In this document: positions 1-64,000 of the stretch, piece after piece
How the letters are laid out: each line of letters starts with the position of its first letter
How positions within the stretch are numbered: the stretch's first letter is position 1
Assembly (NCBI GenBank): GCA_944322785.1
Contig: CALUPW010000009.1
Coordinates: forward strand, 18,497 to 82,496
DNA length: 64,000 nucleotides
Source: Candidatus Gastranaerophilales bacterium
GTDB lineage: Bacteria; Cyanobacteriota; Vampirovibrionia; Gastranaerophilales; Gastranaerophilaceae
Direction: 5' to 3'
The notes under the pieces: generated by a model
Database searches by the model: none
What the model saw: only the letters and a program-made list of their open reading frames with translations
Told to the model about the DNA's origin: nothing
Made by a program: the position numbers and the translations under genes

Positions 1-185
1 CGCAACTATTTTTGTCATGTTAAAATTAATCATTTTTTTCTCCTGATTTTGTGTTCTCTGTCCTATTTATATAACTATCTTATTTATAATTTGAATTAAA
101 ACTTTACAAAATATAATATCTTCTCTATAATATATACAACAAATAAATTCAGTTTACTAGTAAAAAAGATGAGGAATTGAGATTT

Positions 186-1457
186 ATGAAAAAATTTTTA
201 GCAGGTTTGGTGGTCTTGTGTTTGACTGCTTTTAGTGCAATCCCGGCACTTGCAGGCGTTTCCATCAATGATGTGGGCGCAGACTACTGGGCAAACAAAG
301 AAATTGTTGATGTTGTTTCAAACGACATTATGGGACTTGATTCACAAAACAACTTTAATCCTGAAAAACAGGTTTCAAGAATTTGTTTTGTGAAAGCTTT
401 ATTGAAACTCTTATCAAATGATAATATCAATGTTTCAATAAAAAATTCATTCTCTGATGTTTCTGCATCAGACGCAAACTATGACAACATTTTGCGTTCA
501 CAGCAGTTAGGTCTTGTTTACGGATATCCCGACGGCACTTTCAAAGCCTCAAAACTTATGACCCGTGCAGAAACTCAATCTGTTATCAGCCATATTACTC
601 AGGATAAAGTTTCAGATGCTTCATCCCTGACATCATTTGCTGATTACAAAACAATTCCGTGCTGGGCTAAACAAGTTTATGCCAAAACTCTGGAATACGG
701 CATTTATGTAAATTATCCCAACGCAAACGAACTTCGTCCGAATGATATTTTGACAAGAGCAGAAGCTGCTGTTCTTCTTTCAAGATTAAAAGCAAAACTT
801 GACCTTGTTAAAAACGAATACAAAGGTGAAGCTGTAGAACATTTGGATGTAAAACGCAATGCACCCAGCAACGAAGTTTTAGTTTTGAAAAAATCTAACG
901 TAATTAAAGAAGGCAACGTACTTTCAATTGCCTTTACCGAAAAATTCAAATCAGAAGAAAGAGCTGCAGGCGAAGCAGTTTATTTTGTTAACGAAGAACC
1001 TATTTTTACTGAAGAAGGAACTTTGATTATTCCTGCAAACTCAAAATTCAACGGTACTATTTTGGGTATTGAAAAAGAGAAAAAATTTAACAAAAATGCC
1101 AGAGTTTACGTTCAAATTAACGAAATCGTTACGCCTGACGGTAATAAGGCTGCAATAAACGCAAAACCCTTCTATAAAAACTATGAACTTAAAGAAGGTC
1201 CTTGGATGACAGCCGGCAAATTACTTCTTTACACCGCCGGCGGTGCTGCAATCGGTACCGGTGCAGGTGTCGGTTTTGCATTCATTCCTAATCCGGCAAA
1301 TATCGGAACAGGTGTTGCTATCGGTACTCCTGTCGGTGCAGGTATCGGTTTAATTACCGGTTTAGTTACTCCGGGATTAAAATACCATGCAAAAGCCGGT
1401 GAAGAAATTTATGTAATTCTTCTTGAAGATGCGTCTGTTGCAAAACAGGCTTTATAA
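186..1457 (+). CDS. Secreted SLH-domain protein (three S-layer-homology repeats) with C-terminal glycine-zipper hydrophobic segment
   Basis: ORF 177..1457. ATG at 186 lies 10 nt after GAGGA (171-175). Signal peptide MKKFLAGLVVLCLTAFSAIPALA. Three SLH-like repeats (DVGADYWANKEIVDVV.., FSDVSASDANY..GYPDGTFKASKLMTRAE, FADYKTIPCWA..LRPNDILTRAEAAVLLSRL). C-terminus AGGAAIGTGAGVGFAF..GAGIGLITGL. Confidence 0.8.
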   Translation: MKKFLAGLVVLCLTAFSAIPALAGVSINDVGADYWANKEIVDVVSNDIMGLDSQNNFNPEKQVSRICFVKALLKLLSNDNINVSIKNSFSDVSASDANYDNILRSQQLGLVYGYPDGTFKASKLMTRAETQSVISHITQDKVSDASSLTSFADYKTIPCWAKQVYAKTLEYGIYVNYPNANELRPNDILTRAEAAVLLSRLKAKLDLVKNEYKGEAVEHLDVKRNAPSNEVLVLKKSNVIKEGNVLSIAFTEKFKSEERAAGEAVYFVNEEPIFTEEGTLIIPANSKFNGTILGIEKEKKFNKNARVYVQINEIVTPDGNKAAINAKPFYKNYELKEGPWMTAGKLLLYTAGGAAIGTGAGVGFAFIPNPANIGTGVAIGTPVGAGIGLITGLVTPGLKYHAKAGEEIYVILLEDASVAKQAL

Positions 1458-1480
1458 AAAGGTAAACTGAATAAAAAAAA

Positions 1481-1514
1481 AGAAGTCCGATAATTTTATC
1501 GGGCTTCTTTTTTG
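1481..1514 (+). terminator. Rho-independent terminator after the SLH gene
   Basis: Stem agaagtccgata / tatcgggcttct (one G-U or mismatch) followed by a T-run. Confidence 0.7.
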
Positions 1515-1635
1515 TCCGTTTCGGCTAGTTCGTTCGGCTTTTAGTTTTAAACTTTCGGGTATCGAATTTATATTTAAAACCTTTAAAATGAATATGTGGA
1601 TATAAATTATCCGTAAAGATTAAAGGAGTTTATGT

Positions 1636-1932
1636 ATGAAAAGATTATTTATGATGCTGGCATTATTTGGTTTATTTTTAATTCCCGCCCAGAGTGCAAA
1701 CGCATGGAGTGTCAGTCAGTTAAACCCTCTCCCGTATATCGGTATAGGGCATAATACAAGTACATTCAGCTTAAATCCGTTTACTGGATTTAAAAACTGC
1801 AACCCTTGCAAAGTTCGTAAGGCAGAGTGTGATCCTTGTAAAGCCAAAGTTATTGTTAATCCGTGTCCGAGATGTGTCAAAGCCTTTCCGGAAAGACAAT
1901 GTACCGGCTGCCGTATTATGTACGATTATTAG
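1636..1932 (+). CDS. Small secreted cysteine-rich protein, unknown function
   Basis: SD AAAGGAG upstream. Signal peptide MKRLFMMLALFGLFLIPAQSANA. C-terminal half has 10 Cys with repeated (N/D)PC(K/P) units (CNPCKVRKAECDPCKAKVIVNPCPRCV..CTGC). Confidence 0.55.
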   Translation: MKRLFMMLALFGLFLIPAQSANAWSVSQLNPLPYIGIGHNTSTFSLNPFTGFKNCNPCKVRKAECDPCKAKVIVNPCPRCVKAFPERQCTGCRIMYDY

Positions 1933-1981
1933 ATACTGTATCTAAAACGTCCGGAGATAATGTGTGAGACCGGCGTAATAT

Positions 1982-2019
1982 AAAAAGAACTCCTCTTTAT
2001 TATATGAGGAGTTCTTTTA
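1982..2019. terminator. Bidirectional terminator hairpin between convergent genes
   Basis: agaactcctc (1986-1995) / gaggagttct (2006-2015), flanked by A-run and T-run. Confidence 0.7.
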
Positions 2020-2032
2020 TAATATCGGTATT

Positions 2033-2869
2033 TTAATAAGCTATTTCTTCAAGAGTTTTGAATATTTTGTCCGTTATTTGCTGAATATATTCCTGACTAA
2101 CCATTCCGTTAATTACCGCATCAGATATCTGATATGCAGGGCGAATATATTCCTGAGCGGTGCGGTTAACATCTGCAAACTGCATGTCTGCTGCTGCCCC
2201 TGTTTTACCCCTCAGAGCTGCACGCTTATACCAGCGCTCTTTAATTACATCAAGCGGTGTAAATACATAGACTTTTACGTCCATAATTTCTCTTAAACCT
2301 TCATTCAAAACATAAAGTCCTTCAGTTAATATGACTTTTGCCGGTTTTTTAAGTTCTCCGTCAGGGTTACTTTCGCAGGTGACAAAATCATAAAGCGGAG
2401 ATTTTATTTCCTTACCTTTTTTTAAGGACATAAGGTGTTTTTTCATCAAATCCAGATCAATGGCTGCCGGTGTATCAAAGCTGAAACCGCTTTTAAAGAG
2501 TTCTTCATAACTTCCGGCTTCTTTTAATTCTTTTGAAGTGTCCTTGTAATAATCATCACATCTTATTACTGTATAAATTCCTTCTTTTTTCTCTTTGACG
2601 CAGGCTTTGATTGTGTTATCGACAAAAACGGTTTTGCCGGAAGCGCTTTCGCCAGTTATGCCTATTAAAAAAGTTTTTTTCTTTTCCTGAACAACCATGC
2701 GTGCAATATTCAAAATAAGATTATCAGCAGTTTTTAAAAACAGCGGCTGCGGTTGAAGTTTATCTTCTTCAAGAATTTTTTTTAATGCATCCACGATGGT
2801 TGATATAACTTCCATATCTCGTCTGCTTGAATAATAGTCATAACTTGTCAGCTGAAAATCTGTTTTCAT
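2033..2869 (-). CDS. Uridine kinase / phosphoribulokinase-family P-loop kinase
   Basis: Walker A IGITGESASGKT. Also CDDYYKD and LTEGLYVL blocks typical of the PRK/uridine kinase family. 278 aa with a ~60-aa N-terminal extension. Confidence 0.6.
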   Translation of the reverse strand: MKTDFQLTSYDYYSSRRDMEVISTIVDALKKILEEDKLQPQPLFLKTADNLILNIARMVVQEKKKTFLIGITGESASGKTVFVDNTIKACVKEKKEGIYTVIRCDDYYKDTSKELKEAGSYEELFKSGFSFDTPAAIDLDLMKKHLMSLKKGKEIKSPLYDFVTCESNPDGELKKPAKVILTEGLYVLNEGLREIMDVKVYVFTPLDVIKERWYKRAALRGKTGAAADMQFADVNRTAQEYIRPAYQISDAVINGMVSQEYIQQITDKIFKTLEEIAY

Positions 2870-3033
2870 AATTTGTTTTCTATCCTTTATAAATATATTT
2901 TCTTATATTTTACTTTAAAGTTATTTTAATTTCCCGTTATTTATAAATTTTGTAACAATATTATTTAAAACTTTAAAGATTTGGGAATTATAACCGTAAG
3001 AGTATTATGTAAAGTTAATTGGAGTATGTAAGT

Positions 3034-3207
3034 ATGTATCGTGACGAAATTTTTGAAAATGCTTTGCGTGAAAGAAGAGAAGAAAACTATTCAAACTTGA
3101 AAACCGAAATTTCATCTATGGAAGCGGCGATCGAAAAATTTTTAAACAATATTTTGGAATGTACAGCATCCGTATCAGAGCGTGACTTTAATGTAACAAC
3201 ACTATAG
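3034..3207 (+). CDS. Small hypothetical protein (57 aa)
   Basis: ORF 3019..3207. ATG at 3034 lies 9 nt after GGAG. The stop codon is embedded in a terminator hairpin. No recognisable motif. Confidence 0.35.
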   Translation: MYRDEIFENALRERREENYSNLKTEISSMEAAIEKFLNNILECTASVSERDFNVTTL

Positions 3208-3226
3208 TTTTTCTATAGTGTTGTTT
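3196..3226. terminator. Bidirectional terminator hairpin
   Basis: Perfect 12-bp stem acaacactatag / ctatagtgttgt with a ttttt loop, between convergent genes. Confidence 0.7.
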
Positions 3227-4718
3227 ATGCATACATTCCGTAACCGCTGTTAAGTCCGAAACCTTGCATAAAGGGTGTATTAAATTGACTAAACGGCATT
3301 GAAAATAAATTGTTCATGCTAAATCCGTTACTAAAGCCGGAAAGTGCAGTGAGTGAAGAATTTTCAAATGTATTGATTACATAATCAAGTTTTGCTATTG
3401 TTTCTTTTAAACTTGAGTTGTCATCAGCAGCCTTTTTTTCATCATCATGAGCTGCAACAGCTTTGGATGATGATTTTGACTTAGATTTCTTTTCAGAGTC
3501 TGAGGCTGTTTTTGTATCACTCTTTAAATCTTTTTGCGGAGTTTTCGATTCTGCAACTTCAGTGGTATCTGATTTCTCTGATATATTAAATTCACCGTTT
3601 TCTATTGCATTAGTAACATTTGAATATGAAGTTTCAACAACTTTATTTTCGACGCCTTCCTGACTATATTTATCGGCCGCAGTCAAAAGCACCTGTTCTA
3701 AGACCTGAGGGTTATTTTGGGCTTCTTTCGTTATTTGATTAGCAAGTTCATCATGAGCCTTATCAAGCTCGGATTTGCCAAAAAGTTTTTGCGCACCTTT
3801 TCCAGCAAAATAACTTGCTGTAAGACCTATTGCAGCCCCTAAAATACTGCCGACAAGTGTGCCTGCTCCGGGGATGACAGAACCGATTGCGGCACCCATT
3901 GCTGCTCCGGCTTTTGCCCCGACTGCGTATGCTGCTACCTGTGTTCCCGCAATAGCAAGTGTCCGGCCTGTTTGTTTAAGAGCTTTTTTTGTACCTAACT
4001 CTCGTTTTGTTTGAATTATTTCTGGAGCAGCGAATGCAAGATCAATACCTACCGCCGTCAGACAGTTTGCACGTCCGAATTTTGCAAGTTTTCTGAGATT
4101 TTTTGATTCGGTCAGCATTTCGGCTGTTTTTTTGCTTGCTTTGTTGTAGCCGGAATATTTTTTTACCGCATTCCAGGCTTTTCCACGCTTTGTGGTGGTT
4201 TGTGCTTGATTTGCAATTTTTGTTTCTCTAAGTTTTAGTCTTTCGTCTGCAATCTGTTTTTCAATTTCATCTAGTTTATTTGCATAAGCTTTTTTATCAA
4301 GATTTTTTAAATCATTAAAACTGTCTTTGACTTTTGTATAATATTCGTTGCGTTTGCAGTCGATAAGTCCTTTTTTCTGCTGCTGTGTATAGTTAGCTCT
4401 TTCAATATTTTTTATTTCAAGCTCCTGAAGTCTTCTTTGTGCATTTTGAACTTCCATTGCACGCTTGTAGTTTCGTACTGTTTCTTTTTGAGTTGTACCT
4501 TTCAAACTTTCTTCAAACTCTTTTTGAGCAGTCCATACGGATTTTCTGTTTTTCCAGTTAGGCGCAAGAGTATTGAATCCACGGAAAGCCTTTTCTGCAC
4601 CTACTGTCCATAAAAATGATGTTGTATCTGCGGAATATTCTTTTTCAACAGGTTCGTAGCCGAGTGCATAGCGTGTAACTGTTTTTAAATCATTATTAAC
4701 ATTAATACTGTCGCTCAT
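3225..4718 (-). CDS. Glycine-zipper / coiled-coil protein, unknown function (paralog of 4861..5703)
   Basis: 497 aa with no signal peptide. Lys/Glu-rich coiled-coil centre. Hydrophobic glycine zipper GAKAGAAMGAAIGSVIPGAGTLVGSILGAAIGLTASYFAG. Ser/Lys-rich tail ending NTPFMQGFGLNSGYGMYA. Shares LTAVGIDLAFAAPEIIQTK / ..LFGK / TPFMQ blocks with the next gene. Confidence 0.75.
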   Translation of the reverse strand: MSDSINVNNDLKTVTRYALGYEPVEKEYSADTTSFLWTVGAEKAFRGFNTLAPNWKNRKSVWTAQKEFEESLKGTTQKETVRNYKRAMEVQNAQRRLQELEIKNIERANYTQQQKKGLIDCKRNEYYTKVKDSFNDLKNLDKKAYANKLDEIEKQIADERLKLRETKIANQAQTTTKRGKAWNAVKKYSGYNKASKKTAEMLTESKNLRKLAKFGRANCLTAVGIDLAFAAPEIIQTKRELGTKKALKQTGRTLAIAGTQVAAYAVGAKAGAAMGAAIGSVIPGAGTLVGSILGAAIGLTASYFAGKGAQKLFGKSELDKAHDELANQITKEAQNNPQVLEQVLLTAADKYSQEGVENKVVETSYSNVTNAIENGEFNISEKSDTTEVAESKTPQKDLKSDTKTASDSEKKSKSKSSSKAVAAHDDEKKAADDNSSLKETIAKLDYVINTFENSSLTALSGFSNGFSMNNLFSMPFSQFNTPFMQGFGLNSGYGMYA

Positions 4719-4747
4719 AATTTTCCCTTTTAAATTTTCCCCGTATG

Positions 4748-4782
4748 TATATATAAAGTATTTTTATTCATAAAAATTGCCA
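4748..4782 (-). promoter_or_regulatory. Promoter of 3225..4718: TGGCAA - N16 - TACTTT followed by ATATATA
   Basis: Coding-strand reading is TGGCAAtttttatgaataaaaaTACTTTATATATAcat. The same architecture occurs upstream of 17654..18604, 25914..26810 and 47732..48262. Confidence 0.5.
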
Positions 4783-4789
4783 GTACCTG

Positions 4790-4826
4790 CGAAAAAGGAC
4801 TAAGTTTTGTTAAGCTTAGTCCTTTT
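4790..4826 (-). terminator. Rho-independent terminator after 4861..5703
   Basis: aaggactaag (4795-4804) / cttagtcctt (4815-4824), with a T-run on the minus strand. Confidence 0.7.
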
Positions 4827-4860
4827 CTCCGGGGATTAAAGGGTATGGAGTTGGAATTAT

Positions 4861-5703
4861 TTATGGGAGCGTACTAAAGTTGTTTTGATTGATTGTATGC
4901 GGCATCGTTTGCATAAAAGGATTTGTTGAGTTTAAACCGGTCGCATTTGCCGCTTGATTATACATCTGTTCCAGTTTCATAAATTCTGCATCATTTAGTG
5001 CAGTATTGCCGCCGTATGGCATTTTTATATTACTAAAATCCATTTGCGGTATATCTGTTGATGATTTATTTTCTTGATTTTTAGCCTGCTTTTCGGTGTA
5101 AGTTTTGCCGAATATAAATCTTCCAAGCATATCACCTCCGACAAAACCTATAGCGCCGCCAAGAAGCGGAATCGGAATAAGAGCCTGAGTAATTGCACCT
5201 AAAAGTGTACTAAGTCCTAGTCTTCCTGCCGTTTTTGCGGTTTCTCCGGCTCCGGTCAGCACTCCTTCCTCTTTAGTTGCTTTAAATATATTCGGCGCTT
5301 CAACTGCAAGCGTGATAACTGCACCGATTAGTGGCATTCTTTTGCCGAAGACTTTTCCTACACTTTTTAATTGTGCAATAAATTTAGATTTGCTGGCAGC
5401 CTCGGCGGCTTCACCTGCAAGTTTCCAATTATTTTTCAAATCCGGCCAGATACTTGTTAAACTCTTTTTAGTTGCTTTCCAGAAAGAACCACCGTTATCT
5501 GCAATTTGTTTTTCGTTATGCTTTACGGTAGCTTCAAATGCATCTCCAAAAGACCATTTTAGTCTGTCTTTAATAGGTGCTTGAAGATTTCCGCTGACAT
5601 TCCATGTCTCTTTAAATTTGTTGGAAAAAGCTTCATAACCTGTGCCGAATACAAATTCTGGATACATTTTTAAATAATTCATGGCAGTATTCATTGTAAC
5701 CAT
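4861..5703 (-). CDS. Glycine-zipper protein, unknown function (paralog of 3225..4718)
   Basis: 280 aa with no signal peptide. Contains PLIGAVITLAVEAPNIFKATK and GAITQALIPIPLLGGAIGFVGGDMLGRFIFGK. C-terminal Asn/Gln-rich tail with NPFMQ. Confidence 0.75.
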   Translation of the reverse strand: MVTMNTAMNYLKMYPEFVFGTGYEAFSNKFKETWNVSGNLQAPIKDRLKWSFGDAFEATVKHNEKQIADNGGSFWKATKKSLTSIWPDLKNNWKLAGEAAEAASKSKFIAQLKSVGKVFGKRMPLIGAVITLAVEAPNIFKATKEEGVLTGAGETAKTAGRLGLSTLLGAITQALIPIPLLGGAIGFVGGDMLGRFIFGKTYTEKQAKNQENKSSTDIPQMDFSNIKMPYGGNTALNDAEFMKLEQMYNQAANATGLNSTNPFMQTMPHTINQNNFSTLP

Positions 5704-5833
5704 ACTAACCTACCTTAAATTTACCTAACCTTATATTTATAAAAAAATATTTTTCTATTAAATTGCATTAAATTTTTATTTTATTACAAAATGTTAACAA
5801 TTAAATATTTTTGATTTCATAATAATATTTGAT

Positions 5834-5861
5834 TTGCAAACTTTTATTAAAGCTGTATAAT
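5834..5861 (+). promoter_or_regulatory. Sigma-70-type promoter TTGCAA-N16-TATAAT, 7 nt upstream of the ATG at 5869 (leaderless candidate)
   Basis: TTGCAA at 5834-5839 and TATAAT at 5856-5861. Only aaattat separates the -10 box from the ATG, and there is no SD. Confidence 0.6.
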
Positions 5862-5868
5862 AAATTAT

Positions 5869-6069
5869 ATGTATTGTGCGGATTCGAAAGTTTTTATAGA
5901 GGATGACGATTTGTGCATAAGTTGTGAAAATTATGTGCATGATTTGGAATGTCCGCTTCTTTCGGCTCTTGCACAGGGGGATGTTTTTCTAGAAGGTTCG
6001 CTTCAGGTGACGAATTGCGGATTTTATAAAGAATTTAAGCGAAATTTACATATAGTTAAAGGTGATTAG
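5869..6069 (+). CDS. Small Cys-containing protein (66 aa), translationally coupled to icd
   Basis: Cys residues at CxxxxxxxxxxxxCxxC..C..C. Its TAG stop is directly followed by the icd ATG (gattagATG). Function unknown. Confidence 0.45.
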   Translation: MYCADSKVFIEDDDLCISCENYVHDLECPLLSALAQGDVFLEGSLQVTNCGFYKEFKRNLHIVKGD

Positions 6070-7068
6070 ATGCACAATATAACTTTAATAAACGGTGATG
6101 GAATAGGTCCTGAAATATCGGATGCGGTTGTAAGAATAATTGAAGCTGCAGGGGTTGATATAAACTGGGATGTCCAAACAGCAGGCCAGGATGTGATTGA
6201 AAAGGATGGGACACCTTTACCTGAGCGGGTTTTAAATTCAATAAAGAAAAATAAAGTCGCTCTGAAAGCTCCTGTTACAACCCCGATTGGAAAAGGTTTT
6301 CGCTCAGTTAATGTGCAGCTTCGCAAGGAACTTGATTTGTATGCAAATTTAAGACCGTGCAAAAATCTGCCCAATGTCAAAACACGTTTTGAAAATGTCG
6401 ATATTATTGTTGTACGTGAAAATACGGAAGATTTATATGCGGGTATTGAGCGTCAGGTTGATGAAAATACTGCAGAAAGCATAAAAATTATTACCCGCAG
6501 GGCATCTGAAAGAATTTGTAAATTTGCATTTGATTATGCAGTTAAGAATACTCGAAAAGAGGTTTGCGTTGTTACAAAAGCAAATATTATGAAACTTTCA
6601 GACGGTTTATTTTTAGATGCATACAGAGAAGTTTCAAAAAATTATCCGCAAATAAATAAAAAAGAAATTCTTGTAGATAATTTGTGTATGCAGCTTGTAC
6701 AAAAGCCGGAACAGTTTGATGTACTTGTGCTGCCCAATTTATACGGTGATATAGTTTCTGATTTGTGCGCCGGTTTAATTGGTGGGCTGGGTGTTGCTCA
6801 GGGGGCAAATATAGGACATGATTACGCTGTATTTGAGCCTGTTCACGGCTCGGCTCCGGATATAAAAGGACAAAATAAAGCTAATCCGACGGCACTTTTG
6901 TTATCAGCAATCGAAATGCTTAAATATATAGGAGAGAACGATTGTGCGAAAAAAATTGAAAAAGCCCTGTTTTTGACGCTAAAAAGCGGAAAAAGTACAA
7001 TGGATTTAGGCGGAAATTTAGGAACTAAAGAATTCGCAGATGAAATAATAAAAAATCTGAAAAAATAG
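6070..7068 (+). CDS. icd: NAD-type isocitrate dehydrogenase (isocitrate/isopropylmalate dehydrogenase family)
   Basis: Motifs GDGIGPEI, SVNVQLRKELDLYANLRP (Ser-x-Asn as in isocitrate enzymes) and NLYGDIVSDLCAGLIGGLG. 332 aa. Isocitrate versus homoisocitrate specificity cannot be resolved by eye. Confidence 0.75.
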   Translation: MHNITLINGDGIGPEISDAVVRIIEAAGVDINWDVQTAGQDVIEKDGTPLPERVLNSIKKNKVALKAPVTTPIGKGFRSVNVQLRKELDLYANLRPCKNLPNVKTRFENVDIIVVRENTEDLYAGIERQVDENTAESIKIITRRASERICKFAFDYAVKNTRKEVCVVTKANIMKLSDGLFLDAYREVSKNYPQINKKEILVDNLCMQLVQKPEQFDVLVLPNLYGDIVSDLCAGLIGGLGVAQGANIGHDYAVFEPVHGSAPDIKGQNKANPTALLLSAIEMLKYIGENDCAKKIEKALFLTLKSGKSTMDLGGNLGTKEFADEIIKNLKK

Positions 7069-7090
7069 AGTCAGGATTTTTGACGACAGC

Positions 7091-7420
7091 TTAAATTAAT
7101 CCCAAATCTTTTAAAAATTTTTCGTTGTCTGCGAGTTCAGCCAATTTTTCATCTTCAAACGGGTCAACTACGCCATTTTTAAATCTTTCCTGCATCATTT
7201 CAATATGGGAAGTATTTTCAGGGTTTGAAGTTACAAGTTTTGAGAAGTTTTTGATATCGCACTGTTTTTCATACATTTCAACAGCCCGTTTTGAAAGACC
7301 GTCAAGAAAATCATTTTTTAGCGGTTCAAAATCTTGTGATATCGGATTAATCATTCCCTGAACTGCTTTTTGTTTATTTTGACCGTTTAATTTTGAAACC
7401 AGTTTTCTGAACATCTGCAT
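7091..7420 (-). CDS. Hypothetical protein (~109 aa)
   Basis: ORF 7091..7426. The ATG at 7420 has better spacing to GGGGGAA. No recognisable motif. Confidence 0.45.
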   Translation of the reverse strand: MQMFRKLVSKLNGQNKQKAVQGMINPISQDFEPLKNDFLDGLSKRAVEMYEKQCDIKNFSKLVTSNPENTSHIEMMQERFKNGVVDPFEDEKLAELADNEKFLKDLGLI

Positions 7421-7444
7421 ACACATTTCCCCCTATACATATTA

Positions 7445-7467
7445 TGCATTATTTTTCAAATAATGCA
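7445..7467. promoter_or_regulatory. Perfect 10-bp inverted repeat TGCATTATTT-N3-AAATAATGCA in a divergent promoter region (operator candidate)
   Basis: Read directly from the sequence. It lies between the start of 7091..7420 (minus) and the serS promoter, and overlaps the likely promoter spacer of the minus-strand gene. Confidence 0.45.
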
Positions 7468-7503
7468 ATCAATCTTAAGATTTAGCTGAGAGCTGATAAA
7501 ATC

Positions 7504-7532
7504 TTGATTATAATATTTCTTTAAACTATAAT
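7504..7532 (+). promoter_or_regulatory. serS promoter TTGATT-N17-TATAAT
   Basis: TTGATT at 7504-7509 and TATAAT at 7527-7532, followed by a ~30-nt leader with SD AAAGAGG. Confidence 0.65.
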
Positions 7533-7569
7533 GTTTTTGCTGAATAAAATAAGATGAAAGAGGTCTAAA

Positions 7570-8835
7570 ATGCTTGATATCAGATTAATTCGAGAAAACC
7601 CCGAAAAAATAAACGAACTTTTAAAAAGAAGAAACCCCGAACTTTCAATTGATGAAGTTATTAAGATTGATGAAGAAAGACGAAAAATTCAGACTCAGGC
7701 TGATGAATTGAGGGCAAAACGCAAAAAAGATTCTCAAATGATAGGAGAATTAAAGAAAAAAGGTGAAAATACCGATGCCGTGCAGGAAGAAGTACGTAAA
7801 ATCGGTGATGATATCAAAGCATTGGAAGAAAAACAAACCGAATTGGATGGAAAACAGCGTGACATACTTCTTCATATCCCGAATATTCCGGATGAAACAA
7901 CGCCGATAGGCGCATCAGAGGATGACAATGTTGAAGTTTACAAGTGGGGCGAACCCCGGAAATTTGACTTTGAATTTAAACCTCACTGGGATTTATGTGA
8001 AGAAAAAGGGCTGGTTGATTTTGAGCGGGGGGTAAAACTTTCTCAAAGCCGTTTTACACTTTACCGTGGCAAAGGGGCAAAACTTGAACGAGCCATTATC
8101 AACTTTTTCCTTGATTATCATTGCGGAGAACAGGGATATGAAGAAATTTTGCCGCCTTTTATGGCAAATGCAGCAACTATGACAGGCACCGGTCAATTGC
8201 CAAAATTTGCTGAAGATATGTATAAATGTGTTGATGAAGATTTGTACTTGATACCGACAGCGGAAGTCCCTGTTACCAATATTTATGCGGGTGAAATCTT
8301 AAATGAAGAAGACCTGCCTAAATATATGACGGCATATACTCCTTGCTTCCGTCGTGAAGCCGGTTCTGCCGGAAAAGATACCAGAGGTTTAATTCGTGTT
8401 CACCAGTTTAATAAAGTTGAACTTGTAAAACTTACTACACCTGAAACAAGCAAAGAAGAACACGAAAAATTGACCGAAGATGCTGAAAAAATGCTTCAAT
8501 TGCTTGAACTTCCATATCGACGTGAAGCCTTGTGTACTGCTGATATCGGTTTTTCCGCAAACAAATGCTGGGATCTTGAAGTCTGGATGCCGTCATACGG
8601 AACGTATAAAGAAATTTCAAGCTGCTCTAATTACGGAGACTATCAGGCAAGACGTGCAAATATCCGTTATCGTGAAAAGTCAACCGGCAAAGTAAGACTT
8701 GTACATACAATCAACGGTTCAGGTCTTGCAGTCGGCAGAACTTTTGCGGCAATTGTCGAAAATTACCAGCAAAAAGATGGAACAATTATAATTCCTGAAG
8801 TTTTAAGAAAATACACCGGATTTGATAAGATATAA
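7570..8835 (+). CDS. serS: Seryl-tRNA synthetase
   Basis: 421 aa. N-terminal coiled-coil arm [12 protein letters not shown]... Class II core motifs ([43 protein letters not shown]). Confidence 0.95.
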
Positions 8836-8860
8836 AAAGGCTCCCGATAGGGAGCTTTTT
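8834..8860. terminator. Bidirectional terminator hairpin after serS
   Basis: GCTCCC-gata-GGGAGC flanked by an A-run and a T-run. Confidence 0.65.
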
Positions 8861-9227
8861 ACGGGTTTGTTTTTTCAAAAATCTTGTTAATCGGATTATC
8901 GTAAAATTTTTCTTTTACTTTATCGGCTTCTTTACAGCATTTTTCAATAAATTTAACGGGGCTACCGAATATATCATTTAAAAAACTGTCTGTATGCGAT
9001 TTGTAGTAATACTTTCCGTCCAAAATTGTTCCGGTTAAAAGTTTATTGTTAAGTGTGCTTATTGACACATTCACAGGATTATCAGCTTGAGAAGCAGCCA
9101 ATTGAGATAATTTTTCAATCTCTTTGTTTGTGTGTATTCTGGTTCTTAAAAAATTATGAGCTTGCATGTGAATTTTGAGGCTCATTCCGAAGTTTGTGCG
9201 GTTTTGAGTATTAAAATTTATTTGCAT
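8859..9227 (-). CDS. Hypothetical protein (122 aa), probable paralog of 40962..41366
   Basis: N-terminus MQINFNTQNRTNFGMSLKI resembles MQIKNTNLTYTPNFGAKFLK of 40962..41366. SD GAGGAAAA upstream. Confidence 0.55.
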   Translation of the reverse strand: MQINFNTQNRTNFGMSLKIHMQAHNFLRTRIHTNKEIEKLSQLAASQADNPVNVSISTLNNKLLTGTILDGKYYYKSHTDSFLNDIFGSPVKFIEKCCKEADKVKEKFYDNPINKIFEKTNP

Positions 9228-9353
9228 AGTTTTTTCCTCTGTTTTAATTTATAAACTTATAAAATTATTTTTTGCTATTTAATTTTAACAATTTTACAAT
9301 TTTTAATTTTTAGGGCATAATATTTTAGTAAACAGCTTTTAGTAAGGATTAGG

Positions 9354-11639
9354 ATGTACGGATTTCCCTTTGAACTGGATGAATTTCAAAAAGATGCCTG
9401 TAATTTTATTGATGATGGCAAAAGTGTGGTTGTCTGTGCGCCTACAGGTGCCGGCAAGACGGTTATTGCAGAACATGCAATCCATCGTGCTTTAGAAACC
9501 GATACAAGAGTATTTTATACAACTCCATTAAAGGCTCTTTCCAATCAAAAGTATTATGATTTTTCAAACAAGTTCGGGCAGGACAAAGTCGGGCTTTTGA
9601 CAGGTGACACTTCAATAAATCGAAACGCACAGATTGTTGTTATGACAACGGAAGTTTTCCGAAATATGCTTTACGGAACAAATTTCGGTGCCGTTGCGGA
9701 TAATATGAAAGATGTTCGTTATGTTGTACTTGATGAAGTTCATTATATGAACGATGAACAGCGAGGTACGGTTTGGGAAGAGAGTATAATCTATTGTCCT
9801 ACCAATGTTCAGATAATTGCGCTTTCCGCAACTGTTGCAAACGCAGATGAACTTACTGACTGGATTAATACGGTTCATTCGAAAACAGAACTTGTAAATA
9901 CGGATTTCCGTCCTGTGCCTCTAAAATTCTTCTACTTTGACAGTTCACAGCCTTACAAACTTCTTCCGCTATTAACACCGTCTGGCGCTTTAAACAACAA
10001 AATCAAACCGGAAAAACGAAAATTTGCGCATGGAAAGTTAAAACAAAAAACTTATGTAAAAGAAGTTGTGAGAAATTTAGAGCAAAATGATATGCTTCCT
10101 GCAATTTATTTTACATTTTCACGTCGCAAATGTGATGAACAGATGGAAAAATGTGCTGGACTCGAACTTGTAACACCTAGTGAGCGAGCACAAATCAGGC
10201 AGTTTATAGACGAATATATAGCAGAAAACCCGTACCTTTATAACAACAAACATATTGAATATCTGCTTTGCGGAGTTGCCTCGCATCATGCAGGACTTTT
10301 ACCTTCATGGAAATTACTTGTGGAAAAACTTTTTCAAAAAGGACTTATAAAAGTTGTTTTTGCAACAGAAACTCTTGCTGCAGGAATCAACATGCCGGCA
10401 CGTTCAACTGTTATCAGTTCAACAAGTAAGCGTACAGACAGCGGACACAGAATGCTTACGGCAAGTGAATTTTTGCAGATGTCAGGACGGGCTGGACGCC
10501 GTGGAATGGATGAAGTTGGTTATGTAACAATTGTCGGAACCCCTTTTCAATCGCCCGAGGAAGTTGCAGAGCTTGTTTTAAGTGATGCAAATCCTCTGGA
10601 AAGTCGTTTTTCTCCAAGTTATTCAATGGTTCTTAATCTTCTTCAGAGATTCAGTCTTGATGAGGCTAAAGAGCTTATTTTGAAAAGTTTCGGATATTTT
10701 TCAACTGGCACCCGCCTCCATCCTATTTTAAAACAAATTGAGATGAATAATCAGGAAATTGCACAAAGAGAATTTGTCTGTCCTTTTAAACTTTCGGATA
10801 AAGAACTTTTTGAATATGACAAACTCCGTCATATTTATGTTCAGAACCGCCAGACATATAAGAAAATCTGTAAACAGGAAAAATCAAAAAACAGACCGCT
10901 TTCTCCCGAAGCTGTTCAATTTGGACGTGAAACAAAGGCTATGCTTGCGAAAATGCATGATTTTCATTGTGACACCTGCAAACTCTACAAAAAACACTCA
11001 AAAAATATTGAAGTTATAGAACGCTTGAATATCAGACAAAAAAAACTTGAAAAAGAAGTTGAAAAACAGCGTGATATTTTCTGGAACAAGTTTCTTGCAC
11101 ATAGAAGCGTGCTGATTGATTTCGGTTACTTAGAGAACGATTATCCGACACCGAAAGGTATTACAACCTCTCAAATCCGTTCGGAAAATGAACTTTATAT
11201 TGCAGAAATTATATTTTCGGGAATTCTGGAAAATCTTACGCCGTCGCAGCTTGCCGGTGTTATTTGTGCAATAACAACCGAGGATTTAAGACTTGAAATT
11301 CCGTATATTCCTTTTTCAGAACAGGTCAGAAAAATTTTAAATCAAATAAGAAATATCCGCCGCAAAATCGAAAAAATTCAAAATAATTATGATGTAGAAG
11401 CACCTTTGTATATTAATCCCTATTTTTCATCAATAATTGAGTTATGGGTTGAAGGTGCCGAGTGGGAAACCGTTTCACAACAAATTGATATTGGTGAAGG
11501 AGATCTGGTGCGCTCATTTAAACGGGTAGTTGATGTCTTAAGACAGTTTACGACAATAGAGAATGTTCCGGAATCTCTTGTATTTACCGCAAGGGAAGCA
11601 ATTGATAAAATTCAAAGAGAACCTGTTGATCTGGATTAA
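9354..11639 (+). CDS. Ski2/HelY-like superfamily-2 DEVH-box RNA helicase
   Basis: Motif I APTGAGKT, motif II LDEVHYM, motif III SAT, motif VI QMSGRAGRRGMD. Long C-terminal arch/DSHCT-like region. 761 aa. Confidence 0.8.
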   Translation: MYGFPFELDEFQKDACNFIDDGKSVVVCAPTGAGKTVIAEHAIHRALETDTRVFYTTPLKALSNQKYYDFSNKFGQDKVGLLTGDTSINRNAQIVVMTTEVFRNMLYGTNFGAVADNMKDVRYVVLDEVHYMNDEQRGTVWEESIIYCPTNVQIIALSATVANADELTDWINTVHSKTELVNTDFRPVPLKFFYFDSSQPYKLLPLLTPSGALNNKIKPEKRKFAHGKLKQKTYVKEVVRNLEQNDMLPAIYFTFSRRKCDEQMEKCAGLELVTPSERAQIRQFIDEYIAENPYLYNNKHIEYLLCGVASHHAGLLPSWKLLVEKLFQKGLIKVVFATETLAAGINMPARSTVISSTSKRTDSGHRMLTASEFLQMSGRAGRRGMDEVGYVTIVGTPFQSPEEVAELVLSDANPLESRFSPSYSMVLNLLQRFSLDEAKELILKSFGYFSTGTRLHPILKQIEMNNQEIAQREFVCPFKLSDKELFEYDKLRHIYVQNRQTYKKICKQEKSKNRPLSPEAVQFGRETKAMLAKMHDFHCDTCKLYKKHSKNIEVIERLNIRQKKLEKEVEKQRDIFWNKFLAHRSVLIDFGYLENDYPTPKGITTSQIRSENELYIAEIIFSGILENLTPSQLAGVICAITTEDLRLEIPYIPFSEQVRKILNQIRNIRRKIEKIQNNYDVEAPLYINPYFSSIIELWVEGAEWETVSQQIDIGEGDLVRSFKRVVDVLRQFTTIENVPESLVFTAREAIDKIQREPVDLD

Positions 11640-11649
11640 GGAGAATAAA

Positions 11650-12216
11650 GTGGAAGATAATGAAAATATAGAAAATCAATCTGATGTAATCGTTCAAAAA
11701 TTAAATCCTATTTTAAAAGAAGGATACAGTCAAAAGAGCAGCAATTTATGTTTTGCAACAACTTCAGTGTGGAAAATCTTGTTTTTATCTGTTTTATCCT
11801 TTGGTGTCTATGAGATAATTTATTTTTTCACTTTGTGGAAACGCCTGAATGATAATTTCGGATATCAAGTCCGCCCCGTGGCACGTGGATTTTTTGCAGT
11901 TATTACGAATTTCTGGCTCTTTGGAATTCTTGAAAAATATTTTAAAGCTTTTGATGAAAAAGCTTTTTGCGGAATATTTATTGCGTTTTTATATTTTTTA
12001 ATTAACTTTACCTCAAAACTGCCTGATTATTATTGGCTGATTACATTTGGAACAGTATTGATACCTGTATATATTCAAATAAAAATAAATAAAATCAACA
12101 AAAATAATTTTCCGGATGCCCCGCATAATTGCTGGTCAGTTGCAAATACAATCTGGACACTTGTTTTGACTGTTTTCTTTTTGCTTGCAATACTCGGTTT
12201 AATATCTGAAAGCTAA
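11650..12216 (+). CDS. Integral membrane protein, unknown function
   Basis: ORF-track start 11563 overlaps the helicase. GTG at 11650 follows GGAGAATAAA. Four or more hydrophobic helices (e.g. VWKILFLSVLSFGVYEIIYFF). Confidence 0.55.
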   Translation: MEDNENIENQSDVIVQKLNPILKEGYSQKSSNLCFATTSVWKILFLSVLSFGVYEIIYFFTLWKRLNDNFGYQVRPVARGFFAVITNFWLFGILEKYFKAFDEKAFCGIFIAFLYFLINFTSKLPDYYWLITFGTVLIPVYIQIKINKINKNNFPDAPHNCWSVANTIWTLVLTVFFLLAILGLISES

Positions 12217-12284
12217 AATAAATAAGTGTAAAGTTGCCTCTATTTAGTTTTGTAAAAACTTTGTTGCTTTTGCAACACAATATA

Positions 12285-12313
12285 TTGAGAAAAGTGTAAA
12301 TTTATGTTACAAT
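12285..12313 (+). promoter_or_regulatory. Promoter TTGAGA-N17-TACAAT
   Basis: TTGAGA at 12285-12290 and TACAAT at 12308-12313. Predicts a ~115-nt 5' leader for 12436..13809. Confidence 0.55.
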
Positions 12314-12319
12314 AGTAGT

Positions 12320-12435
12320 AGAGGGGCGTTAAATGCCCTCAAAGTGGTTTTTTATACACCCCTTGATGAGTGTTATTCCCCACACCACTCTTAAATAAAA
12401 AAGGTATCCGTTACTTCAACCTGTGAGGTCGACCT
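12320..12435 (+). other. GC-enriched, potentially structured 5' leader (candidate cis-regulatory RNA)
   Basis: Local pairings gaggg/ccctc, agtggt/accact and acct/aggt, plus the palindrome aggtcgacct covering the SD GAGGT. Noticeably more G+C than neighbouring intergenic DNA. No known riboswitch recognised. Confidence 0.3.
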
Positions 12436-13809
12436 ATGGATACTATTTTGTCACGCCAAAATTCCGTTTTTTCAACATTTGCCGAAAAGGCTGTTTACCT
12501 TTTGGCTGTTGCATCCGTTGTGTGTATTCAGAATTTTATCTGGACAAATCCTATTATGGCGGATGATTTAAAAATTGCTCATCACACGCAGCCTGCTATT
12601 GAGGAGATTGGACTTAAAGAAAAAATTATGCTTGAATTTTCGCCGGAATTGAGAAAGAAAAAGTTCGACGAAAATATTAAAGAAAAATATCCGAATGCAA
12701 TTATTGCAGATGTTCAGGACGGTGTCAAACACATAAAACTTACAAAATATTACAGCGGTCGTCCGGTTAGAATAAATATTGTAGAAGTTGATTTTAAAGT
12801 TGCTTCAAATCTTGAAGTTATACCTGTTCTCTCAAATTCGGAAAAACTTAAAACCCGCCGCACGATTTCAAATATTGTAAAAGACAAAAATGCAATTGCG
12901 GCAATTAACGGGACTTATTTTACGTTTCAATCAGGGGTTCCGCTTGGCACATTGATGATAGACGGAAAAATTTATACTGGTCCGGTTTATGACAGAGTTG
13001 CAATGGGAATTTTTGACGACGGATTTGATGTTGCAAGAGTTCAGCTGAGAGCATCTCTTGAAGGAAGCGGAACAAAAGTTAAAGTCGACAACATAAATCA
13101 GCCGAGAATGCTTTCAACACATGTTCTTATATATACTCCGGAGTGGGGCAAATATTCTCCCTATGCTCCGAAGTACGGTATGGGTTTGAGGGTTGCGGAA
13201 GGCAAAATCACAAAAGCCTCCGCAAACCCGCTCGATATTCCGCAAAACGGATATGTGATTTCCGGCCCCAAAAAACTTCTTCAGCCGTTGTTAAAAGATA
13301 AAGATGTAAAACTTGATATAAAAACAACTCCTGAGTGGAAAAATGTAAAACATATTATAAGCGGCGGTCCGTATCTTGTTAAAAACGGCGAGGTTTTTGT
13401 TGATATGACAGCACAAAAGCTCGGCGCAATCGGCGGACGCAATCCCAGAACTGCAGTAGGCTATACATCTGACAACAACTTGATTTTATTGACTGCAGAC
13501 GGTCGTGAAGGAAGTTCAATAGGAATGACATTGATGGAACTTGCGAATTTTATGAAATCAATAGGATGTATCGGGGCAATCAATCTTGACGGCGGCGGAT
13601 CTACAGTTATGTATGTTGACGGTAAAGTCGTCAACAAGCCACAAACAAGAGGCGGAATACCGCTTTCCAATGCTCTTGTTATTTCGGAAAATTATCAGGG
13701 ACTTGCAAATATAGAAGAAAATAATTCATTACCGTCAGAACCTCTATCAGATGACAATTCTCAGGCAAGAAAACCAAAAACAGGCAGACTTTTTAAAAAT
13801 GACGCATAA
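12436..13809 (+). CDS. Phosphodiester glycosidase (NAGPA/DUF2233) family protein with N-terminal membrane anchor
   Basis: Blocks AAINGTYF, ISGGPYLVKNGEV, RTAVGYTSDNNLILLTADGR and AINLDGGGSTVMYVDGKVVNKP are typical of the family. Confidence 0.75.
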   Translation: MDTILSRQNSVFSTFAEKAVYLLAVASVVCIQNFIWTNPIMADDLKIAHHTQPAIEEIGLKEKIMLEFSPELRKKKFDENIKEKYPNAIIADVQDGVKHIKLTKYYSGRPVRINIVEVDFKVASNLEVIPVLSNSEKLKTRRTISNIVKDKNAIAAINGTYFTFQSGVPLGTLMIDGKIYTGPVYDRVAMGIFDDGFDVARVQLRASLEGSGTKVKVDNINQPRMLSTHVLIYTPEWGKYSPYAPKYGMGLRVAEGKITKASANPLDIPQNGYVISGPKKLLQPLLKDKDVKLDIKTTPEWKNVKHIISGGPYLVKNGEVFVDMTAQKLGAIGGRNPRTAVGYTSDNNLILLTADGREGSSIGMTLMELANFMKSIGCIGAINLDGGGSTVMYVDGKVVNKPQTRGGIPLSNALVISENYQGLANIEENNSLPSEPLSDDNSQARKPKTGRLFKNDA

Positions 13810-13877
13810 AAATTTGTAAAAATTTTCAAAATTTCATACCTATGCTCATATAAGTTACATTCTTACTCAACCAGCAC

Positions 13878-13911
13878 ATCCCCTGCGCTTCACCTCGCAG
13901 GGATTTTTTTT
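13878..13911 (+). terminator. Rho-independent terminator
   Basis: atcccctgcg / cgcagggat stem followed by T8. Confidence 0.75.
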
Positions 13912-14209
13912 AATAAATATACGGATGTTTTAATATATAGTCACCGAGATTTTTATAGTCACCGAGATTTTTGTAATCTTTTGTCATTAATTTAGCAAAA
14001 CCACTCCAGCCTTTATTACGAATAACATATATTGCAGCTATAATAATAGCAGGAATTAGAGGAATAATACTATATTTAAATATTTTATTTCTATTAGAGT
14101 TTCTTTTATTATCTGGAATCTTTTCTATAAGAATTGGAAAATTGTTTGGGTCTTTTTGTTTGCTATATCGGGGCATAATTGTTAATGCATAAACTTTGTT
14201 AACTGGCAT
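13910..14209 (-). CDS. Small membrane protein (99 aa) with internal DYKNLG duplication
   Basis: SD AAGGAAA upstream. One TM helix (IIPLIPAIIIAAIYVI). C-terminal DYKNLGDYKNLGDY is encoded by a perfect 18-bp tandem repeat. Confidence 0.5.
   Translation of the reverse strand: MPVNKVYALTIMPRYSKQKDPNNFPILIEKIPDNKRNSNRNKIFKYSIIPLIPAIIIAAIYVIRNKGWSGFAKLMTKDYKNLGDYKNLGDYILKHPYIY
13937..13972. repeat. Perfect 2 x 18-bp tandem repeat atagtcaccgagattttt
   Basis: Positions 13937-13954 and 13955-13972 are identical. The repeat is in-frame within CDS 13910..14209. Confidence 0.9.
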
Positions 14210-14271
14210 AAAAATTTCCTTTTATATTTGTATTCTATATTCATTATAAAATAATAAAAAAATAAAAATTG

Positions 14272-14685
14272 CTAGTATCTTATGTTCTGATCAATAATAT
14301 CCGATACCCACGGAATTCGGCTGTAAAGTCCTAAAAATGAAGTTATTGCAAGATAAAACAAAAGTACATAAATCGCAGTTTGTATAATGGAATATCCAAA
14401 AAATACTGGTGCATTAAAAAATAATGCGATTTGTGCGGCAAGTATGTTTATAAAAGGTATAAAACTCAAAAGATTTAATATAAATCCCAATAGCAGGCAC
14501 AACAAAACATAACCAATTGAAATGAAAATTGATTGGAATATGTGGTACTGAAGGAATTTTGTAAGCGGTGCCCTGCGGATTAAACCGATTATCAGCCATA
14601 TAAATCCCGCAAAACCCATTGTTAAATAACTCAATCCCGCAACAATGCGTTCAATCATAAAAGGTTTTCGTGTTTCATGATACAT
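14272..14685 (-). CDS. Four-helix integral membrane protein (possibly Tic20/DUF4870-like)
   Basis: 137 aa and very hydrophobic. ERIVAGLSYL..FLQYHIFQSI is reminiscent of Tic20-like proteins, but the family call is weak. Start lies 3 nt from the stop of the TPR gene. Confidence 0.55.
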   Translation of the reverse strand: MYHETRKPFMIERIVAGLSYLTMGFAGFIWLIIGLIRRAPLTKFLQYHIFQSIFISIGYVLLCLLLGFILNLLSFIPFINILAAQIALFFNAPVFFGYSIIQTAIYVLLFYLAITSFLGLYSRIPWVSDIIDQNIRY

Positions 14686-14687
14686 AT

Positions 14688-15764
14688 TTATGCGCTTTCT
14701 AATTCACCATTACGCTTTTTATCAATGTATTCATCCAACACCTGAATATAAACAAGTTTATGTTCGTCATTATCAGGTTCAATTTTGATTGCCGCACGAT
14801 AGGAAGCTATTGATTTTTCAATTTCGTTTTTAAGATAATGTGCATTTCCTAAAAGCATATAAGTTTGCGCATCGTTCGGGGAAATTCTGAGCGCTTCTTT
14901 GTACAAATCCATAGCTTCATCAAGTCTGTTAAGGTTTGTATAAAGATTTGCGAGAAGAAGATATGCATTAATTTCTTTCGGATTAGTTTGAATTGCACGT
15001 TTATACATCTCTATTGCAATATCATTTTCTTTAAACTCTGACAGAGCAATGGAATAGCAAATGTAGGCTTTGTAATTATCGCCATCCATTTTAAGAGCTT
15101 TTTCAAAGTAGTTATATGCTTTTTCACGCTCTTTCATTAAAGTAAGAGTGTTTCCGATACAAATTGCAACAATTTTGTTGTCTGGATTGAGCGCAAAAAC
15201 TTTTTTGTAAAGTTCAAGAGCCGTTTCGTAATCAAAAAGTTTGAAACAGACATTTCCCATATCAACAAGAGCAGTTATGTTTTCAGGATCAAGCGACAAT
15301 GCTTTTTCATAATAAGCTCTTGCTTCAACGTATTCCTCAAAATCCTGATAAAGCAGTGCAATTGCATTATAGATTTCAGGATTTGACGAGCACAAATCAA
15401 TTGCACGGTTGTAATAAAACAACGCTTTTGAAAAATTTTTCCATTCGGCAAAAACGTTTCCGATGTTATAGTAAATAATATAATTTTTAGGATTAATCTC
15501 CAGAGCTTTATTGTAGTATGAAAGGGATTTCCTGAAATCTCTTTCGTAAAACCACATTGTACCCATACCGATTAGAGCCTCAACATCGTTGGGCGAAATC
15601 GTCAATAAACTTTCCAAAACCGACATAACTTTGTCATAATCCTGCAATTCAAGATAGAGTTTTGAAAGTTTGTGATACAATTCAATATTCTGCGGTTCTT
15701 TAGCCATTGCTAAAATCGCATCTTCAATTTGTCTGTCCAGTTCTTTTTTCTTTATATCTTCCAT
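14688..15764 (-). CDS. Tetratricopeptide (TPR) repeat protein
   Basis: About 9 consecutive 34-aa repeats with the A..Y..AL...P consensus (e.g. YYNKALEINPKN, YYEKALSLDPEN, YKEALRISPND). Confidence 0.8.
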   Translation of the reverse strand: MEDIKKKELDRQIEDAILAMAKEPQNIELYHKLSKLYLELQDYDKVMSVLESLLTISPNDVEALIGMGTMWFYERDFRKSLSYYNKALEINPKNYIIYYNIGNVFAEWKNFSKALFYYNRAIDLCSSNPEIYNAIALLYQDFEEYVEARAYYEKALSLDPENITALVDMGNVCFKLFDYETALELYKKVFALNPDNKIVAICIGNTLTLMKEREKAYNYFEKALKMDGDNYKAYICYSIALSEFKENDIAIEMYKRAIQTNPKEINAYLLLANLYTNLNRLDEAMDLYKEALRISPNDAQTYMLLGNAHYLKNEIEKSIASYRAAIKIEPDNDEHKLVYIQVLDEYIDKKRNGELESA

Positions 15765-15815
15765 GATTATTATTTTAACCTATAAGTGTTATTTTGTAAA
15801 AATATTTAGAAATGT

Positions 15816-15843
15816 AACGGGTATGATATTCATACCCGTTTTT
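15816..15843. terminator. Hairpin downstream of rsfS
   Basis: aacgggtatga / tcatacccgtt. The T-run lies on the plus-strand side only, so function on the minus strand is uncertain. Confidence 0.45.
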
Positions 15844-15845
15844 AT

Positions 15846-16241
15846 TTATTTGTTATATTTTGAAAATTCTTTAGAATTTTCTCTCCATTCTTCTTCCGGA
15901 ATGCTGAACGCATTATTCCAAAATTTTTCAATTGCATAGGTTTCCCGCTCGTCTTTGTGAAGAATATGAACTACAACATCGCCGAAATCAAGAAGATTCC
16001 ATCTGTTTTTGCTGTCGTTTTCCACTCTTAACGGCGGTCTGTTAAGTTCTTTTTTAGTTCGTTCTTTTACGGTTTCCATCAAGGCCTTGACATGCGGCGT
16101 TGAATCCCCTGTTACTATAACAAAATAATCTGCAAGTGATGAAACATGGCTGATATTTAAAATAGAAATATTTTTACCGAGTTTATCATCAAGCATCCCT
16201 GCGATTATGCAGGCTAGTTTATGTGAATCAAATTGTTCCAA
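15846..16241 (-). CDS. rsfS: Ribosome silencing factor RsfS (iojap family)
   Basis: ADYFVIVTGDSTPHVKAL and WNLLDFGDVVVHILHKDERETYAIEKFW are typical of RsfS. Confidence 0.85.
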   Translation of the reverse strand: MEQFDSHKLACIIAGMLDDKLGKNISILNISHVSSLADYFVIVTGDSTPHVKALMETVKERTKKELNRPPLRVENDSKNRWNLLDFGDVVVHILHKDERETYAIEKFWNNAFSIPEEEWRENSKEFSKYNK

Positions 16242-16252
16242 GTTAGTCCGTC

Positions 16253-16687
16253 CTATTCAATCATATCTACACGTCGTTTGTGTCTTCCGCCTTCAAAACC
16301 TGTTTTAAGCCAGATATCTACAATATCAAGAGCAAGGTGTTCTCCGATTACACGTTCACCCAAGCAAAGCACATTTGCATTGTTGTGTGCTCTTGAAACT
16401 CTGGCTGAATATGTATCACCGCACAGTGCTGCCCTGATTCCCCGAACTTTATTTGCAGCAATTGACATACCGATGCCGGTTCCGCAAACAAGGATACCAC
16501 GGTTTGATTTGCCGGAAATAATGCGTTCACAAACAGTACGTGCAATTTCCGGATAATCACAGGCTTCACGTGTATGTGTGCCTAAATCAACGTAAGGAAT
16601 ATTTCTTGATTTTAAATATTCAATAATTTTTTCTTTATACAAGAAACCGCCGTGGTCTGAGCCGATTGCAACTTTCAAATCTTCCAT
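16253..16687 (-). CDS. rpiB: Ribose-5-phosphate isomerase B
   Basis: GSDHGG, CGTGIGMSIAANKVRGIRAA and RVSRAHNNANVLCLG. Confidence 0.9.
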   Translation of the reverse strand: MEDLKVAIGSDHGGFLYKEKIIEYLKSRNIPYVDLGTHTREACDYPEIARTVCERIISGKSNRGILVCGTGIGMSIAANKVRGIRAALCGDTYSARVSRAHNNANVLCLGERVIGEHLALDIVDIWLKTGFEGGRHKRRVDMIE

Positions 16688-16746
16688 ATAAACACCTCAT
16701 TTCCATAAAATAAGGACACAAGCCCTTAATACAAATCTATATTTTA

Positions 16747-16775
16747 ATTATAATGTTTTTTTCAATATCTTGCAA
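16747..16775 (-). promoter_or_regulatory. rpiB-rsfS promoter TTGCAA-N17-TATAAT
   Basis: Minus-strand reading TTGCAAgatattgaaaaaaacatTATAAT. Confidence 0.6.
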
Positions 16776-16813
16776 ATCTTTAAGGGGTTTATGTTACAAA
16801 TATTTTACGCATT

Positions 16814-16846
16814 AAAAAAGCCCTTATTCATTTAAGGGCTTTTTAT
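16814..16846. terminator. Bidirectional terminator hairpin
   Basis: aaaaagccctta / taagggcttttt. Confidence 0.7.
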
Positions 16847-17619
16847 GCTAATAAATCTTCATTACCTCTGTTTAAAATTTTGGACTTGTCTTCTGCTTCC
16901 TGTTTTACAGCTTCAGGTGTTGAGCCGGTTACTATTTGTTCTTCTCCATCAGGACCTTTGATTGTTGTTGCAAAAGTTCCGTCGCTTTTTATTTCAATAT
17001 TATTATCAGCACAGAATTTCTTTTGTTCCTCAACTTCAGTTTCTTTTTTCTGTTTAGCTTCTTTTATTTCTTCAACCGTTGATGCAGTAATCGTTTCTTT
17101 TTGTCCAAAAATGTCAGTTACGTTTGCAGAATATGTGTCCTCTGTTTCGTTGTAAGTTATGCCTTCCTGATACAGTTTGGACAATTCTAATAATTTTTTA
17201 TTTTCTTCAACTGCCTTTTCATAATTTGCATTAAGTTCTCTGTTTTGTTGTTCCAATTCCGCAAGCTGACTGTTTTCAGAGGTCTTGCCGGCTGCACCTG
17301 CATCAGCAGTTTCCTGCGTATTGTCGACTTTTTTGCCTGTGAATGCACTTAAGATTGCACCGCCGAGTGAAGCAATCCCGCCTAATGCAAGCATCCATTT
17401 TTCGCCTTTTGACAATTCGTTATTGTAACTTCCATAGCCATAGCCGTAGTCAAAACCGCCATACATCCCGCCGTAAATGCCACCGTACGGCATGCCTGAA
17501 AATCCCGTACCGTAATTGTTGTAAATTTTTTCGGTACGGATATTGATATTAGGCTTTTTGCCTAAATCTAATCTCCCTGCCGGGAATGTATAATGGTTTT
17601 TTCCAACCATCCATGACAT
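16843..17619 (-). CDS. Gly/Tyr-rich, single-pass glycine-zipper coiled-coil protein (paralog of 17654..18604)
   Basis: N-terminal GMPYGGIYGGMYGGFDYGYGYGSY, then GEKWMLALGGIASLGGAILSAFTG, then coiled coil. SD AAAGGAGAA. 34-nt gap to the upstream paralog. Confidence 0.75.
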   Translation of the reverse strand: MSWMVGKNHYTFPAGRLDLGKKPNINIRTEKIYNNYGTGFSGMPYGGIYGGMYGGFDYGYGYGSYNNELSKGEKWMLALGGIASLGGAILSAFTGKKVDNTQETADAGAAGKTSENSQLAELEQQNRELNANYEKAVEENKKLLELSKLYQEGITYNETEDTYSANVTDIFGQKETITASTVEEIKEAKQKKETEVEEQKKFCADNNIEIKSDGTFATTIKGPDGEEQIVTGSTPEAVKQEAEDKSKILNRGNEDLLA

Positions 17620-17653
17620 TTTTGAGTTCTCCTTTGTTTAGTGTTATATTTGA

Positions 17654-18604
17654 TTATTCGTCTTGCTGTGCAGCTGCTTGCTTTTTGGCAGCGGCATCTT
17701 TTGCGTAATTTTCTGCATCTTCTTCTGATGAGAATTGTTTAATTTGACCGTTTTCTTTTAAAGGTTCTCCGTTAATTGTAGCAACCCAGTATCCGCCATA
17801 TTGTTTTGCTGTGCCTTCATATACCTGATGTTCTTTAAGACTGTATTCGGATTTTATTTTTTCATCAGGACGCTCGTTTTCTGCTCTGATACTGTATGTT
17901 TTACCGTTGTCTAGCGTAATTGTATTTTTAAGTTCTATATTACCGGGTGCTATAGCTTTGCCGCCAAAAATTTCCTTGACAATTGCCATAATTTCATCGT
18001 GGCTTAATTCTTCGCCATTCGGCCCTTTATACATATATTTGACAATACCATAGCCTGTTTCGCCCTTATACTGTCCATTACCAAGATATTCAGACTTGTC
18101 AATGGTATAAGTAGTTGTTTCTTCAGTTTTTACTTCTTCAGCGTCCGGATTATATATTTGACCTGACAGCTCTTTCATTTTTTGAATTTCGTCATTTTTT
18201 TGTTTAAGTAGCTGAGCCTTTAAATCAGCATTTTTTTCTCTGAGTTCTTTAATTTGTTCTTCTAATGCTTCATTAGCTTCTTTTTGCGCCTGAATTTCAG
18301 CTTTACCGTCATCAGATGCCGGAGGTGTTCCTTCAATTTTTTCCTGACCGCCTGTGAAAGCACCTAAAATAGCGCCGCCGATTGCGCCGATTCCGCCCAG
18401 TGCGAGCATCCACTTTTCACCTTTAGTCAGCCCGGGATCATAGTAACCATAGTTTCCGTACATCCCGTAATTCATCATAGGAAACATCGCACCACCATAG
18501 TTGTTATGCACTTCTTTATGGTAGATATTGATTGAACCGCCGCCCTGGTATCTTGACCATTGCCCCGGTCTGAATGGTTGTCTTCCTATCGGATGTCCAC
18601 CCAT
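17654..18604 (-). CDS. Gly/Tyr-rich, single-pass glycine-zipper coiled-coil protein
   Basis: MFPMMNYGMYGNYGYYDPG, then GEKWMLALGGIGAIGGAILGAFTG, then coiled coil and a ~170-aa C-terminal domain. SD AAAGGAGAG. Confidence 0.75.
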   Translation of the reverse strand: MGGHPIGRQPFRPGQWSRYQGGGSINIYHKEVHNNYGGAMFPMMNYGMYGNYGYYDPGLTKGEKWMLALGGIGAIGGAILGAFTGGQEKIEGTPPASDDGKAEIQAQKEANEALEEQIKELREKNADLKAQLLKQKNDEIQKMKELSGQIYNPDAEEVKTEETTTYTIDKSEYLGNGQYKGETGYGIVKYMYKGPNGEELSHDEIMAIVKEIFGGKAIAPGNIELKNTITLDNGKTYSIRAENERPDEKIKSEYSLKEHQVYEGTAKQYGGYWVATINGEPLKENGQIKQFSSEEDAENYAKDAAAKKQAAAQQDE

Positions 18605-18626
18605 GGTACTCTCCTTTATCTAACTT

Positions 18627-18665
18627 CTTATATATATAAAGTATATAAAATATTATATATTGCTT
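18627..18665 (-). promoter_or_regulatory. Promoter AAGCAA - N16 - TACTTT followed by ATATATATA
   Basis: Coding-strand reading AAGCAAtatataatattttataTACTTTATATATATAAG. Member of the shared promoter family. Confidence 0.5.
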
Positions 18666-18759
18666 GATATTGAAATAATATTTACAATACTTAATATTTA
18701 AAGAAGCTATATAAAATATATATGCCCAAAAAGTTGTATATTTTTTCGTTTGCGCTTTG

Positions 18760-21153
18760 TTAAATGTCTAAACCCGAAAATAATTGTAAACTTGAGGCGC
18801 TGTTAAGAGACGGATAGTCTTCAATATTGTAATTGTTGATAAAATTTATTGCTTCATATCGTGCTTTTTCAAGGATTTCCGCATCGCGGACAATATCCGA
18901 AATAATCAAATCAGGTAATCCGCTCTGACGTGTTCCTAGAAATTCACCGGGGCCGCGGAGCTGTAAATCCTTTTCCGCAATAACAAAGCCGTCGTTTGTT
19001 TGAGTCATAATTCCGAGGCGTTCGCGGGTTTCCTGAGAACGTGAGGAGCTTACAAGAACACAGTATGATTGAAGACTGTTTCTGCCGACGCGTCCTCTCA
19101 ACTGGTGAAGCTGGCTCAGTCCGAAGCGTTCGGCATTTTCAATTACCATAACCGTTGCGTTAGGAACATCAACTCCGACTTCAACAACGGTTGTTGCAAC
19201 CAGAATATCGTATTGTTTGTTTTTAAAGTCAGCCATAACCTGTTCTTTTTCGTCATTTTTAAGTTTTCCATGCAAAAGACCTATTTTAAATTGAGGGAAA
19301 ACTTCATTTTGTAATTTTTCGGCTTCAATAGTTGCGGCTTTTGCTGACAAGGTTTCGCTCTCCTCAATCAGCGGATAAACAACGTACGCTTGCCTGCCTG
19401 TTTCAACTTCCCGTTTTATCAAATCATAAACACTTTTATGAGATGATGTAAGATAAGTTTTTATAGGCAGCCTGCCTTTGGGCATTTCATCAATTATTGT
19501 CAAATCAAGATCACCATGGACTGTAAGTGCAAGTGTTCTTGGAATAGGAGTTGCAGTCATTGTAAGAATTTGCGGATTTTGAGATTTCTTTTTCAAAACA
19601 TTTCTCTGTTTAACTCCGAATCTGTGCTGTTCATCAACAACGATTGCGCCGAGGTTGTAAAAGTCTGTTGTATCTTGAATTAATGCATGTGTGCCGACTG
19701 CAATATTTGTCTGTCCGTTGCGCAAATCAGTTTGAAATTTTTCACGCACCTTTTTGCTCTGGCTTCCGAGAAACAGTCCGACACTCAATCCTAAAGGCGT
19801 AAGCCAGTTTACCAGATTGTTATAGTGCTGCTGAGCAAGAATTTCTGTCGGAGCCATAATTGCTCCCTGATATCCGTTTTCGACTCCTGCTAGAAGCATA
19901 ATGCATGCAACTACTGTTTTTCCGCTACCGACATCCCCCTGAAGAAGGCGTGCCATTGGTTTGTCGGAATTTAAATCATTAAGAATTTCATTCACCGCAC
20001 GTTTTTGCCCGCCGGTAAGCTCAAACGGCAGACTGTCAATGAATTTTTGAACCAGCCCATCAGGTTTTATTGTAAGTGCAAGTGCGGAATGTTTATTATT
20101 TTCATTTCTCAGCCGTACCATTTTAAGCTGGATAATGAAAAGTTCTTCAAATATGAGGCTGAATCGTGCCTGCTCTAAAAGCTCCTGATTTTCAGGAAAA
20201 TGTATCTGCTCAATTGCTGTTTTTTTATCAAGAAGATTGTATTTCTTTTTCAGATAATCAGGGAGAATATCTTTGATAGAGTCTTTGTAGAGTTGAATTG
20301 CATTAAATATTGCTTTTCGGAGAGTTTTAACATTCAGATTTTCGCAGACTGTATAAATCGGAACAATTCGAGCAAGGTTAAGATTAGAATTGCTGTTTTC
20401 AAGAAATTCGCCTGTCATAATTGAGTATGAAGGCTTGTCAAAAGTCAATTTTTTATCATAATTGTTGAGTTTTACGGTTCCGGATACCATAATTCCTGCA
20501 TTAACCGGAAACTGAGCTTTGGTTCGTTCAAGCGTAAAGCGGTTGCCTTTCGCCTGAAAAAATCCGAGTTCTATAAATCCGCTTTCGTCGGCAATTTTGA
20601 CTTTTACAACAGAAAGATTGTTTTTGGAATTAAAAGCGGAAACCGATTTTATGTATCCGAAAACGGTTGTTGACTGGCCTTCCTGCAAATCCTTAATTAA
20701 AGTCCGGCTTGAATAGTCAATATGTTTTCTCGGAAGATAAAAAATCAAATCCTGCGCTGTGTAAATTCCAAGTTTATTAAGCTGATATGCGACTTTCGGC
20801 CCGACGCCTTTTATGTATGTAACATCGGTTTCGGAAGGACTTTTTAAAGGTGCTTTTGCTAAAGTGTTCTCAACATTTTGAGGTTCTTCTTCTTCTTTTT
20901 TTATTTCCGATTTAATTACTTTAACCAGATGTTCAATAGAGCGGCGTCTTTCCGGAACTGATGCATAGGGATAATGTTCGAATGTTTCTGCAATAACAGC
21001 CCATTTTGGATTTTTTTTTGAAATTTTGTAGTATTTTTTAGCTTCGGAAATTATGAATTTTGAAAAACACTGTGTTTTCCCGTGAATATCAATGTATCTG
21101 TGTTTTACCTCAACATCAATTGCCCGTTTAAGTTTTTCCGCATCCTCAATCAT
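18760..21153 (-). CDS. recG: ATP-dependent DNA helicase RecG (with ~100-aa N-terminal extension)
   Basis: GVGPKVAYQLNKLGIYTAQDLIFYLPRKHIDYS, Walker A GDVGSGKT, DEQHRFGV, QLRGRVGR and the C-terminal TRG-type motif LRGPGEFLGTRQSG. Confidence 0.9.
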   Translation of the reverse strand: MIEDAEKLKRAIDVEVKHRYIDIHGKTQCFSKFIISEAKKYYKISKKNPKWAVIAETFEHYPYASVPERRRSIEHLVKVIKSEIKKEEEEPQNVENTLAKAPLKSPSETDVTYIKGVGPKVAYQLNKLGIYTAQDLIFYLPRKHIDYSSRTLIKDLQEGQSTTVFGYIKSVSAFNSKNNLSVVKVKIADESGFIELGFFQAKGNRFTLERTKAQFPVNAGIMVSGTVKLNNYDKKLTFDKPSYSIMTGEFLENSNSNLNLARIVPIYTVCENLNVKTLRKAIFNAIQLYKDSIKDILPDYLKKKYNLLDKKTAIEQIHFPENQELLEQARFSLIFEELFIIQLKMVRLRNENNKHSALALTIKPDGLVQKFIDSLPFELTGGQKRAVNEILNDLNSDKPMARLLQGDVGSGKTVVACIMLLAGVENGYQGAIMAPTEILAQQHYNNLVNWLTPLGLSVGLFLGSQSKKVREKFQTDLRNGQTNIAVGTHALIQDTTDFYNLGAIVVDEQHRFGVKQRNVLKKKSQNPQILTMTATPIPRTLALTVHGDLDLTIIDEMPKGRLPIKTYLTSSHKSVYDLIKREVETGRQAYVVYPLIEESETLSAKAATIEAEKLQNEVFPQFKIGLLHGKLKNDEKEQVMADFKNKQYDILVATTVVEVGVDVPNATVMVIENAERFGLSQLHQLRGRVGRNSLQSYCVLVSSSRSQETRERLGIMTQTNDGFVIAEKDLQLRGPGEFLGTRQSGLPDLIISDIVRDAEILEKARYEAINFINNYNIEDYPSLNSASSLQLFSGLDI

Positions 21154-21159
21154 AATCTG

Positions 21160-21168
21160 ATTGTATCA
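21160..21168 (-). promoter_or_regulatory. Extended -10 box TGATACAAT 6 nt upstream of the recG ATG (leaderless candidate)
   Basis: Minus-strand reading TGATACAATcagattATG, with no SD. Confidence 0.4.
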
Positions 21169-21189
21169 TAAAAAGCTTATTACAGCTTT

Positions 21190-21354
21190 TTACTTAGGCA
21201 GACATTCCCAGTATGATTTTCCTTTGCCGTCCGGACATTCGTTCATTAATGCATAGTAAGAACAGCCGATGCCGTTTCCTGCGGTGTTGTATTTAATTGA
21301 ACAGGGGTTTTTATTGGTTTCATAATACTCATTGTTATTTAAAAATTTAGAAAT
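21190..21354 (-). other. 54-codon open frame with no canonical start, in frame immediately after the cyclase TAA; encodes a 4-Cys peptide
   Basis: Translation is ISKFLNNNEYYETNKNPCSIKYNTAGNGIGCSYYALMNECPDGKGKSYWECLPK*. The only ATG gives MNECPDGKGKSYWECLPK. A short hairpin follows (aaagct/agcttt). Confidence 0.25.
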
Positions 21355-23304
21355 TTAACTGAGTCGCAAAACCTCATAAATATCCATCTTTTTGGCTTTA
21401 CCCCTGATTGTAACTTCACTTATTTTGATAACGTCTGCAATATTACTTACATACGAATATGTGGAACTGCTTATTAAAAAGTTCGTTCTGTAAACTTTGT
21501 TGTAACTTTCAATGCGGCTTGCAAGGTTTACAGTGTCACCGATTACCGTGTATTCAAGCCGTTTTTCGGAGCCTATGTTCCCGACAAAAGCGTCGCCTGT
21601 ATTAATTCCGATGCCGATTTCTATTTTGGGCTTGCCTTCAAAAATCCATTTGTCCTGAAGTTCTTCAACCTTTTTAAGCATTTCGTATGCGCATTTGACT
21701 GCATTTACAGGATGGTTTAAATCTTGAATCGGCTCGCCGAATATCGCCATTACCGCATCTCCGATAAATTTGTTTATTACACCGTTATACTTTGAGATAA
21801 TAGGTTCAATTTCCGTAAAATATTCATTCAAAATCATGGAAACTTCCTCGGCAGTCATCTTTTCGCTCATACTTGTAAAACCTCTTATATCTGCAAATAA
21901 GACGGTTACATTTGCTCTTTTTCCGCCGAGTTTGATGTCGTCAATATTTTTTACGACACTTTTCATTATGTCCTGAGAAAGATATTTCCCCATTGCCTGT
22001 TTGATTTTTTCTTTGTTCTTGCCCTCAATTATAAACCGGTAGGAATATGCGAATATCATCGTGATTAACTGAATTGCAGGAGGTGTTATTACATTAATCC
22101 CGAAGTTGTTTTTGTAACAGAACGCAGCTATCACAAAATATCCGACAGCTGTAGCTGCAAGAATGAAAATTGATTTAAAAAACGACAGACGGCTGATTAT
22201 AACAAAGGTAAAAATACTCAACAATGCAATAATCAATACATCAAGCCCTAATGGTGAAAGTTTCATGATGTGGTTGTTAAGCATGTTGTTAAGATTAAGC
22301 GCCTGAATATCAACCCCCGGATGTTCCGGCAGCATAGGTGACGGAAGCGCATCTATAACTTTAATTGCGGCAGCCTTTGCATTTGCACCCACAAATACTA
22401 TTTTATTGTTAAATTCTTCGGGATTTATTACCGGTGGTTTGCCTGATTTAATGTTTTCGAGTGACTCTATTAAATCAATTGCGGAATATTTTTTGTGTGA
22501 ATACGAGGTGTTCGGACGTATTTTATAGAACTTTAAGTAATTTTGAATGCCGTTATATGTTGTAAAAGATGGTATTCTTAAACCTGTTTTGTCAATAACT
22601 ATGCTGTCATCATAAATCGTCAGCTTATCTGTATCATTTAAAAGCATGTACATTCTCATAGCAAGAGATGGATAATATTTACCATCTAGCGAAATAATTT
22701 GATCTGCTGTGATAAGAGTACCGTTTGCAGCAGAACGGGTAGAGTTTACGGAACCGGCATATTGTACGGCATCAAAATATTCAGACGGGTACATTGAAAA
22801 ACTCTGATATTTTGACGGATATACAATTTTTCGTTTGTCCTGAATATTTACTTTGAATTTATCGTAGAAATTTTTTGAATAAATTTGACCGGTCTTTTCG
22901 TCAGGGAATTTGTCGTCAATCATGCTGAAGCCGACAACGAGATTGTTTATATGTCTTACAGTATTGAAAAAAACATTATCAGAGTCAGGATTTTCATGGT
23001 CGAGATTTGCAACAATCGCATCAAAACCAATCAGTTTTGGATTTGAATAATTGTTCAGATAGTCGAAAATTTTCCCGTACAGTTCACGTTTCCACGGCCA
23101 TCTGTACTTTGCAACAGATTTGTCGTCAATAACAACTACCACAACATCTTCGGGGGCATGCTCATACGCAGTAAAGTTTTTCACCATAAAATTGTATGCA
23201 TTAGGTTCAAAAATCTGCCATGACACAAGAATTAAAACGCATGAAAGAATTATATAAAAAATAAACGAATATATAAAAAATGCCTTTGATTTTAACTTTT
23301 TCAT
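21355..23304 (-). CDS. CHASE2 sensor domain-containing class III adenylate/guanylate cyclase
   Basis: N-terminal TM helix, then an extracytoplasmic CHASE2-like region (VVVVVIDDKSVAKYRWPWKRELY), a TM cluster, and a cyclase domain (VTVLFADIRGFTSMSE, FIGDAVMAIFG, GINTGDAFVGNIGS, YTVIGDTVNLASRIES). Confidence 0.85.
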   Translation of the reverse strand: MKKLKSKAFFIYSFIFYIILSCVLILVSWQIFEPNAYNFMVKNFTAYEHAPEDVVVVVIDDKSVAKYRWPWKRELYGKIFDYLNNYSNPKLIGFDAIVANLDHENPDSDNVFFNTVRHINNLVVGFSMIDDKFPDEKTGQIYSKNFYDKFKVNIQDKRKIVYPSKYQSFSMYPSEYFDAVQYAGSVNSTRSAANGTLITADQIISLDGKYYPSLAMRMYMLLNDTDKLTIYDDSIVIDKTGLRIPSFTTYNGIQNYLKFYKIRPNTSYSHKKYSAIDLIESLENIKSGKPPVINPEEFNNKIVFVGANAKAAAIKVIDALPSPMLPEHPGVDIQALNLNNMLNNHIMKLSPLGLDVLIIALLSIFTFVIISRLSFFKSIFILAATAVGYFVIAAFCYKNNFGINVITPPAIQLITMIFAYSYRFIIEGKNKEKIKQAMGKYLSQDIMKSVVKNIDDIKLGGKRANVTVLFADIRGFTSMSEKMTAEEVSMILNEYFTEIEPIISKYNGVINKFIGDAVMAIFGEPIQDLNHPVNAVKCAYEMLKKVEELQDKWIFEGKPKIEIGIGINTGDAFVGNIGSEKRLEYTVIGDTVNLASRIESYNKVYRTNFLISSSTYSYVSNIADVIKISEVTIRGKAKKMDIYEVLRLS

Positions 23305-23352
23305 ACCCCTCCTTATTTTATGATATAATAAATTTTGAAAAAAGGATAGATT

Positions 23353-23961
23353 ATGAACGAAAATTTAGTTGAATTATTATCAAAAGAAAAATTATTTCCC
23401 ATAATACGGGGGAATGACATAAATATTGTACGAGATACTGCAAATGCATTGATAGACGGCGGCGTGAAATTTATTGAGATAAATGTTGTTAACCCCGGTA
23501 TTTACTATGTAATTGAAGAAATTTCCAAACATGCAACGGTTTGTGCGGGCGGCATAATAACGGCTTTGCAGGCAGAAACTGCGCTAAAAGCAGGAGCAAA
23601 GGTCTTTTCTTCTCCAATAAATCAAATGCATCTTGTGAAATTTTCAAAAGATAAAAGGATTCCTTTTCTAGCCGGTGCCTCTACTGCAAATGAAGCCTAT
23701 TCGGCATGGAAAGCCAGAGTTCAGCTTATTAAAATATTTCCGATTACAGCGATGGGCGGGGTTTCTTATCTTGAAAATCTTTTAAGACCCATGCCGTTTT
23801 TAAATCTTGTGCCAACAGGAGCCGCAAAATTATCGGAAGTGAAAGATTACATAAAAGCCGGTGCAGTTGCGGTTGGAGTCGGTCGGGATTTACTTGAGGG
23901 GTATTCGTATTCTGAAATTACCAAAAGAGTAAAATCAGCTCTTGATGAACTAAGGGATTAA
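23353..23961 (+). CDS. eda: KDPG / 4-hydroxy-2-oxoglutarate aldolase family protein
   Basis: LFPIIRG, GGVKFIEINV and LIKIFPI (Schiff-base Lys context). 202 aa. Confidence 0.7.
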   Translation: MNENLVELLSKEKLFPIIRGNDINIVRDTANALIDGGVKFIEINVVNPGIYYVIEEISKHATVCAGGIITALQAETALKAGAKVFSSPINQMHLVKFSKDKRIPFLAGASTANEAYSAWKARVQLIKIFPITAMGGVSYLENLLRPMPFLNLVPTGAAKLSEVKDYIKAGAVAVGVGRDLLEGYSYSEITKRVKSALDELRD

Positions 23962-23962
23962 T

Positions 23963-24913
23963 ATGGAAAAAAAGCTTGATATTATTACAATTGGTGAAAG
24001 CCTTATTGAACTGTCAACTGATGAACATTTAAAAAGTGCGGAAAATTTAAAAAAATTCTACGGAGGGGATGCTCTTGCGACAGCGGTTGCGGCCTCACGT
24101 ATGGGATCCGAAGTCGGGTTTATCACCCGTGTCGGAGATGATGTTTTTAAAGATTATCTTTTAAGCAGCTGGCAAAATGAACACCTTGATACCTCTCAGG
24201 TTAAAATAGCGCAAGAGCAGAACGGAGTTTATTTTATATCTCGCCCTAAAGGCTGTGGAAAAGAATTTGCATACTACAGAAAAAGAATCGCTCCATCAAA
24301 ACTTTCACTTGAAGATATTTCTGAAGATTATATAGCAAATTCAAAAGCCGTTTATGCATCAGGAGTTACCCAGTCGCTTTCTTTATCCGCTAAAGAAGCT
24401 GTTATTAAAGCATTCAAAGATGCAAAAAATAGCGGTGTGATTACTGCTTATGACCCTAATTATTCTTCTTTAATAACAACACCTGAAACGGCAAGAGATG
24501 ATTTTAACAAAGTTATCTCAGATATTGATATTTTATTTATGAGTGCAAAGTATGATACCGTAAATATTCTTGAAATAAATTCCGTTGAAAATATAATGAA
24601 AAAAATCTGGGATATGGGCGTTGGTACAATTGTTATAAAATCTTCTCCAAACGGAGGGTATTACACTGGATATAACGGAAATATTATATTTACGGAATTT
24701 TATACACATGATGTTATTGATACAACATGTTCCGGAGATGCTTTTAACGGCGGTTTTTTGCATGCGGTCACGCATGGTCTGACTCCTTTTGAAGCCTCAA
24801 AATTCGCCTCTATTGTAGCAGGACTTCAAGCTAAAGGCATAGGTGCAATAAAATCAATTCCTTACAAAGATGAAGTTTATGAAATTTTTGAAAGAGGCGG
24901 TTTTAATGGCTAA
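23963..24913 (+). CDS. kdgK: PfkB-family sugar kinase, probable 2-dehydro-3-deoxygluconokinase
   Basis: GGDALATAV and DTTCSGDAFNGGFLHAV (PfkB signature 2). Starts 1 nt after the eda stop. Confidence 0.7.
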   Translation: MEKKLDIITIGESLIELSTDEHLKSAENLKKFYGGDALATAVAASRMGSEVGFITRVGDDVFKDYLLSSWQNEHLDTSQVKIAQEQNGVYFISRPKGCGKEFAYYRKRIAPSKLSLEDISEDYIANSKAVYASGVTQSLSLSAKEAVIKAFKDAKNSGVITAYDPNYSSLITTPETARDDFNKVISDIDILFMSAKYDTVNILEINSVENIMKKIWDMGVGTIVIKSSPNGGYYTGYNGNIIFTEFYTHDVIDTTCSGDAFNGGFLHAVTHGLTPFEASKFASIVAGLQAKGIGAIKSIPYKDEVYEIFERGGFNG

Positions 24914-25928
24914 AAAAGTTGTTATTTCGGGCTATTACGGATTTGACAACTTTGGCGATGACGCAATTTTATCTGTTCTATGCGCAAAATTAAAAACTTT
25001 CAATTCGGATATAACAATAATTTCAGCAAACCCTGAAAAAACAGCTAATGAATATAATGTTAATTCAGTTAAAAATTTTGATATAAAAAAAGTCTTAAAA
25101 TCCGTTAAAAATACTGATATTCTAATATCCGGAGGCGGAAGCCTACTTCAGGATGTCACAAGTTTAAAGAGCCTTTTGTATTATGCATTTGTAATAGGAG
25201 CGGGAGTATTTTTTAAAAAAGATGTTGTTATATTTGCTCAGGGCATTGGACCTTTAAATAAAAAGATTTCTCAGGCAATTGTAAAATTTCTTTTAAAGCG
25301 TGTCAAAACGGTAATAGTTAGAGATGAAAAAAGTTTGGAGCTTGTTAAAAGCTGGGGCATTGACGGTCTATTGGTTAATGATCCGGTTTTTTCAATAGAA
25401 ATACCGGATGTCCCGAAAAATTTTGCATTAGGTGTGCAACTGCGTGATTTTATAACAATGAATGATGATTTTCTAAATTCTCTTGCAGAAAATGTTCTAA
25501 AATTTTTTCCGGATAAAAAAATAGAACTTTTCGTATTTCAAAAATCTCTTGATGAAGATATCAGCATACGTTTTATTGAAATTTTAAAATCTAAAAATAA
25601 GGATGTTGATACAAAAATCATCTATTATAAAACAAGAAGTGAGACATTTAAACGTATTGCCCAATTAGAATATATGATTGCAATGCGATTTCATGCTGTT
25701 ATTGCAGCTATAAAGGCAGGAATAAAAACTTCTGCGATAAATTATGATATTAAAGTTGAAAAACTTGCAGATGAGGCTGCTATCCCTCTTATTTCATTAA
25801 AATCTGAGAAGAATGATTATCAAAATATTTTTATAAAGCAAAAATCGCTCAACTCTGCCACGTTAAGCGATTTCTCCAATTCCAAACCTTTTGACTGGTC
25901 TGAAATTGATAAATTATTTACCGAATAA
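24906..25928 (+). CDS. csaB: Polysaccharide pyruvyl transferase CsaB
   Basis: ORF-track start is 24870. The ATG at 24906 gives MAKKVVISGYYGFDNFGDDAIL, a typical CsaB N-terminus. It overlaps the kdgK stop (ATGGCTAA). Also ISGGGSLLQDVTS and MRFHAVI. Confidence 0.75.
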   Translation: MAKKVVISGYYGFDNFGDDAILSVLCAKLKTFNSDITIISANPEKTANEYNVNSVKNFDIKKVLKSVKNTDILISGGGSLLQDVTSLKSLLYYAFVIGAGVFFKKDVVIFAQGIGPLNKKISQAIVKFLLKRVKTVIVRDEKSLELVKSWGIDGLLVNDPVFSIEIPDVPKNFALGVQLRDFITMNDDFLNSLAENVLKFFPDKKIELFVFQKSLDEDISIRFIEILKSKNKDVDTKIIYYKTRSETFKRIAQLEYMIAMRFHAVIAAIKAGIKTSAINYDIKVEKLADEAAIPLISLKSEKNDYQNIFIKQKSLNSATLSDFSNSKPFDWSEIDKLFTE

Positions 25929-26810
25929 ATTTTTCTTTGCTTCTGTTAATCCTTCCTTAAAGCCCTGGCTGTAATATGGCTCTTGCATCGTATCTATTAC
26001 AAATGAATACTCAGACGTTCCAATTGTTCCGTCACGTTTTTCACCAGCACCCATATCATCCATATATGACATAAGTGTGCTCATTTCCTGTGGAGATATT
26101 ATTTTATCACCATCCAAATCCAATAATGCTGCTGCATTTGCCAACTTGGATTTATCTTCATTCGGTCTTTCTTTAACTAATGATTCTATAAATTCATTAA
26201 CGGTCAATTTGCCGTCCCCGTCGCCGTTTTCTTCGTCAAGATATTTAAGGTGCCCTGTACCTGCTTTTAGTATAGATTGCTTATACAGTTCTTTGCTTTC
26301 ATCCGTTATTTCACCTGATTCTAAAGCTGATTTTAAAGAACTGTCAATAAACGTATAATCTTCTCCATTTGCCATCTTTGTTGAAAATTCGCTGTTGGCT
26401 TCAACATCTCCAGACATCAAGCTTGTATCATCTGAATCTATGTTTCCTGTATCACCTGCTCCATCTGTACCGGTGCTGCCAACAAGCTGATGCTGCTGAG
26501 ACATAATGTTTTCCATAAGATTTCGCCCATATTGAAATGCTGCATCCATACCTTGTTGTGTTAGATATGGGTTACACATTACATCTGAGGAATACATTGG
26601 ATGAAATATATTCATCGGCGGAGGTGTACACCCCATCATTCCGCCGGTGCAGCCCCAGATGCTGGGACCATAAAAACCGCCCATGCCAACACCCCATATG
26701 CCGCCGCCTCGATTAATCTCTCTTGTCGAAGCCAGAAGTATTCCGTTGCCAAGCATTCCTGTGCCGACTCTCTGTAAATTTTGGGCAAATTTTCCTAAAT
26801 CAAAACTCAT
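25914..26810 (-). CDS. EF-hand calcium-binding protein with Gly/Met-rich N-terminus
   Basis: Two canonical 12-residue loops, NGDGDGKLTVNE and DLDGDKIISPQE. N-terminus GGGIWGVGMGGFYGPSIWGCTGGMMGC with no signal peptide. The 3' end overlaps csaB by 15 nt (convergent). Confidence 0.75.
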   Translation of the reverse strand: MSFDLGKFAQNLQRVGTGMLGNGILLASTREINRGGGIWGVGMGGFYGPSIWGCTGGMMGCTPPPMNIFHPMYSSDVMCNPYLTQQGMDAAFQYGRNLMENIMSQQHQLVGSTGTDGAGDTGNIDSDDTSLMSGDVEANSEFSTKMANGEDYTFIDSSLKSALESGEITDESKELYKQSILKAGTGHLKYLDEENGDGDGKLTVNEFIESLVKERPNEDKSKLANAAALLDLDGDKIISPQEMSTLMSYMDDMGAGEKRDGTIGTSEYSFVIDTMQEPYYSQGFKEGLTEAKKNLFGK

Positions 26811-26830
26811 TTTTATACTCTCATGTTATG

Positions 26831-26870
26831 TATTATATATATAAAGATTATATATTAATTAAAATTGCTT
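26831..26870 (-). promoter_or_regulatory. Promoter AAGCAA - N16 - ATCTTT followed by ATATATATA
   Basis: Coding-strand reading AAGCAAttttaattaatatataATCTTTATATATATAAT. Member of the shared promoter family. Confidence 0.45.
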
Positions 26871-26927
26871 AATTTTTACATAATGTTAAGAAAATTTAAT
26901 AAACATTAATTATTTTATTCCCTGAAA

Positions 26928-26936
26928 TGTTATACT
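26928..26936 (+). promoter_or_regulatory. Extended -10 box TGTTATACT 6 nt upstream of the ATG at 26943 (leaderless candidate)
   Basis: TGTTATACTttaatcATG with no SD. The signal peptide begins at Met1, so the start is not in doubt. Confidence 0.45.
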
Positions 26937-26942
26937 TTAATC

Positions 26943-27623
26943 ATGCGAAGATTTTTTTTATTAATAATATTACTTACATGTCTGCCGGCTTTTGCCGTTG
27001 AAAATAATTATAAAGTTCTTAAAGTTGTCGACGGCGATACGATTTATCTTGATTTTAACAGTGATGGCATTATTCAAAAAACTGAGAAAGTAAGGTTAAA
27101 CGGCATTGACACATTTGAGGTGAAAACCGGAGAGATATTAACAAAACAGTCTAAATTTTATGGATTTTCAGAGCAGGAGGCTCTTGCTTTGGGGTATCTT
27201 GCAAAAGAATTTGCAAAAGAAAAATTGCTTGGAAAATATGTGAGAGCAAGCTATTCTTCAAAAAGGATGTATGACATTTACGGACGCATATTGATGTCTG
27301 TTTATTATCCTGATAAAAAAGGCAGGTATAAAAGTTATGAAGAAGAAATCTTAAAGCGTGGATTGGCAGTAGTTTACAGAAAATCAAATCTGAAGTTAGA
27401 ATTATTAAAATACGAAAATATCAAAAAATTAAGGGAAAATGCAAAATCAACAGATACCTTTAATCTGGTTATACTGGATATTAATAATAATGTTTACTAT
27501 TCCCCTTACTGTAAATACACACACGGAAAAGGCTTTTTCGAATTAGTAAATATTTCGGAAAATAACACTTTATATCAGAAGGGAATTTGTCCTGATGAGG
27601 CGCAGCCGGAGGCTGCGCCATAA
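26943..27623 (+). CDS. Secreted staphylococcal-nuclease (thermonuclease) family protein
   Basis: Signal peptide MRRFFLLIILLTCLPAFA. SNase blocks VVDGDTIYLDF, KVRLNGIDTFE and YGRILMSVYY. Confidence 0.75.
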   Translation: MRRFFLLIILLTCLPAFAVENNYKVLKVVDGDTIYLDFNSDGIIQKTEKVRLNGIDTFEVKTGEILTKQSKFYGFSEQEALALGYLAKEFAKEKLLGKYVRASYSSKRMYDIYGRILMSVYYPDKKGRYKSYEEEILKRGLAVVYRKSNLKLELLKYENIKKLRENAKSTDTFNLVILDINNNVYYSPYCKYTHGKGFFELVNISENNTLYQKGICPDEAQPEAAP

Positions 27624-27627
27624 AATT

Positions 27628-28986
27628 TTATACGATTGACTGTAATATCAAAAGTTTTTGATTTTCAGTTAATTTTTTTATTTGATTAATAAGTTTTTCT
27701 GTTTTTGCATCAGGCATTTCAGAAATTCCTGCAGAAGCTTCAATAATTTTAAACTTTGCCGCAAGATTTGCTATTTTAAGTTTAAAATCAGCAATATTAT
27801 CGTCAGTCCAGTCTTTAGGAACAAGTTTTCCGTTAATAAATGTAGCAATTTTTTCTATTTTTTTCAAATCATCAGATTTTGACGAGGATTTAAGAGTGTT
27901 ATAAAGTATTCTAAATTCACTTGAATTTAGAAATTCTTTAACATTTTCAAACCTCTTTTCCAAATTTGCAAAACTTGTTTCATTAAAATTTTCAAACATA
28001 AAATCTTGCAACTCTGAAAGAAGCGTTTTATATCCGTTTTTTAGTTCATTTAAAGCGATTAAAAAGTTTTTTGCGAGTTTTTCATCAGTTATATCTTTTT
28101 CTGACAGCACTGCCGGAATATCATTTAAAAACAACTTTAGCGCATCTTTTGAATTTATAATTAAATTCCTTATTTTCAGGACTTTTTTAGTAAGCCTCCG
28201 TGTTGATAATGTGTATTTCTCCAGCGATTTAATTGTTTTAATAACGGCTGAAGTTAAATTTATCAGATTAGGAGCCTTATCCGGTATAATTTCAGTGCAT
28301 AAAGTTTTAAGATATTTATTATCCGGAGTTTTAAGTATTTTAATCTCAAACTTATCGGGTAAACAAAGCATTCTGTCAAAAATCAACGGCGTAAGCTTTA
28401 AATGAAATTCGCCTGATTCGTAAACTGTTATTTTGTCTTTATTTTTGTCAAGAATATATAGCAGCATAACCGAAATAACAGATTTTGTCAGTTTTGAATT
28501 AGCAAATTTGTTATAAATTTCATTTAATTTTAGCATTTTATTTTCAGTATTAGCAGACAAAATATAATTTTCAATGGCTGCCATTATTTTAATAAAATGA
28601 TTATTTTCTTCAAGAATTTCACGTTTTATATAATTTTCAAGGCTGTTTTCATTTATATTTTCACCTTCAATAATATGTTTTGAAAGCTGCCGTATTGCTC
28701 TTGTTACAAAAGGCGGTGTTTTTTCTAGTTTTAAATATTCCAGATTGGTGTCCGGCTCATCAGAATTTTTTTTAACGGGATTTTTCTTTAAATACTTCTC
28801 TCCCATTTCAGTTAATATATAGTTTTTAGCTTTATCTGATACACAAATAAGACCATTCTCAATTGCAAATTTTCTTAGAAGCAAAATCTGAGAATTAATA
28901 AGTCCAGTAATATTACATGCGTTTTTTAGTGTAAAAAGATCGGGATATTTTTTGATACATTGTAAAAGTTTGTTTAAATAAAGCAT
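27628..28986 (-). CDS. Hypothetical 452-aa helical protein with possible N-terminal winged-helix domain
   Basis: ORF-track start is 29076. The ATG at 28986 follows AAAGGAGAA. N-terminus LKNACNITGLINSQILLLRKFAIENGLICV..ILTEMGEKYL looks wHTH-like. The rest is Lys/Asn/Leu-rich with no catalytic motif seen. Confidence 0.55.
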   Translation of the reverse strand: MLYLNKLLQCIKKYPDLFTLKNACNITGLINSQILLLRKFAIENGLICVSDKAKNYILTEMGEKYLKKNPVKKNSDEPDTNLEYLKLEKTPPFVTRAIRQLSKHIIEGENINENSLENYIKREILEENNHFIKIMAAIENYILSANTENKMLKLNEIYNKFANSKLTKSVISVMLLYILDKNKDKITVYESGEFHLKLTPLIFDRMLCLPDKFEIKILKTPDNKYLKTLCTEIIPDKAPNLINLTSAVIKTIKSLEKYTLSTRRLTKKVLKIRNLIINSKDALKLFLNDIPAVLSEKDITDEKLAKNFLIALNELKNGYKTLLSELQDFMFENFNETSFANLEKRFENVKEFLNSSEFRILYNTLKSSSKSDDLKKIEKIATFINGKLVPKDWTDDNIADFKLKIANLAAKFKIIEASAGISEMPDAKTEKLINQIKKLTENQKLLILQSIV

Positions 28987-29152
28987 AAGTTCTCCTTTCT
29001 GTTTTTTTTTTTGCATGCGAAAAAGGCACACCTGTTCATTGTGCTGATTATGAACAACTGTGCCGTCTAAATGCATATGTGCGGGCGTGAGTCTCGTTAA
29101 TCTGTATATTTATTAGAGCATGTAAACTCAAATTTTGTCAATCATCAAATTC

Positions 29153-29186
29153 AAATAAAAAAAGACTTCCGCTTAAGGAAGTCTTT
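29153..29186 (-). terminator. Rho-independent terminator after tRNA-Leu
   Basis: aaagacttcc / ggaagtcttt with a T-run on the minus strand. Confidence 0.75.
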
Positions 29187-29191
29187 AAGTT

Positions 29192-29278
29192 TGCCCTGGG
29201 CCAGACTTGAACTGGCACTGAGTTATTCACCCAATTGGATTTTAAGTCCAACGCGTCTACCGATTCCGCCACCAGGGC
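29192..29278 (-). tRNA. tRNA-Leu (anticodon UAA), type II with long variable arm
   Basis: Minus strand reads GCCCTGGTGGCGGAATCGGTAGACGCGTTGGACTTAAAATCCAATTGGGTGAATAACTCAGTGCCAGTTCAAGTCTGGCCCAGGGCA. It has a 7-bp acceptor stem, anticodon loop CTTAAAA and T-loop TTCAAGT. No CCA is encoded. Confidence 0.9.
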
Positions 29279-29350
29279 ATTTATTATATTTTCAGCCGTT
29301 ATGGCACTATTAAATTTTATTTTAAACAAAGTATCTTGTCAACCAAACTG

Positions 29351-30556
29351 TTATTCTTCTTCAGTTTCAAGAAAAGCTTTTATTTCAGAAATTTTGTCTT
29401 CAAGTTTTTCTAAAAGTTCGTCAAGTTGTTCAATAATCATATCTTTTTTACTAAGCGCTGTTTTGCCGAACAATGCAGGATATTGTATATTTTCAAAAAA
29501 TTGATTTTTGAATGCAACAATATAATCATAAAATTTTTCTTCTATAAACTCTTTTGACTCGCATAAATCTATAAACAACTCGGCAGTCAAAGATTTTGCT
29601 TTAAGAATATTCTGCTTTTTAATATGTTTCTGAACTTTAAAAAGTTTTTCGTATAATGTCGAATACATGCTTAAAAGGCTGCGTTTTTTATCAGGCAAAA
29701 ATTCGTTAAAGTAATCCATTGTCTGTGAATACCCTAACTTCATAAGATCTCTGCGTTTTTCTCCGGACATATTAAAGTCTACAATATTTATATCGCCCGT
29801 ATTTATTACTATATAATCAAATTTATCTTTCTTTCCGTAAATATCAATAATAAAAGTTGTAGCCATAGATGTTGTAAATGCATACAGGGAATTTACAAAT
29901 TCGACTGTATTCATATCGTTACCTTCAAAATCGCCTTCAAGCCTGAATTCAAGAATTCTTTCATTTTCATGCATAAGATTTTTTGAAAGCTTCCACATAG
30001 GCCAGCTTTTCTGTAAATCACCATCGACAAGAATTCGATTGTTATATTCAATCGGACGCATTAGCCCCGGCATACCGCAGGAAATCCTTATTGCAGAAGC
30101 AATTTCATAATCAGGAGTTTCATATCTTGAGAATTCTTTTGTTTCAAAACTGGATAAATCAGTTGTTATGATTATTAAATCTTTTTCTATATCTTTAAAT
30201 GTAACGGCTTTATGCGAACCTTTTTTATATTTTTCTCCGTAAAATTTTTCCTCAATTAAATCTCTTATCCATTCCAGAAATAATTCGCCTTTGCTTAGTG
30301 CAAATTTAGGCCCCAGCGAGAGCTGAACGTCCCGAAACATTTCAAAATTAAATTTTATAAAAACTTCATCAAGTTCATCTGCCGTATATCCGACTGCAAT
30401 CAAACCTGCTATCACCGAACCTACCGAGGAACCTGCGACAGTATGAGGATTAATTCCCAGTTCTTCCAGTGCCCGCATTGTGCCGACATATGCCGCACCT
30501 CTGATGGCACCACCGCCGAATAAGCATGTGTATTTTAAAGAATTATTATTTTTCAT
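29351..30556 (-). CDS. Patatin-like phospholipase with ~130-aa helical C-terminal extension
   Basis: Oxyanion GGGAIRG, nucleophile GSSVGS (GxSxG) and catalytic Asp in VDGDL. Confidence 0.8.
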   Translation of the reverse strand: MKNNNSLKYTCLFGGGAIRGAAYVGTMRALEELGINPHTVAGSSVGSVIAGLIAVGYTADELDEVFIKFNFEMFRDVQLSLGPKFALSKGELFLEWIRDLIEEKFYGEKYKKGSHKAVTFKDIEKDLIIITTDLSSFETKEFSRYETPDYEIASAIRISCGMPGLMRPIEYNNRILVDGDLQKSWPMWKLSKNLMHENERILEFRLEGDFEGNDMNTVEFVNSLYAFTTSMATTFIIDIYGKKDKFDYIVINTGDINIVDFNMSGEKRRDLMKLGYSQTMDYFNEFLPDKKRSLLSMYSTLYEKLFKVQKHIKKQNILKAKSLTAELFIDLCESKEFIEEKFYDYIVAFKNQFFENIQYPALFGKTALSKKDMIIEQLDELLEKLEDKISEIKAFLETEEE

Positions 30557-30600
30557 AGATGTATTATATCATGGTTTATTTTTATTGATAATTCTTTAAC

Positions 30601-30629
30601 AAAAAAGACAGTTATCTGTCATAACTGCC
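30601..30629 (-). terminator. Rho-independent terminator after 30658..30942
   Basis: Minus strand reads ggcagttat-gacag-ataactgtc followed by T6. Confidence 0.6.
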
Positions 30630-30657
30630 TTTTTGTTAATATATTTTAATTTAATCG

Positions 30658-30942
30658 TTATGCGGCAACATTGCCTTTAATTTCACGAATCAGGTATTCA
30701 GCCACCCATTCAAAATCTTTATTTTGTTTTGCAGCATTTTCAAGATATTTTATAGAAGCATCACCGAGTCTGATAAGAGTCATTGCAACAACACCTCTTT
30801 TAATGCCTTTAACAACCTGTAACTGGTCAACAAGCTGCGGTAAAGCTGATGTTCCGCATTCAACCAGCATATTTTCAACTTCATTTTTAACTGAATTGTC
30901 TGCATTTTCTAATCTTGTAAGAATGTCTTTTACTGATTTCAT
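30658..30942 (-). CDS. Small HEAT-repeat-like protein (94 aa)
   Basis: The track's TTG start is part of the SD (TTGGAGA), and the ATG at 30942 follows it. ALPQLVDQL..VVAMTLIRLGDASIKYLENA resembles PBS-lyase HEAT-like repeats, but the family call is weak. Confidence 0.5.
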   Translation of the reverse strand: MKSVKDILTRLENADNSVKNEVENMLVECGTSALPQLVDQLQVVKGIKRGVVAMTLIRLGDASIKYLENAAKQNKDFEWVAEYLIREIKGNVAA

Positions 30943-31003
30943 GATTATCTCCAATTCTTTTTCTCAACTTATATTATTATTATAATTTAAAATTGAGCTA
31001 AAC

Positions 31004-31055
31004 GGGATTTCCTTACATAATCTTTATATCTGTTAAAATTATGTAAAGAAATCCC
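31004..31055. other. Long near-perfect hairpin (18-bp stem, 16-nt loop) downstream of 31083..33059
   Basis: gggatttccttacataat (31004-31021) pairs with attatgtaaagaaatccc (31038-31055) with one mismatch. There is no adjacent U-run on either strand. Confidence 0.6.
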
Positions 31056-31082
31056 GAAAAGGTTTATATTATTGGCGTTTTA

Positions 31083-33059
31083 TTAACCGAACATTTTAAA
31101 GTTTCGTTCAACGTTTTTGTCAATAACAGATTTTATTGAGTCATATTCAGTCTGTAAAGATTCATGCTCGGTGTCAATATTTTTAAGTTCAAGGTCATAT
31201 CTTTGATCTTTTGCCTGAATTTTTTGTGTTTCCCGTTTATATTCGGCTTCGGCTCTTGTAATTTCAAGTTCAATTGTATCTTCTGTGATATCGCTGCAGT
31301 TTGAATACATTGTTGAAATCCATTGCTGTTCGTCATCAACCTGAACCATTGATAAAAGCCCGCTTTCAAGTGCATATTGAATCCATTCTGTACTTTCAGT
31401 TAATGCTTTTTCAATTTTTTGATAGCCGTCTTCGTTCATTTTATTAAATATGTTTGTGTACCATTGAACTTTGGCATCAGCATTTTCATTAGGATTATTT
31501 TTATCAATCCATGTATATTTTGGTGCGCCGTATTGTGCAATCATTTCATCAATAAGATATATATCCTTAATTGCCTCAAAGTTTGCCTGATAGTCAACGT
31601 CAACTTCTTCGCCGTTAACCATTTGCGTTAAAGTTATGGTTGTATCGCCGTCAAGATTTGTTGTTTCCCGTCCGGAATTTAAAATCCATTCCATGTCATC
31701 AAGTTTGTCATAATCACCTTTGCCGACGTCTTCTCCAAAGATAAATATTGACAGTTGTTTTGCAGCTTCTTCATACGCCTTTTTCTCGTCGGGGGCATCA
31801 TTTGCAAAGTAATCTCTGTCCATTTGTGACAAAACATTGGTTTGGAAATATCTGTAAACAGTTTTTAAAGCTTCGGCTGCGCCGGCTTCATCCATAACAC
31901 TGCTGATATATGCAGCAAGAGGGCTTGTTGTGAAGGTTACACTGCCTGTTTCTGTAGAGGTTGAGCCGTCTTCTTCGGTTTCCGTAACTGAATAATTGAA
32001 ACTGTATTCACCGTTATTATTTGTCAATCCTGATACTGTATAACCGTTTTGACCTGCAACAGTAAGATTACCGTTTTCATCTTTTGAAACAATAAAGTTG
32101 CCGCCGTCTATAGTATATCCATCCCCGTTATCAGAGATATCTGTTGAATTGTTAACAACTATACTGCCGCTTGAATCAAATTCAATATATTCATGCAGGA
32201 AGTAATCCATTGCTTCATTGAAAACAGTTGTATCTGATTCACCGTCTTCTTCTTCGGTTTCTTCTTTTATAACACCTTTGCCAAGAAGTTCTGAGTATAA
32301 TTTGTCGAGATAATTCAATGAACTGCTAATATCACTTTTTGAAGGCGGGTTTTTACCGCTATCTGTGTTATACTGCAAAACTTCCGCATATTTAGCGTCG
32401 TAATTCATGGTTTCTCCACTCGGAACATAGTCCTGGAGATATTCTTTCATTTGTTTGATTACAGCTGCTGTATATGCTTTGTCTGCTTCCAGATAATCAT
32501 TCAACAATGTTTCATAAACCATAACTTCGGTTGAATCAAGTGACAACTCATATCCATAGTGAAGTCCGGAAATTCTGTTTCCGTTGTCATCATATTCAAC
32601 ATCACCCTCATATCTGGTTTTAAGATCATCACTAAGTTTGTTGCTTTCCCAGTATGAGGTTGTTTCTTTTTCTAGTCCCTGTTGTTTTAAAAATTCAGTC
32701 AAGGCATCTGTTTCCGGATTACGTTCGGCTTCTTTTAATGCCTGTTCATATTTTGCCGCATCAAGTTCACTCACAACAAGTTCACCTGATTTGTTAATCA
32801 AACCGTACTGATTGTTATACGAACTGTATGCCGTCAGGTTATTAAAAGTCAACTGTTGATACATTTCGTTTCCGAGAGTATCTTTGTTGGACATCATCAA
32901 CTGAACCTGATTAAGCGCATTTACATACTTCTCGCTTGCCTTTGAGGTGTCATCCGTAAGACGCATTTTAGCATTGTTAATAAGCTGCGCACGAAGCTCG
33001 TTATCAGACATACGAGATGTAATTGACAATAATCTGGCCTGTGATGCTGCCATTCCCAT
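31083..33059 (-). CDS. Large acidic protein of unknown function with conserved helical N- and C-termini
   Basis: 658 aa with no signal peptide. N-terminus MGMAASQARLLSITSRMSDNELRAQLINNAKMRL. Asp/Glu/Thr/Asn-rich centre. C-terminal heptads ..KIQAKDQRYDLELKNIDTEHESLQTEYDSIKSVIDKNVERNFKMFG. The termini resemble those of 47732..48262. Confidence 0.75.
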   Translation of the reverse strand: MGMAASQARLLSITSRMSDNELRAQLINNAKMRLTDDTSKASEKYVNALNQVQLMMSNKDTLGNEMYQQLTFNNLTAYSSYNNQYGLINKSGELVVSELDAAKYEQALKEAERNPETDALTEFLKQQGLEKETTSYWESNKLSDDLKTRYEGDVEYDDNGNRISGLHYGYELSLDSTEVMVYETLLNDYLEADKAYTAAVIKQMKEYLQDYVPSGETMNYDAKYAEVLQYNTDSGKNPPSKSDISSSLNYLDKLYSELLGKGVIKEETEEEDGESDTTVFNEAMDYFLHEYIEFDSSGSIVVNNSTDISDNGDGYTIDGGNFIVSKDENGNLTVAGQNGYTVSGLTNNNGEYSFNYSVTETEEDGSTSTETGSVTFTTSPLAAYISSVMDEAGAAEALKTVYRYFQTNVLSQMDRDYFANDAPDEKKAYEEAAKQLSIFIFGEDVGKGDYDKLDDMEWILNSGRETTNLDGDTTITLTQMVNGEEVDVDYQANFEAIKDIYLIDEMIAQYGAPKYTWIDKNNPNENADAKVQWYTNIFNKMNEDGYQKIEKALTESTEWIQYALESGLLSMVQVDDEQQWISTMYSNCSDITEDTIELEITRAEAEYKRETQKIQAKDQRYDLELKNIDTEHESLQTEYDSIKSVIDKNVERNFKMFG

Positions 33060-33101
33060 AGTTGACGCTTTTTCCTTTCATTAGTACATATCTTATCTTG
33101 G

Positions 33102-33129
33102 GTAACGGCTTAATTTTGTTGATTCTTTA
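33102..33129 (-). promoter_or_regulatory. Sigma-28 (FliA/SigD)-like promoter candidate TAAA-N16-GCCGTTAC
   Basis: Coding-strand reading TAAAGaatcaacaaaattaaGCCGTTAC lies about 50 nt upstream of the ATG. The known consensus is TAAA-N15-GCCGATAA. A second GCCGTTAT lies 24 nt further upstream. Confidence 0.35.
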
Positions 33130-33157
33130 ATAAATAACGGCAAAATATTACAAATTG

Positions 33158-34192
33158 TTACAATCGTTTTAAAACTTTTTTTAATCTTTCGATTTTTTTA
33201 ATGTCTGTTCCGAGTCCGGTCAAAAGTAAAACTGATGTTTCATTATTTCTTTCGTCCTCAATTCCGTACTCGAAAAGTTTAGCGGATAACTCCTCACCGC
33301 TGTATTTGTCTGATTTTATTAAAAGTTTTGTTATATCATCACCACCGAATTTTATGTTTGGACAAGTATTTTTTAAATATTTTAAACTTTCAATCAGGTT
33401 ATTCAGTTTATTTTTGCCTTTTTGAGAGTTTAGGAAGTTTATATTAGCTTCTATCGTTGCAAGCAAAGGATATGATGGAGATGTTGTATTAATCAATTTG
33501 AGAGCTGCCGCAGGATTTATTTCGCAATTAGAGTGCAAAAGTGCTGTCGGATTAAGACCTCCTGCGGTTTTATGAAGCGATTGAATTGTAAAATCAGAGA
33601 TTTTAACTGCGCTTTGCGGCAGATCTTCGGAAAACGGATACAACGCACCATGAGCTTCATCAGTTATAAGAAATGCTCCGTATTTTTTACAAAGTTCTTT
33701 TATTGCCTTGACATCTGATACAAACCCTTCATACGTTGGTGAAGTGATTATTACGGCTCTGATTTTATCGTTTTTTAAATACGTTTCAAGATTTTCGGGG
33801 GTATTTTTTTTATAGACATTCCATTCAGTATTTTTTTCAAGTTTGTAAAATACGGGGATTGCACCTGCAAGTTTTACTGCATTAAGATGACACGGGTGAG
33901 CATCATCATGAATAAGAACTTTATCGCCGCTTTTAACACAAGCAAGCACCGCTGCAATAATGCCGCTTGTTGAGCCGTTTGTCAAAAAATATGTATAATT
34001 TACTTCATAAATTTTTGCGGCTTTTTTTTGAGCATTTAAAAGAGCTTCCTGCGGATTGTGGGTGTCAGTTTCCGATATATCAAATTTGTAAAATTGTCTG
34101 AATTTATTAAATATAAAAAACTTACCGCCATGGGAAGGGGTTGTAAAAAGGGCATTTGTTGATTTTTTCCGAAAAAGCTGTACAAGACTCAA
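33158..34192 (-). CDS. PLP-dependent Orn/Lys/Arg decarboxylase-family (fold type I) enzyme, short form
   Basis: FTTPSHGGK (compare PGHKGG), TSPTYEGF, DEAHGA and the PLP-lysine block SLHKT. At 344 aa it lacks the usual C-terminal domain. Confidence 0.65.
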   Translation of the reverse strand: MSLVQLFRKKSTNALFTTPSHGGKFFIFNKFRQFYKFDISETDTHNPQEALLNAQKKAAKIYEVNYTYFLTNGSTSGIIAAVLACVKSGDKVLIHDDAHPCHLNAVKLAGAIPVFYKLEKNTEWNVYKKNTPENLETYLKNDKIRAVIITSPTYEGFVSDVKAIKELCKKYGAFLITDEAHGALYPFSEDLPQSAVKISDFTIQSLHKTAGGLNPTALLHSNCEINPAAALKLINTTSPSYPLLATIEANINFLNSQKGKNKLNNLIESLKYLKNTCPNIKFGGDDITKLLIKSDKYSGEELSAKLFEYGIEDERNNETSVLLLTGLGTDIKKIERLKKVLKRL

Positions 34193-34201
34193 TTTGTGCC
34201 C

Positions 34202-34789
34202 CTATTTGTTTGCAATTTCAAGACTGCGTTTTGAACAGTATTGGATTAATGTCATTTTTTTCATGTTGTCTGAATACTTAAATTCTCCGGACAAAGTATA
34301 GCCGTCTTTGCCTTTTTCAATTCTTATAGGGCAGAATGTGCATTCAACACTGATTTCATCAGAGAGCGGAAGCGTAATATTGTATTCAAGTTCAATATCA
34401 AAATTTTCTTTTGTTTTAAATTTCATACCGCCTGCGGATATATCAAGTGTCAAAATTTTGTGTGAAATTTCTCCTGATGTCATCGTAAGTTCATGCATAT
34501 ATTTTACACGTGTAAAACGACGTCTTTGCAGAAATTTGTGTTTTGCAGGGCTTGCAATTTTTAATGTCTTTCCATTAATTTCTTTTGCATAGGAGTCAAA
34601 GTAGAGAAGACCGTTTGATGTTGTTGTATAAAACTCGCAATAGTTGCTTTTTAAAACTCCGACTGGATCATAATCAAGTTCAATCATAAAGCTGTCCGGA
34701 TTAACCTCGGTTATAACACCTTTGTTGGCATTTTTAAAGTCAAAAGGAACCATTGTTATTTTTTGATTTTTCTCTACTAATTCTCTCAT
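34202..34789 (-). CDS. PilZ-domain c-di-GMP receptor (YcgR-like two-domain layout)
   Basis: RRRFTR (RxxxR) and DISAGG (DxSxxG) at canonical spacing, with an N-terminal ~90-aa beta-rich domain. 9-nt gap to the decarboxylase gene. Confidence 0.75.
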   Translation of the reverse strand: MRELVEKNQKITMVPFDFKNANKGVITEVNPDSFMIELDYDPVGVLKSNYCEFYTTTSNGLLYFDSYAKEINGKTLKIASPAKHKFLQRRRFTRVKYMHELTMTSGEISHKILTLDISAGGMKFKTKENFDIELEYNITLPLSDEISVECTFCPIRIEKGKDGYTLSGEFKYSDNMKKMTLIQYCSKRSLEIANK

Positions 34790-34867
34790 TTGAAAATCCT
34801 TTCATACGTATATTTGTTTTTATCATACATTATTTAAGCCTAAAATGCAAAAATATTAACAATTTGT

Positions 34868-34892
34868 AAAAGAAAAGCCCCTTTAAAGGGGC
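34868..34892 (-). terminator. Second minus-strand terminator (palindrome gcccctttaaaggggc + T-run)
   Basis: The 16-nt perfect palindrome at 34877-34892 is followed on the minus strand by ttttctttt. Confidence 0.55.
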
Positions 34893-34983
34893 ATAAACTG
34901 AGCAATCAGAAGAGTTGAGGATTTACATTTATATGGTACTAAATTTATCTTACATATTCATTGGCTGAAATCGCTAAATTTGC

Positions 34984-35020
34984 CACAAAAAAATAGCCTC
35001 AAAGTTTATGAGGCTATTTT
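34984..35020 (-). terminator. Rho-independent terminator after secY
   Basis: Minus strand reads aaaatagcctc-ataaacttt-gaggctattt followed by T7. Confidence 0.8.
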
Positions 35021-35043
35021 ATATGTTTTATTAAATTTCTCAA

Positions 35044-36381
35044 TTACTCTTTAAGAAATGATTCGTAGTTTCTTGCAAGAAGGTGCGTTCTGACCTGATT
35101 AATCAAATCGAGTGCGACACCAACCATGATTATTAGTGATGTGGCTCCGATACCTTGCAGAGTTTTGATATTGGTAACATAACTTGCAAAAGACGGAACA
35201 AGAGCAATTATACCGAGTCCCATAGCTCCGATAAATGTTGTTTTTGACAAAATTTTATCAAGAGCATCAGCTGTCGGTTTACCCGGTTTTATACCGGGAA
35301 TTGAAGAACCGTATTTTTTCAAATTATTTGCAATATCTTTTGGCTGCATATTCGGCATAATTGATGCATAGAAGAATGTTAATGCAACGATTAGAGCGAA
35401 GTACAAACCGTAATAAACAAGTCCGTCCGGACTCATGATTGTTGTAAGTTTTACAACAAAATTCTTAACTGCAACGGAATTGAAGTCAGCTTGACTTACT
35501 ATGCTTAAAACAGTTGACGGGAAAAGAAGTATTGCGATTGCAAAGATAATCGGCATAACCCCGCCCGGATTAAGCTTAAACGGAATAAATGAATTCATAC
35601 CGCCGTAAACTTTGTTTCCTACCTGACGTCTGGGGTTTACAATAATGACTTTGCGGACTGCTTCCTGCATAATTACAATGAATATCATTGTCGCAAAAAA
35701 TATTGCAAGAAGAGCTATCAAGCCTAATTGCATTGCCGTGCTTTTTGATACCATTTCAAAAGTTCTTGATGCATAAACAGGAATTCCGGAAATGATACCT
35801 ACAAAGATTATCAAAGAACCGCCGTTACCGATACCTTTTTCTGTTATAAGCTCAGATATCCACATCACAAGTATTGAACCGGCTGTAAGAACAGCAATTG
35901 AACTTATGTAAAACATCAGATGGTTTACATCCGGTGCAATTGCGCCGGGCAAATGTCTCATAAACAACATGAAAATAAGTGACTGAAACATTGCAAGTAC
36001 AACCGTAAAAATACGTGTATATTGTGATAGTTTTCTTCTGCCTGCTTCACCGTCTTCTTTCTGAAGTTTTTCCAGTGAAGGAATTACAACAGAAATAAGC
36101 TGCATTATGATTGATGCCGTAATGTAAGGTCCGATACCGAGAGCAAAGATTGATACTTTACCTAAGGCTCCGCCTGAAAACAAGTCCAGAAAGCCAATGA
36201 TATTGTTACCCTGTGCTATATTTGCAAACACTTGGTTGTTAATACCGTATAACGGCATCTGAACACCAAAACGGAATGCGGCAATCATTACGAAAGTGAA
36301 AATGATTTTCTGTTTCAAGCCGGATGCTTGCCACATTGACATCAAATCTTCGGTTGTAGGCATTTTTATTCCCTGTGCCAT
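35044..36381 (-). CDS. secY: Preprotein translocase subunit SecY
   Basis: 445 aa with 10 TM helices. Blocks LFSGGAL, GIGPYITASIIMQL, GEAGRRKLSQYTR and GIMPIIFA-like GGVMPIIFAIAI. Confidence 0.95.
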   Translation of the reverse strand: MAQGIKMPTTEDLMSMWQASGLKQKIIFTFVMIAAFRFGVQMPLYGINNQVFANIAQGNNIIGFLDLFSGGALGKVSIFALGIGPYITASIIMQLISVVIPSLEKLQKEDGEAGRRKLSQYTRIFTVVLAMFQSLIFMLFMRHLPGAIAPDVNHLMFYISSIAVLTAGSILVMWISELITEKGIGNGGSLIIFVGIISGIPVYASRTFEMVSKSTAMQLGLIALLAIFFATMIFIVIMQEAVRKVIIVNPRRQVGNKVYGGMNSFIPFKLNPGGVMPIIFAIAILLFPSTVLSIVSQADFNSVAVKNFVVKLTTIMSPDGLVYYGLYFALIVALTFFYASIMPNMQPKDIANNLKKYGSSIPGIKPGKPTADALDKILSKTTFIGAMGLGIIALVPSFASYVTNIKTLQGIGATSLIIMVGVALDLINQVRTHLLARNYESFLKE

Positions 36382-36833
36382 TATACTAACTCAACCTTTC
36401 CGCCTGCTTTTTCAATTTTTTCTTTTGCTGACGGCGTAAAGTAGTTAGCTTTAACTGTTATCGCTTCACTTATTTCGCCGTTGCCTAATATTCTCAATAA
36501 ATCAGAAGAAGGATGAGCTTTGCCGGCTTCTTTTAAAGCAGCAAGAGTTACTTCTTTCAATCCTAATTGAGCAAGTCTGCCTACATTGATTTCAGCTGAA
36601 ACAGGCTTTTTGTAAACCTGAAAACCTTTTAATTTAGGCAATCTTCTGTAAGCAGGCATTTGACCGCCTTCAAAACCTCTTTTTGAAGCGCTGCCTGAAC
36701 GTTGTCCTTCACCGTTGTGTCCTCGGCAGGATGTTTTACCTCTGCCTGATGAACGGCCTCTGCCTACTCTTTTAATTTTGTGTGTTGAACCTTCTGCAGG
36801 TTTTAAATTTTCTAATGTAATTGTATCTGCCAT
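36381..36833 (-). CDS. rplO: 50S ribosomal protein L15
   Basis: KRVGRGRSSGRGKTSCRGHNGEGQRSG. The stop overlaps the secY start. Confidence 0.95.
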   Translation of the reverse strand: MADTITLENLKPAEGSTHKIKRVGRGRSSGRGKTSCRGHNGEGQRSGSASKRGFEGGQMPAYRRLPKLKGFQVYKKPVSAEINVGRLAQLGLKEVTLAALKEAGKAHPSSDLLRILGNGEISEAITVKANYFTPSAKEKIEKAGGKVELV

Positions 36834-36891
36834 TTTAATTTTCCTTCTATTTTTTAATTTGTACCGCTCGCGTTAACTTACGCAGTATTTT

Positions 36892-37074
36892 TTATTCGGC
36901 AACTTCCAAAAGGTGCGGAACCTTGTTTACCATACCCATAATAGTTGCACTGTTCATGTGTTCTACTACTTGATCTTTTTTAGTAAGACCTAAGCCTTTT
37001 ACAACCTTACGCTGTGCTTCGGATGCACCGATAAGGCTTTTGACTAATTTAATTTTAATTTTTTTATCTGCCAT
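36892..37074 (-). CDS. rpmD: 50S ribosomal protein L30
   Basis: 60 aa. KIKLVKSLIGASEAQRKVVKGLGL. Confidence 0.9.
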   Translation of the reverse strand: MADKKIKIKLVKSLIGASEAQRKVVKGLGLTKKDQVVEHMNSATIMGMVNKVPHLLEVAE

Positions 37075-37183
37075 TTTATTAATTCCTTATATTTTATTTG
37101 TATATATCATCAGAGTTATATCTGCTTTGATGTAACGATTTAATTTTCCTGATTAAATCTGCCTGAAACAATAACCCTTGTGG

Positions 37184-37819
37184 CTAATTTAACAATTCAG
37201 CCATAGTAAGGTTACGTTTTTTAGCAACTTCATGGAAAGGTGTCAAAGCCTTTAATGCTTCAATTGTTGCATTTGCTGCATTTAAAGGTGATTTTGAACC
37301 TAATGATTTTGACAGGATGTTTTCGATACCAGCAAGTTCAAGCACTGAACGAACAGCGCCGCCTGCAATAATACCTGTACCTTGAGAAGCAGGTCTGAGC
37401 ATTACAGCACCTGCACCTGAATGTCCTGTAATCGGGTGCGGAATTGTAGTTTTGAAGATAGGAACTGTAATAAGGTTTTTACGTCCGTCAGCAATTGCTT
37501 TTTGTATTGCAATAATAACTTCAGCTGCCTTTGCACAGCCAACACCTACCTGACCTTTCTGGTTTCCTACAATAACTATTGCACGGAAACTTAATTTTTT
37601 ACCGCCTTTAACAACTTTTGTAACACGGCTGATTTGAACTACTCTTTCTGTCCATTCGCTTTGGGGTTTTTCTTCTACCGTTTCAATTTTTTGTTTTCTG
37701 CTGCGGCTTCTTTTGCCTCTGGCAGGTTTTTCATCAGTGTTTTCAACAGTTTCTGCAGATTCTTCAACTACTTCATCCGTTACTTCTGTTGAAAGTTCTT
37801 CTTTGTTTTCTAAATCCAT
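37184..37819 (-). CDS. rpsE: 30S ribosomal protein S5 with ~55-aa charged N-terminal extension
   Basis: Core [51 protein letters not shown]. It is preceded by [32 protein letters not shown]. Confidence 0.9.
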
Positions 37820-37979
37820 TGATTTTACCTTTCGTTTTCTCTTTTACAAATAATTTTATTATATTTTCGAACATGCCAAATTAAAGCTGATTAAAGCTAT
37901 TGGAATCCATATTCGTGAGTAACTTTTCTGACATAATTTATAGTAACATAAATAAAAATTAAATCAAGCGGTCACAAGG

Positions 37980-38570
37980 TTACTCTTTTGGCAGATATGT
38001 AGAAGCTACACATCTTACACCGAGCAGTCTGATATTGTCCGCATAAGCATTAGTGACACCTGTTATAAAGTTTGCGGTATAATGACCGTATTTGTCATAA
38101 CGATCTTTCAGCCAGTAATTTCCGTACCTGAAAGATTTGTCATCCCAGAATAATAAATCGTCATTCGGATTGCAGAAATAATTGACTTTATTTGATGAAA
38201 CCGTACAAGCGGTACCTTCTTTGTGACAAGATTTTATAAAAGTGTCTTTGTCTTTAATTATATGCTTGTTCGTAACCATAGCTATTTTACAGCTGGCTGA
38301 TGCACGCCACAATTCCCAGGCCTGCTCACGGGTCGGAAGTTCCATACCTTTCAGTCGGCAGTAATTTTCAGCAGAATCAAAGTCCATCGGCCCTGCATTT
38401 ACACTGTCAACAGCTAAATTAATACCGGTAAGCTGAATAATATTTTCTGTATTGAATTTCGGATAAGTGCTTTGAAAATCATCTATTTCTCCTGTGTGGA
38501 AAAGCATAAGAATAATTATAACTGCACTTAAAAGTCCTACTATTATCGTATTTTTAGTTGAATCGTTCAT
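37980..38570 (-). CDS. Membrane-anchored hypothetical protein (possible DUF1566/lectin-like fold)
   Basis: N-terminal TM helix. FDSAENYCRLKGMELPTREQAWELW resembles DUF1566-type motifs (weak). 5-nt gap after the mutase gene. Confidence 0.5.
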   Translation of the reverse strand: MNDSTKNTIIVGLLSAVIIILMLFHTGEIDDFQSTYPKFNTENIIQLTGINLAVDSVNAGPMDFDSAENYCRLKGMELPTREQAWELWRASASCKIAMVTNKHIIKDKDTFIKSCHKEGTACTVSSNKVNYFCNPNDDLLFWDDKSFRYGNYWLKDRYDKYGHYTANFITGVTNAYADNIRLLGVRCVASTYLPKE

Positions 38571-38575
38571 AATTT

Positions 38576-40033
38576 CTATTTTAATACTTCTTCAAGAGTT
38601 TTAATCATACAACTTTTGTATCTTTCGCAATCTTCTTTGTTTTTCCCTTCAAATCTCAATGTAAAAACAGGTTCTGTGTTGCTCTGGCGAATCAGTGCAA
38701 AGCCGCCCTCAAACACAATCCGCATACCGTCAAGGGTGATTATTTCCTTTATTGGGCTGCCAAAAAGATTTTTATTTGCTTCAACACATTGTTTTACTTT
38801 TTCAAGCGTTTCTTTTTTCTTTTCGTTCGGGCAGGGAAAACGAACTTCATCAGATGAACATACGGTATCAAACGGCTTTAACATATCCTGAAGCTTGAAA
38901 TTATTATTTTTCTTTTTATTTTTTGCAATAATTTCAATTATGCGGCAGCCTGCATAAATTGCATCATCAAAGCCGTAGTATTTGTCTTTAAAAAATGTAT
39001 GTCCGCTCATTTCACCGGCCAGAAGCGCATTTGTTTCTTTCATTTTATCTTTTATATACCCGTGTCCTGTTTTGCACATAACAGCATGACCGCCGGCATT
39101 GTTTATACTGTCAAAAAGCACCTGTGAACATTTGACCTCACTAACAACAGTCAATTTTGATTTATCATCAATTGTGTTTAAAATATCCTGTGCGTATATT
39201 AAAAGAAGTTTATCGCCTGTTAAAGGCTTTCCATCAGGTGTGATAACGCCTATTCTATCGCTGTCCCCGTCGTATGCTATTCCGGCATCAGCGTTATTTT
39301 CCACAACCGTTTCTTCAATAACTTTTAACGTTTTTAAATCACTTGGATTAGGGTGATGGTTCGGAAAATTTCCGTCAGGAGTTGAAAAAAGTTCAATGAC
39401 ATCACATCCTATTTCTCTATAAAGTTGCGGCCCTACAACTCCGCCGGTCGCATTTGCGCTGTCAACAACGACTTTAACTCCTTGACCGACATTTCCAAAC
39501 CGTTGTTTCATATCTTTTATATAATCGGGAATTATATCGTACTGTTTGATTTTACCGCCGTTTGTATGCGTGTTTTCTTTTTCAAACTCTTTAAATGTCA
39601 GTTCTTTAACTTCTTTAATCTGGCTTTCATTTAAAGTTCTTCCGTTATATGTCATCTTTAATCCGTTGTATTCTTTGGGATTGTGGCTTGCAGTTACAAT
39701 CATTGCCCCGAGAATTTTTTCGCCGTCAGTAAGATTAGAAGGTACACCTGCGATTTCGCTATAGTATCCGACAGGAGTCGGGGCAAGTCCCAAATCGACA
39801 GCGTTTGCGCCTGTTGATACCACACCTTCAATCAGCGATTTTGCAAGCGAGGGAGAATGAGTTCTTGCATCACGTGTTACTGTTACCCAGATCCGTTTTT
39901 CGTCTTTGGCAGTTTGTTTTTTCAAATATTCTATAAATGCACGCCCTGTCTTATAAAAAAGTTCCTCAGTTATATCATCTCCGTAAATTCCTCGAATATC
40001 ATTTTTACCGAAGGCGTGTTCATATTTTTTCAT
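38576..40033 (-). CDS. Phosphomannomutase / phosphoglucomutase (alpha-D-phosphohexomutase family)
   Basis: Active-site loop TASHNPKEYNGLK, metal loop DGDSDR and sugar loop GEMSGH. Confidence 0.9.
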   Translation of the reverse strand: MKKYEHAFGKNDIRGIYGDDITEELFYKTGRAFIEYLKKQTAKDEKRIWVTVTRDARTHSPSLAKSLIEGVVSTGANAVDLGLAPTPVGYYSEIAGVPSNLTDGEKILGAMIVTASHNPKEYNGLKMTYNGRTLNESQIKEVKELTFKEFEKENTHTNGGKIKQYDIIPDYIKDMKQRFGNVGQGVKVVVDSANATGGVVGPQLYREIGCDVIELFSTPDGNFPNHHPNPSDLKTLKVIEETVVENNADAGIAYDGDSDRIGVITPDGKPLTGDKLLLIYAQDILNTIDDKSKLTVVSEVKCSQVLFDSINNAGGHAVMCKTGHGYIKDKMKETNALLAGEMSGHTFFKDKYYGFDDAIYAGCRIIEIIAKNKKKNNNFKLQDMLKPFDTVCSSDEVRFPCPNEKKKETLEKVKQCVEANKNLFGSPIKEIITLDGMRIVFEGGFALIRQSNTEPVFTLRFEGKNKEDCERYKSCMIKTLEEVLK

Positions 40034-40074
40034 AATTTTATTCTCCCTAATATTTAAACTATAATTAATATAGC

Positions 40075-40965
40075 ATGGAAAAACAAAATTTTCTTAAGAA
40101 ATTCTTTAATGAAGAACGTTTTGCAGGCTGGATTTTTATTCTGCCTGCTGTCATCGGAACTTTTATTTTTATTATAATTCCGGTTATATGTTCATTCGGA
40201 TTGAGTTTTTGCAGGTGGGATCTTCTTAATCCTGTAGAATTTGCAGGACTTAATAACTACATTGAAATTTTTAAAGAACCTTTATTTTTTAAAATTCTCT
40301 TAAATACAATTGTTTTTGCGATTTCAACCTCGTTATTCGGTGTAATTATCCCTTTAGTTCTGGCGTGTATTCTTAATTCAAAAATCAGAGGTTCGGAATT
40401 TTTTAAAACAGCATATTTTCTGCCCTTTATAACCCCTATGATTGTTATAGGCATAATTTGGGAATGGATTTTTGATCCGAATATCGGTTTGCTTGCAAAT
40501 TTGTTTCATTTACATATAAACTGGCTCTATGATACAAATTTTGCGATGCCTGCATTGATTATTGTATCGGTTTGGAAACTAATCGGATACAACATGATTA
40601 TTTTTCTTGCATCCTTAAGTGCGATTTCAAACAGCATGTTTGAAGCTGCAAAAATTGACGGTGCAAACGAAATTCAGATTTTTACAAAAGTAACGGTTCC
40701 GCTTATGGCGCCGTCAATATTTTTTGTTGTTATAATCACAGCAATAAGTTCATTTCAAGTATTTGATCTTATATATCTTATGACGCAGGGCGGGCCTCTG
40801 GACAGTACAAATGTTCTTGTCTATGCGATTTACAAAAATGCGTTCGAATATTTTAATGTAGGAAAAGCAAGCGCCATTGCCTATGTCTTATTTGTAATTA
40901 TTCTTGTTTTAACTCTGCTTCAATGGGGATTCCGCAAAAAACTCGTCTACAATGAGATTGACTAA
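40075..40965 (+). CDS. Carbohydrate-type ABC transporter permease (MalF/UgpA-like), orphan
   Basis: Six TM helices. EAA loop EAAKIDGANEIQIFTKVTVPLMAP. No partner permease, binding protein or ATPase lies adjacent. TATAAT at 40060-40065 sits 9 nt upstream of the ATG with no SD. Confidence 0.8.
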   Translation: MEKQNFLKKFFNEERFAGWIFILPAVIGTFIFIIIPVICSFGLSFCRWDLLNPVEFAGLNNYIEIFKEPLFFKILLNTIVFAISTSLFGVIIPLVLACILNSKIRGSEFFKTAYFLPFITPMIVIGIIWEWIFDPNIGLLANLFHLHINWLYDTNFAMPALIIVSVWKLIGYNMIIFLASLSAISNSMFEAAKIDGANEIQIFTKVTVPLMAPSIFFVVIITAISSFQVFDLIYLMTQGGPLDSTNVLVYAIYKNAFEYFNVGKASAIAYVLFVIILVLTLLQWGFRKKLVYNEID

Positions 40966-41366
40966 ATTCCTTTAACTACTTTTTTATAAAAGTTGTTTTC
41001 AGTTGAGTTTCGGCTCATTTTAATAATCAAGTCACATAATTCCTGAAGATAATTTGTTTTGTTTGAAGGAACCAATGTGGTACTTTTCTTGAAATGCTTA
41101 TTTATTTCTCCGTCTGTTTTTGTATTGTATTTAGGAATATATGCAGTGAATACAAAATTATTACCATTGTTTTTTGCATTTGGTCTTATATCCACGGATA
41201 TTCTTGTAAATACGTCATGATTTTCTATAATTTTACGAGCTTCATTAAGTTTTGAAAATTTGTTATTTTTTAGTGCGTATTCGGCTGCCTCTTGTAGAAG
41301 CTCTGTTTTTAAAAATTTTGCCCCGAAATTCGGGGTATATGTTAAATTAGTGTTCTTAATCTGCAT
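40962..41366 (-). CDS. Hypothetical protein (134 aa), probable paralog of 8859..9227
   Basis: MQIKNTNLTYTPNFGAKFLK. SD GAGGAGAAA upstream. Confidence 0.55.
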   Translation of the reverse strand: MQIKNTNLTYTPNFGAKFLKTELLQEAAEYALKNNKFSKLNEARKIIENHDVFTRISVDIRPNAKNNGNNFVFTAYIPKYNTKTDGEINKHFKKSTTLVPSNKTNYLQELCDLIIKMSRNSTENNFYKKVVKGI

Positions 41367-41516
41367 AGTTTCTCCTCATTAATTACATTTATTATAAATT
41401 CACAAAAAATATTTTTTGCGGATAATTTTATATTTTTGTAACAAAATATATTTTTATACTCAAGTTTTTTACAATATGAGCCGAAATCCAATATACATAT
41501 AAGAGGAGTGTGTAAC

Positions 41517-41675
41517 ATGGATTTCAAGGATTTTGATGAATTTGACGATTTGGAAGATAAAAAAATTATTATTGAGATAAGAGCATTGATTGATGAAAGC
41601 GATGATCTGGATGATATTGACGGATATTGCAAATTCATGCGTGAAATGATTTTAAATACATCAGGTTTAAATTAA
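41517..41675 (+). CDS. Small acidic protein (52 aa), absent from the ORF track
   Basis: ATG lies 8 nt after AGAGGAG. Translation is MDFKDFDEFDDLEDKKIIIEIRALIDESDDLDDIDGYCKFMREMILNTSGLN*. It replaces the antisense track ORF 41342..41638. Confidence 0.5.
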   Translation: MDFKDFDEFDDLEDKKIIIEIRALIDESDDLDDIDGYCKFMREMILNTSGLN

Positions 41676-41724
41676 TCAAGCAGGCAATTTCTATATAAAA
41701 TTTTTAATTTAATATGTCAGTATT

Positions 41725-43086
41725 ATGAAAATTGTGATTCTGGGCGGTGTTGCTGCTGGTGCCAAGGCTGCAGCAAAGGCAAGACGTATTTTGCCTGATG
41801 CTGAAATTAATTTATATACTGATGACACGCATATATCTTATTCCTCCTGCGGTTTGCCTTATTATATTGAGGGAAATTTTGAAGATTACAGATTACTGCT
41901 TGTAAAATCTCCCGAAGATTTTGAAAAACAAAATGTACATATACATTTGCAAAATCGTGCCGTAAAAATTCTACCGCTCTCAAAACAGGTTTTGATTGAG
42001 TCACTTGTTACGCATGAAGCCTTTCTTGTTGATTATGACAGACTGATTATAGCAATCGGTGCAAGCCCTGTCATTCCGCCTATTAAAAACGTAAATTTGA
42101 ATAATGTTTTCACACTCCGAAAAATAGAGGATGGGATTGCAATAAGAAAAAAAGCCGAATCTTCAAAAAATGCAGTAATTATAGGCGGTGGATATATCGG
42201 TATTGAAATGCTTGAGGCGCTTGTCAAGCAAAATCTAAACGTTACGCTGATTGAGTATGCGCCGACAATCATGCAGAATTTTGATGATGATATGTCAAAG
42301 CTTATTCAAGAACAGCTCAATTACATTCAAGAAGATCGCTTTACAATTTTGACATCCGAAATGGCAACGGAATTTTCCGGCGACAATGATGGTATAAAGG
42401 CTGTCCGAACCGGAACAGGTAAGGAAATCCCTACAGATTTTGTGGTGCTTTGTGCCGGAGTTCGTCCTAATACTGCGATTGCTGTTGATGCAGGCATTGA
42501 AATCGGAATAACAGGTGCTATTAAAGTTAATGAGAGGATGGAAACGAATATTAAAGATATTTATGCATGCGGTGATTGTGTTGAGGAGAAATTAATTATC
42601 TCAAATTCAAAAATCTGGCTTCCGCTCGGCACAAATGCTAATAAAGAAGGCAGAGCGGCTGCCATAAACGCATGCGGCGGGGATGAAAAATTCCCCGGAG
42701 TTTTAGGCTCTGCTGTTACAAGATGTCTGGGATTTACAATGTCAATGACGGGATTAAGCGTAAAAGCGGCAAACGCTCTCGGTATAGAAACCGTGTTTGC
42801 TAAAGTCACAAAGGACGACAAAGTCGGTTATATGCCGGACGTAAATAACATCACTTTAAAACTTGTAGCGGATAAAAATTCGGGAAAGCTTCTCGGCTGT
42901 CAGGCAGTCGGCGCAGGAGATGCCGATAAGCGGGTAAATACTGTAACATCAGCACTTCTTGCAGGATTAACGGTAAACGAATTTTTCCATAATGACTTAA
43001 CTTATGCTCCGCCCTTTTCTCCTACAATTGATCCTCTTTTAAATGCTGCTCAGATACTTTCCGAAAAATTTAATTCAGCAGTTTAG
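41725..43086 (+). CDS. FAD-dependent pyridine nucleotide-disulfide oxidoreductase (NADH oxidase / CoA-disulfide reductase family)
   Basis: GGVAAGAKAAAKARR, the single redox Cys in ISYSSCGLPYY, a second dinucleotide fold IIGGGYIGIEM, and YACGDC. Confidence 0.8.
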   Translation: MKIVILGGVAAGAKAAAKARRILPDAEINLYTDDTHISYSSCGLPYYIEGNFEDYRLLLVKSPEDFEKQNVHIHLQNRAVKILPLSKQVLIESLVTHEAFLVDYDRLIIAIGASPVIPPIKNVNLNNVFTLRKIEDGIAIRKKAESSKNAVIIGGGYIGIEMLEALVKQNLNVTLIEYAPTIMQNFDDDMSKLIQEQLNYIQEDRFTILTSEMATEFSGDNDGIKAVRTGTGKEIPTDFVVLCAGVRPNTAIAVDAGIEIGITGAIKVNERMETNIKDIYACGDCVEEKLIISNSKIWLPLGTNANKEGRAAAINACGGDEKFPGVLGSAVTRCLGFTMSMTGLSVKAANALGIETVFAKVTKDDKVGYMPDVNNITLKLVADKNSGKLLGCQAVGAGDADKRVNTVTSALLAGLTVNEFFHNDLTYAPPFSPTIDPLLNAAQILSEKFNSAV

Positions 43087-44365
43087 CAATGTATCTGGCG
43101 ACACCTTCCCCCATCGAAAAACAGCTTCCCTGTACTCTGAGTGCGCCTTGTGACAGAAAATCAGCCGAAAGACATCTGCCTGCAACAAACAGATTATCAA
43201 TATCAGCTGACATTAGACTTTCAATTGGAAGCTGATAATCATTTACCATATCAAGATGAGAGGCTCCTTTTTTATTAGAATGAACATCAACGGGATAATT
43301 TGACACAACAACAGGATTATCAAATTTTTTGCCGGATTTTAAATCTTCAATTGTATAAACATATTTGCCTTTAATCCGTCTTGAAACCCTTACGCCAAGC
43401 ATATCTGCAATATTTGAAATGTAGGAATTTTCAAAACCGGGGAAATATATTCTGCAAAATTGAAGATACCTGTAAATATTTTGACGTGCAAGCCTTAGAG
43501 CTTTTGAAATGCTTTTAACTTCAAGCGTATTCTTGTAATCAATGATACGTGGACAGTTAAAAGCTATATTATCAGGCATTCCGGGAACTGTAAATATTTG
43601 AAAATAGTTGGTGTCGTACTTGTTAAGAATACCTTTTTTAACAGCATCCTTAAATAGCGGCATTAAAGCCCAGTGTTTATCCGCATCCCATGTGCATGCT
43701 GTTGAAAGATGAATATACCCATCTACATGTTCTACAGTCGTAACACTTCTGTCTTTATCAAATTCTATCAGCCAATCAGCAAATTTTTTAATATCAACCC
43801 CGCCAAGCATAAATCTCAGAGTAACAGGCTGAAGTTCGCCGTTTTTTTCTAAAAAATTGCAATCACAAATTCGTCCGACAACACAATCTCCGGTTGCATC
43901 AATTACATATCTCGCTCCGACTGATACTGATAATATTTTTTGAGAAACATCTAACTCATCGTTATATGCAGATAAGATTTCTTTTGTGATTTTTATACGT
44001 TTAATATGATTATGGTCAACTTTTATGCCAAGAATATTTGTGTCAAAGAATACTTCTACATTAGCCTCTTTCATGAGGTTGTCCAGAGCAATTTTTGTGA
44101 TTTCAGGATTAAACCATGCAGGGTTATTCTGATATGTAGTCTGTCCGCCAAGCTTTTTACACTCATCAATCAATGCATCCCGAAATTCTGTATTAATTTG
44201 AGAATTGCCGGACTTCATAACCGGAATAACAAGGCCTGATGTGATAGTTCCGCCAAGATGTATATTTTTTTCAATTAAAAGTGTTTTTAACCCGAGTTTA
44301 CCTGCAATATAGGCCGCCGCACAACCGGCAGTACCGCCTCCTACAACAACAACATCGTATATCAT
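43070..44365 (-). CDS. FAD-dependent oxidoreductase (FAD_oxidored / GIDA-like fold)
   Basis: MIYDVVVVGGGTAGCAAA, and ..LFVAGRCLSAD near the C-terminus. Its 3' end overlaps 41725..43086 by 17 nt (convergent). Confidence 0.65.
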   Translation of the reverse strand: MIYDVVVVGGGTAGCAAAYIAGKLGLKTLLIEKNIHLGGTITSGLVIPVMKSGNSQINTEFRDALIDECKKLGGQTTYQNNPAWFNPEITKIALDNLMKEANVEVFFDTNILGIKVDHNHIKRIKITKEILSAYNDELDVSQKILSVSVGARYVIDATGDCVVGRICDCNFLEKNGELQPVTLRFMLGGVDIKKFADWLIEFDKDRSVTTVEHVDGYIHLSTACTWDADKHWALMPLFKDAVKKGILNKYDTNYFQIFTVPGMPDNIAFNCPRIIDYKNTLEVKSISKALRLARQNIYRYLQFCRIYFPGFENSYISNIADMLGVRVSRRIKGKYVYTIEDLKSGKKFDNPVVVSNYPVDVHSNKKGASHLDMVNDYQLPIESLMSADIDNLFVAGRCLSADFLSQGALRVQGSCFSMGEGVARYIAKLLN

Positions 44366-44449
44366 TTAAAATTCCCCGTATAAAGTCTGTTTTGCACGGA
44401 ATATTATATCAATTTAACAGAATTAATACAAGTTATTTATAAAATTAAC

Positions 44450-44695
44450 TTAAAATCTGAACGGATAATCATCCGGAATTTCCCAGTTATTTTCTTGAAT
44501 TAAAGCAGTACAGTAAGCTTTATACGGGGAATTCTTGTTGCAGCCATAGTTAGGGTTGTTTAACAATTCATCCCTTGTAAGGTTATTGCAAACTACTTTT
44601 TTAGAGCCGTCAGGCTGTATTTCTTCTTTACAAATCAAAGATTTATAAGGTTCAATTCCTTTTCCTTTGTTTAACGATGTTAACGAACTTTGCAT
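44450..44695 (-). CDS. Small Cys-containing hypothetical protein (81 aa from the first ATG)
   Basis: The frame stays open for 53 further codons upstream (to 44854). Those codons encode a signal-peptide-like LFSSIFFNSFA but contain no ATG/GTG/TTG. Confidence 0.4.
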   Translation of the reverse strand: MQSSLTSLNKGKGIEPYKSLICKEEIQPDGSKKVVCNNLTRDELLNNPNYGCNKNSPYKAYCTALIQENNWEIPDDYPFRF

Positions 44696-44964
44696 ATTCG
44701 CAACAAATGTGAATGCAAAGAATTTTTTTCCGGCATCAGGTCGTGAAGTAGTGCCGTCTTCGCTTATATGAAAAAAATCTTCTTTATCAAAATCCTTGGC
44801 AAAAGAATTAAAAAAAATTGATGAAAATAATTTATAAAAAATAAAAGTTAAATCTTATCTGTATATAACTATTAGATATATTCAAATAATATTTTTAATA
44901 ACTCAACTTAGTATCAAAATTTGAAATATAGAAAACCTGTTTTACCTGCGGCTTGCTACATTAA

Positions 44965-46410
44965 TCACAGACAATTTTTCTTTTTAAACTCTTTAATAAA
45001 CCTTGAACTTGACATTTTGCAGCTTTTTTCAACCTCAGATTTGTGAGAGGCGAGTATTTCCCCATTTGAAAGGTTTAAATTCTTGTCACGATAAAATATA
45101 CCTGCTTTAGAATTTATAAGCCCTAAATCGTATTCTGAAAGCTCAAATTTTATAAGTGATTTATTTTTTACTGCTATTGTACCGGTGAATTTGTTAAACT
45201 CATTATTATAAATTTTTCCTGCGTAAAATCCTGCATTAAGCATTGCATTTCTGATTGAGGCTGAATTGGAATATGTTAAAATCATCCCGTCTTCCGATAA
45301 ATGCTCATATAGCAGTTTAAAAAATTCCAGAGTCCAAAGACACGGACATTTTGCAGGTGTAAATGCATCAAGAAAAATAAGATTATAGGTATCTTTGTCA
45401 TTTATTAAAGAAGTTCTTGCATCCCCTATTACAGGTTCGAAAATAAAATTGTCTGATATCAGGTATTCCAGAACGATTTTATAGCTTGTTGATATATGGT
45501 TATAATATATATTATGTAAGAATGAGCTTATCGCCTCCTGCGGGTATTCACTAACGTCTGATTCGTTAATCTTCTTAAAACAAGCCATAATTTCGCTATC
45601 AAAAAAAGGTTTGTATTCATTAGAATCCAAAATATTGCTAATCTCTGAATTTCCTATGATTTCAGGCAATTTATTACATATTTTATAAAGTAATGCAAAA
45701 TTTATTGCCGGATTTAATTTATATTTTGCTTCAAATTTATTGTTTAATAATTTTGATATTTTTTCATAATTAAAATTCAAGTTATTATACTTTTTATCAT
45801 CTTCATTACCTTGCCTGAAAAATGGGGACAAAATTAATAAAGTTTTGTCATTGTCCAGTGCTTTAATAAAAATTTTATATTTTTGTCCGGAGCATAGAGA
45901 TTTTTCACAGGCAAGATTATTTGAATATAACGCTTCGTTATTTAAGTGGGGATTTATTGGAATTTTTTGAAATGAATTAATAGAGTGTTCGCATAGTACA
46001 TTATCGTTATCTATCGTATCGATATTAATGAGAGTTTCTGAATTCTTTTCTATATTATCAGTATATATCTCTCTGTTATAAATGTTATTTGAATATATCT
46101 TGTCGATATTTGCTTTGTTGTTAAAAATTTTTTCGTTTTTTATTTCAAAATTTGAAAAAAATTTTTCTAAAAAATAATTTAAAAAACTTTTTGTGTTGTA
46201 TCCGATTCCATAACAAATATCAAGTATTTTTATTTGAGAATTATTTTTCAAAAAGTATTTTACATTGGCGGGCAGAACAAATTTTTCATAAGCTTCAGTC
46301 AGTGCGCCATATGTAGAGTGGTAAATATCATCAGCTTCCGGGCTAAAAAGCCCTACAGAGCCGTCGTTAGTGAAATAAGGATATAGTTTGTACATAATGT
46401 CATTATACAC
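44965..46410 (-). CDS. MnmC-type (DUF752/Methyltransf_30-like) SAM-dependent tRNA methyltransferase homolog with a large Asn-rich insertion
   Basis: DGSVGLFSPEADDIYHSTYGALTEA, ILDICYGIGYNT and IFLDAFTPAKCPCLWTLEFF..DGMILTY. A ~250-aa low-complexity insert lies between motif I and GDAR. Confidence 0.6.
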   Translation of the reverse strand: MYNDIMYKLYPYFTNDGSVGLFSPEADDIYHSTYGALTEAYEKFVLPANVKYFLKNNSQIKILDICYGIGYNTKSFLNYFLEKFFSNFEIKNEKIFNNKANIDKIYSNNIYNREIYTDNIEKNSETLINIDTIDNDNVLCEHSINSFQKIPINPHLNNEALYSNNLACEKSLCSGQKYKIFIKALDNDKTLLILSPFFRQGNEDDKKYNNLNFNYEKISKLLNNKFEAKYKLNPAINFALLYKICNKLPEIIGNSEISNILDSNEYKPFFDSEIMACFKKINESDVSEYPQEAISSFLHNIYYNHISTSYKIVLEYLISDNFIFEPVIGDARTSLINDKDTYNLIFLDAFTPAKCPCLWTLEFFKLLYEHLSEDGMILTYSNSASIRNAMLNAGFYAGKIYNNEFNKFTGTIAVKNKSLIKFELSEYDLGLINSKAGIFYRDKNLNLSNGEILASHKSEVEKSCKMSSSRFIKEFKKKNCL

Positions 46411-46517
46411 CTGCGGGCTTAAGGTTCAAATTGTTTATATATCGCAATATTAGCCGCAATTTGTCTTAAAAATACCTTTGTGATAACATGTTTGCAGATA
46501 AAAGATAAAGAGGAAAT

Positions 46518-47462
46518 ATGAAAGTAAGCGTAAAAGTACCGGCTACAACAGCCAATTTAGGCCCAGGCTTTGATTGTATGGGAATGGCATTGCCGATATA
46601 TAACACTATAACAATAGAAGAAACAGTATTGCCGGGAACCGGAATTGAGATAAACGTTATTTCAGAGGATGAAACAGCTGACGAACTGTCGCTGGAACAT
46701 ATGCCAATGGATGAAAACAGTATAATTTATAAGGCTGTAGAACTTTTGTACAATTCAATCGGACAAAGCCCGAGTGAACTTAAAATAACAATCCATTCAC
46801 AAATTCCGATAGCAAGAGGACTCGGAAGCAGTGCATCAGTTATTGTCGGCGGGCTTCTTGCGGCAAACGAACTTCTCGGGCGACCTGCTGATGAAGCTGC
46901 GCTTCTTTCAATTGCTACAGAAGTTGAGGGACATCCGGATAATGTTACACCGGCAATCGTCGGCGGGCTTGTTTTAACATCAAGCGAAGACGACGGAAGT
47001 ATTGTTTACAGGAAACTTGAATGGCCGCAGGAATGGAATTTAACGGTCTGTGTACCTGAATATGAATTAGCTACGGATATTTCCCGTTCTGTTTTGCCTA
47101 AAGAAGTACCCATGCAAGATGCGGTATTTAATGCAAAGCGTCTGGGAATGTTTGTTCATGCCATTCATACAAAAGATTCCGCTTTAATGAAGTTAGCTCT
47201 TAAAGACAGACTTCATCAGCCTTACAGGATGAAACTTGTGCCCGGCCTTGAAAAAATTATAGAAAATTTGAAGCATGAAGAAAACGTATTGGGCTGCGTT
47301 TTGAGCGGCGCAGGTCCTTCGATTTTGATTATCAGCGAAAAAAATAATCTTGAAAAAATCAAGGATATTGTAAAAGATACATGGGCTGATTTAAACGTAA
47401 AAGTTGATATATACACACTTCCGGTTGAAAATAACGGAGCACAAATCATTAATCTTGATTAG
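46518..47462 (+). CDS. thrB: Homoserine kinase
   Basis: GHMP kinase motifs PATTANLGPGFD and PIARGLGSSAS. Confidence 0.9.
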   Translation: MKVSVKVPATTANLGPGFDCMGMALPIYNTITIEETVLPGTGIEINVISEDETADELSLEHMPMDENSIIYKAVELLYNSIGQSPSELKITIHSQIPIARGLGSSASVIVGGLLAANELLGRPADEAALLSIATEVEGHPDNVTPAIVGGLVLTSSEDDGSIVYRKLEWPQEWNLTVCVPEYELATDISRSVLPKEVPMQDAVFNAKRLGMFVHAIHTKDSALMKLALKDRLHQPYRMKLVPGLEKIIENLKHEENVLGCVLSGAGPSILIISEKNNLEKIKDIVKDTWADLNVKVDIYTLPVENNGAQIINLD

Positions 47463-47509
47463 ATTTTTGTGTAATGCATTTTTAATGCATGTATCGAAAT
47501 AATGTTATC

Positions 47510-47695
47510 ATGCGCATAATTGTTTCAAACAGATGTGTCGGTTGCGGCGCATGTTCGACTATCAGTCCTGAGGTTTTTGAAATTTCAGGCAATTCCGCTA
47601 TTGCAAATCAAACAAAAATCTCAGGCCATGAAGAAAGTTGTATAGATGCGGCTCTTAATTGTCCTGTCAATGCTATTAAAATTGATGAATACTAA
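47510..47695 (+). CDS. Small single-cluster ferredoxin
   Basis: ORF-track start is 47489. Met at 47510 gives MRIIVSNRCVGCGACSTISPEVFE...CIDAALNCPVNAI (CxxCxxC...CP). Confidence 0.75.
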   Translation: MRIIVSNRCVGCGACSTISPEVFEISGNSAIANQTKISGHEESCIDAALNCPVNAIKIDEY

Positions 47696-47727
47696 AATCC
47701 CCCGTCGACTGACGGGGGATTAAATTT
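47694..47727. terminator. Bidirectional terminator hairpin
   Basis: atcccccgtc-gact-gacgggggat. Confidence 0.75.
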
Positions 47728-47731
47728 GTTG

Positions 47732-48262
47732 TTAGCCCTGGCCTGTGTATTCCGGAACAAAGTCTTTCTGACTTGATTTTTCCATTTGTTGACCAAATTG
47801 TTCTTGACCTTTGATAAGTTCTAGTCTTGATTCTATATTTGCTTTTCTTTGCTTTAAAGCAATTTCCAAATCTTTAAGCGGTTCAAGCTGAGCCTCGCGC
47901 ATCATATCAAAGTAATCAGCCCATGTTGATTGTGCCTGTGCACCCATATACTGAATTTGTTGCATTGCCGAACTGTGAGCCTGCATCATTAGCATTTGCT
48001 CTTGCGACGCTTTTGATTGCGGGTTATTAAATATACTTTCCATCATTTCAGGGTTAAAGCCGGTTCCCTGCATTGCAACCTGCATTTGTCTTTGGATACC
48101 CATATTGCAGTTACGCTGCTGCGCAGTCATCATGCGTTCCACCTGACCGATTTGTTTGGTCACGCGGTTCATCTGTGAAAGGATACGGGTCAACTCGTTT
48201 TCTAGAGTGAGCCGCATTCTCGCAGATTGCATTTTTAAATATGCACCGGTTAGGAAACCCAT
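47732..48262 (-). CDS. Gln/Met-rich helical protein of unknown function (termini resemble 31083..33059)
   Basis: 176 aa with no signal peptide. N-terminus MGFLTGAYLKMQSARMRLTLENELTRI. C-terminus LEPLKDLEIALKQRKANIESRLELIKGQEQ. Confidence 0.7.
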   Translation of the reverse strand: MGFLTGAYLKMQSARMRLTLENELTRILSQMNRVTKQIGQVERMMTAQQRNCNMGIQRQMQVAMQGTGFNPEMMESIFNNPQSKASQEQMLMMQAHSSAMQQIQYMGAQAQSTWADYFDMMREAQLEPLKDLEIALKQRKANIESRLELIKGQEQFGQQMEKSSQKDFVPEYTGQG

Positions 48263-48291
48263 GTTGTACCTCTATTCTTTTAGTCCTCGTT

Positions 48292-48328
48292 AAATATATA
48301 AAGTATATACATTGTTAAAAATTTACAA
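48292..48328 (-). promoter_or_regulatory. Promoter TTGTAA - N17 - TACTTT followed by ATATATT
   Basis: Coding-strand reading TTGTAAatttttaacaatgtataTACTTTATATATTTAAC. Member of the shared promoter family. Confidence 0.5.
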
Positions 48329-48440
48329 ATTCAGAGTATATATTTACATATCTTAACAATTCCTTAATGCAACAGCTTAATTGCAAAAAATCTGTTTTAT
48401 TGATACACTTTAAAAGTACAAATACTTTGAAAGGCAGAGC

Positions 48441-49493
48441 ATGTTATCAAGATTTTTTTCGGTTAAGAATATTGCATTTTTAGCAGGAGTTATTATCCTG
48501 TTGTTTATTATTCCCAAAATTGCAGGAATTGTAATGCTGTTTTATGCAGCTTATGTTCTGGCGTGCGCAATGGATCCTTTTGTGGAAAAGCTGCAGACTA
48601 AATTAAATAATAACAGAACTCTTGCATCAATTATTGTTGTATTCGGCGGAATTCTTGCTTTATTTGCTCTTTTTGCCCCGATTATTGCAATTGCTTATAA
48701 TGAAATAAAAACTTTTATAAGTGTATTTCCGGAAAAAATCACAGATGTTACAAAGTACATAACTACTTTCAAATTTTACGGTCATAATATTGCGGATTTA
48801 GTCAGTTTAAACTCAATAATGGACACAAATCCTGATTTTGCACACAATATTTTCAGTCAATCATGGAATATTACAATAGGAATTTTCCAATTTTTTGTAG
48901 TAACCGTTGCGATTGGTATGATAATATTCTATCTGCTGGTAGACAAGCAGTATTTAACAGACAAATTCAGACAGCTCTTTCCTGCAAATTTGAAAGAAAG
49001 AGCATCCTTAATACTTTCTTCTATAAGCAGCAAAGTCGGCGGATATGTTCGTGCTCAGGTTCTGTCTATGGTTGCAATCGGCGTAATGCAGATGATTGTT
49101 TTAATGATGTTAGGAGTGGATTATCCGCTGCTTTTGGGTCTAATTACAGGTATCATGGATATTGTTCCCGTTCTCGGGCCTGCAATTGCGTTTGTTGTAA
49201 TCCTTCTTGTCGCATATCCGGTTGGAATTGTTAAGCTTATTTTGATAGTTTTAACTTTTTTTATAGTTCAACAAGCTTCAAACATCATTGTAAGACCTTT
49301 GTTGTTCGGTAAATTTATGAAACTACACCCGCTTACAATATTTTTGGCATTGTTTGTATGTGAACAATTTCTGGGCTTCTGGGGCGTGATTCTCTCCCCA
49401 GCAATTGCATCTACAGTTTGTGTTTTGATTGATGAACTCTATATAAAACCAATTAATGAAAAGTCCGAACAAATGAAGGATATAAATGAATAA
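48441..49493 (+). CDS. AI-2E family transporter (PerM/UPF0118)
   Basis: 350 aa with about 8 TM helices. The family-typical C-terminal half includes GLITGIMDIVPVLGPAIAFV. Confidence 0.8.
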   Translation: MLSRFFSVKNIAFLAGVIILLFIIPKIAGIVMLFYAAYVLACAMDPFVEKLQTKLNNNRTLASIIVVFGGILALFALFAPIIAIAYNEIKTFISVFPEKITDVTKYITTFKFYGHNIADLVSLNSIMDTNPDFAHNIFSQSWNITIGIFQFFVVTVAIGMIIFYLLVDKQYLTDKFRQLFPANLKERASLILSSISSKVGGYVRAQVLSMVAIGVMQMIVLMMLGVDYPLLLGLITGIMDIVPVLGPAIAFVVILLVAYPVGIVKLILIVLTFFIVQQASNIIVRPLLFGKFMKLHPLTIFLALFVCEQFLGFWGVILSPAIASTVCVLIDELYIKPINEKSEQMKDINE

Positions 49494-51024
49494 TTCTGAT
49501 ATTTATTTGTATGAAAGAAAATTCTCAAAACAAGCTGACTTCAAGGTGTGGCTTGCGTTTCCGGGGATAACTTCTTTTGCGCTTTCATCACTGGGTTTTT
49601 TGTGGATGTTTAAATCAATTGATGAACTTGTTGATGTAAACATTGAAATGCTCTGTTCGGATACAGCTAAAACCCTCTTAAAACCGGATAAAATAAATCT
49701 TTTTGGTTTTTCATACACATTTGATACAGATTTTTTAACCATTTTTTCAATGCTTGAAAAATACAATATTCCATTAAAATCTAGCGAAAGGGATGAAAGT
49801 CACCCGATTATTTTTGCAGGCGGGCCTGTTGTAAGTTCAAATCCCGTACCTTATAAAGATTTTTTTGATTTTATGGTAATAGGCGACGGTGAAGAAACCA
49901 ATCTGAACATTGTTAAAACTTGCAAGGCAAACAGTAATCTCCCCAAAAATGAAATTTTAAAGCTTCTTGCAAATATAGATGGAATTTATGTTCCGGAATT
50001 TAGCGAATATCCGGTTAATAAAATCACCAGTAAACTCAATCATTGCATTTTTACGCCAATAATAAGCAAAGATGCATTTTTTAAGGATACGTTTATTGTA
50101 GAAATTTCAAGGGGATGTGCAAACAGATGCGGCTTCTGTCTTGCTTCATATATGAATCTGCCTCTTAGAACGGTTCCTTATGATGAAATAATTTCCACTC
50201 TGGAAAAAGGATTAAAACATACAGACAAAATTGCGCTTTTGGGCGCTCAAATCAGTGCTCATCCTAATTTTGAGGAAATTCTTGATTACATATACAAAAA
50301 AATTCAATCAGGACAAAATATAGAAATGAGTGTTTCCTCATTAAGAGTTGATTCAATAAAGCCGCAAATTTTGAGAACACTGGTTGCCGCAGGACAAAAA
50401 AATGTTACGCTTGCTATTGAAGCGGGAAGCGAACGACTAAGGCGGGTTATAAATAAAAATTTAACTGAGGAACAAATATTTAATGCAGTAAAAATTGCGG
50501 CAGAATGCGGGCTTAAAGGTTTTAAATTTTACGGAATGCTTGGACTGCCGACAGAAACAGATGAAGATATAAATGAAATGATAAATCTTGCAGAAAGAAT
50601 TAAAAAGCAGTATAAAAATTTTGATATATCATTCGGATTTTCAAGTTTTGTACCAAAACCCAATACTCCGTTTCAGTGGATAGGACGTGAAGATACAAAA
50701 TTACTTGAAAATAAAGCAGAATACTTAAAAAAAGAAATGCATAAACTTGGAGTTTCAGTAAATGTATCAAGTATTAAATGGGATTACTGGCAGGCTGTAC
50801 TCTCCCGTGGAGATTGCAGCTTTACAAACTTTTTAATTGATGTTTATAAGAATGGCGGCAAACTCGGTGCTTTTAAAAAATCCGCAAAGAAATTCAATAT
50901 TAATACAGATTTTTACGCACTCAAAACTTATCCATACGACATGAAACTCCCATGGGATTTTATTAATGTCCGCCCCGGTAAAGAATTTTTACAAAAAGAA
51001 TCTAAACGTCTGTTGATTCAGTAA
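49486..51024 (+). CDS. Radical SAM protein with N-terminal B12-binding-like domain
   Basis: CANRCGFC (CxxxCxxC) after a Rossmann-like N-domain. Its start overlaps the transporter stop by 8 nt. Confidence 0.75.
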   Translation: MNNSDIYLYERKFSKQADFKVWLAFPGITSFALSSLGFLWMFKSIDELVDVNIEMLCSDTAKTLLKPDKINLFGFSYTFDTDFLTIFSMLEKYNIPLKSSERDESHPIIFAGGPVVSSNPVPYKDFFDFMVIGDGEETNLNIVKTCKANSNLPKNEILKLLANIDGIYVPEFSEYPVNKITSKLNHCIFTPIISKDAFFKDTFIVEISRGCANRCGFCLASYMNLPLRTVPYDEIISTLEKGLKHTDKIALLGAQISAHPNFEEILDYIYKKIQSGQNIEMSVSSLRVDSIKPQILRTLVAAGQKNVTLAIEAGSERLRRVINKNLTEEQIFNAVKIAAECGLKGFKFYGMLGLPTETDEDINEMINLAERIKKQYKNFDISFGFSSFVPKPNTPFQWIGREDTKLLENKAEYLKKEMHKLGVSVNVSSIKWDYWQAVLSRGDCSFTNFLIDVYKNGGKLGAFKKSAKKFNINTDFYALKTYPYDMKLPWDFINVRPGKEFLQKESKRLLIQ

Positions 51025-51048
51025 TACTCCGCAGCACTAATTAAAGAC

Positions 51049-51672
51049 TTACAGCGGGGTATAATCCGAATAAATAAGACTTTGCCAGCTTTCAAAATAG
51101 CTTATCTGGGTTGCACTGCCTGTTTTAATGTAAATTTTCGGCATTGATGATGCCGGAATATTCAGTGCTGAACAGATCGCCGCTTTTATCACATCAGGTG
51201 TCGTTACGATGATAATTCTGTTTGAAATATTGTTGTTGACAACTTTATCTATAATATCACTCACCCGTTTTACAAAGTCATTTAAAGATTCTGCGTCTGC
51301 AGGAGTCGGCACAGCCGGATCATTTATCAATTTTACAAATTCATCAGGATATCTTTCCTCAATTTGTTCATAAGTAAGTCCGTTGTAGGCTCCGCATTTT
51401 CTTGGTGTAAGCTCATCCAGTATTTCATAATTTTTTTTGTACAGCTTTGCTATAACCTGAGCCGTCTGAATCGTTCTGGTTGCTGGAGATGTATAAATTC
51501 TGTCGTTTTTAATTCCCCGCAATCGAAGATACTCTGTTATTTTATCAACTTCATACTGCCCCGCATCACTCAATGGCGGATATTTAAGATTATCCGAAAA
51601 ACGGTTTTCATCTGAATATATTGTTGCACCATGGCTTATAAAAGTAATTTTACATTTTCTGCTGAAATACAT
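51049..51672 (-). CDS. Histidine phosphatase (phosphoglycerate mutase-like) superfamily protein, divergent active-site motifs
   Basis: ITFISHGAT occupies the position of the LxRHGET motif. Overall length and layout fit the family. Confidence 0.6.
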   Translation of the reverse strand: MYFSRKCKITFISHGATIYSDENRFSDNLKYPPLSDAGQYEVDKITEYLRLRGIKNDRIYTSPATRTIQTAQVIAKLYKKNYEILDELTPRKCGAYNGLTYEQIEERYPDEFVKLINDPAVPTPADAESLNDFVKRVSDIIDKVVNNNISNRIIIVTTPDVIKAAICSALNIPASSMPKIYIKTGSATQISYFESWQSLIYSDYTPL

Positions 51673-51751
51673 ATTAAACCTCGTTAATCTTTTTTAATTA
51701 TAACATAGTTTTAAACTTTTTTGTAGTATTATTTTAAAAAAGGAGATATTT

Positions 51752-52246
51752 ATGAGAGGAAAAGCGTTCAAATTCGGGGATAACATTTCAACAGACCATA
51801 TTGCACCGGGCAGATTGTTTCACTTGCGGTCTAATCTGGAGGAATTTTCGAAACATGTTCTTGAAGATGCTGATGAAACTTTTGCAAAAAGAATGCAAAA
51901 AGGAGATTTTGTTGTTGCGGGAAATAATTTCGGACTGGGTTCATCCCGTGAACATGCACCTCAAATAATTAAAATTGCAGGAGTAGGGGCAGTAATTGCA
52001 AAATCATTTGCAAGAATATTTTATCGTAATGCAATTAATATAGGGCTTTTGGCTCTGGAATGCGATACTGATGCAATTGATGCAGGAGATGAACTTGATG
52101 TTGATATTGAAAAAGGCATGATAACAAATCTTACAAACGGTGCCGTTATCCAAATAGAACCTATACCGCCGGTTATGCGGCGCATGCTGCAGGATGGCGG
52201 ACTTGTCGAACATATCAAAAAGTACGGTGAATTTAGGCTTGATTAA
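51752..52246 (+). CDS. Aconitase-family small (swivel) subunit, LeuD/HacB-like, orphan
   Basis: GDNISTDHIAPG and GNNFGLGSSREHAP. No large subunit is adjacent. Confidence 0.75.
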   Translation: MRGKAFKFGDNISTDHIAPGRLFHLRSNLEEFSKHVLEDADETFAKRMQKGDFVVAGNNFGLGSSREHAPQIIKIAGVGAVIAKSFARIFYRNAINIGLLALECDTDAIDAGDELDVDIEKGMITNLTNGAVIQIEPIPPVMRRMLQDGGLVEHIKKYGEFRLD

Positions 52247-52252
52247 AATCTG

Positions 52253-52903
52253 TTACCATCTTTTATAATCTTCAAGAGCTTTCTTTGCAACATTGAAATC
52301 TCTTTTGTCGATGACAACATATTCGCTTGTCTTAGGATTTATAATGCACATAGTAGCGGCACATTCTTTATAAAATGCTTTTACTGCATCGATTTCAGCT
52401 TTTTTTGCGAGCATTTCCTCTTTATATTTCTTTGAATCTTCCTTTTTAGGTTGATAGTGAGCTGCTTCGTTATCTTCTAAAATTGTTTTTTCATACAAAG
52501 TTGCTCCACGTTCGGAAACATAGTTATTTTTATAGTTGCCGTCAATCAAGACTTTGCCGAGATAAGAAACTATTTGTTTGTGAAAAGATTCACTGTTTTC
52601 AGGTGCACTTGAGCCTTCTTTGAATTGATAGAATATAACTTTTCTTTCAGGTTTGAAAAACAGATAATAGTAAAATTCATTTTCTTTAGAACCTTTCAAA
52701 ACAGCTTCCGGAATCGGCTTGGGTAAAAAATCAGGTTTGTATGTCTGAATATTCTTGTCACCGACCTTAACTTTTGTGCCTGCTATAGTTGAAGGCAAAC
52801 CATCATTCTCAATAAAATCACTTTTCATAAAAAATACAGCATAAATTAGAAATCCGGTTAATAATATAATTATCAAAAAATAAATTTTAAATCTCAATTT
52901 CAT
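52253..52903 (-). CDS. Membrane-anchored hypothetical protein (216 aa)
   Basis: N-terminal TM helix YFLIIILLTGFLIYAVFF. No motif recognised. Confidence 0.55.
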   Translation of the reverse strand: MKLRFKIYFLIIILLTGFLIYAVFFMKSDFIENDGLPSTIAGTKVKVGDKNIQTYKPDFLPKPIPEAVLKGSKENEFYYYLFFKPERKVIFYQFKEGSSAPENSESFHKQIVSYLGKVLIDGNYKNNYVSERGATLYEKTILEDNEAAHYQPKKEDSKKYKEEMLAKKAEIDAVKAFYKECAATMCIINPKTSEYVVIDKRDFNVAKKALEDYKRW

Positions 52904-52984
52904 AAACCACTCCTCAATATAATTATTAATTATAACTTATATTAAATTTTTTTTCAAGAAGTTAAGGCAAAATTAGCATAACGC

Positions 52985-53014
52985 TTGACAATAACATCTG
53001 TTTGGGATTATATA
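52985..53014 (+). promoter_or_regulatory. rpsL-rpsG promoter TTGACA-N17/18-TATATA
   Basis: TTGACA at 52985-52990 and TATATA at 53009-53014. Confidence 0.6.
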
Positions 53015-53020
53015 AAAGTA

Positions 53021-53155
53021 TGTTTTAGCCGAAATTTTCGTGCTGGATTTGTCGGTAAAAGACATTACAATTCACTGCCGGAATGCGTAAGGGTTCCAGG
53101 ATAGCTTGCAAAGCCGGTGTATTGTATCAAGGTAAAAATAAAAAAGGAGAAAACA
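53021..53155 (+). other. About 135-nt G+C-enriched 5' leader of rpsL (candidate ribosomal-protein autoregulatory leader)
   Basis: Complementary blocks gccgaaattttcgtgctgg, ccggaatgcgtaagggttccagg and caaagccggtg. No family assigned. Confidence 0.3.
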
Positions 53156-53542
53156 ATGCCTACAATTAACCAGCTTGTACGTAACGAACGTAAAAAGCTT
53201 ATTGACAAAACAAAATCTCCTGCTTTGATGAATTGTCCTCAAAGACGTGGAGTATGCACAAGGGTTTATACAACTACCCCTAAAAAACCGAACTCAGCAC
53301 TCAGAAAAGTTGCCAGAGTACGTTTGACCAACGGATTTGAAGTTACTTCATATATTCCGGGTATCGGACACAACTTGCAGGAACACAGTGTTGTTCTTAT
53401 CAGAGGCGGAAGGGTTAAAGATCTTCCGGGTGTTCGTTATCACATTGTTAGAGGTACATTAGATACTGCAGGTGTAGCAAACAGAGCACAAAGCAGATCT
53501 AAATACGGTGCCAAGAAAAATGCTAAAGGAGGTAAGAAGTAA
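53156..53542 (+). CDS. rpsL: 30S ribosomal protein S12
   Basis: ORF-track start is 53117. The ATG at 53156 follows [22 protein letters not shown]...[19 protein letters not shown]. Confidence 0.95.
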
Positions 53543-54012
53543 TGTCTAGACGTTCTAAACCTGTAAAACGTGTACCGTTAGCAGATCCTGTTTATAACAG
53601 TGTTGATGTTTCTAAATTCATTAACAGAATTATGAGACGGGGCAAAAAATCTTTAGCTGAAAAAATATTCTACATGACAATGGAAAGAATTAAAGAAAGA
53701 ACAAATCAGGATCCTATGGAAATTTTCCAAAAAGGTCTTACAAATGCAACTCCGTTGTTGGAAGTTAAAGCCAGACGTATCGGCGGTTCTACATATCAAG
53801 TTCCGATTGAAGTCAAGGCTGACAGAGGTTTTGCACTTTCTTCATCTTGGATTATTGAATCTGCTAAAAAACGTGGCGGCAAATCATTTATTGACAAGTT
53901 GACTAATGAACTTATTGATGCATCAAACGGTTCAGGTGCAGCTTGCAAAAAACGTGAAGATACTCACAAAATGGCTGAAGCTAACAAAGCGTTTGCTCAT
54001 TACAGATATTAA
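53542..54012 (+). CDS. rpsG: 30S ribosomal protein S7
   Basis: [10 protein letters not shown]...LEVKARRIGGSTYQVPIEV. Its start overlaps the rpsL stop (TAATG). Confidence 0.95.
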   Translation: MSRRSKPVKRVPLADPVYNSVDVSKFINRIMRRGKKSLAEKIFYMTMERIKERTNQDPMEIFQKGLTNATPLLEVKARRIGGSTYQVPIEVKADRGFALSSSWIIESAKKRGGKSFIDKLTNELIDASNGSGAACKKREDTHKMAEANKAFAHYRY

Positions 54013-54031
54013 TAAACAAATTAATAATACT

Positions 54032-54062
54032 AAAAATCCCGCAAAATATGCGGGATTTTTTA
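54032..54062. terminator. Bidirectional terminator hairpin after rpsG
   Basis: aaatcccgca-aaata-tgcgggattt flanked by A/T runs. Confidence 0.8.
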
Positions 54063-55670
54063 TTTGATAAATTTTTGAATATCGTTTTCGGGGGTTGTAA
54101 CAGGTTGAATTTGATAAACATTTTTCAAAGCAGATAAAATATCAGGGTTAATTATAAATGGCGGACACTGTGAAAGAAAAATGTTTTTCGCTCCAGAATT
54201 TGATAAATTGATTATAGTACTCAGAGAATTGATATCACACTTTGTAAAAAAGAATGTGAGAATGTCGGACACTATAGAAAGTTTATCAAAGAAAAGTTTC
54301 ATAACTCGGTAAACAGCTTCTATATTGCCGCCGAGATTTATATACAGTTGATTTGTATTATCTGAATGATAAGAAAATGTCACAATAAAAGTGTCCTGCG
54401 GCAAAAGCGTAAACAATTTTTTATAGTAACTTTCCTGAATTGATGAATAATCTGCCATTCCGATAACAACAACATGTTTTATTTCATTGTTTTTTATTTT
54501 TTGCGATAAGTCAGCTATTTTTGATTTCAATGTTTCTTCATTGTAACCTGCTTCAACAGATGGCATTTGCCGTCCTTTTGAAAAACCTTTTGAAATTTCA
54601 ATTGAGTCAAATATTTCGGAATAATCGGACGAATCGACCTTTATAACACCTTTAGGAGTAATATTTTCAGTAGAAAATACTTTTCCTCTGTATAGATAGT
54701 CAATATTTGGATAGTTGCTTTCTGTTAAAACAATAGGTCCGGGAAATGTCGCAAAATCTAATATGCAATTGACTCTACAGGATCCATAATCACCTTTCAG
54801 ATGTTTAAATTGTTTAAATTTTTCATATGCATGAGCAATTATTAAATCAGAATGCGTATAAACCGAAAAATCAGCATCGGAGGTTTTATCAAGAATATCA
54901 TATAATACATTTAAATTTGAGCCGGAAACAAGCAAAGCTTTACCTGGTTCTGTTGATTTTGATACCATAAGCTCTGATATTTTTCCGAATTTGTCATACT
55001 GAGCATTGGAAATCAATTCTAAAAGCCCGCAATTTGCTTTTGTTAATTTATTTATGTATTTTATAAGTTCATCGTTAGAATATTTTCTATTATTTAAAGC
55101 ACAAAGACATTCAAGAATAGTAAAATATACATCATCATCCGATTTGTCAAAACTTTTCAGCTTTGATAAGTTTAAAACAGCACTTTTAATAACAATTACG
55201 AGGATTTCAGATAAATTTTTTCTAAAAGCCGTCACTTTTCTATAATTTGCTAAAAAGGATTTATCCCCGAGTTTTATAATTTCAGAAAGTGTCATTTTGG
55301 GGGTTAATTTAAACTCAGGCTTTATATCTTTACATTCTATATTGTTTTCATTACAAAAATTCAAATATTCTTTTCTTGCATAAAGAAGTTTTGAATAAAC
55401 TTTGCTGACAACCTCAAGAAGTTGAATATTTGAATATTTTTCCGCATTGATAAATACCGGAACTGTTTCCATTATAACTTCCATATTGTCATAATAGGAA
55501 ATATTAAGTTCAGTCTGTTTTATTTCGTAATATGCGAGCAGACTTAAAAAACTAAATACAACTTCCTGTAACGCTTTTATATTCGGAGCCGTCGAACAAT
55601 TGCCGCGTGCAACACAATCGTTATAATCGTTTCCGTCTTCATGAAATTTATTAGAAAACATAACCTTCAC
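54060..55670 (-). CDS. Hybrid-cluster protein (Hcp/prismane) homolog lacking most cluster-ligand residues
   Basis: Colinear with Hcp as recalled from memory. GKALLVSGSNLNVLYDIL..VYTHSDLIIAHAY..FKHLKGDYGS..FATFPGPIVLTESNY compares with GKCILISGHDLKDLYNLL..VYTHGEMLPAHGY..FKHLVGNYGS..FARFPGPIVMTSNCI. The C-terminal ..GAKNIFLSQCPPFIINPDILSALKNVY compares with ..[27 protein letters not shown]. Confidence 0.75.
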   Translation of the reverse strand: MKVMFSNKFHEDGNDYNDCVARGNCSTAPNIKALQEVVFSFLSLLAYYEIKQTELNISYYDNMEVIMETVPVFINAEKYSNIQLLEVVSKVYSKLLYARKEYLNFCNENNIECKDIKPEFKLTPKMTLSEIIKLGDKSFLANYRKVTAFRKNLSEILVIVIKSAVLNLSKLKSFDKSDDDVYFTILECLCALNNRKYSNDELIKYINKLTKANCGLLELISNAQYDKFGKISELMVSKSTEPGKALLVSGSNLNVLYDILDKTSDADFSVYTHSDLIIAHAYEKFKQFKHLKGDYGSCRVNCILDFATFPGPIVLTESNYPNIDYLYRGKVFSTENITPKGVIKVDSSDYSEIFDSIEISKGFSKGRQMPSVEAGYNEETLKSKIADLSQKIKNNEIKHVVVIGMADYSSIQESYYKKLFTLLPQDTFIVTFSYHSDNTNQLYINLGGNIEAVYRVMKLFFDKLSIVSDILTFFFTKCDINSLSTIINLSNSGAKNIFLSQCPPFIINPDILSALKNVYQIQPVTTPENDIQKFIK

Positions 55671-55907
55671 CTACATATCATTTTCATCTTTTAAAAATTT
55701 TATTATCTCATCAGACTCATACATTTTAAGATTACTTTTTGAGTCGTAAATAAACGGAACCTGCGCTTTCCCGCCGATTTTTAGAAGATTATCATAATTT
55801 TCGACATCTGATACATCAAGTTTATTATATTCAATTTTATTTTCGTCAAGATATCTCATGACTTTTTTGCAGTATGGACAGGTTTCAAGAATATATAAAT
55901 CAAACAT
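55671..55907 (-). CDS. Glutaredoxin-like protein
   Basis: CPYC active site in LYILETCPYCKKV. QVPFIY. 78 aa. Its stop abuts the start of the Hcp-like gene. Confidence 0.8.
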   Translation of the reverse strand: MFDLYILETCPYCKKVMRYLDENKIEYNKLDVSDVENYDNLLKIGGKAQVPFIYDSKSNLKMYESDEIIKFLKDENDM

Positions 55908-56038
55908 TTTCCACCTCTTTATGCGAATATTATAAAATATATGCCGATTTATTTATTCCCCTTCAATATGCGATACAAGTCTAATTATAATCTTGTAAAC
56001 TATTTGCATATATGGAATTTTGTAATAAAATTTTCTAT

Positions 56039-57160
56039 ATGGATAAGAAAAATATACTGGTAATTTTTGGCACCCGTCCGGAAGTCATTAAGCTTGCTCC
56101 GGTTATTTTGGAACTTAAACGTCATCCGGAACTTTATAACGTGATTGTCTGCAATACAGAACAGCAAAAGGAACTTTCAAATCAGACGCTTGCTTATTTC
56201 GGATTAAAAGCAGATTTAAATCTTGATTGTATGCGCCCTAATCAATCACTTCTTGAAATTCAGACACGTATTTTAACCGCATTAAATACTGTTTTTTCAA
56301 ATAATAAAATTGATGCCTCCATTGTTCAAGGAGATACAATGACTGTTTTGTGCGGCGCTCTGGCAAGTTTTTACAACAAAGTTCCTTTATTTCATGTTGA
56401 AGCAGGTTTAAGATCATATGACATTTATGAACCGTTTCCGGAAGAAGTTATGCGACAGATGACATCTCGTGTTGCTCAATTAAATTTTGCACCGACTCAA
56501 AAAAATAAAGATGCCTTATTAAAAGAAAATATCTCAGAAGATAAAATTTTCGTTGTAGGAAACACTGTTATAGATGCTCTGTTTTGTTTGTCCGAGAAAA
56601 CTCTTGCTGAAAGCCGCAAATTTTTTGAGGAAAAAGATATTAAAGTAAATGATAAAACGGTTTTGATAACTGCGCACCGGCGTGAAAACCATGGAGAACG
56701 GATTGACAAGATTATTGATGCCATTAAATTTCTTGCCGGAAAATATAATGACCATACCTTTGTAATCCCTGTACACCCGAATCCGAATGTAAAAGATAAA
56801 ATACATTCAAGACTCGGAAATTATCAAAATATAAAACTTTTAACACCATTAGATTATCCGAATCTTGTATATCTAATGAAAAATGCAAAGCTTATCCTGA
56901 CAGATTCCGGCGGTATTCAGGAGGAAGCGCCTTCTTTTGGCTGTCCGACACTTGTTATGAGATATGAAACCGAAAGACAGGAAGGTATTGATGCAGGCGT
57001 TTCAATTCTTGTCGGAGCAGATTACAACAAAATCATTGAAAACAGTGAAATTATACTGGCAAAAGATTTTGTATCAACAAGATTAAAAGCAGTAAATCCT
57101 TATGGTGACGGAACATCCGCAAAAAAAATAGTTAATATCATAACTAATTATTTTAATTAA
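56039..57160 (+). CDS. wecB: UDP-N-acetylglucosamine 2-epimerase (non-hydrolysing)
   Basis: ORF-track start is 56012. Met at 56039 gives MDKKNILVIFGTRPEVIKLAP. HVEAGLRS and DSGGIQEEAPSFGCPTLVMR. Confidence 0.85.
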   Translation: MDKKNILVIFGTRPEVIKLAPVILELKRHPELYNVIVCNTEQQKELSNQTLAYFGLKADLNLDCMRPNQSLLEIQTRILTALNTVFSNNKIDASIVQGDTMTVLCGALASFYNKVPLFHVEAGLRSYDIYEPFPEEVMRQMTSRVAQLNFAPTQKNKDALLKENISEDKIFVVGNTVIDALFCLSEKTLAESRKFFEEKDIKVNDKTVLITAHRRENHGERIDKIIDAIKFLAGKYNDHTFVIPVHPNPNVKDKIHSRLGNYQNIKLLTPLDYPNLVYLMKNAKLILTDSGGIQEEAPSFGCPTLVMRYETERQEGIDAGVSILVGADYNKIIENSEIILAKDFVSTRLKAVNPYGDGTSAKKIVNIITNYFN

Positions 57161-57227
57161 AAATAAACTCCTTAAATATTTATTCAAGGAGATTTAGTTA
57201 GATTTAATTACATTTAGGCTGTTAGAT

Positions 57228-57881
57228 TTATCTGCATGACATTTTTTGTAAAGACCTTATTGTTTTTGGTTTTTGTTGTAGTAAAGCTTTTTCTCGTTCT
57301 AGAATTTGTTTTTTCAATTTATTATCAATTTTGGCAGAGGTGAGAATATCGGATTTGTATTCTTTGTACATTTTAATTTCACGTTCTGTTAAATCACTGA
57401 TATACGTATTTTTAACATCTTTTTCAACAGATTTTCTAAAACTACCTGCAGCAGCCATAAAAATAACAAATGCCGCTGCAATCCAACCTATCTGCTGTAT
57501 AGAAATACCATCTTTTACAACAACAGGTTCCGCTGCTGGAGTATCAAAGATTATGTCAGCATCCGCCACATCCTTTCCTTGAATATAAATATTTACATCA
57601 TTGTTTCCGGCATTTTCAATAACAATATTATTTATATCCGCAGTATTAATGTATTTGGTATCCATATTTAATGCGGTTGAAATATTTTTGAGATTTAATA
57701 AAAGTGTTCCGTCATCAAGAACATTCTTTTTAATGTTAGCCACCTTATCCGTTCTCAAAATAACGTTATAACCGTTTGAAGAACCTTCCAGAATAACCGC
57801 ATTCAAATTGTTATCAGCTGCAAATGCGGCAGATGTGGCAAGAATAATGATTAATATTAGATTTAAAAATATTTTTTTCAT
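57228..57881 (-). CDS. Secreted, C-terminally anchored hypothetical protein (possible AMIN-like domain)
   Basis: Signal peptide MKKIFLNLILIIILATSAAFA. Beta-rich ~100-aa domain, then TM helix IGWIAAAFVIFMAAAG and a basic tail. Confidence 0.55.
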   Translation of the reverse strand: MKKIFLNLILIIILATSAAFAADNNLNAVILEGSSNGYNVILRTDKVANIKKNVLDDGTLLLNLKNISTALNMDTKYINTADINNIVIENAGNNDVNIYIQGKDVADADIIFDTPAAEPVVVKDGISIQQIGWIAAAFVIFMAAAGSFRKSVEKDVKNTYISDLTEREIKMYKEYKSDILTSAKIDNKLKKQILEREKALLQQKPKTIRSLQKMSCR

Positions 57882-58096
57882 ATTTCCTCAATATTTCCCC
57901 AATCTGTTTTCACATATTAAGCATATCTGTATTTAAAGTAAAGTACATCAATCACAAGAATTGTATTAATCAGCCAATAGATTTAGATTTACAATTATAC
58001 TTATTGTTAACAAATGTTACAAAAAGACAGCATGCTGAAATTCAGAAAAAATATTTTTTTTTATATAAGTACCACGAGGCTTAAAGGAGTTATAAA

Positions 58097-58459
58097 ATGA
58101 CTAATAACATTTTTGCACGTACTTCACAAGAACAAAGAACAAACACGATTTCAAAAAGCAGAAAATCCGAAACTGCCGAAACTGCAGGGTCTCTTGCAAT
58201 GAAATCTTCAGAAAAAAGCTATCTTGCAATGAATACCTATGATACAATTTCAATAAACAGTCCGTATTCATTAAATATTGATTTTACAAATTATTCAGCA
58301 CCGGAAGGCGGTGCAAACACAAATTCCGGCTTTTTAAGCAATTTTGCAAACGCAGTTGCCGTTATCGGAACTGATTGCAGCGGATGTGCCGCAAGTGTTG
58401 CATCTGCCGGCACTTCTTCATCCTGCGGTGGCGGCGGAGGCTTTACCTCATTTGTATAA
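58097..58459 (+). CDS. Hypothetical protein with Ser/Gly/Cys-rich C-terminus
   Basis: SD AAAGGAG upstream. Ends ..IGTDCSGCAASVASAGTSSSCGGGGGFTSFV. No signal peptide. Confidence 0.5.
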   Translation: MTNNIFARTSQEQRTNTISKSRKSETAETAGSLAMKSSEKSYLAMNTYDTISINSPYSLNIDFTNYSAPEGGANTNSGFLSNFANAVAVIGTDCSGCAASVASAGTSSSCGGGGGFTSFV

Positions 58460-58513
58460 GAAGATAAAGAAAATTTGGTTTTATTAATAGAAAATAAAGA
58501 AAAATAATTCAAG

Positions 58514-58539
58514 GCGACGATTTAATGTCGTCTTTTTTA
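58514..58539 (+). terminator. Weak rho-independent terminator
   Basis: gacga-tttaatg-tcgtc followed by T6. Confidence 0.45.
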
Positions 58540-58554
58540 TTGTAAATTTAATCT

Positions 58555-58812
58555 ATGGAAAAGAATTTTTTCGTTTACATATTGCAAACTGAAGACAATA
58601 AATTGTACTGCGGTTATACGGATGATGTTAATAAAAGGTTTGAAATGCACAAAAACGGAACAGGTGCAAAATACACACGTGCACATAAGCCTGTTAAAAT
58701 TGTTTATAACAAAAAATTTTCCACAAAGTCGGATGCTATGAAGGAAGAATACCGGATTAAAAGACTTTCAAGAGCTAAAAAATTGGAATTAATTGCAGAC
58801 TCAAACTATTGA
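58555..58812 (+). CDS. Small stand-alone GIY-YIG nuclease-domain protein (UPF0213-like)
   Basis: FFVYILQTEDNKLYCGYTDDVNKRFEMHKNGTGAKYT. Confidence 0.8.
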   Translation: MEKNFFVYILQTEDNKLYCGYTDDVNKRFEMHKNGTGAKYTRAHKPVKIVYNKKFSTKSDAMKEEYRIKRLSRAKKLELIADSNY

Positions 58813-60239
58813 TTATTCTGTTCGTCAGCAGCAGGAGCCTGTTCGGTTGAGGTTGTTGAATCATCTGGCTTATTAAATTTTTCCTGTAATTTTTGCTGCT
58901 TTTTCTGTTCTTTTTCAAGTTTTTTCTGCTCTTTTGCTTCCTGTTTTGCCTTTGCTTTAGCTTCTTTTTCAATTCGTTTTTGTTTTGCCTGCTCAAGAAG
59001 CTCTTCTGTCTTTTCAAGAGAATCGTTTGTTGAGGTTGAACCTTCTACTTTATCTCGAATTTTGTAGTCTTCAAGCAAATACTTATGCTCTTTTTCCATT
59101 TCTTTGATTTTATTTTTATATTCGGTTTCAAGTTCTTTTACTTTCTTTTCATATTCTTCTTTTTTAGCTTTTTCATCAAGCTCATCTTCATGTTTTGCCT
59201 GTTTTTCTTCTATTTCAAGTATTGATGGCGGAACAACACCGGACTTTATCATTTTTATTCCGTTCATACTTATCTTAACATCATTCGGAGAAAGAGAAAC
59301 AAGCATTGAACGGGTACCTTTTATATCAATACTCCAGTTTCCTAAAAACACAGGCGCTTCTCCTGTGTATGCATAAGCTGACAAGACAATTCTGTCAGGA
59401 TTGTTCAGGTCAAATCCTAACGGGTATATATCCCACCTGTAATCACGTAAATTTAAATTTTTATACTCTTTCCAGTAATATATTATCGCATCACGAATTT
59501 CATCTAGTCTGTATGAGGTTTTTGTATCAAAATCGTAGACAATTGCATTTGTCTGCCATATACCATCCAGCCGTCCGCCTATTTTTTCCTTTACAAGGAG
59601 TTTTGTACCGTCAGTCGAAAAATCAATCGGAGTTAAAGTTCTGAAAGAGCCGTAATCATTAATTGATTTTGTAGTAGACAAAATCGGATCAGGATTTCTA
59701 TGCATAACATTTGCTTTTTTTACCTTTGAAAGCGGATTGCCTTTCTCCTCAAGCGGAATGACAAATAAATCACAGGTCACAACCGCATTTTTGGGATAAT
59801 AATAAACTGACGGATAAACAAGTATCCTGTAATCAGGCGAAACAACCCCCTGTGCATTAATCTGTCGTCTGCGTTTAAAATCTCTGCCTAAAGATATTTC
59901 AGGACTACCTGGAGGATTGTTATATCTTACAAGTTCATAATCCGGCTGCGGTACATACTTCATATCAGCGGCTTTCTCTGGCTTTGGAATAGGAATTTCT
60001 TCCTGAGTTTTGTCTTTGGGAGCAGACAGCATTTCATATTCTTCCATTGTCATAAATCCGGAGGGGGTCAAATTTTTCTTTTTTCTTTCAAATTCTTCTT
60101 TTGCATCTTCTTTTTTTACATTGTGTAAATATTGAGCTTCTTGTTCTCTTGCACCAGCGGGCGAAGAGGAAAACGAAAATGCATTAACTGCCATATTTGA
60201 CAGAAATAATGCTAAAATCAAAACTCCTGTACGTAACAT
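58806..60239 (-). CDS. Secreted protein with beta-rich central domain and Lys/Glu-rich coiled-coil tail
   Basis: Signal peptide MLRTGVLILALFLSNMAVNAFS. C-terminus ..KKVKELETEYKNKIKEMEKE..EKEAKAKAKQEAKEQKKLEKEQKK. Its start directly abuts the stop of the response-regulator gene. Confidence 0.7.
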   Translation of the reverse strand: MLRTGVLILALFLSNMAVNAFSFSSSPAGAREQEAQYLHNVKKEDAKEEFERKKKNLTPSGFMTMEEYEMLSAPKDKTQEEIPIPKPEKAADMKYVPQPDYELVRYNNPPGSPEISLGRDFKRRRQINAQGVVSPDYRILVYPSVYYYPKNAVVTCDLFVIPLEEKGNPLSKVKKANVMHRNPDPILSTTKSINDYGSFRTLTPIDFSTDGTKLLVKEKIGGRLDGIWQTNAIVYDFDTKTSYRLDEIRDAIIYYWKEYKNLNLRDYRWDIYPLGFDLNNPDRIVLSAYAYTGEAPVFLGNWSIDIKGTRSMLVSLSPNDVKISMNGIKMIKSGVVPPSILEIEEKQAKHEDELDEKAKKEEYEKKVKELETEYKNKIKEMEKEHKYLLEDYKIRDKVEGSTSTNDSLEKTEELLEQAKQKRIEKEAKAKAKQEAKEQKKLEKEQKKQQKLQEKFNKPDDSTTSTEQAPAADEQNNQ

Positions 60240-60905
60240 TTATACAAGACCCTCTTTCATAGCCATTGAAATAGCTTTTGCACGTGAGGTCACGTACAAT
60301 TTTTGAAGAATACTGTGAACGTGGGTTTTCGTTGTCGAAATTGTTATTACGAGTTTTTCTGCAATCTGCGGATTTGTAAGCCCGTCAACAATAAGAGCAA
60401 GAACCTCCATCTCACGTTCCGTAAGCCCGTAAAGATTTTTGCCAAGTTTATAGTTAATTTCACCACGTCTTTGCGGAGCTGCAGTGCTGCGTCTTATATT
60501 AGTTAAAACTACTTTTGCAATTGCCGGATCAAGCCAGCCGGCACCTTCACTTACAGCAAGAACTGCAGATATTGTCTGCTCAGAAGTTGCACCTTTAGTA
60601 ATATATCCGTCCGCACCTGCCTGAAACGAGTCAAAAATATCATCCTCATCTTCACGTGATGTGTACATTAGAACTTTTATCTTCGGATTTACAAGCTTAA
60701 TTTTTTTGGTTGCCTCAATACCGTCTATTGTCGGAAGTCCGATATCCATAATTACAACGTCAGGGACAAGTGAAAGTGCCATATCGACACCTTCTTGACC
60801 GTCTGCAGACATGCCGGCGATTTTAATATCCGTATTTTTGCTTAATATTACGGACAAACCCATACGTGCCATATCATGATCTTCTACTATTAACACCTTA
60901 ACCAT
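60240..60905 (-). CDS. NarL/LuxR-family response regulator (REC + HTH)
   Basis: VLIVEDHDM..VVIMDIGLPTIDG (phospho-Asp context) and LTEREMEVLALIVDGLTNPQIAEKLVITISTTKTHVHSILQKL. Confidence 0.9.
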   Translation of the reverse strand: MVKVLIVEDHDMARMGLSVILSKNTDIKIAGMSADGQEGVDMALSLVPDVVIMDIGLPTIDGIEATKKIKLVNPKIKVLMYTSREDEDDIFDSFQAGADGYITKGATSEQTISAVLAVSEGAGWLDPAIAKVVLTNIRRSTAAPQRRGEINYKLGKNLYGLTEREMEVLALIVDGLTNPQIAEKLVITISTTKTHVHSILQKLYVTSRAKAISMAMKEGLV

Positions 60906-62484
60906 TTACAACCTGTCTTTCTTCGCTTGACCTGACTACGTCCGTTAAAAGAAACGTGAATTCACTGCCTTTATTTAACTTGCTTTCAACCCAGATTTTT
61001 CCGCCGTGAGCCTCAATAATTTGTCTGGAAAGATATAAACCCAAACCGGTGCCGGTTGAGCGTTTGCGGCTGGTTCCTTGAGAAAATCTCATAAATAAAT
61101 GCGGAATATCGGATTGCGGAATTCCGTTTCCGTTATCCTCAACGGAAAATATTAAATCTCCGGATTGTGCTTTTAGAATAACTTTTATATGCCCGTCTTT
61201 ATTGGTGTAGTTCACTGCGTTTCCGCACAAATTGGTTATTACCCGTTTTAGCTCTGATTTGTCCGCATAAATTTCAAGCTTATCGTCAAAATCGCATTCA
61301 AATTCAAGATTTATGCCTTTATTTTTTGCAAGCGGCAAAAGTTCTTCAATGGATTGTTCTACCAGCGTTCTTGGTGCAAAAAGCGTTTTACAGAGTTCAA
61401 GTTTTCCGCTGTCAAACCTGTAAACTTCAAGAAGAGCATTAACAAGTCCGAGTAAATCCTCATTACTTTGAAGCATTGTAGATAAAAGGACTTTCTGTTT
61501 ATCTTCTAACGTACCAAGAGAACCATCCAAGAAAAATTTAAGTGTTTGAATTGCTGCAAGAAGAGGTGTACGAAGATCATGCGTTAAAGTTGCAATAAAA
61601 TCATCCCGCAATCTTTCGGTTTCTTTTTGTGCGCTTATATTTCTTATTACCCCTACGTATTTTTCAGGAATTTCATCAATTTCACCTGTTATTGCTGCAA
61701 AATTGATTTCCACAGGAGTATGAGCACCGCTCAATGAATTCACTATATAACAATCTTTTAAAAGGACTTCCGAATTATCCGTATCAAGACCGAATAGTCC
61801 GCCATCATCCGATATCATATCAACTTTACAGCCTTTTACTATCTGCGTAAATGTTCGGTTTAAAATAGCATTTTCATCAACACCTGTCATATTCTCACAC
61901 GCAGGGTTAATTTGTTCAATTCTGCCGTCTTTATCCAGAATGATAATTCCGTCAGCACAGTGGCTTATTATTCCGCTCAATTTCTGATTTGCTTCGGACA
62001 AATCATGTGTGCGTTCTGCAACTAGCTTTTCCAGATCATTTGAATAAATTTCCAATTGTCTTTTGGCTTCTTCCAACTCTTTAATTTTTTGACGCAAATC
62101 ACTTAACAAATGACTCCGCTCAACTCCGTTTCGGATATTCATGAGCAAATCATCATTATCCCACGGTTTTTCAATATACTTGTAAAGTCCGACGTCATTA
62201 ATCGCTTTTATTGCATTTTCTTTATCCGCATAACCTGTCAAAAGTATCATACTGGTTTCGGGATAAAGTTTTTTTGCTTCCCGTAAAAATTCAAGCCCGT
62301 TCATTTCAGGCATTAAAAAATCAGAAATTATTAAATCAGGAGTATTGGTTTTAATATATTCAAGTGCCTCTACAGGGGAATTAAAAAATACACCGCCTTC
62401 TATCCCTTCAACTGCAAAAAGGGTTTTAAATGCTGAGGTAACCATTTTTTCATCATCTACTGCAACTATTTTCCCGTTTATCAT
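60898..62484 (-). CDS. Hybrid sensor: N-terminal receiver + PAS + HisKA/HATPase histidine kinase (no TM segment)
   Basis: REC (IVAVDDEK..LIISDFLMPEMNG..K), a PAS-like segment, H-box THDLRTPL, N-box CGNAVNYT, and G-boxes EDNGNGI and GTGLGLYL. Overlaps the RR start by 8 nt. Confidence 0.9.
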   Translation of the reverse strand: MINGKIVAVDDEKMVTSAFKTLFAVEGIEGGVFFNSPVEALEYIKTNTPDLIISDFLMPEMNGLEFLREAKKLYPETSMILLTGYADKENAIKAINDVGLYKYIEKPWDNDDLLMNIRNGVERSHLLSDLRQKIKELEEAKRQLEIYSNDLEKLVAERTHDLSEANQKLSGIISHCADGIIILDKDGRIEQINPACENMTGVDENAILNRTFTQIVKGCKVDMISDDGGLFGLDTDNSEVLLKDCYIVNSLSGAHTPVEINFAAITGEIDEIPEKYVGVIRNISAQKETERLRDDFIATLTHDLRTPLLAAIQTLKFFLDGSLGTLEDKQKVLLSTMLQSNEDLLGLVNALLEVYRFDSGKLELCKTLFAPRTLVEQSIEELLPLAKNKGINLEFECDFDDKLEIYADKSELKRVITNLCGNAVNYTNKDGHIKVILKAQSGDLIFSVEDNGNGIPQSDIPHLFMRFSQGTSRKRSTGTGLGLYLSRQIIEAHGGKIWVESKLNKGSEFTFLLTDVVRSSEERQVVNG

Positions 62485-62544
62485 AATAATTATATTTTAA
62501 GTTTATTTAGCTTTTTGGACAAATTCTTTACAAATTCGCAATAA

Positions 62545-64000
62545 TTAAATTTCTGCCAGTATTTCGACTTTCATTTCGGCTGCCGGCAAAAGTTCAGAAT
62601 AAGATATTACTTTAATATTTTCAATATACAGGGAAAGCAAATCAAATAAAGGTTTGCGGATTTTGGGTTGTACAAGAAGCACCGTATCATACTTATGTGC
62701 ATTCAATCCTGACAACGTGCTGCGAATACAGGTGATTAACTTTTCAATCTGTTCTTGCGGAAGTTTAAATATGGTACTAAATTCCGTATATTGCACCGCT
62801 TCTGAAAGTGTTTTTTCAAGTTCCGGATTCAGTGTTACTGTATATAAAATTATACCTGTGTGTGATTTTACAGAATATTTATCACATATCTGCGCTGCCA
62901 TTGCAGCTCTCAGACTCTCGACAAGAACATAAGACTGAGTGTTAAATCTTGCATAGTCACAAAGTCTTTCAAATATAAGAATAGTATCCTTAACAGAAAT
63001 TTCTTCTCTTATCAGAGATACAAGTATCCGCCTTAAATCAACTGCGGATATTCTGGACGGAATCAGATCATTTACAAGTGTCGGATCCTGTGTGTTTACA
63101 ATTTCCATAAGTTTTATAACATCAGTTCTTGTCAATATATCGTTTACATTTTTTATACAGCATTCTCTTAAGTGTTTACGAAGAAGCGTTGAAATTTCCT
63201 CGTTTTTTGTATTTTTGCCGACAAAAAATTTATCTCTCATAATCCCGCGGACATAAATGCGGAATTCATCCGGCTTTAAGTCCTTATCATCCAGACATCT
63301 AACATTCGGGATAATATACCCCAGTTCATCCGTCAATTCTTCCCTTACTTTAGAAATCAGAGGAAGCATAACGTTTTCGCACTCCGGATCCGCATAATGC
63401 AATAAACCCGTTCCAAGTCTGATAGATAAAACATCAACGCCAAGCCGTTCGTACATTCCGTTCGGGCTGTTTAATTCTACAGAATTTTTAGTCTGTTCAT
63501 TGTTTTCTGATAATTTTGCATTCTGTTCGATTCTGTCAAATAGGTCGGCTTCTATAACAATGTCAATTATATAAACCGCCATACCCAAAGCCAATATAAT
63601 TAATGCTGCCGGTAAATCTTCTTTTGACATAGGGATTAATCCGAAATAAATTAAAGGCAAATAAAAAATCGCAACAAGAAACATTAAGAGCAATAATACT
63701 CTGCAAGGATTATTTTTAATGTATTTTTTTATTTTTGAAATCTCTGACAGCTGCCCGTGTTCACTGACAAATTTATCGGTTTTTAAATTTTCATCCTGCG
63801 CACCCTTATCCTGCTCCTGTTCTTGCTCTTGTTTTTCTGAGTAAAAAGACTGGGAAAGTGCAATGGTATAAGTTTCTTTATCTATCCCTCTGTCGGAATA
63901 TATCTGCGCAAGAGTTTCTCTGTAAATATTTTGAACAATATCTTCAAGTTTTTTAATCCTGTCGGGATTTTCTATACTTTCCTCAGTCAGAGGTTCAAGC
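62545..64000 (-). CDS. FlhA/SctV cytoplasmic-domain (FHIPEP C-terminal) homolog on a two-helix anchor; 5'-partial (frame open to window edge)
   Basis: The track lists 62545..63693, but the frame has no stop up to 64000 (..LEPLTEESIENPDRIKKLEDIV..SEKQEQEQEQDKGAQDENLK..). Two TM helices are followed by VLSIRLGTGLLHYAD..ISKVREELTDELGYIIPNVRCLDDKDLKPDEFRIYVRGI, LIPSRISAVDLRRILVSLIREEISVKDTILIFERLCDYA and VLLVQPKIRKPLFDLLSLYIENIKVISYSEL. All of these are colinear with FlhA_C. Confidence 0.7.
   Translation of the reverse strand, partial: LEPLTEESIENPDRIKKLEDIVQNIYRETLAQIYSDRGIDKETYTIALSQSFYSEKQEQEQEQDKGAQDENLKTDKFVSEHGQLSEISKIKKYIKNNPCRVLLLLMFLVAIFYLPLIYFGLIPMSKEDLPAALIILALGMAVYIIDIVIEADLFDRIEQNAKLSENNEQTKNSVELNSPNGMYERLGVDVLSIRLGTGLLHYADPECENVMLPLISKVREELTDELGYIIPNVRCLDDKDLKPDEFRIYVRGIMRDKFFVGKNTKNEEISTLLRKHLRECCIKNVNDILTRTDVIKLMEIVNTQDPTLVNDLIPSRISAVDLRRILVSLIREEISVKDTILIFERLCDYARFNTQSYVLVESLRAAMAAQICDKYSVKSHTGIILYTVTLNPELEKTLSEAVQYTEFSTIFKLPQEQIEKLITCIRSTLSGLNAHKYDTVLLVQPKIRKPLFDLLSLYIENIKVISYSELLPAAEMKVEILAEI

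What the first reader, a model, noticed from the sequence alone, without database searches (positions are those of the whole stretch)
62545..64000. Stand-alone FlhA/SctV cytoplasmic ring domain on a non-canonical two-helix anchor, with no type-III machinery nearby
The last ~300 aa of this ORF align colinearly, by eye, with the cytoplasmic domain of the type-III export-gate protein FlhA (FHIPEP family; Salmonella sequence recalled from memory). VLSIRLGTGLLHYAD...ISKVREELTDELGYIIPNVRCLDDKDLKPDEFRIYVRGI compares with MEVGYRLIPMVD...RIRSIRKKFAQEMGFLPPVVHIRDNMDLQPARYRILMKGVEI. LIPSRISAVDLRRILVSLIREEISVKDTILIFERLCDYA compares with LVPGVVTLTTLHKVLQNLLAEKVPIRDMRTILETLAEHA. VLLVQPKIRKPLFDLLSLYIENIKVISYSEL compares with VLLVNHALRPLLSRFLRRSLPQLVVLSNLEL. 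In canonical FlhA/SctV this domain follows a ~330-aa, 8-TM export-gate domain. Here it follows only two hydrophobic helices (LLLLMFLVAIFYLPLIYFGLIPM and LPAALIILALGMAVYIIDIVIEA). Upstream of those are at least 100 codons of hydrophilic, Glu/Gln-rich sequence that run off the window with no stop. None of the other ~68 genes in the window is a flagellar or injectisome component. An FlhA_C ring detached from the export gate could be a chaperone or substrate docking platform reused for another purpose.
Basis: partly seen in the sequence, partly recalled or inferred. Interest (0 to 1): 0.8.

Follow-up and report, generated by a model that had tools for sequence, protein, structure and literature searches.

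The report
Gate-less FlhA paralogue with borrowed flagellar domain
A gut relative of cyanobacteria (Gastranaerophilales) encodes a conserved protein that keeps the cytoplasmic ring domain of the flagellar export-gate protein FlhA, but has swapped the membrane channel for a new helical domain borrowed from a neighbouring flagellar-operon gene, so a piece of the type III secretion machine has probably been reused for a job other than export.

Summary
The minus-strand ORF 62545 to beyond 64000 matches only the C-terminal half of FHIPEP/FlhA (Pfam E 5e-51). Its predicted fold matches solved FlhA_C structures (TM-score 0.78 to B. subtilis FlhA_C).

Near-identical contigs give the full protein, 593 aa:
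- A new ~165-aa helical domain, which I call ND. It has no Pfam or PDB match.
- An acidic disordered linker.
- Two TM helices, placed where FlhA TM7-8 lie.
- The FlhA linker, then subdomains SD1, SD3 and SD4. SD2 is deleted, and the chaperone-pocket residues go with it.

It is not a normal FlhA, not an artefact and not a pseudogene (dN/dS 0.18; more than 50 sequence clusters).

ND-FlhA_C fusions form a wider family whose FlhA_C domains group with canonical FlhA attributed to Melainabacteria. Some members still carry SD2, and members have 0 to 4 TM helices.

In 45 of 70 metagenomic ND genes, ND is the N-terminal half of the gene between fliF and fliH, one gene from flhA. The protein is therefore a chimera of two neighbouring flagellar genes.

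The function is inferred. I propose a non-exporting, membrane-tethered ring or platform, perhaps serving the adjacent TM-less hybrid histidine kinase and LuxR-type regulator.

Whether the host genome keeps a flagellar T3SS could not be tested.

The parts
63832..63999 (-). C-terminal third (residues 110-165 of the 593-aa protein) of the new N-terminal helical domain ND. The first 109 codons lie beyond the window edge.
   Evidence: The full length was recovered from P0001, which is 99% identical. The ND profile hits this ORF at E 4e-16. The AF2 model of ND has pLDDT 93 and pTM 0.88. Foldseek finds no PDB match (best E 0.25) and there is no Pfam or NCBIfam hit. dN/dS is 0.11.
63745..63831 (-). 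Acidic, Glu/Gln-rich disordered linker (EKQEQEQEQDKGAQDE...), with variation in EQ-repeat number between strains.
   Evidence: pLDDT is below 50 for residues 163-193 of the full-length model. Close relatives are 593, 595 and 597 aa long and differ in the number of EQ repeats.
63547..63702 (-). Two-helix membrane hairpin. TM1 is 63628-63702 and TM2 is 63547-63615. It is probably the remnant of FlhA TM7-TM8.
   Evidence: Hydropathy peaks reach 2.7. The helices align colinearly with TM7-8 of canonical FlhA. hhalign places the region on P0065 261-338 and nowhere else, but at E 0.12. It is the least constrained part of the gene (dN/dS about 0.5).
63433..63546 (-). FlhA linker (FlhA_L), including the conserved motif SPNGMYERLGVD (63433-63468).
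   Evidence: P288, M291 and E293 occupy the positions of Salmonella E351, W354 and D356. They are identical to the residues in the canonical FlhA sequences used for comparison. The motif is invariant or nearly so across 32 family members.
63214..63432 (-). FlhA_C subdomain SD1, first part (includes G305, the equivalent of Salmonella G368).
   Evidence: Alignment to canonical FlhA and to Salmonella FlhA. Identity to canonical FlhA is 43-45%.
63196..63213 (-). Deletion scar where subdomain SD2 (about 45 aa) is missing.
   Evidence: 39 of the 47 SD2 columns are absent. The equivalents of D456 and F459 are gone.
63136..63195 (-). FlhA_C subdomain SD1, second part. It holds the T490-equivalent position, here K384.
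   Evidence: T is invariant in the five canonical FlhA sequences compared. In this family the position is K/R/T/E/E/N.
62896..63135 (-). FlhA_C subdomain SD3, the best-conserved part (QDPTLVNDLIP...IFERLCDYARF).
   Evidence: Identity to canonical FlhA is 62-63%, against 34-45% for the linker, SD1 and SD4.
62545..62895 (-). FlhA_C subdomain SD4 and the stop codon (TAA, 62545-62547).
60898..62484 (-). Downstream neighbour: a soluble hybrid histidine kinase (REC-PAS-HisKA-HATPase_c, 528 aa), 60 nt after the FlhA-like stop. It is a possible partner; this is inferred only.
   Evidence: Pfam domains are. No TM segment is predicted (maximum hydropathy 1.19). No terminator-like site lies in the gap. 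The neighbour is the same in all 11 family loci examined (L001-L011). The whole region is colinear in those genomes, so this linkage is only moderate evidence.
60240..60905 (-). LuxR/GerE-type response regulator (221 aa). Its start overlaps the kinase stop by 8 nt.
58806..60239 (-). 477-aa protein with a signal-peptide-like N-terminus and no family match. Its start abuts the regulator's stop.
   Evidence: It is conserved downstream of the regulator in all loci examined.

Best explanation
WHAT IT IS (shown). The gene encodes a 593-aa paralogue of the flagellar export-gate protein FlhA in a Candidatus Gastranaerophilales bacterium (Melainabacteria/Vampirovibrionia). TM1-6 and the FHIPEP cytoplasmic loop have been replaced by a roughly 165-aa all-helical domain (ND). 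After ND come an acidic disordered linker, a two-helix hairpin at the TM7-8 position, the FlhA linker, and FlhA_C subdomains SD1, SD3 and SD4. SD2 is deleted and the chaperone-pocket residues are lost with it.

ND has no Pfam or PDB relative. Its commonest setting in the metagenome loci is the N-terminal half of the roughly 320-aa protein encoded between fliF and fliH (the fliG slot), one gene away from canonical flhA. The protein is therefore a chimera of two neighbouring flagellar-operon genes. It belongs to a wider, fast-evolving family of ND-FlhA_C fusions with 0, 2 or 4 TM helices. The older branches still carry SD2, and the window protein belongs to the derived SD2-less clade. Both domains are under purifying selection.

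HOW IT MOST LIKELY WORKS (inferred). Topology places both ND and FlhA_C in the cytoplasm, tethered to the membrane by the hairpin. The ring-building elements of FlhA_C are the best-kept parts: the linker motif, and SD3 at 63% identity to canonical FlhA. I therefore propose that it still forms an FlhA_C-type ring.

It lacks TM1-6 and the FHIPEP loop (the conserved bulk of the gate's membrane domain) and it lacks the SD1/SD2 chaperone pocket. It therefore cannot be an export gate or a chaperone dock.

I propose it is a non-exporting platform that presents ND and the remaining FlhA_C surfaces to soluble partners. The most concrete candidate is the TM-less REC-PAS histidine kinase encoded 60 nt downstream, together with its LuxR-type regulator. 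The analogy is the cytoplasmic kinase FlgS of Campylobacter, whose activation needs the flagellar T3SS and the FliF-FliG complex.

Rough likelihoods: architecture and origin about 0.9; ring-forming non-exporting platform about 0.5; specific coupling to the adjacent two-component system about 0.25.
For: Architecture:
- The SD2 deletion and the residue mapping through Salmonella FlhA (36hw) are.

Not an artefact:
- About 50 clusters of 570-611-aa proteins share this architecture.
- The same gene occurs on independent contigs from ENA, JGI, Logan and GTDB MAGs.
- dN/dS is 0.175 overall, 0.11 for ND and 0.15 for FlhA_C.

ND as a modular domain:
- 270 cluster representatives match the ND profile, 209 of them at E below 1e-10.
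- ND is a confident new fold (pLDDT 93) with no PDB hit.

ND in the fliG slot:
- L012 reads flgB-flgC-SLT-fliE-fliF-ND protein-fliH-flhA-fliI.
- 45 of 70 ND genes in 67 metagenome loci are flanked by fliF and/or fliH; 26 have both.
- NDs of the SD2-bearing fusions are about as close to slot NDs (mean 37%, maximum 59%) as slot NDs are to each other (43%).

Origin within the lineage:
- FlhA_C of the fusions is 49-50% identical to the canonical FlhA sequences compared, and 26-27% identical to the B. subtilis, H. pylori and 12dv outgroups.
- The ingroup has 100/100 bootstrap support.
- The SD2-less sequences form one clade nested among the SD2-bearing fusions.

Ring elements kept: the linker residues P/M/E are identical to the canonical sequences, and SD3 is 62-63% identical against 34-45% elsewhere.

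Kinase link:
- The kinase has no TM segment.
- No terminator-like site lies in the 60-nt gap.
- Adjacency is conserved in all family loci.
- Precedents: the cytoplasmic kinase FlgS depends on the T3SS plus FliF-FliG (PMC3760246), and the H. pylori anti-sigma factor FlgM is thought to act through FlhA_C (PMC3930126).
Against: - No ring or other oligomer was modelled or measured. pTM of the full-length model is only 0.47, so the arrangement of the domains is unknown.
- Synteny with the kinase sits in a region that is colinear over more than 20 kb in all these genomes, so adjacency is weak evidence of function.
- The kinase and regulator are 83-90% identical between genomes in which the FlhA-like protein is only 44-49% identical. 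They do not co-evolve tightly.
- A promoter-like match lies in the 60-nt gap.
- SD2-bearing paralogues sit in unrelated neighbourhoods (L013, L015, L016).
- Homology of the hairpin to TM7-8 is not statistically significant for this subfamily (E 0.12).
- The regulator is LuxR type, not the sigma-54 activator type of the FlgSR system.
- The tree uses only three outgroups and a neighbour-joining method. Canonical FlhA nests inside the fusions when rooted, which is probably a long-branch effect.
- Only one canonical FlhA hit carries a taxon name (P0065, 'Cyanobacteria bacterium RUI128'). The attribution of the canonical set, and of most ND proteins, to Melainabacteria is therefore inferred rather than shown.
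Confidence: 0.5

Rival explanations
1. It is an accessory or regulatory subunit of the flagellar-type T3SS that the same cell still has. Using its conserved linker and SD3 surfaces it joins, caps or competes with the canonical FlhA nonamer. ND then contacts whatever the fliG-slot protein's ND contacts at the MS-ring face. The effect is to tune or block export rather than to act on its own.
For: - ND is shared with a flagellar-operon protein that also has a weakly FliG_N-like, presumably FliF-binding, segment.
- The linker motif is identical to the canonical FlhA sequences compared, and SD3 is 63% identical.
- Gastranaerophilales called non-motile keep FlhA, FlhB, FliP, FliR, FliI, FliJ and rod genes (Soo 2014 supplement; preprint).
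- Di Rienzi 2013 lists two flhA genes among the flagellar genes shared by four Melainabacteria genomes. One of them lies on a separate contig.
- An ND+TM paralogue (L017) and a flagellar cluster (L054) occur in the same sample at similar coverage, 14.5x and 15.4x.
Against: - No ND-FlhA_C gene was found in or next to a flagellar cluster: none of the family's conserved context (L001-L011) or the four other distinct fusion contexts (L013/14, L015, L016, L023).
- The fusion evolves far faster than canonical FlhA_C (44-49% identity against about 87%). This is unexpected for a subunit that must fit a highly conserved ring.
- Co-occurrence with canonical FlhA in one genome could not be shown.
- It is not shown that the second flhA of Di Rienzi 2013 is of the ND type.
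Confidence: 0.25
2. One reading: a free-standing FlhA_C ring reused as a docking platform for chaperones or secretion substrates.
For: The FlhA_C fold is retained. Canonical FlhA_C is the chaperone-substrate dock, as shown by structures 6ch2, 6ch3 and 7qij, which are listed.
Against: SD2 is deleted. The equivalents of D456 and F459 are gone and T490 is not conserved. Those positions are conserved as D, Y/F and T in the five canonical FlhA sequences compared. SD2-bearing fusions have also degenerated this motif, for example P0173 'AAPEDKSPCYW' and P0162 'ICYYTQEQCFW'. No chaperone-like or T3SS genes lie nearby.
Confidence: 0.08
3. A decaying remnant of flagellar loss (a pseudogene or relic with no function), or an assembly or gene-calling artefact of a normal flhA.
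For: - Many Gastranaerophilales have lost complete flagella.
- The protein is the fastest-evolving gene of its neighbourhood.
- The TM hairpin is only weakly constrained (dN/dS about 0.5).
Against: - Intact ORFs of constant architecture occur in about 50 clusters and on many independent contigs.
- dN/dS is 0.11-0.18 for both domains.
- The N-terminus is a confidently folding conserved domain, not a frameshifted TM region.
- Canonical flhA exists as a separate, much more conserved gene in the related flagellar clusters.
Confidence: 0.03

Closest known systems
Canonical flagellar FlhA (FHIPEP family, PF00771), e.g. P0065 of 'Cyanobacteria bacterium RUI128', and the flhA of L012
   Same: The homologous part covers the linker and subdomains SD1, SD3 and SD4. 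Identity is 49% over FlhA_C and 63% in SD3. The linker residues are the same (P/M/E at the Salmonella E351/W354/D356 positions). A two-helix hairpin sits at the TM7-8 position. The predicted fold is the same (TM-score 0.78 to 3mix).
   Different: TM1-6 and the FHIPEP loop are absent and replaced by the 165-aa ND domain. SD2 and the D456/F459/T490 pocket are absent. The gene is not in a flagellar cluster. It evolves much faster (44-49% identity between genomes whose S7 and response-regulator proteins are 86-93% identical). The NCBIfam FlhA equivalog scores 173 bits against a cut-off of 772.
SctV (YscV/InvA/MxiA/EscV), the injectisome export gate
   Same: The same cytoplasmic-domain fold (Foldseek E 1e-13 to 1e-15 to 4a5p, 2x49, 7osl and 6wa6).
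   Different: It is more distant than FlhA (NCBIfam SctV 98 bits). The window has no injectisome genes. The losses (8-TM domain, SD2) are the same as listed for FlhA.
Orphan flagellar genes of Chlamydia (FlhA, FliI, FliF; PMC2830194)
   Same: These are flagellar T3SS proteins kept in an organism that does not build a flagellum. They are thought to be reused with other partners.
   Different: As far as I know (not tested here), chlamydial FlhA keeps the multi-TM gate domain and has no added domain. The NCBIfam chlamydial-type model PRK05910 matches the window protein only weakly (E 6e-5).
FlgS-FlgR checkpoint of Campylobacter and Helicobacter (PMC3760246, PMC3930126)
   Same: A histidine kinase with no membrane segment is controlled by the cytoplasmic face of the flagellar T3SS, the MS ring and FliG. 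FlhA is needed even when export is not. In the window, a TM-less kinase is encoded 60 nt after an FlhA_C-plus-flagellar-domain protein.
   Different: The kinase here is a hybrid REC-PAS type and the regulator is LuxR/GerE type, not a sigma-54 activator. No interaction is shown. The analogy rests on adjacency alone.
The fliG-slot protein of these flagellar clusters (e.g. P0189, L012 10001-10969)
   Same: It shares the ND domain (profile E 1e-51; motif EWTFHK..DL). It is encoded one gene away from flhA.
   Different: Its C-terminal part is a short segment that is only weakly FliG_N/MgtE_N-like, instead of TM helices plus FlhA_C. ND of the window subfamily is only about 25% identical to slot NDs.

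Membership tests
FlhA/SctV export gate (FHIPEP, PF00771; NCBIfam TIGR01398 FlhA) | Significant match to the family profile | tested here: met
   Pfam FHIPEP scores 174 bits against a cut-off of 29.1. This is a partial-length match only.
FlhA/SctV export gate (FHIPEP, PF00771; NCBIfam TIGR01398 FlhA) | N-terminal integral-membrane gate domain (8 TM helices with the conserved FHIPEP loop between TM4 and TM5) | tested here: not met
   The full-length relative P0001 has a soluble helical ND domain followed by two TM helices. The best Pfam stretch covers profile positions 452-654 of 657. The NCBIfam FlhA equivalog scores 173 bits against a cut-off of 772.
FlhA/SctV export gate (FHIPEP, PF00771; NCBIfam TIGR01398 FlhA) | Linker FlhA_L with the residues that bind the neighbouring subunit (Salmonella E351/W354/D356) | tested here: met
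   P288, M291 and E293 are identical to the canonical FlhA sequences compared and are invariant or nearly so in the family. Their function is inferred from the Salmonella work behind PDB entry 7ctn.
FlhA/SctV export gate (FHIPEP, PF00771; NCBIfam TIGR01398 FlhA) | Four-subdomain cytoplasmic domain (SD1-SD4) | tested here: not met
   SD1, SD3 and SD4 are present. SD2 is deleted: 39 of its 47 columns are missing. The fold of the remainder matches FlhA_C (TM-score 0.78).
FlhA/SctV export gate (FHIPEP, PF00771; NCBIfam TIGR01398 FlhA) | Chaperone-binding pocket (Salmonella D456, F459, T490) | tested here: not met
   The D456 and F459 equivalents are deleted. The T490 position is K/R/T/E/E/N, whereas the five canonical sequences keep D, Y/F and T.
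FlhA/SctV export gate (FHIPEP, PF00771; NCBIfam TIGR01398 FlhA) | Nonameric ring assembly | not testable with these tools
   Only monomer prediction was available. Ring formation is inferred from conservation of the linker and SD3.
FlhA/SctV export gate (FHIPEP, PF00771; NCBIfam TIGR01398 FlhA) | Encoded with, or co-occurring with, fliPQR, flhB, fliI and fliF | tested here: inconclusive
   None of these genes is in the 64-kb window or in 20-kb flanks of 11 family loci (L001-L011). Genome-wide co-occurrence could not be tested. Literature shows the order often keeps these genes.
ND domain family (undescribed; defined here by profiles A3/A4) | About 165-aa all-helical N-terminal domain with the F-x-Y-K ... 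E-W-T-F-H-K-x-x-D-L signature | tested here: met
   270 representatives match the profile. F5, Y7, E70, W71 and D78 are invariant. The model has pLDDT 93. There is no Pfam, NCBIfam or PDB relative.
FliG (rotor/switch protein) | ND resembles the FliG_N, FliG_M or FliG_C armadillo-like domains | tested here: not met
   Foldseek of the ND model against the PDB gives no FliG hit (best E 0.25). A profile of the slot proteins against PDB sequences is not significant. Only the segment after ND in slot proteins gives sub-threshold FliG_N/FliG_M/MgtE_N hits, in at most 9 of 32 members (4 FliG_M, 4 MgtE_N, 1 FliG_N; overlap not checked).
FlgSR-type T3SS-sensing two-component system | Cytoplasmic (TM-less) histidine kinase | tested here: met
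   Maximum hydropathy is 1.19 over 19 residues. The domains are REC-PAS-HisKA-HATPase_c.
FlgSR-type T3SS-sensing two-component system | Sigma-54-dependent (NtrC-type) response regulator | tested here: not met
   The regulator is REC plus a GerE/LuxR helix-turn-helix domain.
FlgSR-type T3SS-sensing two-component system | Kinase activity depends on, or the kinase binds, the T3SS/MS-ring proteins | not testable with these tools
   This needs interaction or genetic experiments.

The most novel reading that the evidence does not exclude
ND-FlhA_C proteins are a lineage-specific family in which the cytoplasmic ring of a type III export gate works outside secretion. They arose when two flagellar-operon neighbours fused: the N-terminal domain of the fliG-slot protein and the TM7-8 plus C-terminal domain of flhA. 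They form autonomous rings, either membrane-tethered or, in TM-less members, soluble. These rings act as signalling or scaffolding hubs, here feeding a TM-less hybrid histidine kinase, and they persist in gut Melainabacteria that have no flagellum. By the Rosetta-stone argument, the fusion also predicts a previously unseen contact between the ND of the slot protein and the FlhA_C ring inside the canonical flagellar basal body of this lineage.
Probability: 0.25. Interest if true: 0.8.

Novelty: new variant of a known kind. Interest (0 to 1): 0.62.

Why it matters
FlhA/SctV is a universal, highly conserved core part of every flagellum and injectisome. Its cytoplasmic ring is known mainly as the export gate's docking platform (a regulatory contact with FlgM has also been proposed in H. 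pylori).

I know of no described family that keeps the ring domain while discarding both the membrane channel and the chaperone pocket. It shows that FlhA_C can be selected for something other than substrate delivery. It also supplies a natural set of minimal constructs, with and without SD2 and with 0, 2 or 4 TM helices, for asking what the ring does on its own.

The work also defines a new helical domain (ND). In the metagenome loci ND most often occupies the fliG slot of flagellar clusters. This bears on how the basal body of this little-studied, uncultured sister lineage of Cyanobacteria is built. It also bears on what the partial flagellar gene sets reported in gut Gastranaerophilales are for.

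The proteins appear to carry no useful annotation: none of the cluster members looked up has a source name.

Tried and rejected
1. Normal FlhA cut by the window edge. Rejected: full-length relatives (593 aa) have ND, not TM1-6.

2. ND is a FliG domain. The idea came from P0189 lying in the fliG slot. Not supported: Foldseek finds no FliG hit for a pLDDT-93 model and the profile against PDB sequences is not significant. Only the segment after ND in slot proteins is weakly FliG_N/MgtE_N-like.

3. A statistical test of the TM hairpin's homology to TM7-8 by hhalign. The alignment is colinear but E is 0.12, so the result is inconclusive.

4. Linking the gene to a flagellated or non-flagellated genome.
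   - The single genome-contig scan returned only two Gastranaerophilales MAG loci.
   - Cluster look-ups gave no names or accessions for the ND proteins.
   - Supplements of Di Rienzi 2013 hold no flhA entries.
   - The Soo 2014 table lists one FlhA per genome, apparently the canonical one, because its gene id lies four from that of fliE.

5. A second homologous-protein search with the ND profile returned only 5 proteins, because of the word-index limit. It was useful only because it surfaced P0189.

6. Defence-system membership. PADLOC gives nothing for the FlhA-like protein, and only generic domain hits for the kinase and regulator.

7. Operon structure from consensus scans. There is no terminator in the 60-nt gap but there is a weak promoter-like match, so the result is inconclusive.

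8. Contexts of SD2-bearing paralogues (L013, L015, L016). No shared neighbour stands out and none is flagellar.

9. A further ND or FlhA_C gene in the window. None was found.


Full report
1. THE OBSERVATION

On the minus strand the frame 63999->62548 is open for 484 codons. It ends at TAA 62545-62547 and has no stop before the window edge.

Pfam FHIPEP matches at E 5.4e-51 (174 bits, cut-off 29.1), but only to the C-terminal part of the model. The NCBIfam FlhA equivalog reaches 173 bits against a cut-off of 772, which is the signature of a partial homologue. The best solved relatives by sequence are FlhA_C of B. subtilis (3mix, E 2e-33) and H. pylori, followed by SctV_C chains.

Two hydrophobic helices precede the domain. 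(ORF listing printed the ORF from an internal TTG at 63693. That is a listing artefact; compare.)

2. THE FULL PROTEIN

A search of the protein collection found about 50 clusters of 567-611-aa proteins that cover 96-100% of the fragment at 38-99% identity. Canonical FlhA proteins of about 695 aa follow at 36-43% identity and cover only two thirds to four fifths of the fragment. The one named hit is FlhA of 'Cyanobacteria bacterium RUI128'.

P0001 (593 aa, 99% identical) supplies the missing N-terminus. The same gene lies on GTDB MAGs named Candidatus Gastranaerophilales bacterium.

Alignment with canonical FlhA and an AF2 model (pLDDT 73) give this anatomy:
- residues 1-165: an all-helical domain, which I call ND;
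- 166-194: an acidic disordered linker;
- 209-233 and 238-260: two TM helices;
- 261-298: the FlhA linker, ending in the invariant NPNxMYERLGVD motif;
- 299-593: FlhA_C, with a deletion of about 45 residues exactly where subdomain SD2 lies.

Foldseek matches the model to 3mix at TM-score 0.78 (E 1e-17) and to about 50 other FlhA_C/SctV_C chains.

3. WHAT IS KEPT AND WHAT IS LOST IN FlhA_C

I mapped positions through the alignment of canonical P0065 to full-length Salmonella FlhA (36hw) and then through alignment A1.

- The linker residues studied in Salmonella (E351, W354, D356; PDB 7ctn) correspond to P288, M291 and E293. These are identical to the residues in the canonical FlhA sequences compared.
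- G368 corresponds to the invariant G305.
- 39 of the 47 SD2 columns are missing. The D456 and F459 equivalents go with them, although the five canonical sequences keep D and Y/F there.
- The T490 position is invariantly T in those canonical sequences. In this family it is K/R/T/E/E/N. These three residues are the chaperone-pocket positions mutated in PDB 6ai1, 6ai2 and 6ai3.
- Identity to canonical FlhA is 39% in the linker, 43% and 34% in the two halves of SD1, 37% in SD4, and 63% in SD3.

From established structural work on FlhA_C and SctV_C nonamers, the linker and SD3 are main ring-building elements, and the SD1/SD2 cleft is the chaperone dock. On that basis the ring-building parts are the best-kept parts and the docking site is gone. 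This last step is an inference; no oligomer was modelled.

4. THE TWO HELICES

The helices align colinearly with TM7-TM8 of canonical FlhA and share an LP...G...I-x-AD pattern. hhalign of this region against the whole N-terminal half of canonical FlhA gives a single alignment, to P0065 261-338 (TM7-8 plus linker). It is not significant alone (E 0.12).

In SD2-bearing relatives a single Pfam FHIPEP alignment starts at profile positions 261-307, which is upstream of the cytoplasmic domain. I read the anchor as the probable remnant of TM7-8 rather than a new anchor.

With two TM helices and a cytoplasmic C-terminal domain, ND must also be cytoplasmic. A Lys-rich segment precedes TM1.

5. THE N-TERMINAL DOMAIN

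ND has no hit in Pfam, NCBIfam or PADLOC.

An exhaustive profile search found 270 cluster representatives, 209 of them at E below 1e-10. They show many architectures:
- ND + 2 TM + FlhA_C without SD2 (the window family);
- ND + 2-4 TM + complete FlhA_C;
- ND + complete FlhA_C with no TM helix at all;
- tandem NDs;
- ND + TM helices only;
- a large class of soluble proteins of about 300-380 aa.

With a 77-sequence alignment AF2 gives a confident helical bundle (pLDDT 93, pTM 0.88). It has no significant match in the PDB (best E 0.25, TM-score 0.38). It is an undescribed domain.

6. WHERE ND COMES FROM

One of the roughly 320-aa proteins, P0189, lies in a flagellar cluster with the order flgB-flgC-SLT-fliE-fliF-P0189-fliH-flhA(699 aa)-fliI-.... 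It occupies the slot that fliG holds in other bacteria.

A scan of metagenome contigs with the ND motif returned 67 loci carrying 70 ND genes:
- 45 are flanked by fliF upstream and/or fliH downstream (26 have both; most of the rest are cut by contig ends). Canonical flhA usually follows fliH.
- 24 are non-fusion ND genes outside flagellar clusters, most of them ND proteins of about 235 aa.
- 1 is an ND-FlhA_C fusion (in L023).

The segment after ND in slot proteins is only weakly FliG_N/MgtE_N-like: 5tdy FliG_N at E 0.02, and sub-threshold Pfam hits in at most 9 of 32 members. ND itself is not FliG-like.

NDs of SD2-bearing fusions are as similar to slot NDs (mean 37%, maximum 59%) as slot NDs are to each other (43%). 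The window subfamily's ND is more diverged, at 25%.

The window protein therefore joins the 5' part of the slot gene to the 3' part of flhA, two genes that lie one gene (fliH) apart. A duplication followed by an internal deletion is the simplest origin. This is inferred.

7. EVOLUTION

The analysis was a neighbour-joining tree of 304 FlhA_C columns from 49 representatives.
- All canonical and ND-fused sequences of this set group together against B. subtilis, H. pylori and 12dv FlhA_C (100/100 bootstraps).
- Canonical FlhA_C forms a tight clade (87% identity, 100/100).
- ND-fused sequences are far more divergent (42%).
- The SD2-less proteins form one clade nested among SD2-bearing fusions.
- Fusions are 49-50% identical to canonical FlhA_C and 26-27% identical to the outgroups.

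Between genomes in which S7 is 93%, the response regulator 86-90% and the kinase 83-86% identical, the FlhA-like protein is only 44-49% identical. It is the fastest-evolving gene of the neighbourhood apart from a possible paralogy issue with the hybrid-cluster protein.

At short range it is under purifying selection: dN/dS is 0.175 overall, 0.11 for ND, 0.15 for FlhA_C and about 0.5 for the hairpin. It is not a pseudogene.

8. SURROUNDINGS

Downstream on the same strand lie three genes:
- a TM-less hybrid kinase (REC-PAS-HisKA-HATPase_c; 60898-62484), after a 60-nt gap with no terminator-like site;
- a LuxR/GerE response regulator that overlaps the kinase by 8 nt;
- a 477-aa secreted protein with no family match that abuts the regulator.

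Upstream, beyond the window, lie desulfoferrodoxin and a ferritin-like gene.

This order is the same in all family loci, down to 40% identity of the FlhA-like protein. The whole 20-kb region is colinear in those genomes, however, so the linkage is only moderately informative.

SD2-bearing paralogues sit in other, non-flagellar contexts. No other flagellar or ND gene is in the window.

9. DOES THE HOST HAVE A FLAGELLAR T3SS?

Literature gives the following:
- About 25% of Gastranaerophilales genomes have complete flagellar sets, and the rest retain genes such as flhB, fliI and flgG (bioRxiv 10.64898/2026.04.24.720558).
- Six of nine genomes had only a subset (Soo 2014).
- The Soo 2014 supplementary table lists FlgB, FlgC, FlgF, FlgG, FliE, FlhA, FlhB, FliI, FliJ, FliP and FliR in 'non-motile' members. 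There the FlhA and FliE gene ids differ by four, as expected for the fliE-fliF-slot-fliH-flhA order.
- Di Rienzi 2013 lists two flhA genes among the flagellar genes shared by four genomes, one in the cluster and one on another contig. Whether that second gene is of the ND type is not known.

10. MECHANISM

Shown: the protein lacks TM1-6 and the FHIPEP loop (the conserved bulk of the gate's membrane domain) and it lacks the chaperone pocket. It keeps the linker, SD1, SD3 and SD4 under selection, and it carries a domain shared with a flagellar-operon protein.

Inferred: it forms an FlhA_C-type ring tethered to the membrane and acts as a non-exporting platform.

The most concrete partner hypothesis is the adjacent TM-less kinase. 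The analogy is the cytoplasmic kinase FlgS, whose activation in Campylobacter needs the T3SS together with FliF and FliG (PMC3760246). A second precedent is H. pylori FlgM, which is thought to act through FlhA_C (PMC3930126). This step is weak: it rests on adjacency only, the regulator is of a different type, and the evolutionary rates are unequal.

The main rival is an accessory or regulatory subunit of a retained flagellar-type T3SS.

11. VERDICT

It is a new architectural variant of the FlhA family plus a new domain family. I found no description of it in the searched literature. The identity and origin are well supported. The function remains a hypothesis.

Noticed in passing
window 63745-63831 (acidic linker of the FlhA-like protein): The number of Glu-Gln repeats differs between near-identical relatives (593, 595 and 597 aa; P0001 against P0002). 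This suggests slippage in a GAACAG-type repeat within a disordered linker.
   Followed up: no
L012 10001-10969, and 45 of 70 ND genes in L017-L083: Flagellar clusters in these metagenome loci carry, in the fliG slot between fliF and fliH, a protein of about 320 aa. It is made of the new ND domain plus a short segment that is only weakly FliG_N/MgtE_N-like. No recognisable FliG_M or FliG_C was detected in the slot proteins by Pfam. Where, or whether, a true FliG exists was not determined.
   Followed up: partly
L012 10971-15151 and many of L019-L082: Canonical flhA sits between fliH and fliI in these clusters (fliF-slot-fliH-flhA-fliI). As far as I know this is an unusual gene order.
   Followed up: no
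L023 6317-12337: Three ND-bearing genes lie in tandem on one contig: 681 aa, 193 aa, and a 785-aa protein with two NDs plus FlhA_C. This suggests local expansion of ND paralogues.
   Followed up: no
window 58806-60239: A 477-aa protein with a signal-peptide-like N-terminus and a Lys/Glu-rich C-terminal tail. It has no Pfam or PADLOC match. Its start abuts the stop of the LuxR-type regulator, and it is conserved there in all related loci (58-70% identity).
   Followed up: partly
window 54060-55907, and L001 8957-9857 (just beyond the window end): Redox-stress genes surround the locus: desulfoferrodoxin and a ferritin-like gene immediately upstream of the FlhA-like gene, then glutaredoxin and a hybrid-cluster (prismane) protein downstream of the kinase operon.
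   Followed up: no
L008 4575-6308: In one relative an extra 577-aa HATPase_c_3 gene is inserted between the FlhA-like gene and the kinase. The two genes are therefore not always adjacent.
   Followed up: no
window 21355-23304; L013 4125-6236: A CHASE2-adenylate/guanylate cyclase gene is in the window. A similar gene lies about 4 kb from the SD2-bearing paralogue P0173 in another genome. This may be coincidence.
   Followed up: no
window 31083-33059, 27628-29076, 3225-4718: Three large ORFs (658, 482 and 497 aa) have no Pfam match at E below 1e-5.
   Followed up: no
L017 and L054 (same human-gut sample, P61old): A 245-aa ND+TM paralogue lies on a 226-kb contig (coverage 14.5x) and a full flagellar cluster lies on an 87-kb contig (coverage 15.4x). 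This hints that non-slot ND paralogues co-exist with flagella in one genome.
   Followed up: no
window 62545-63693 (ORF listing output): The ORF lister reported this gene as a 382-aa ORF starting at an internal TTG, although the frame is open to the window edge. This is a tool artefact that could mislead length estimates.
   Followed up: yes
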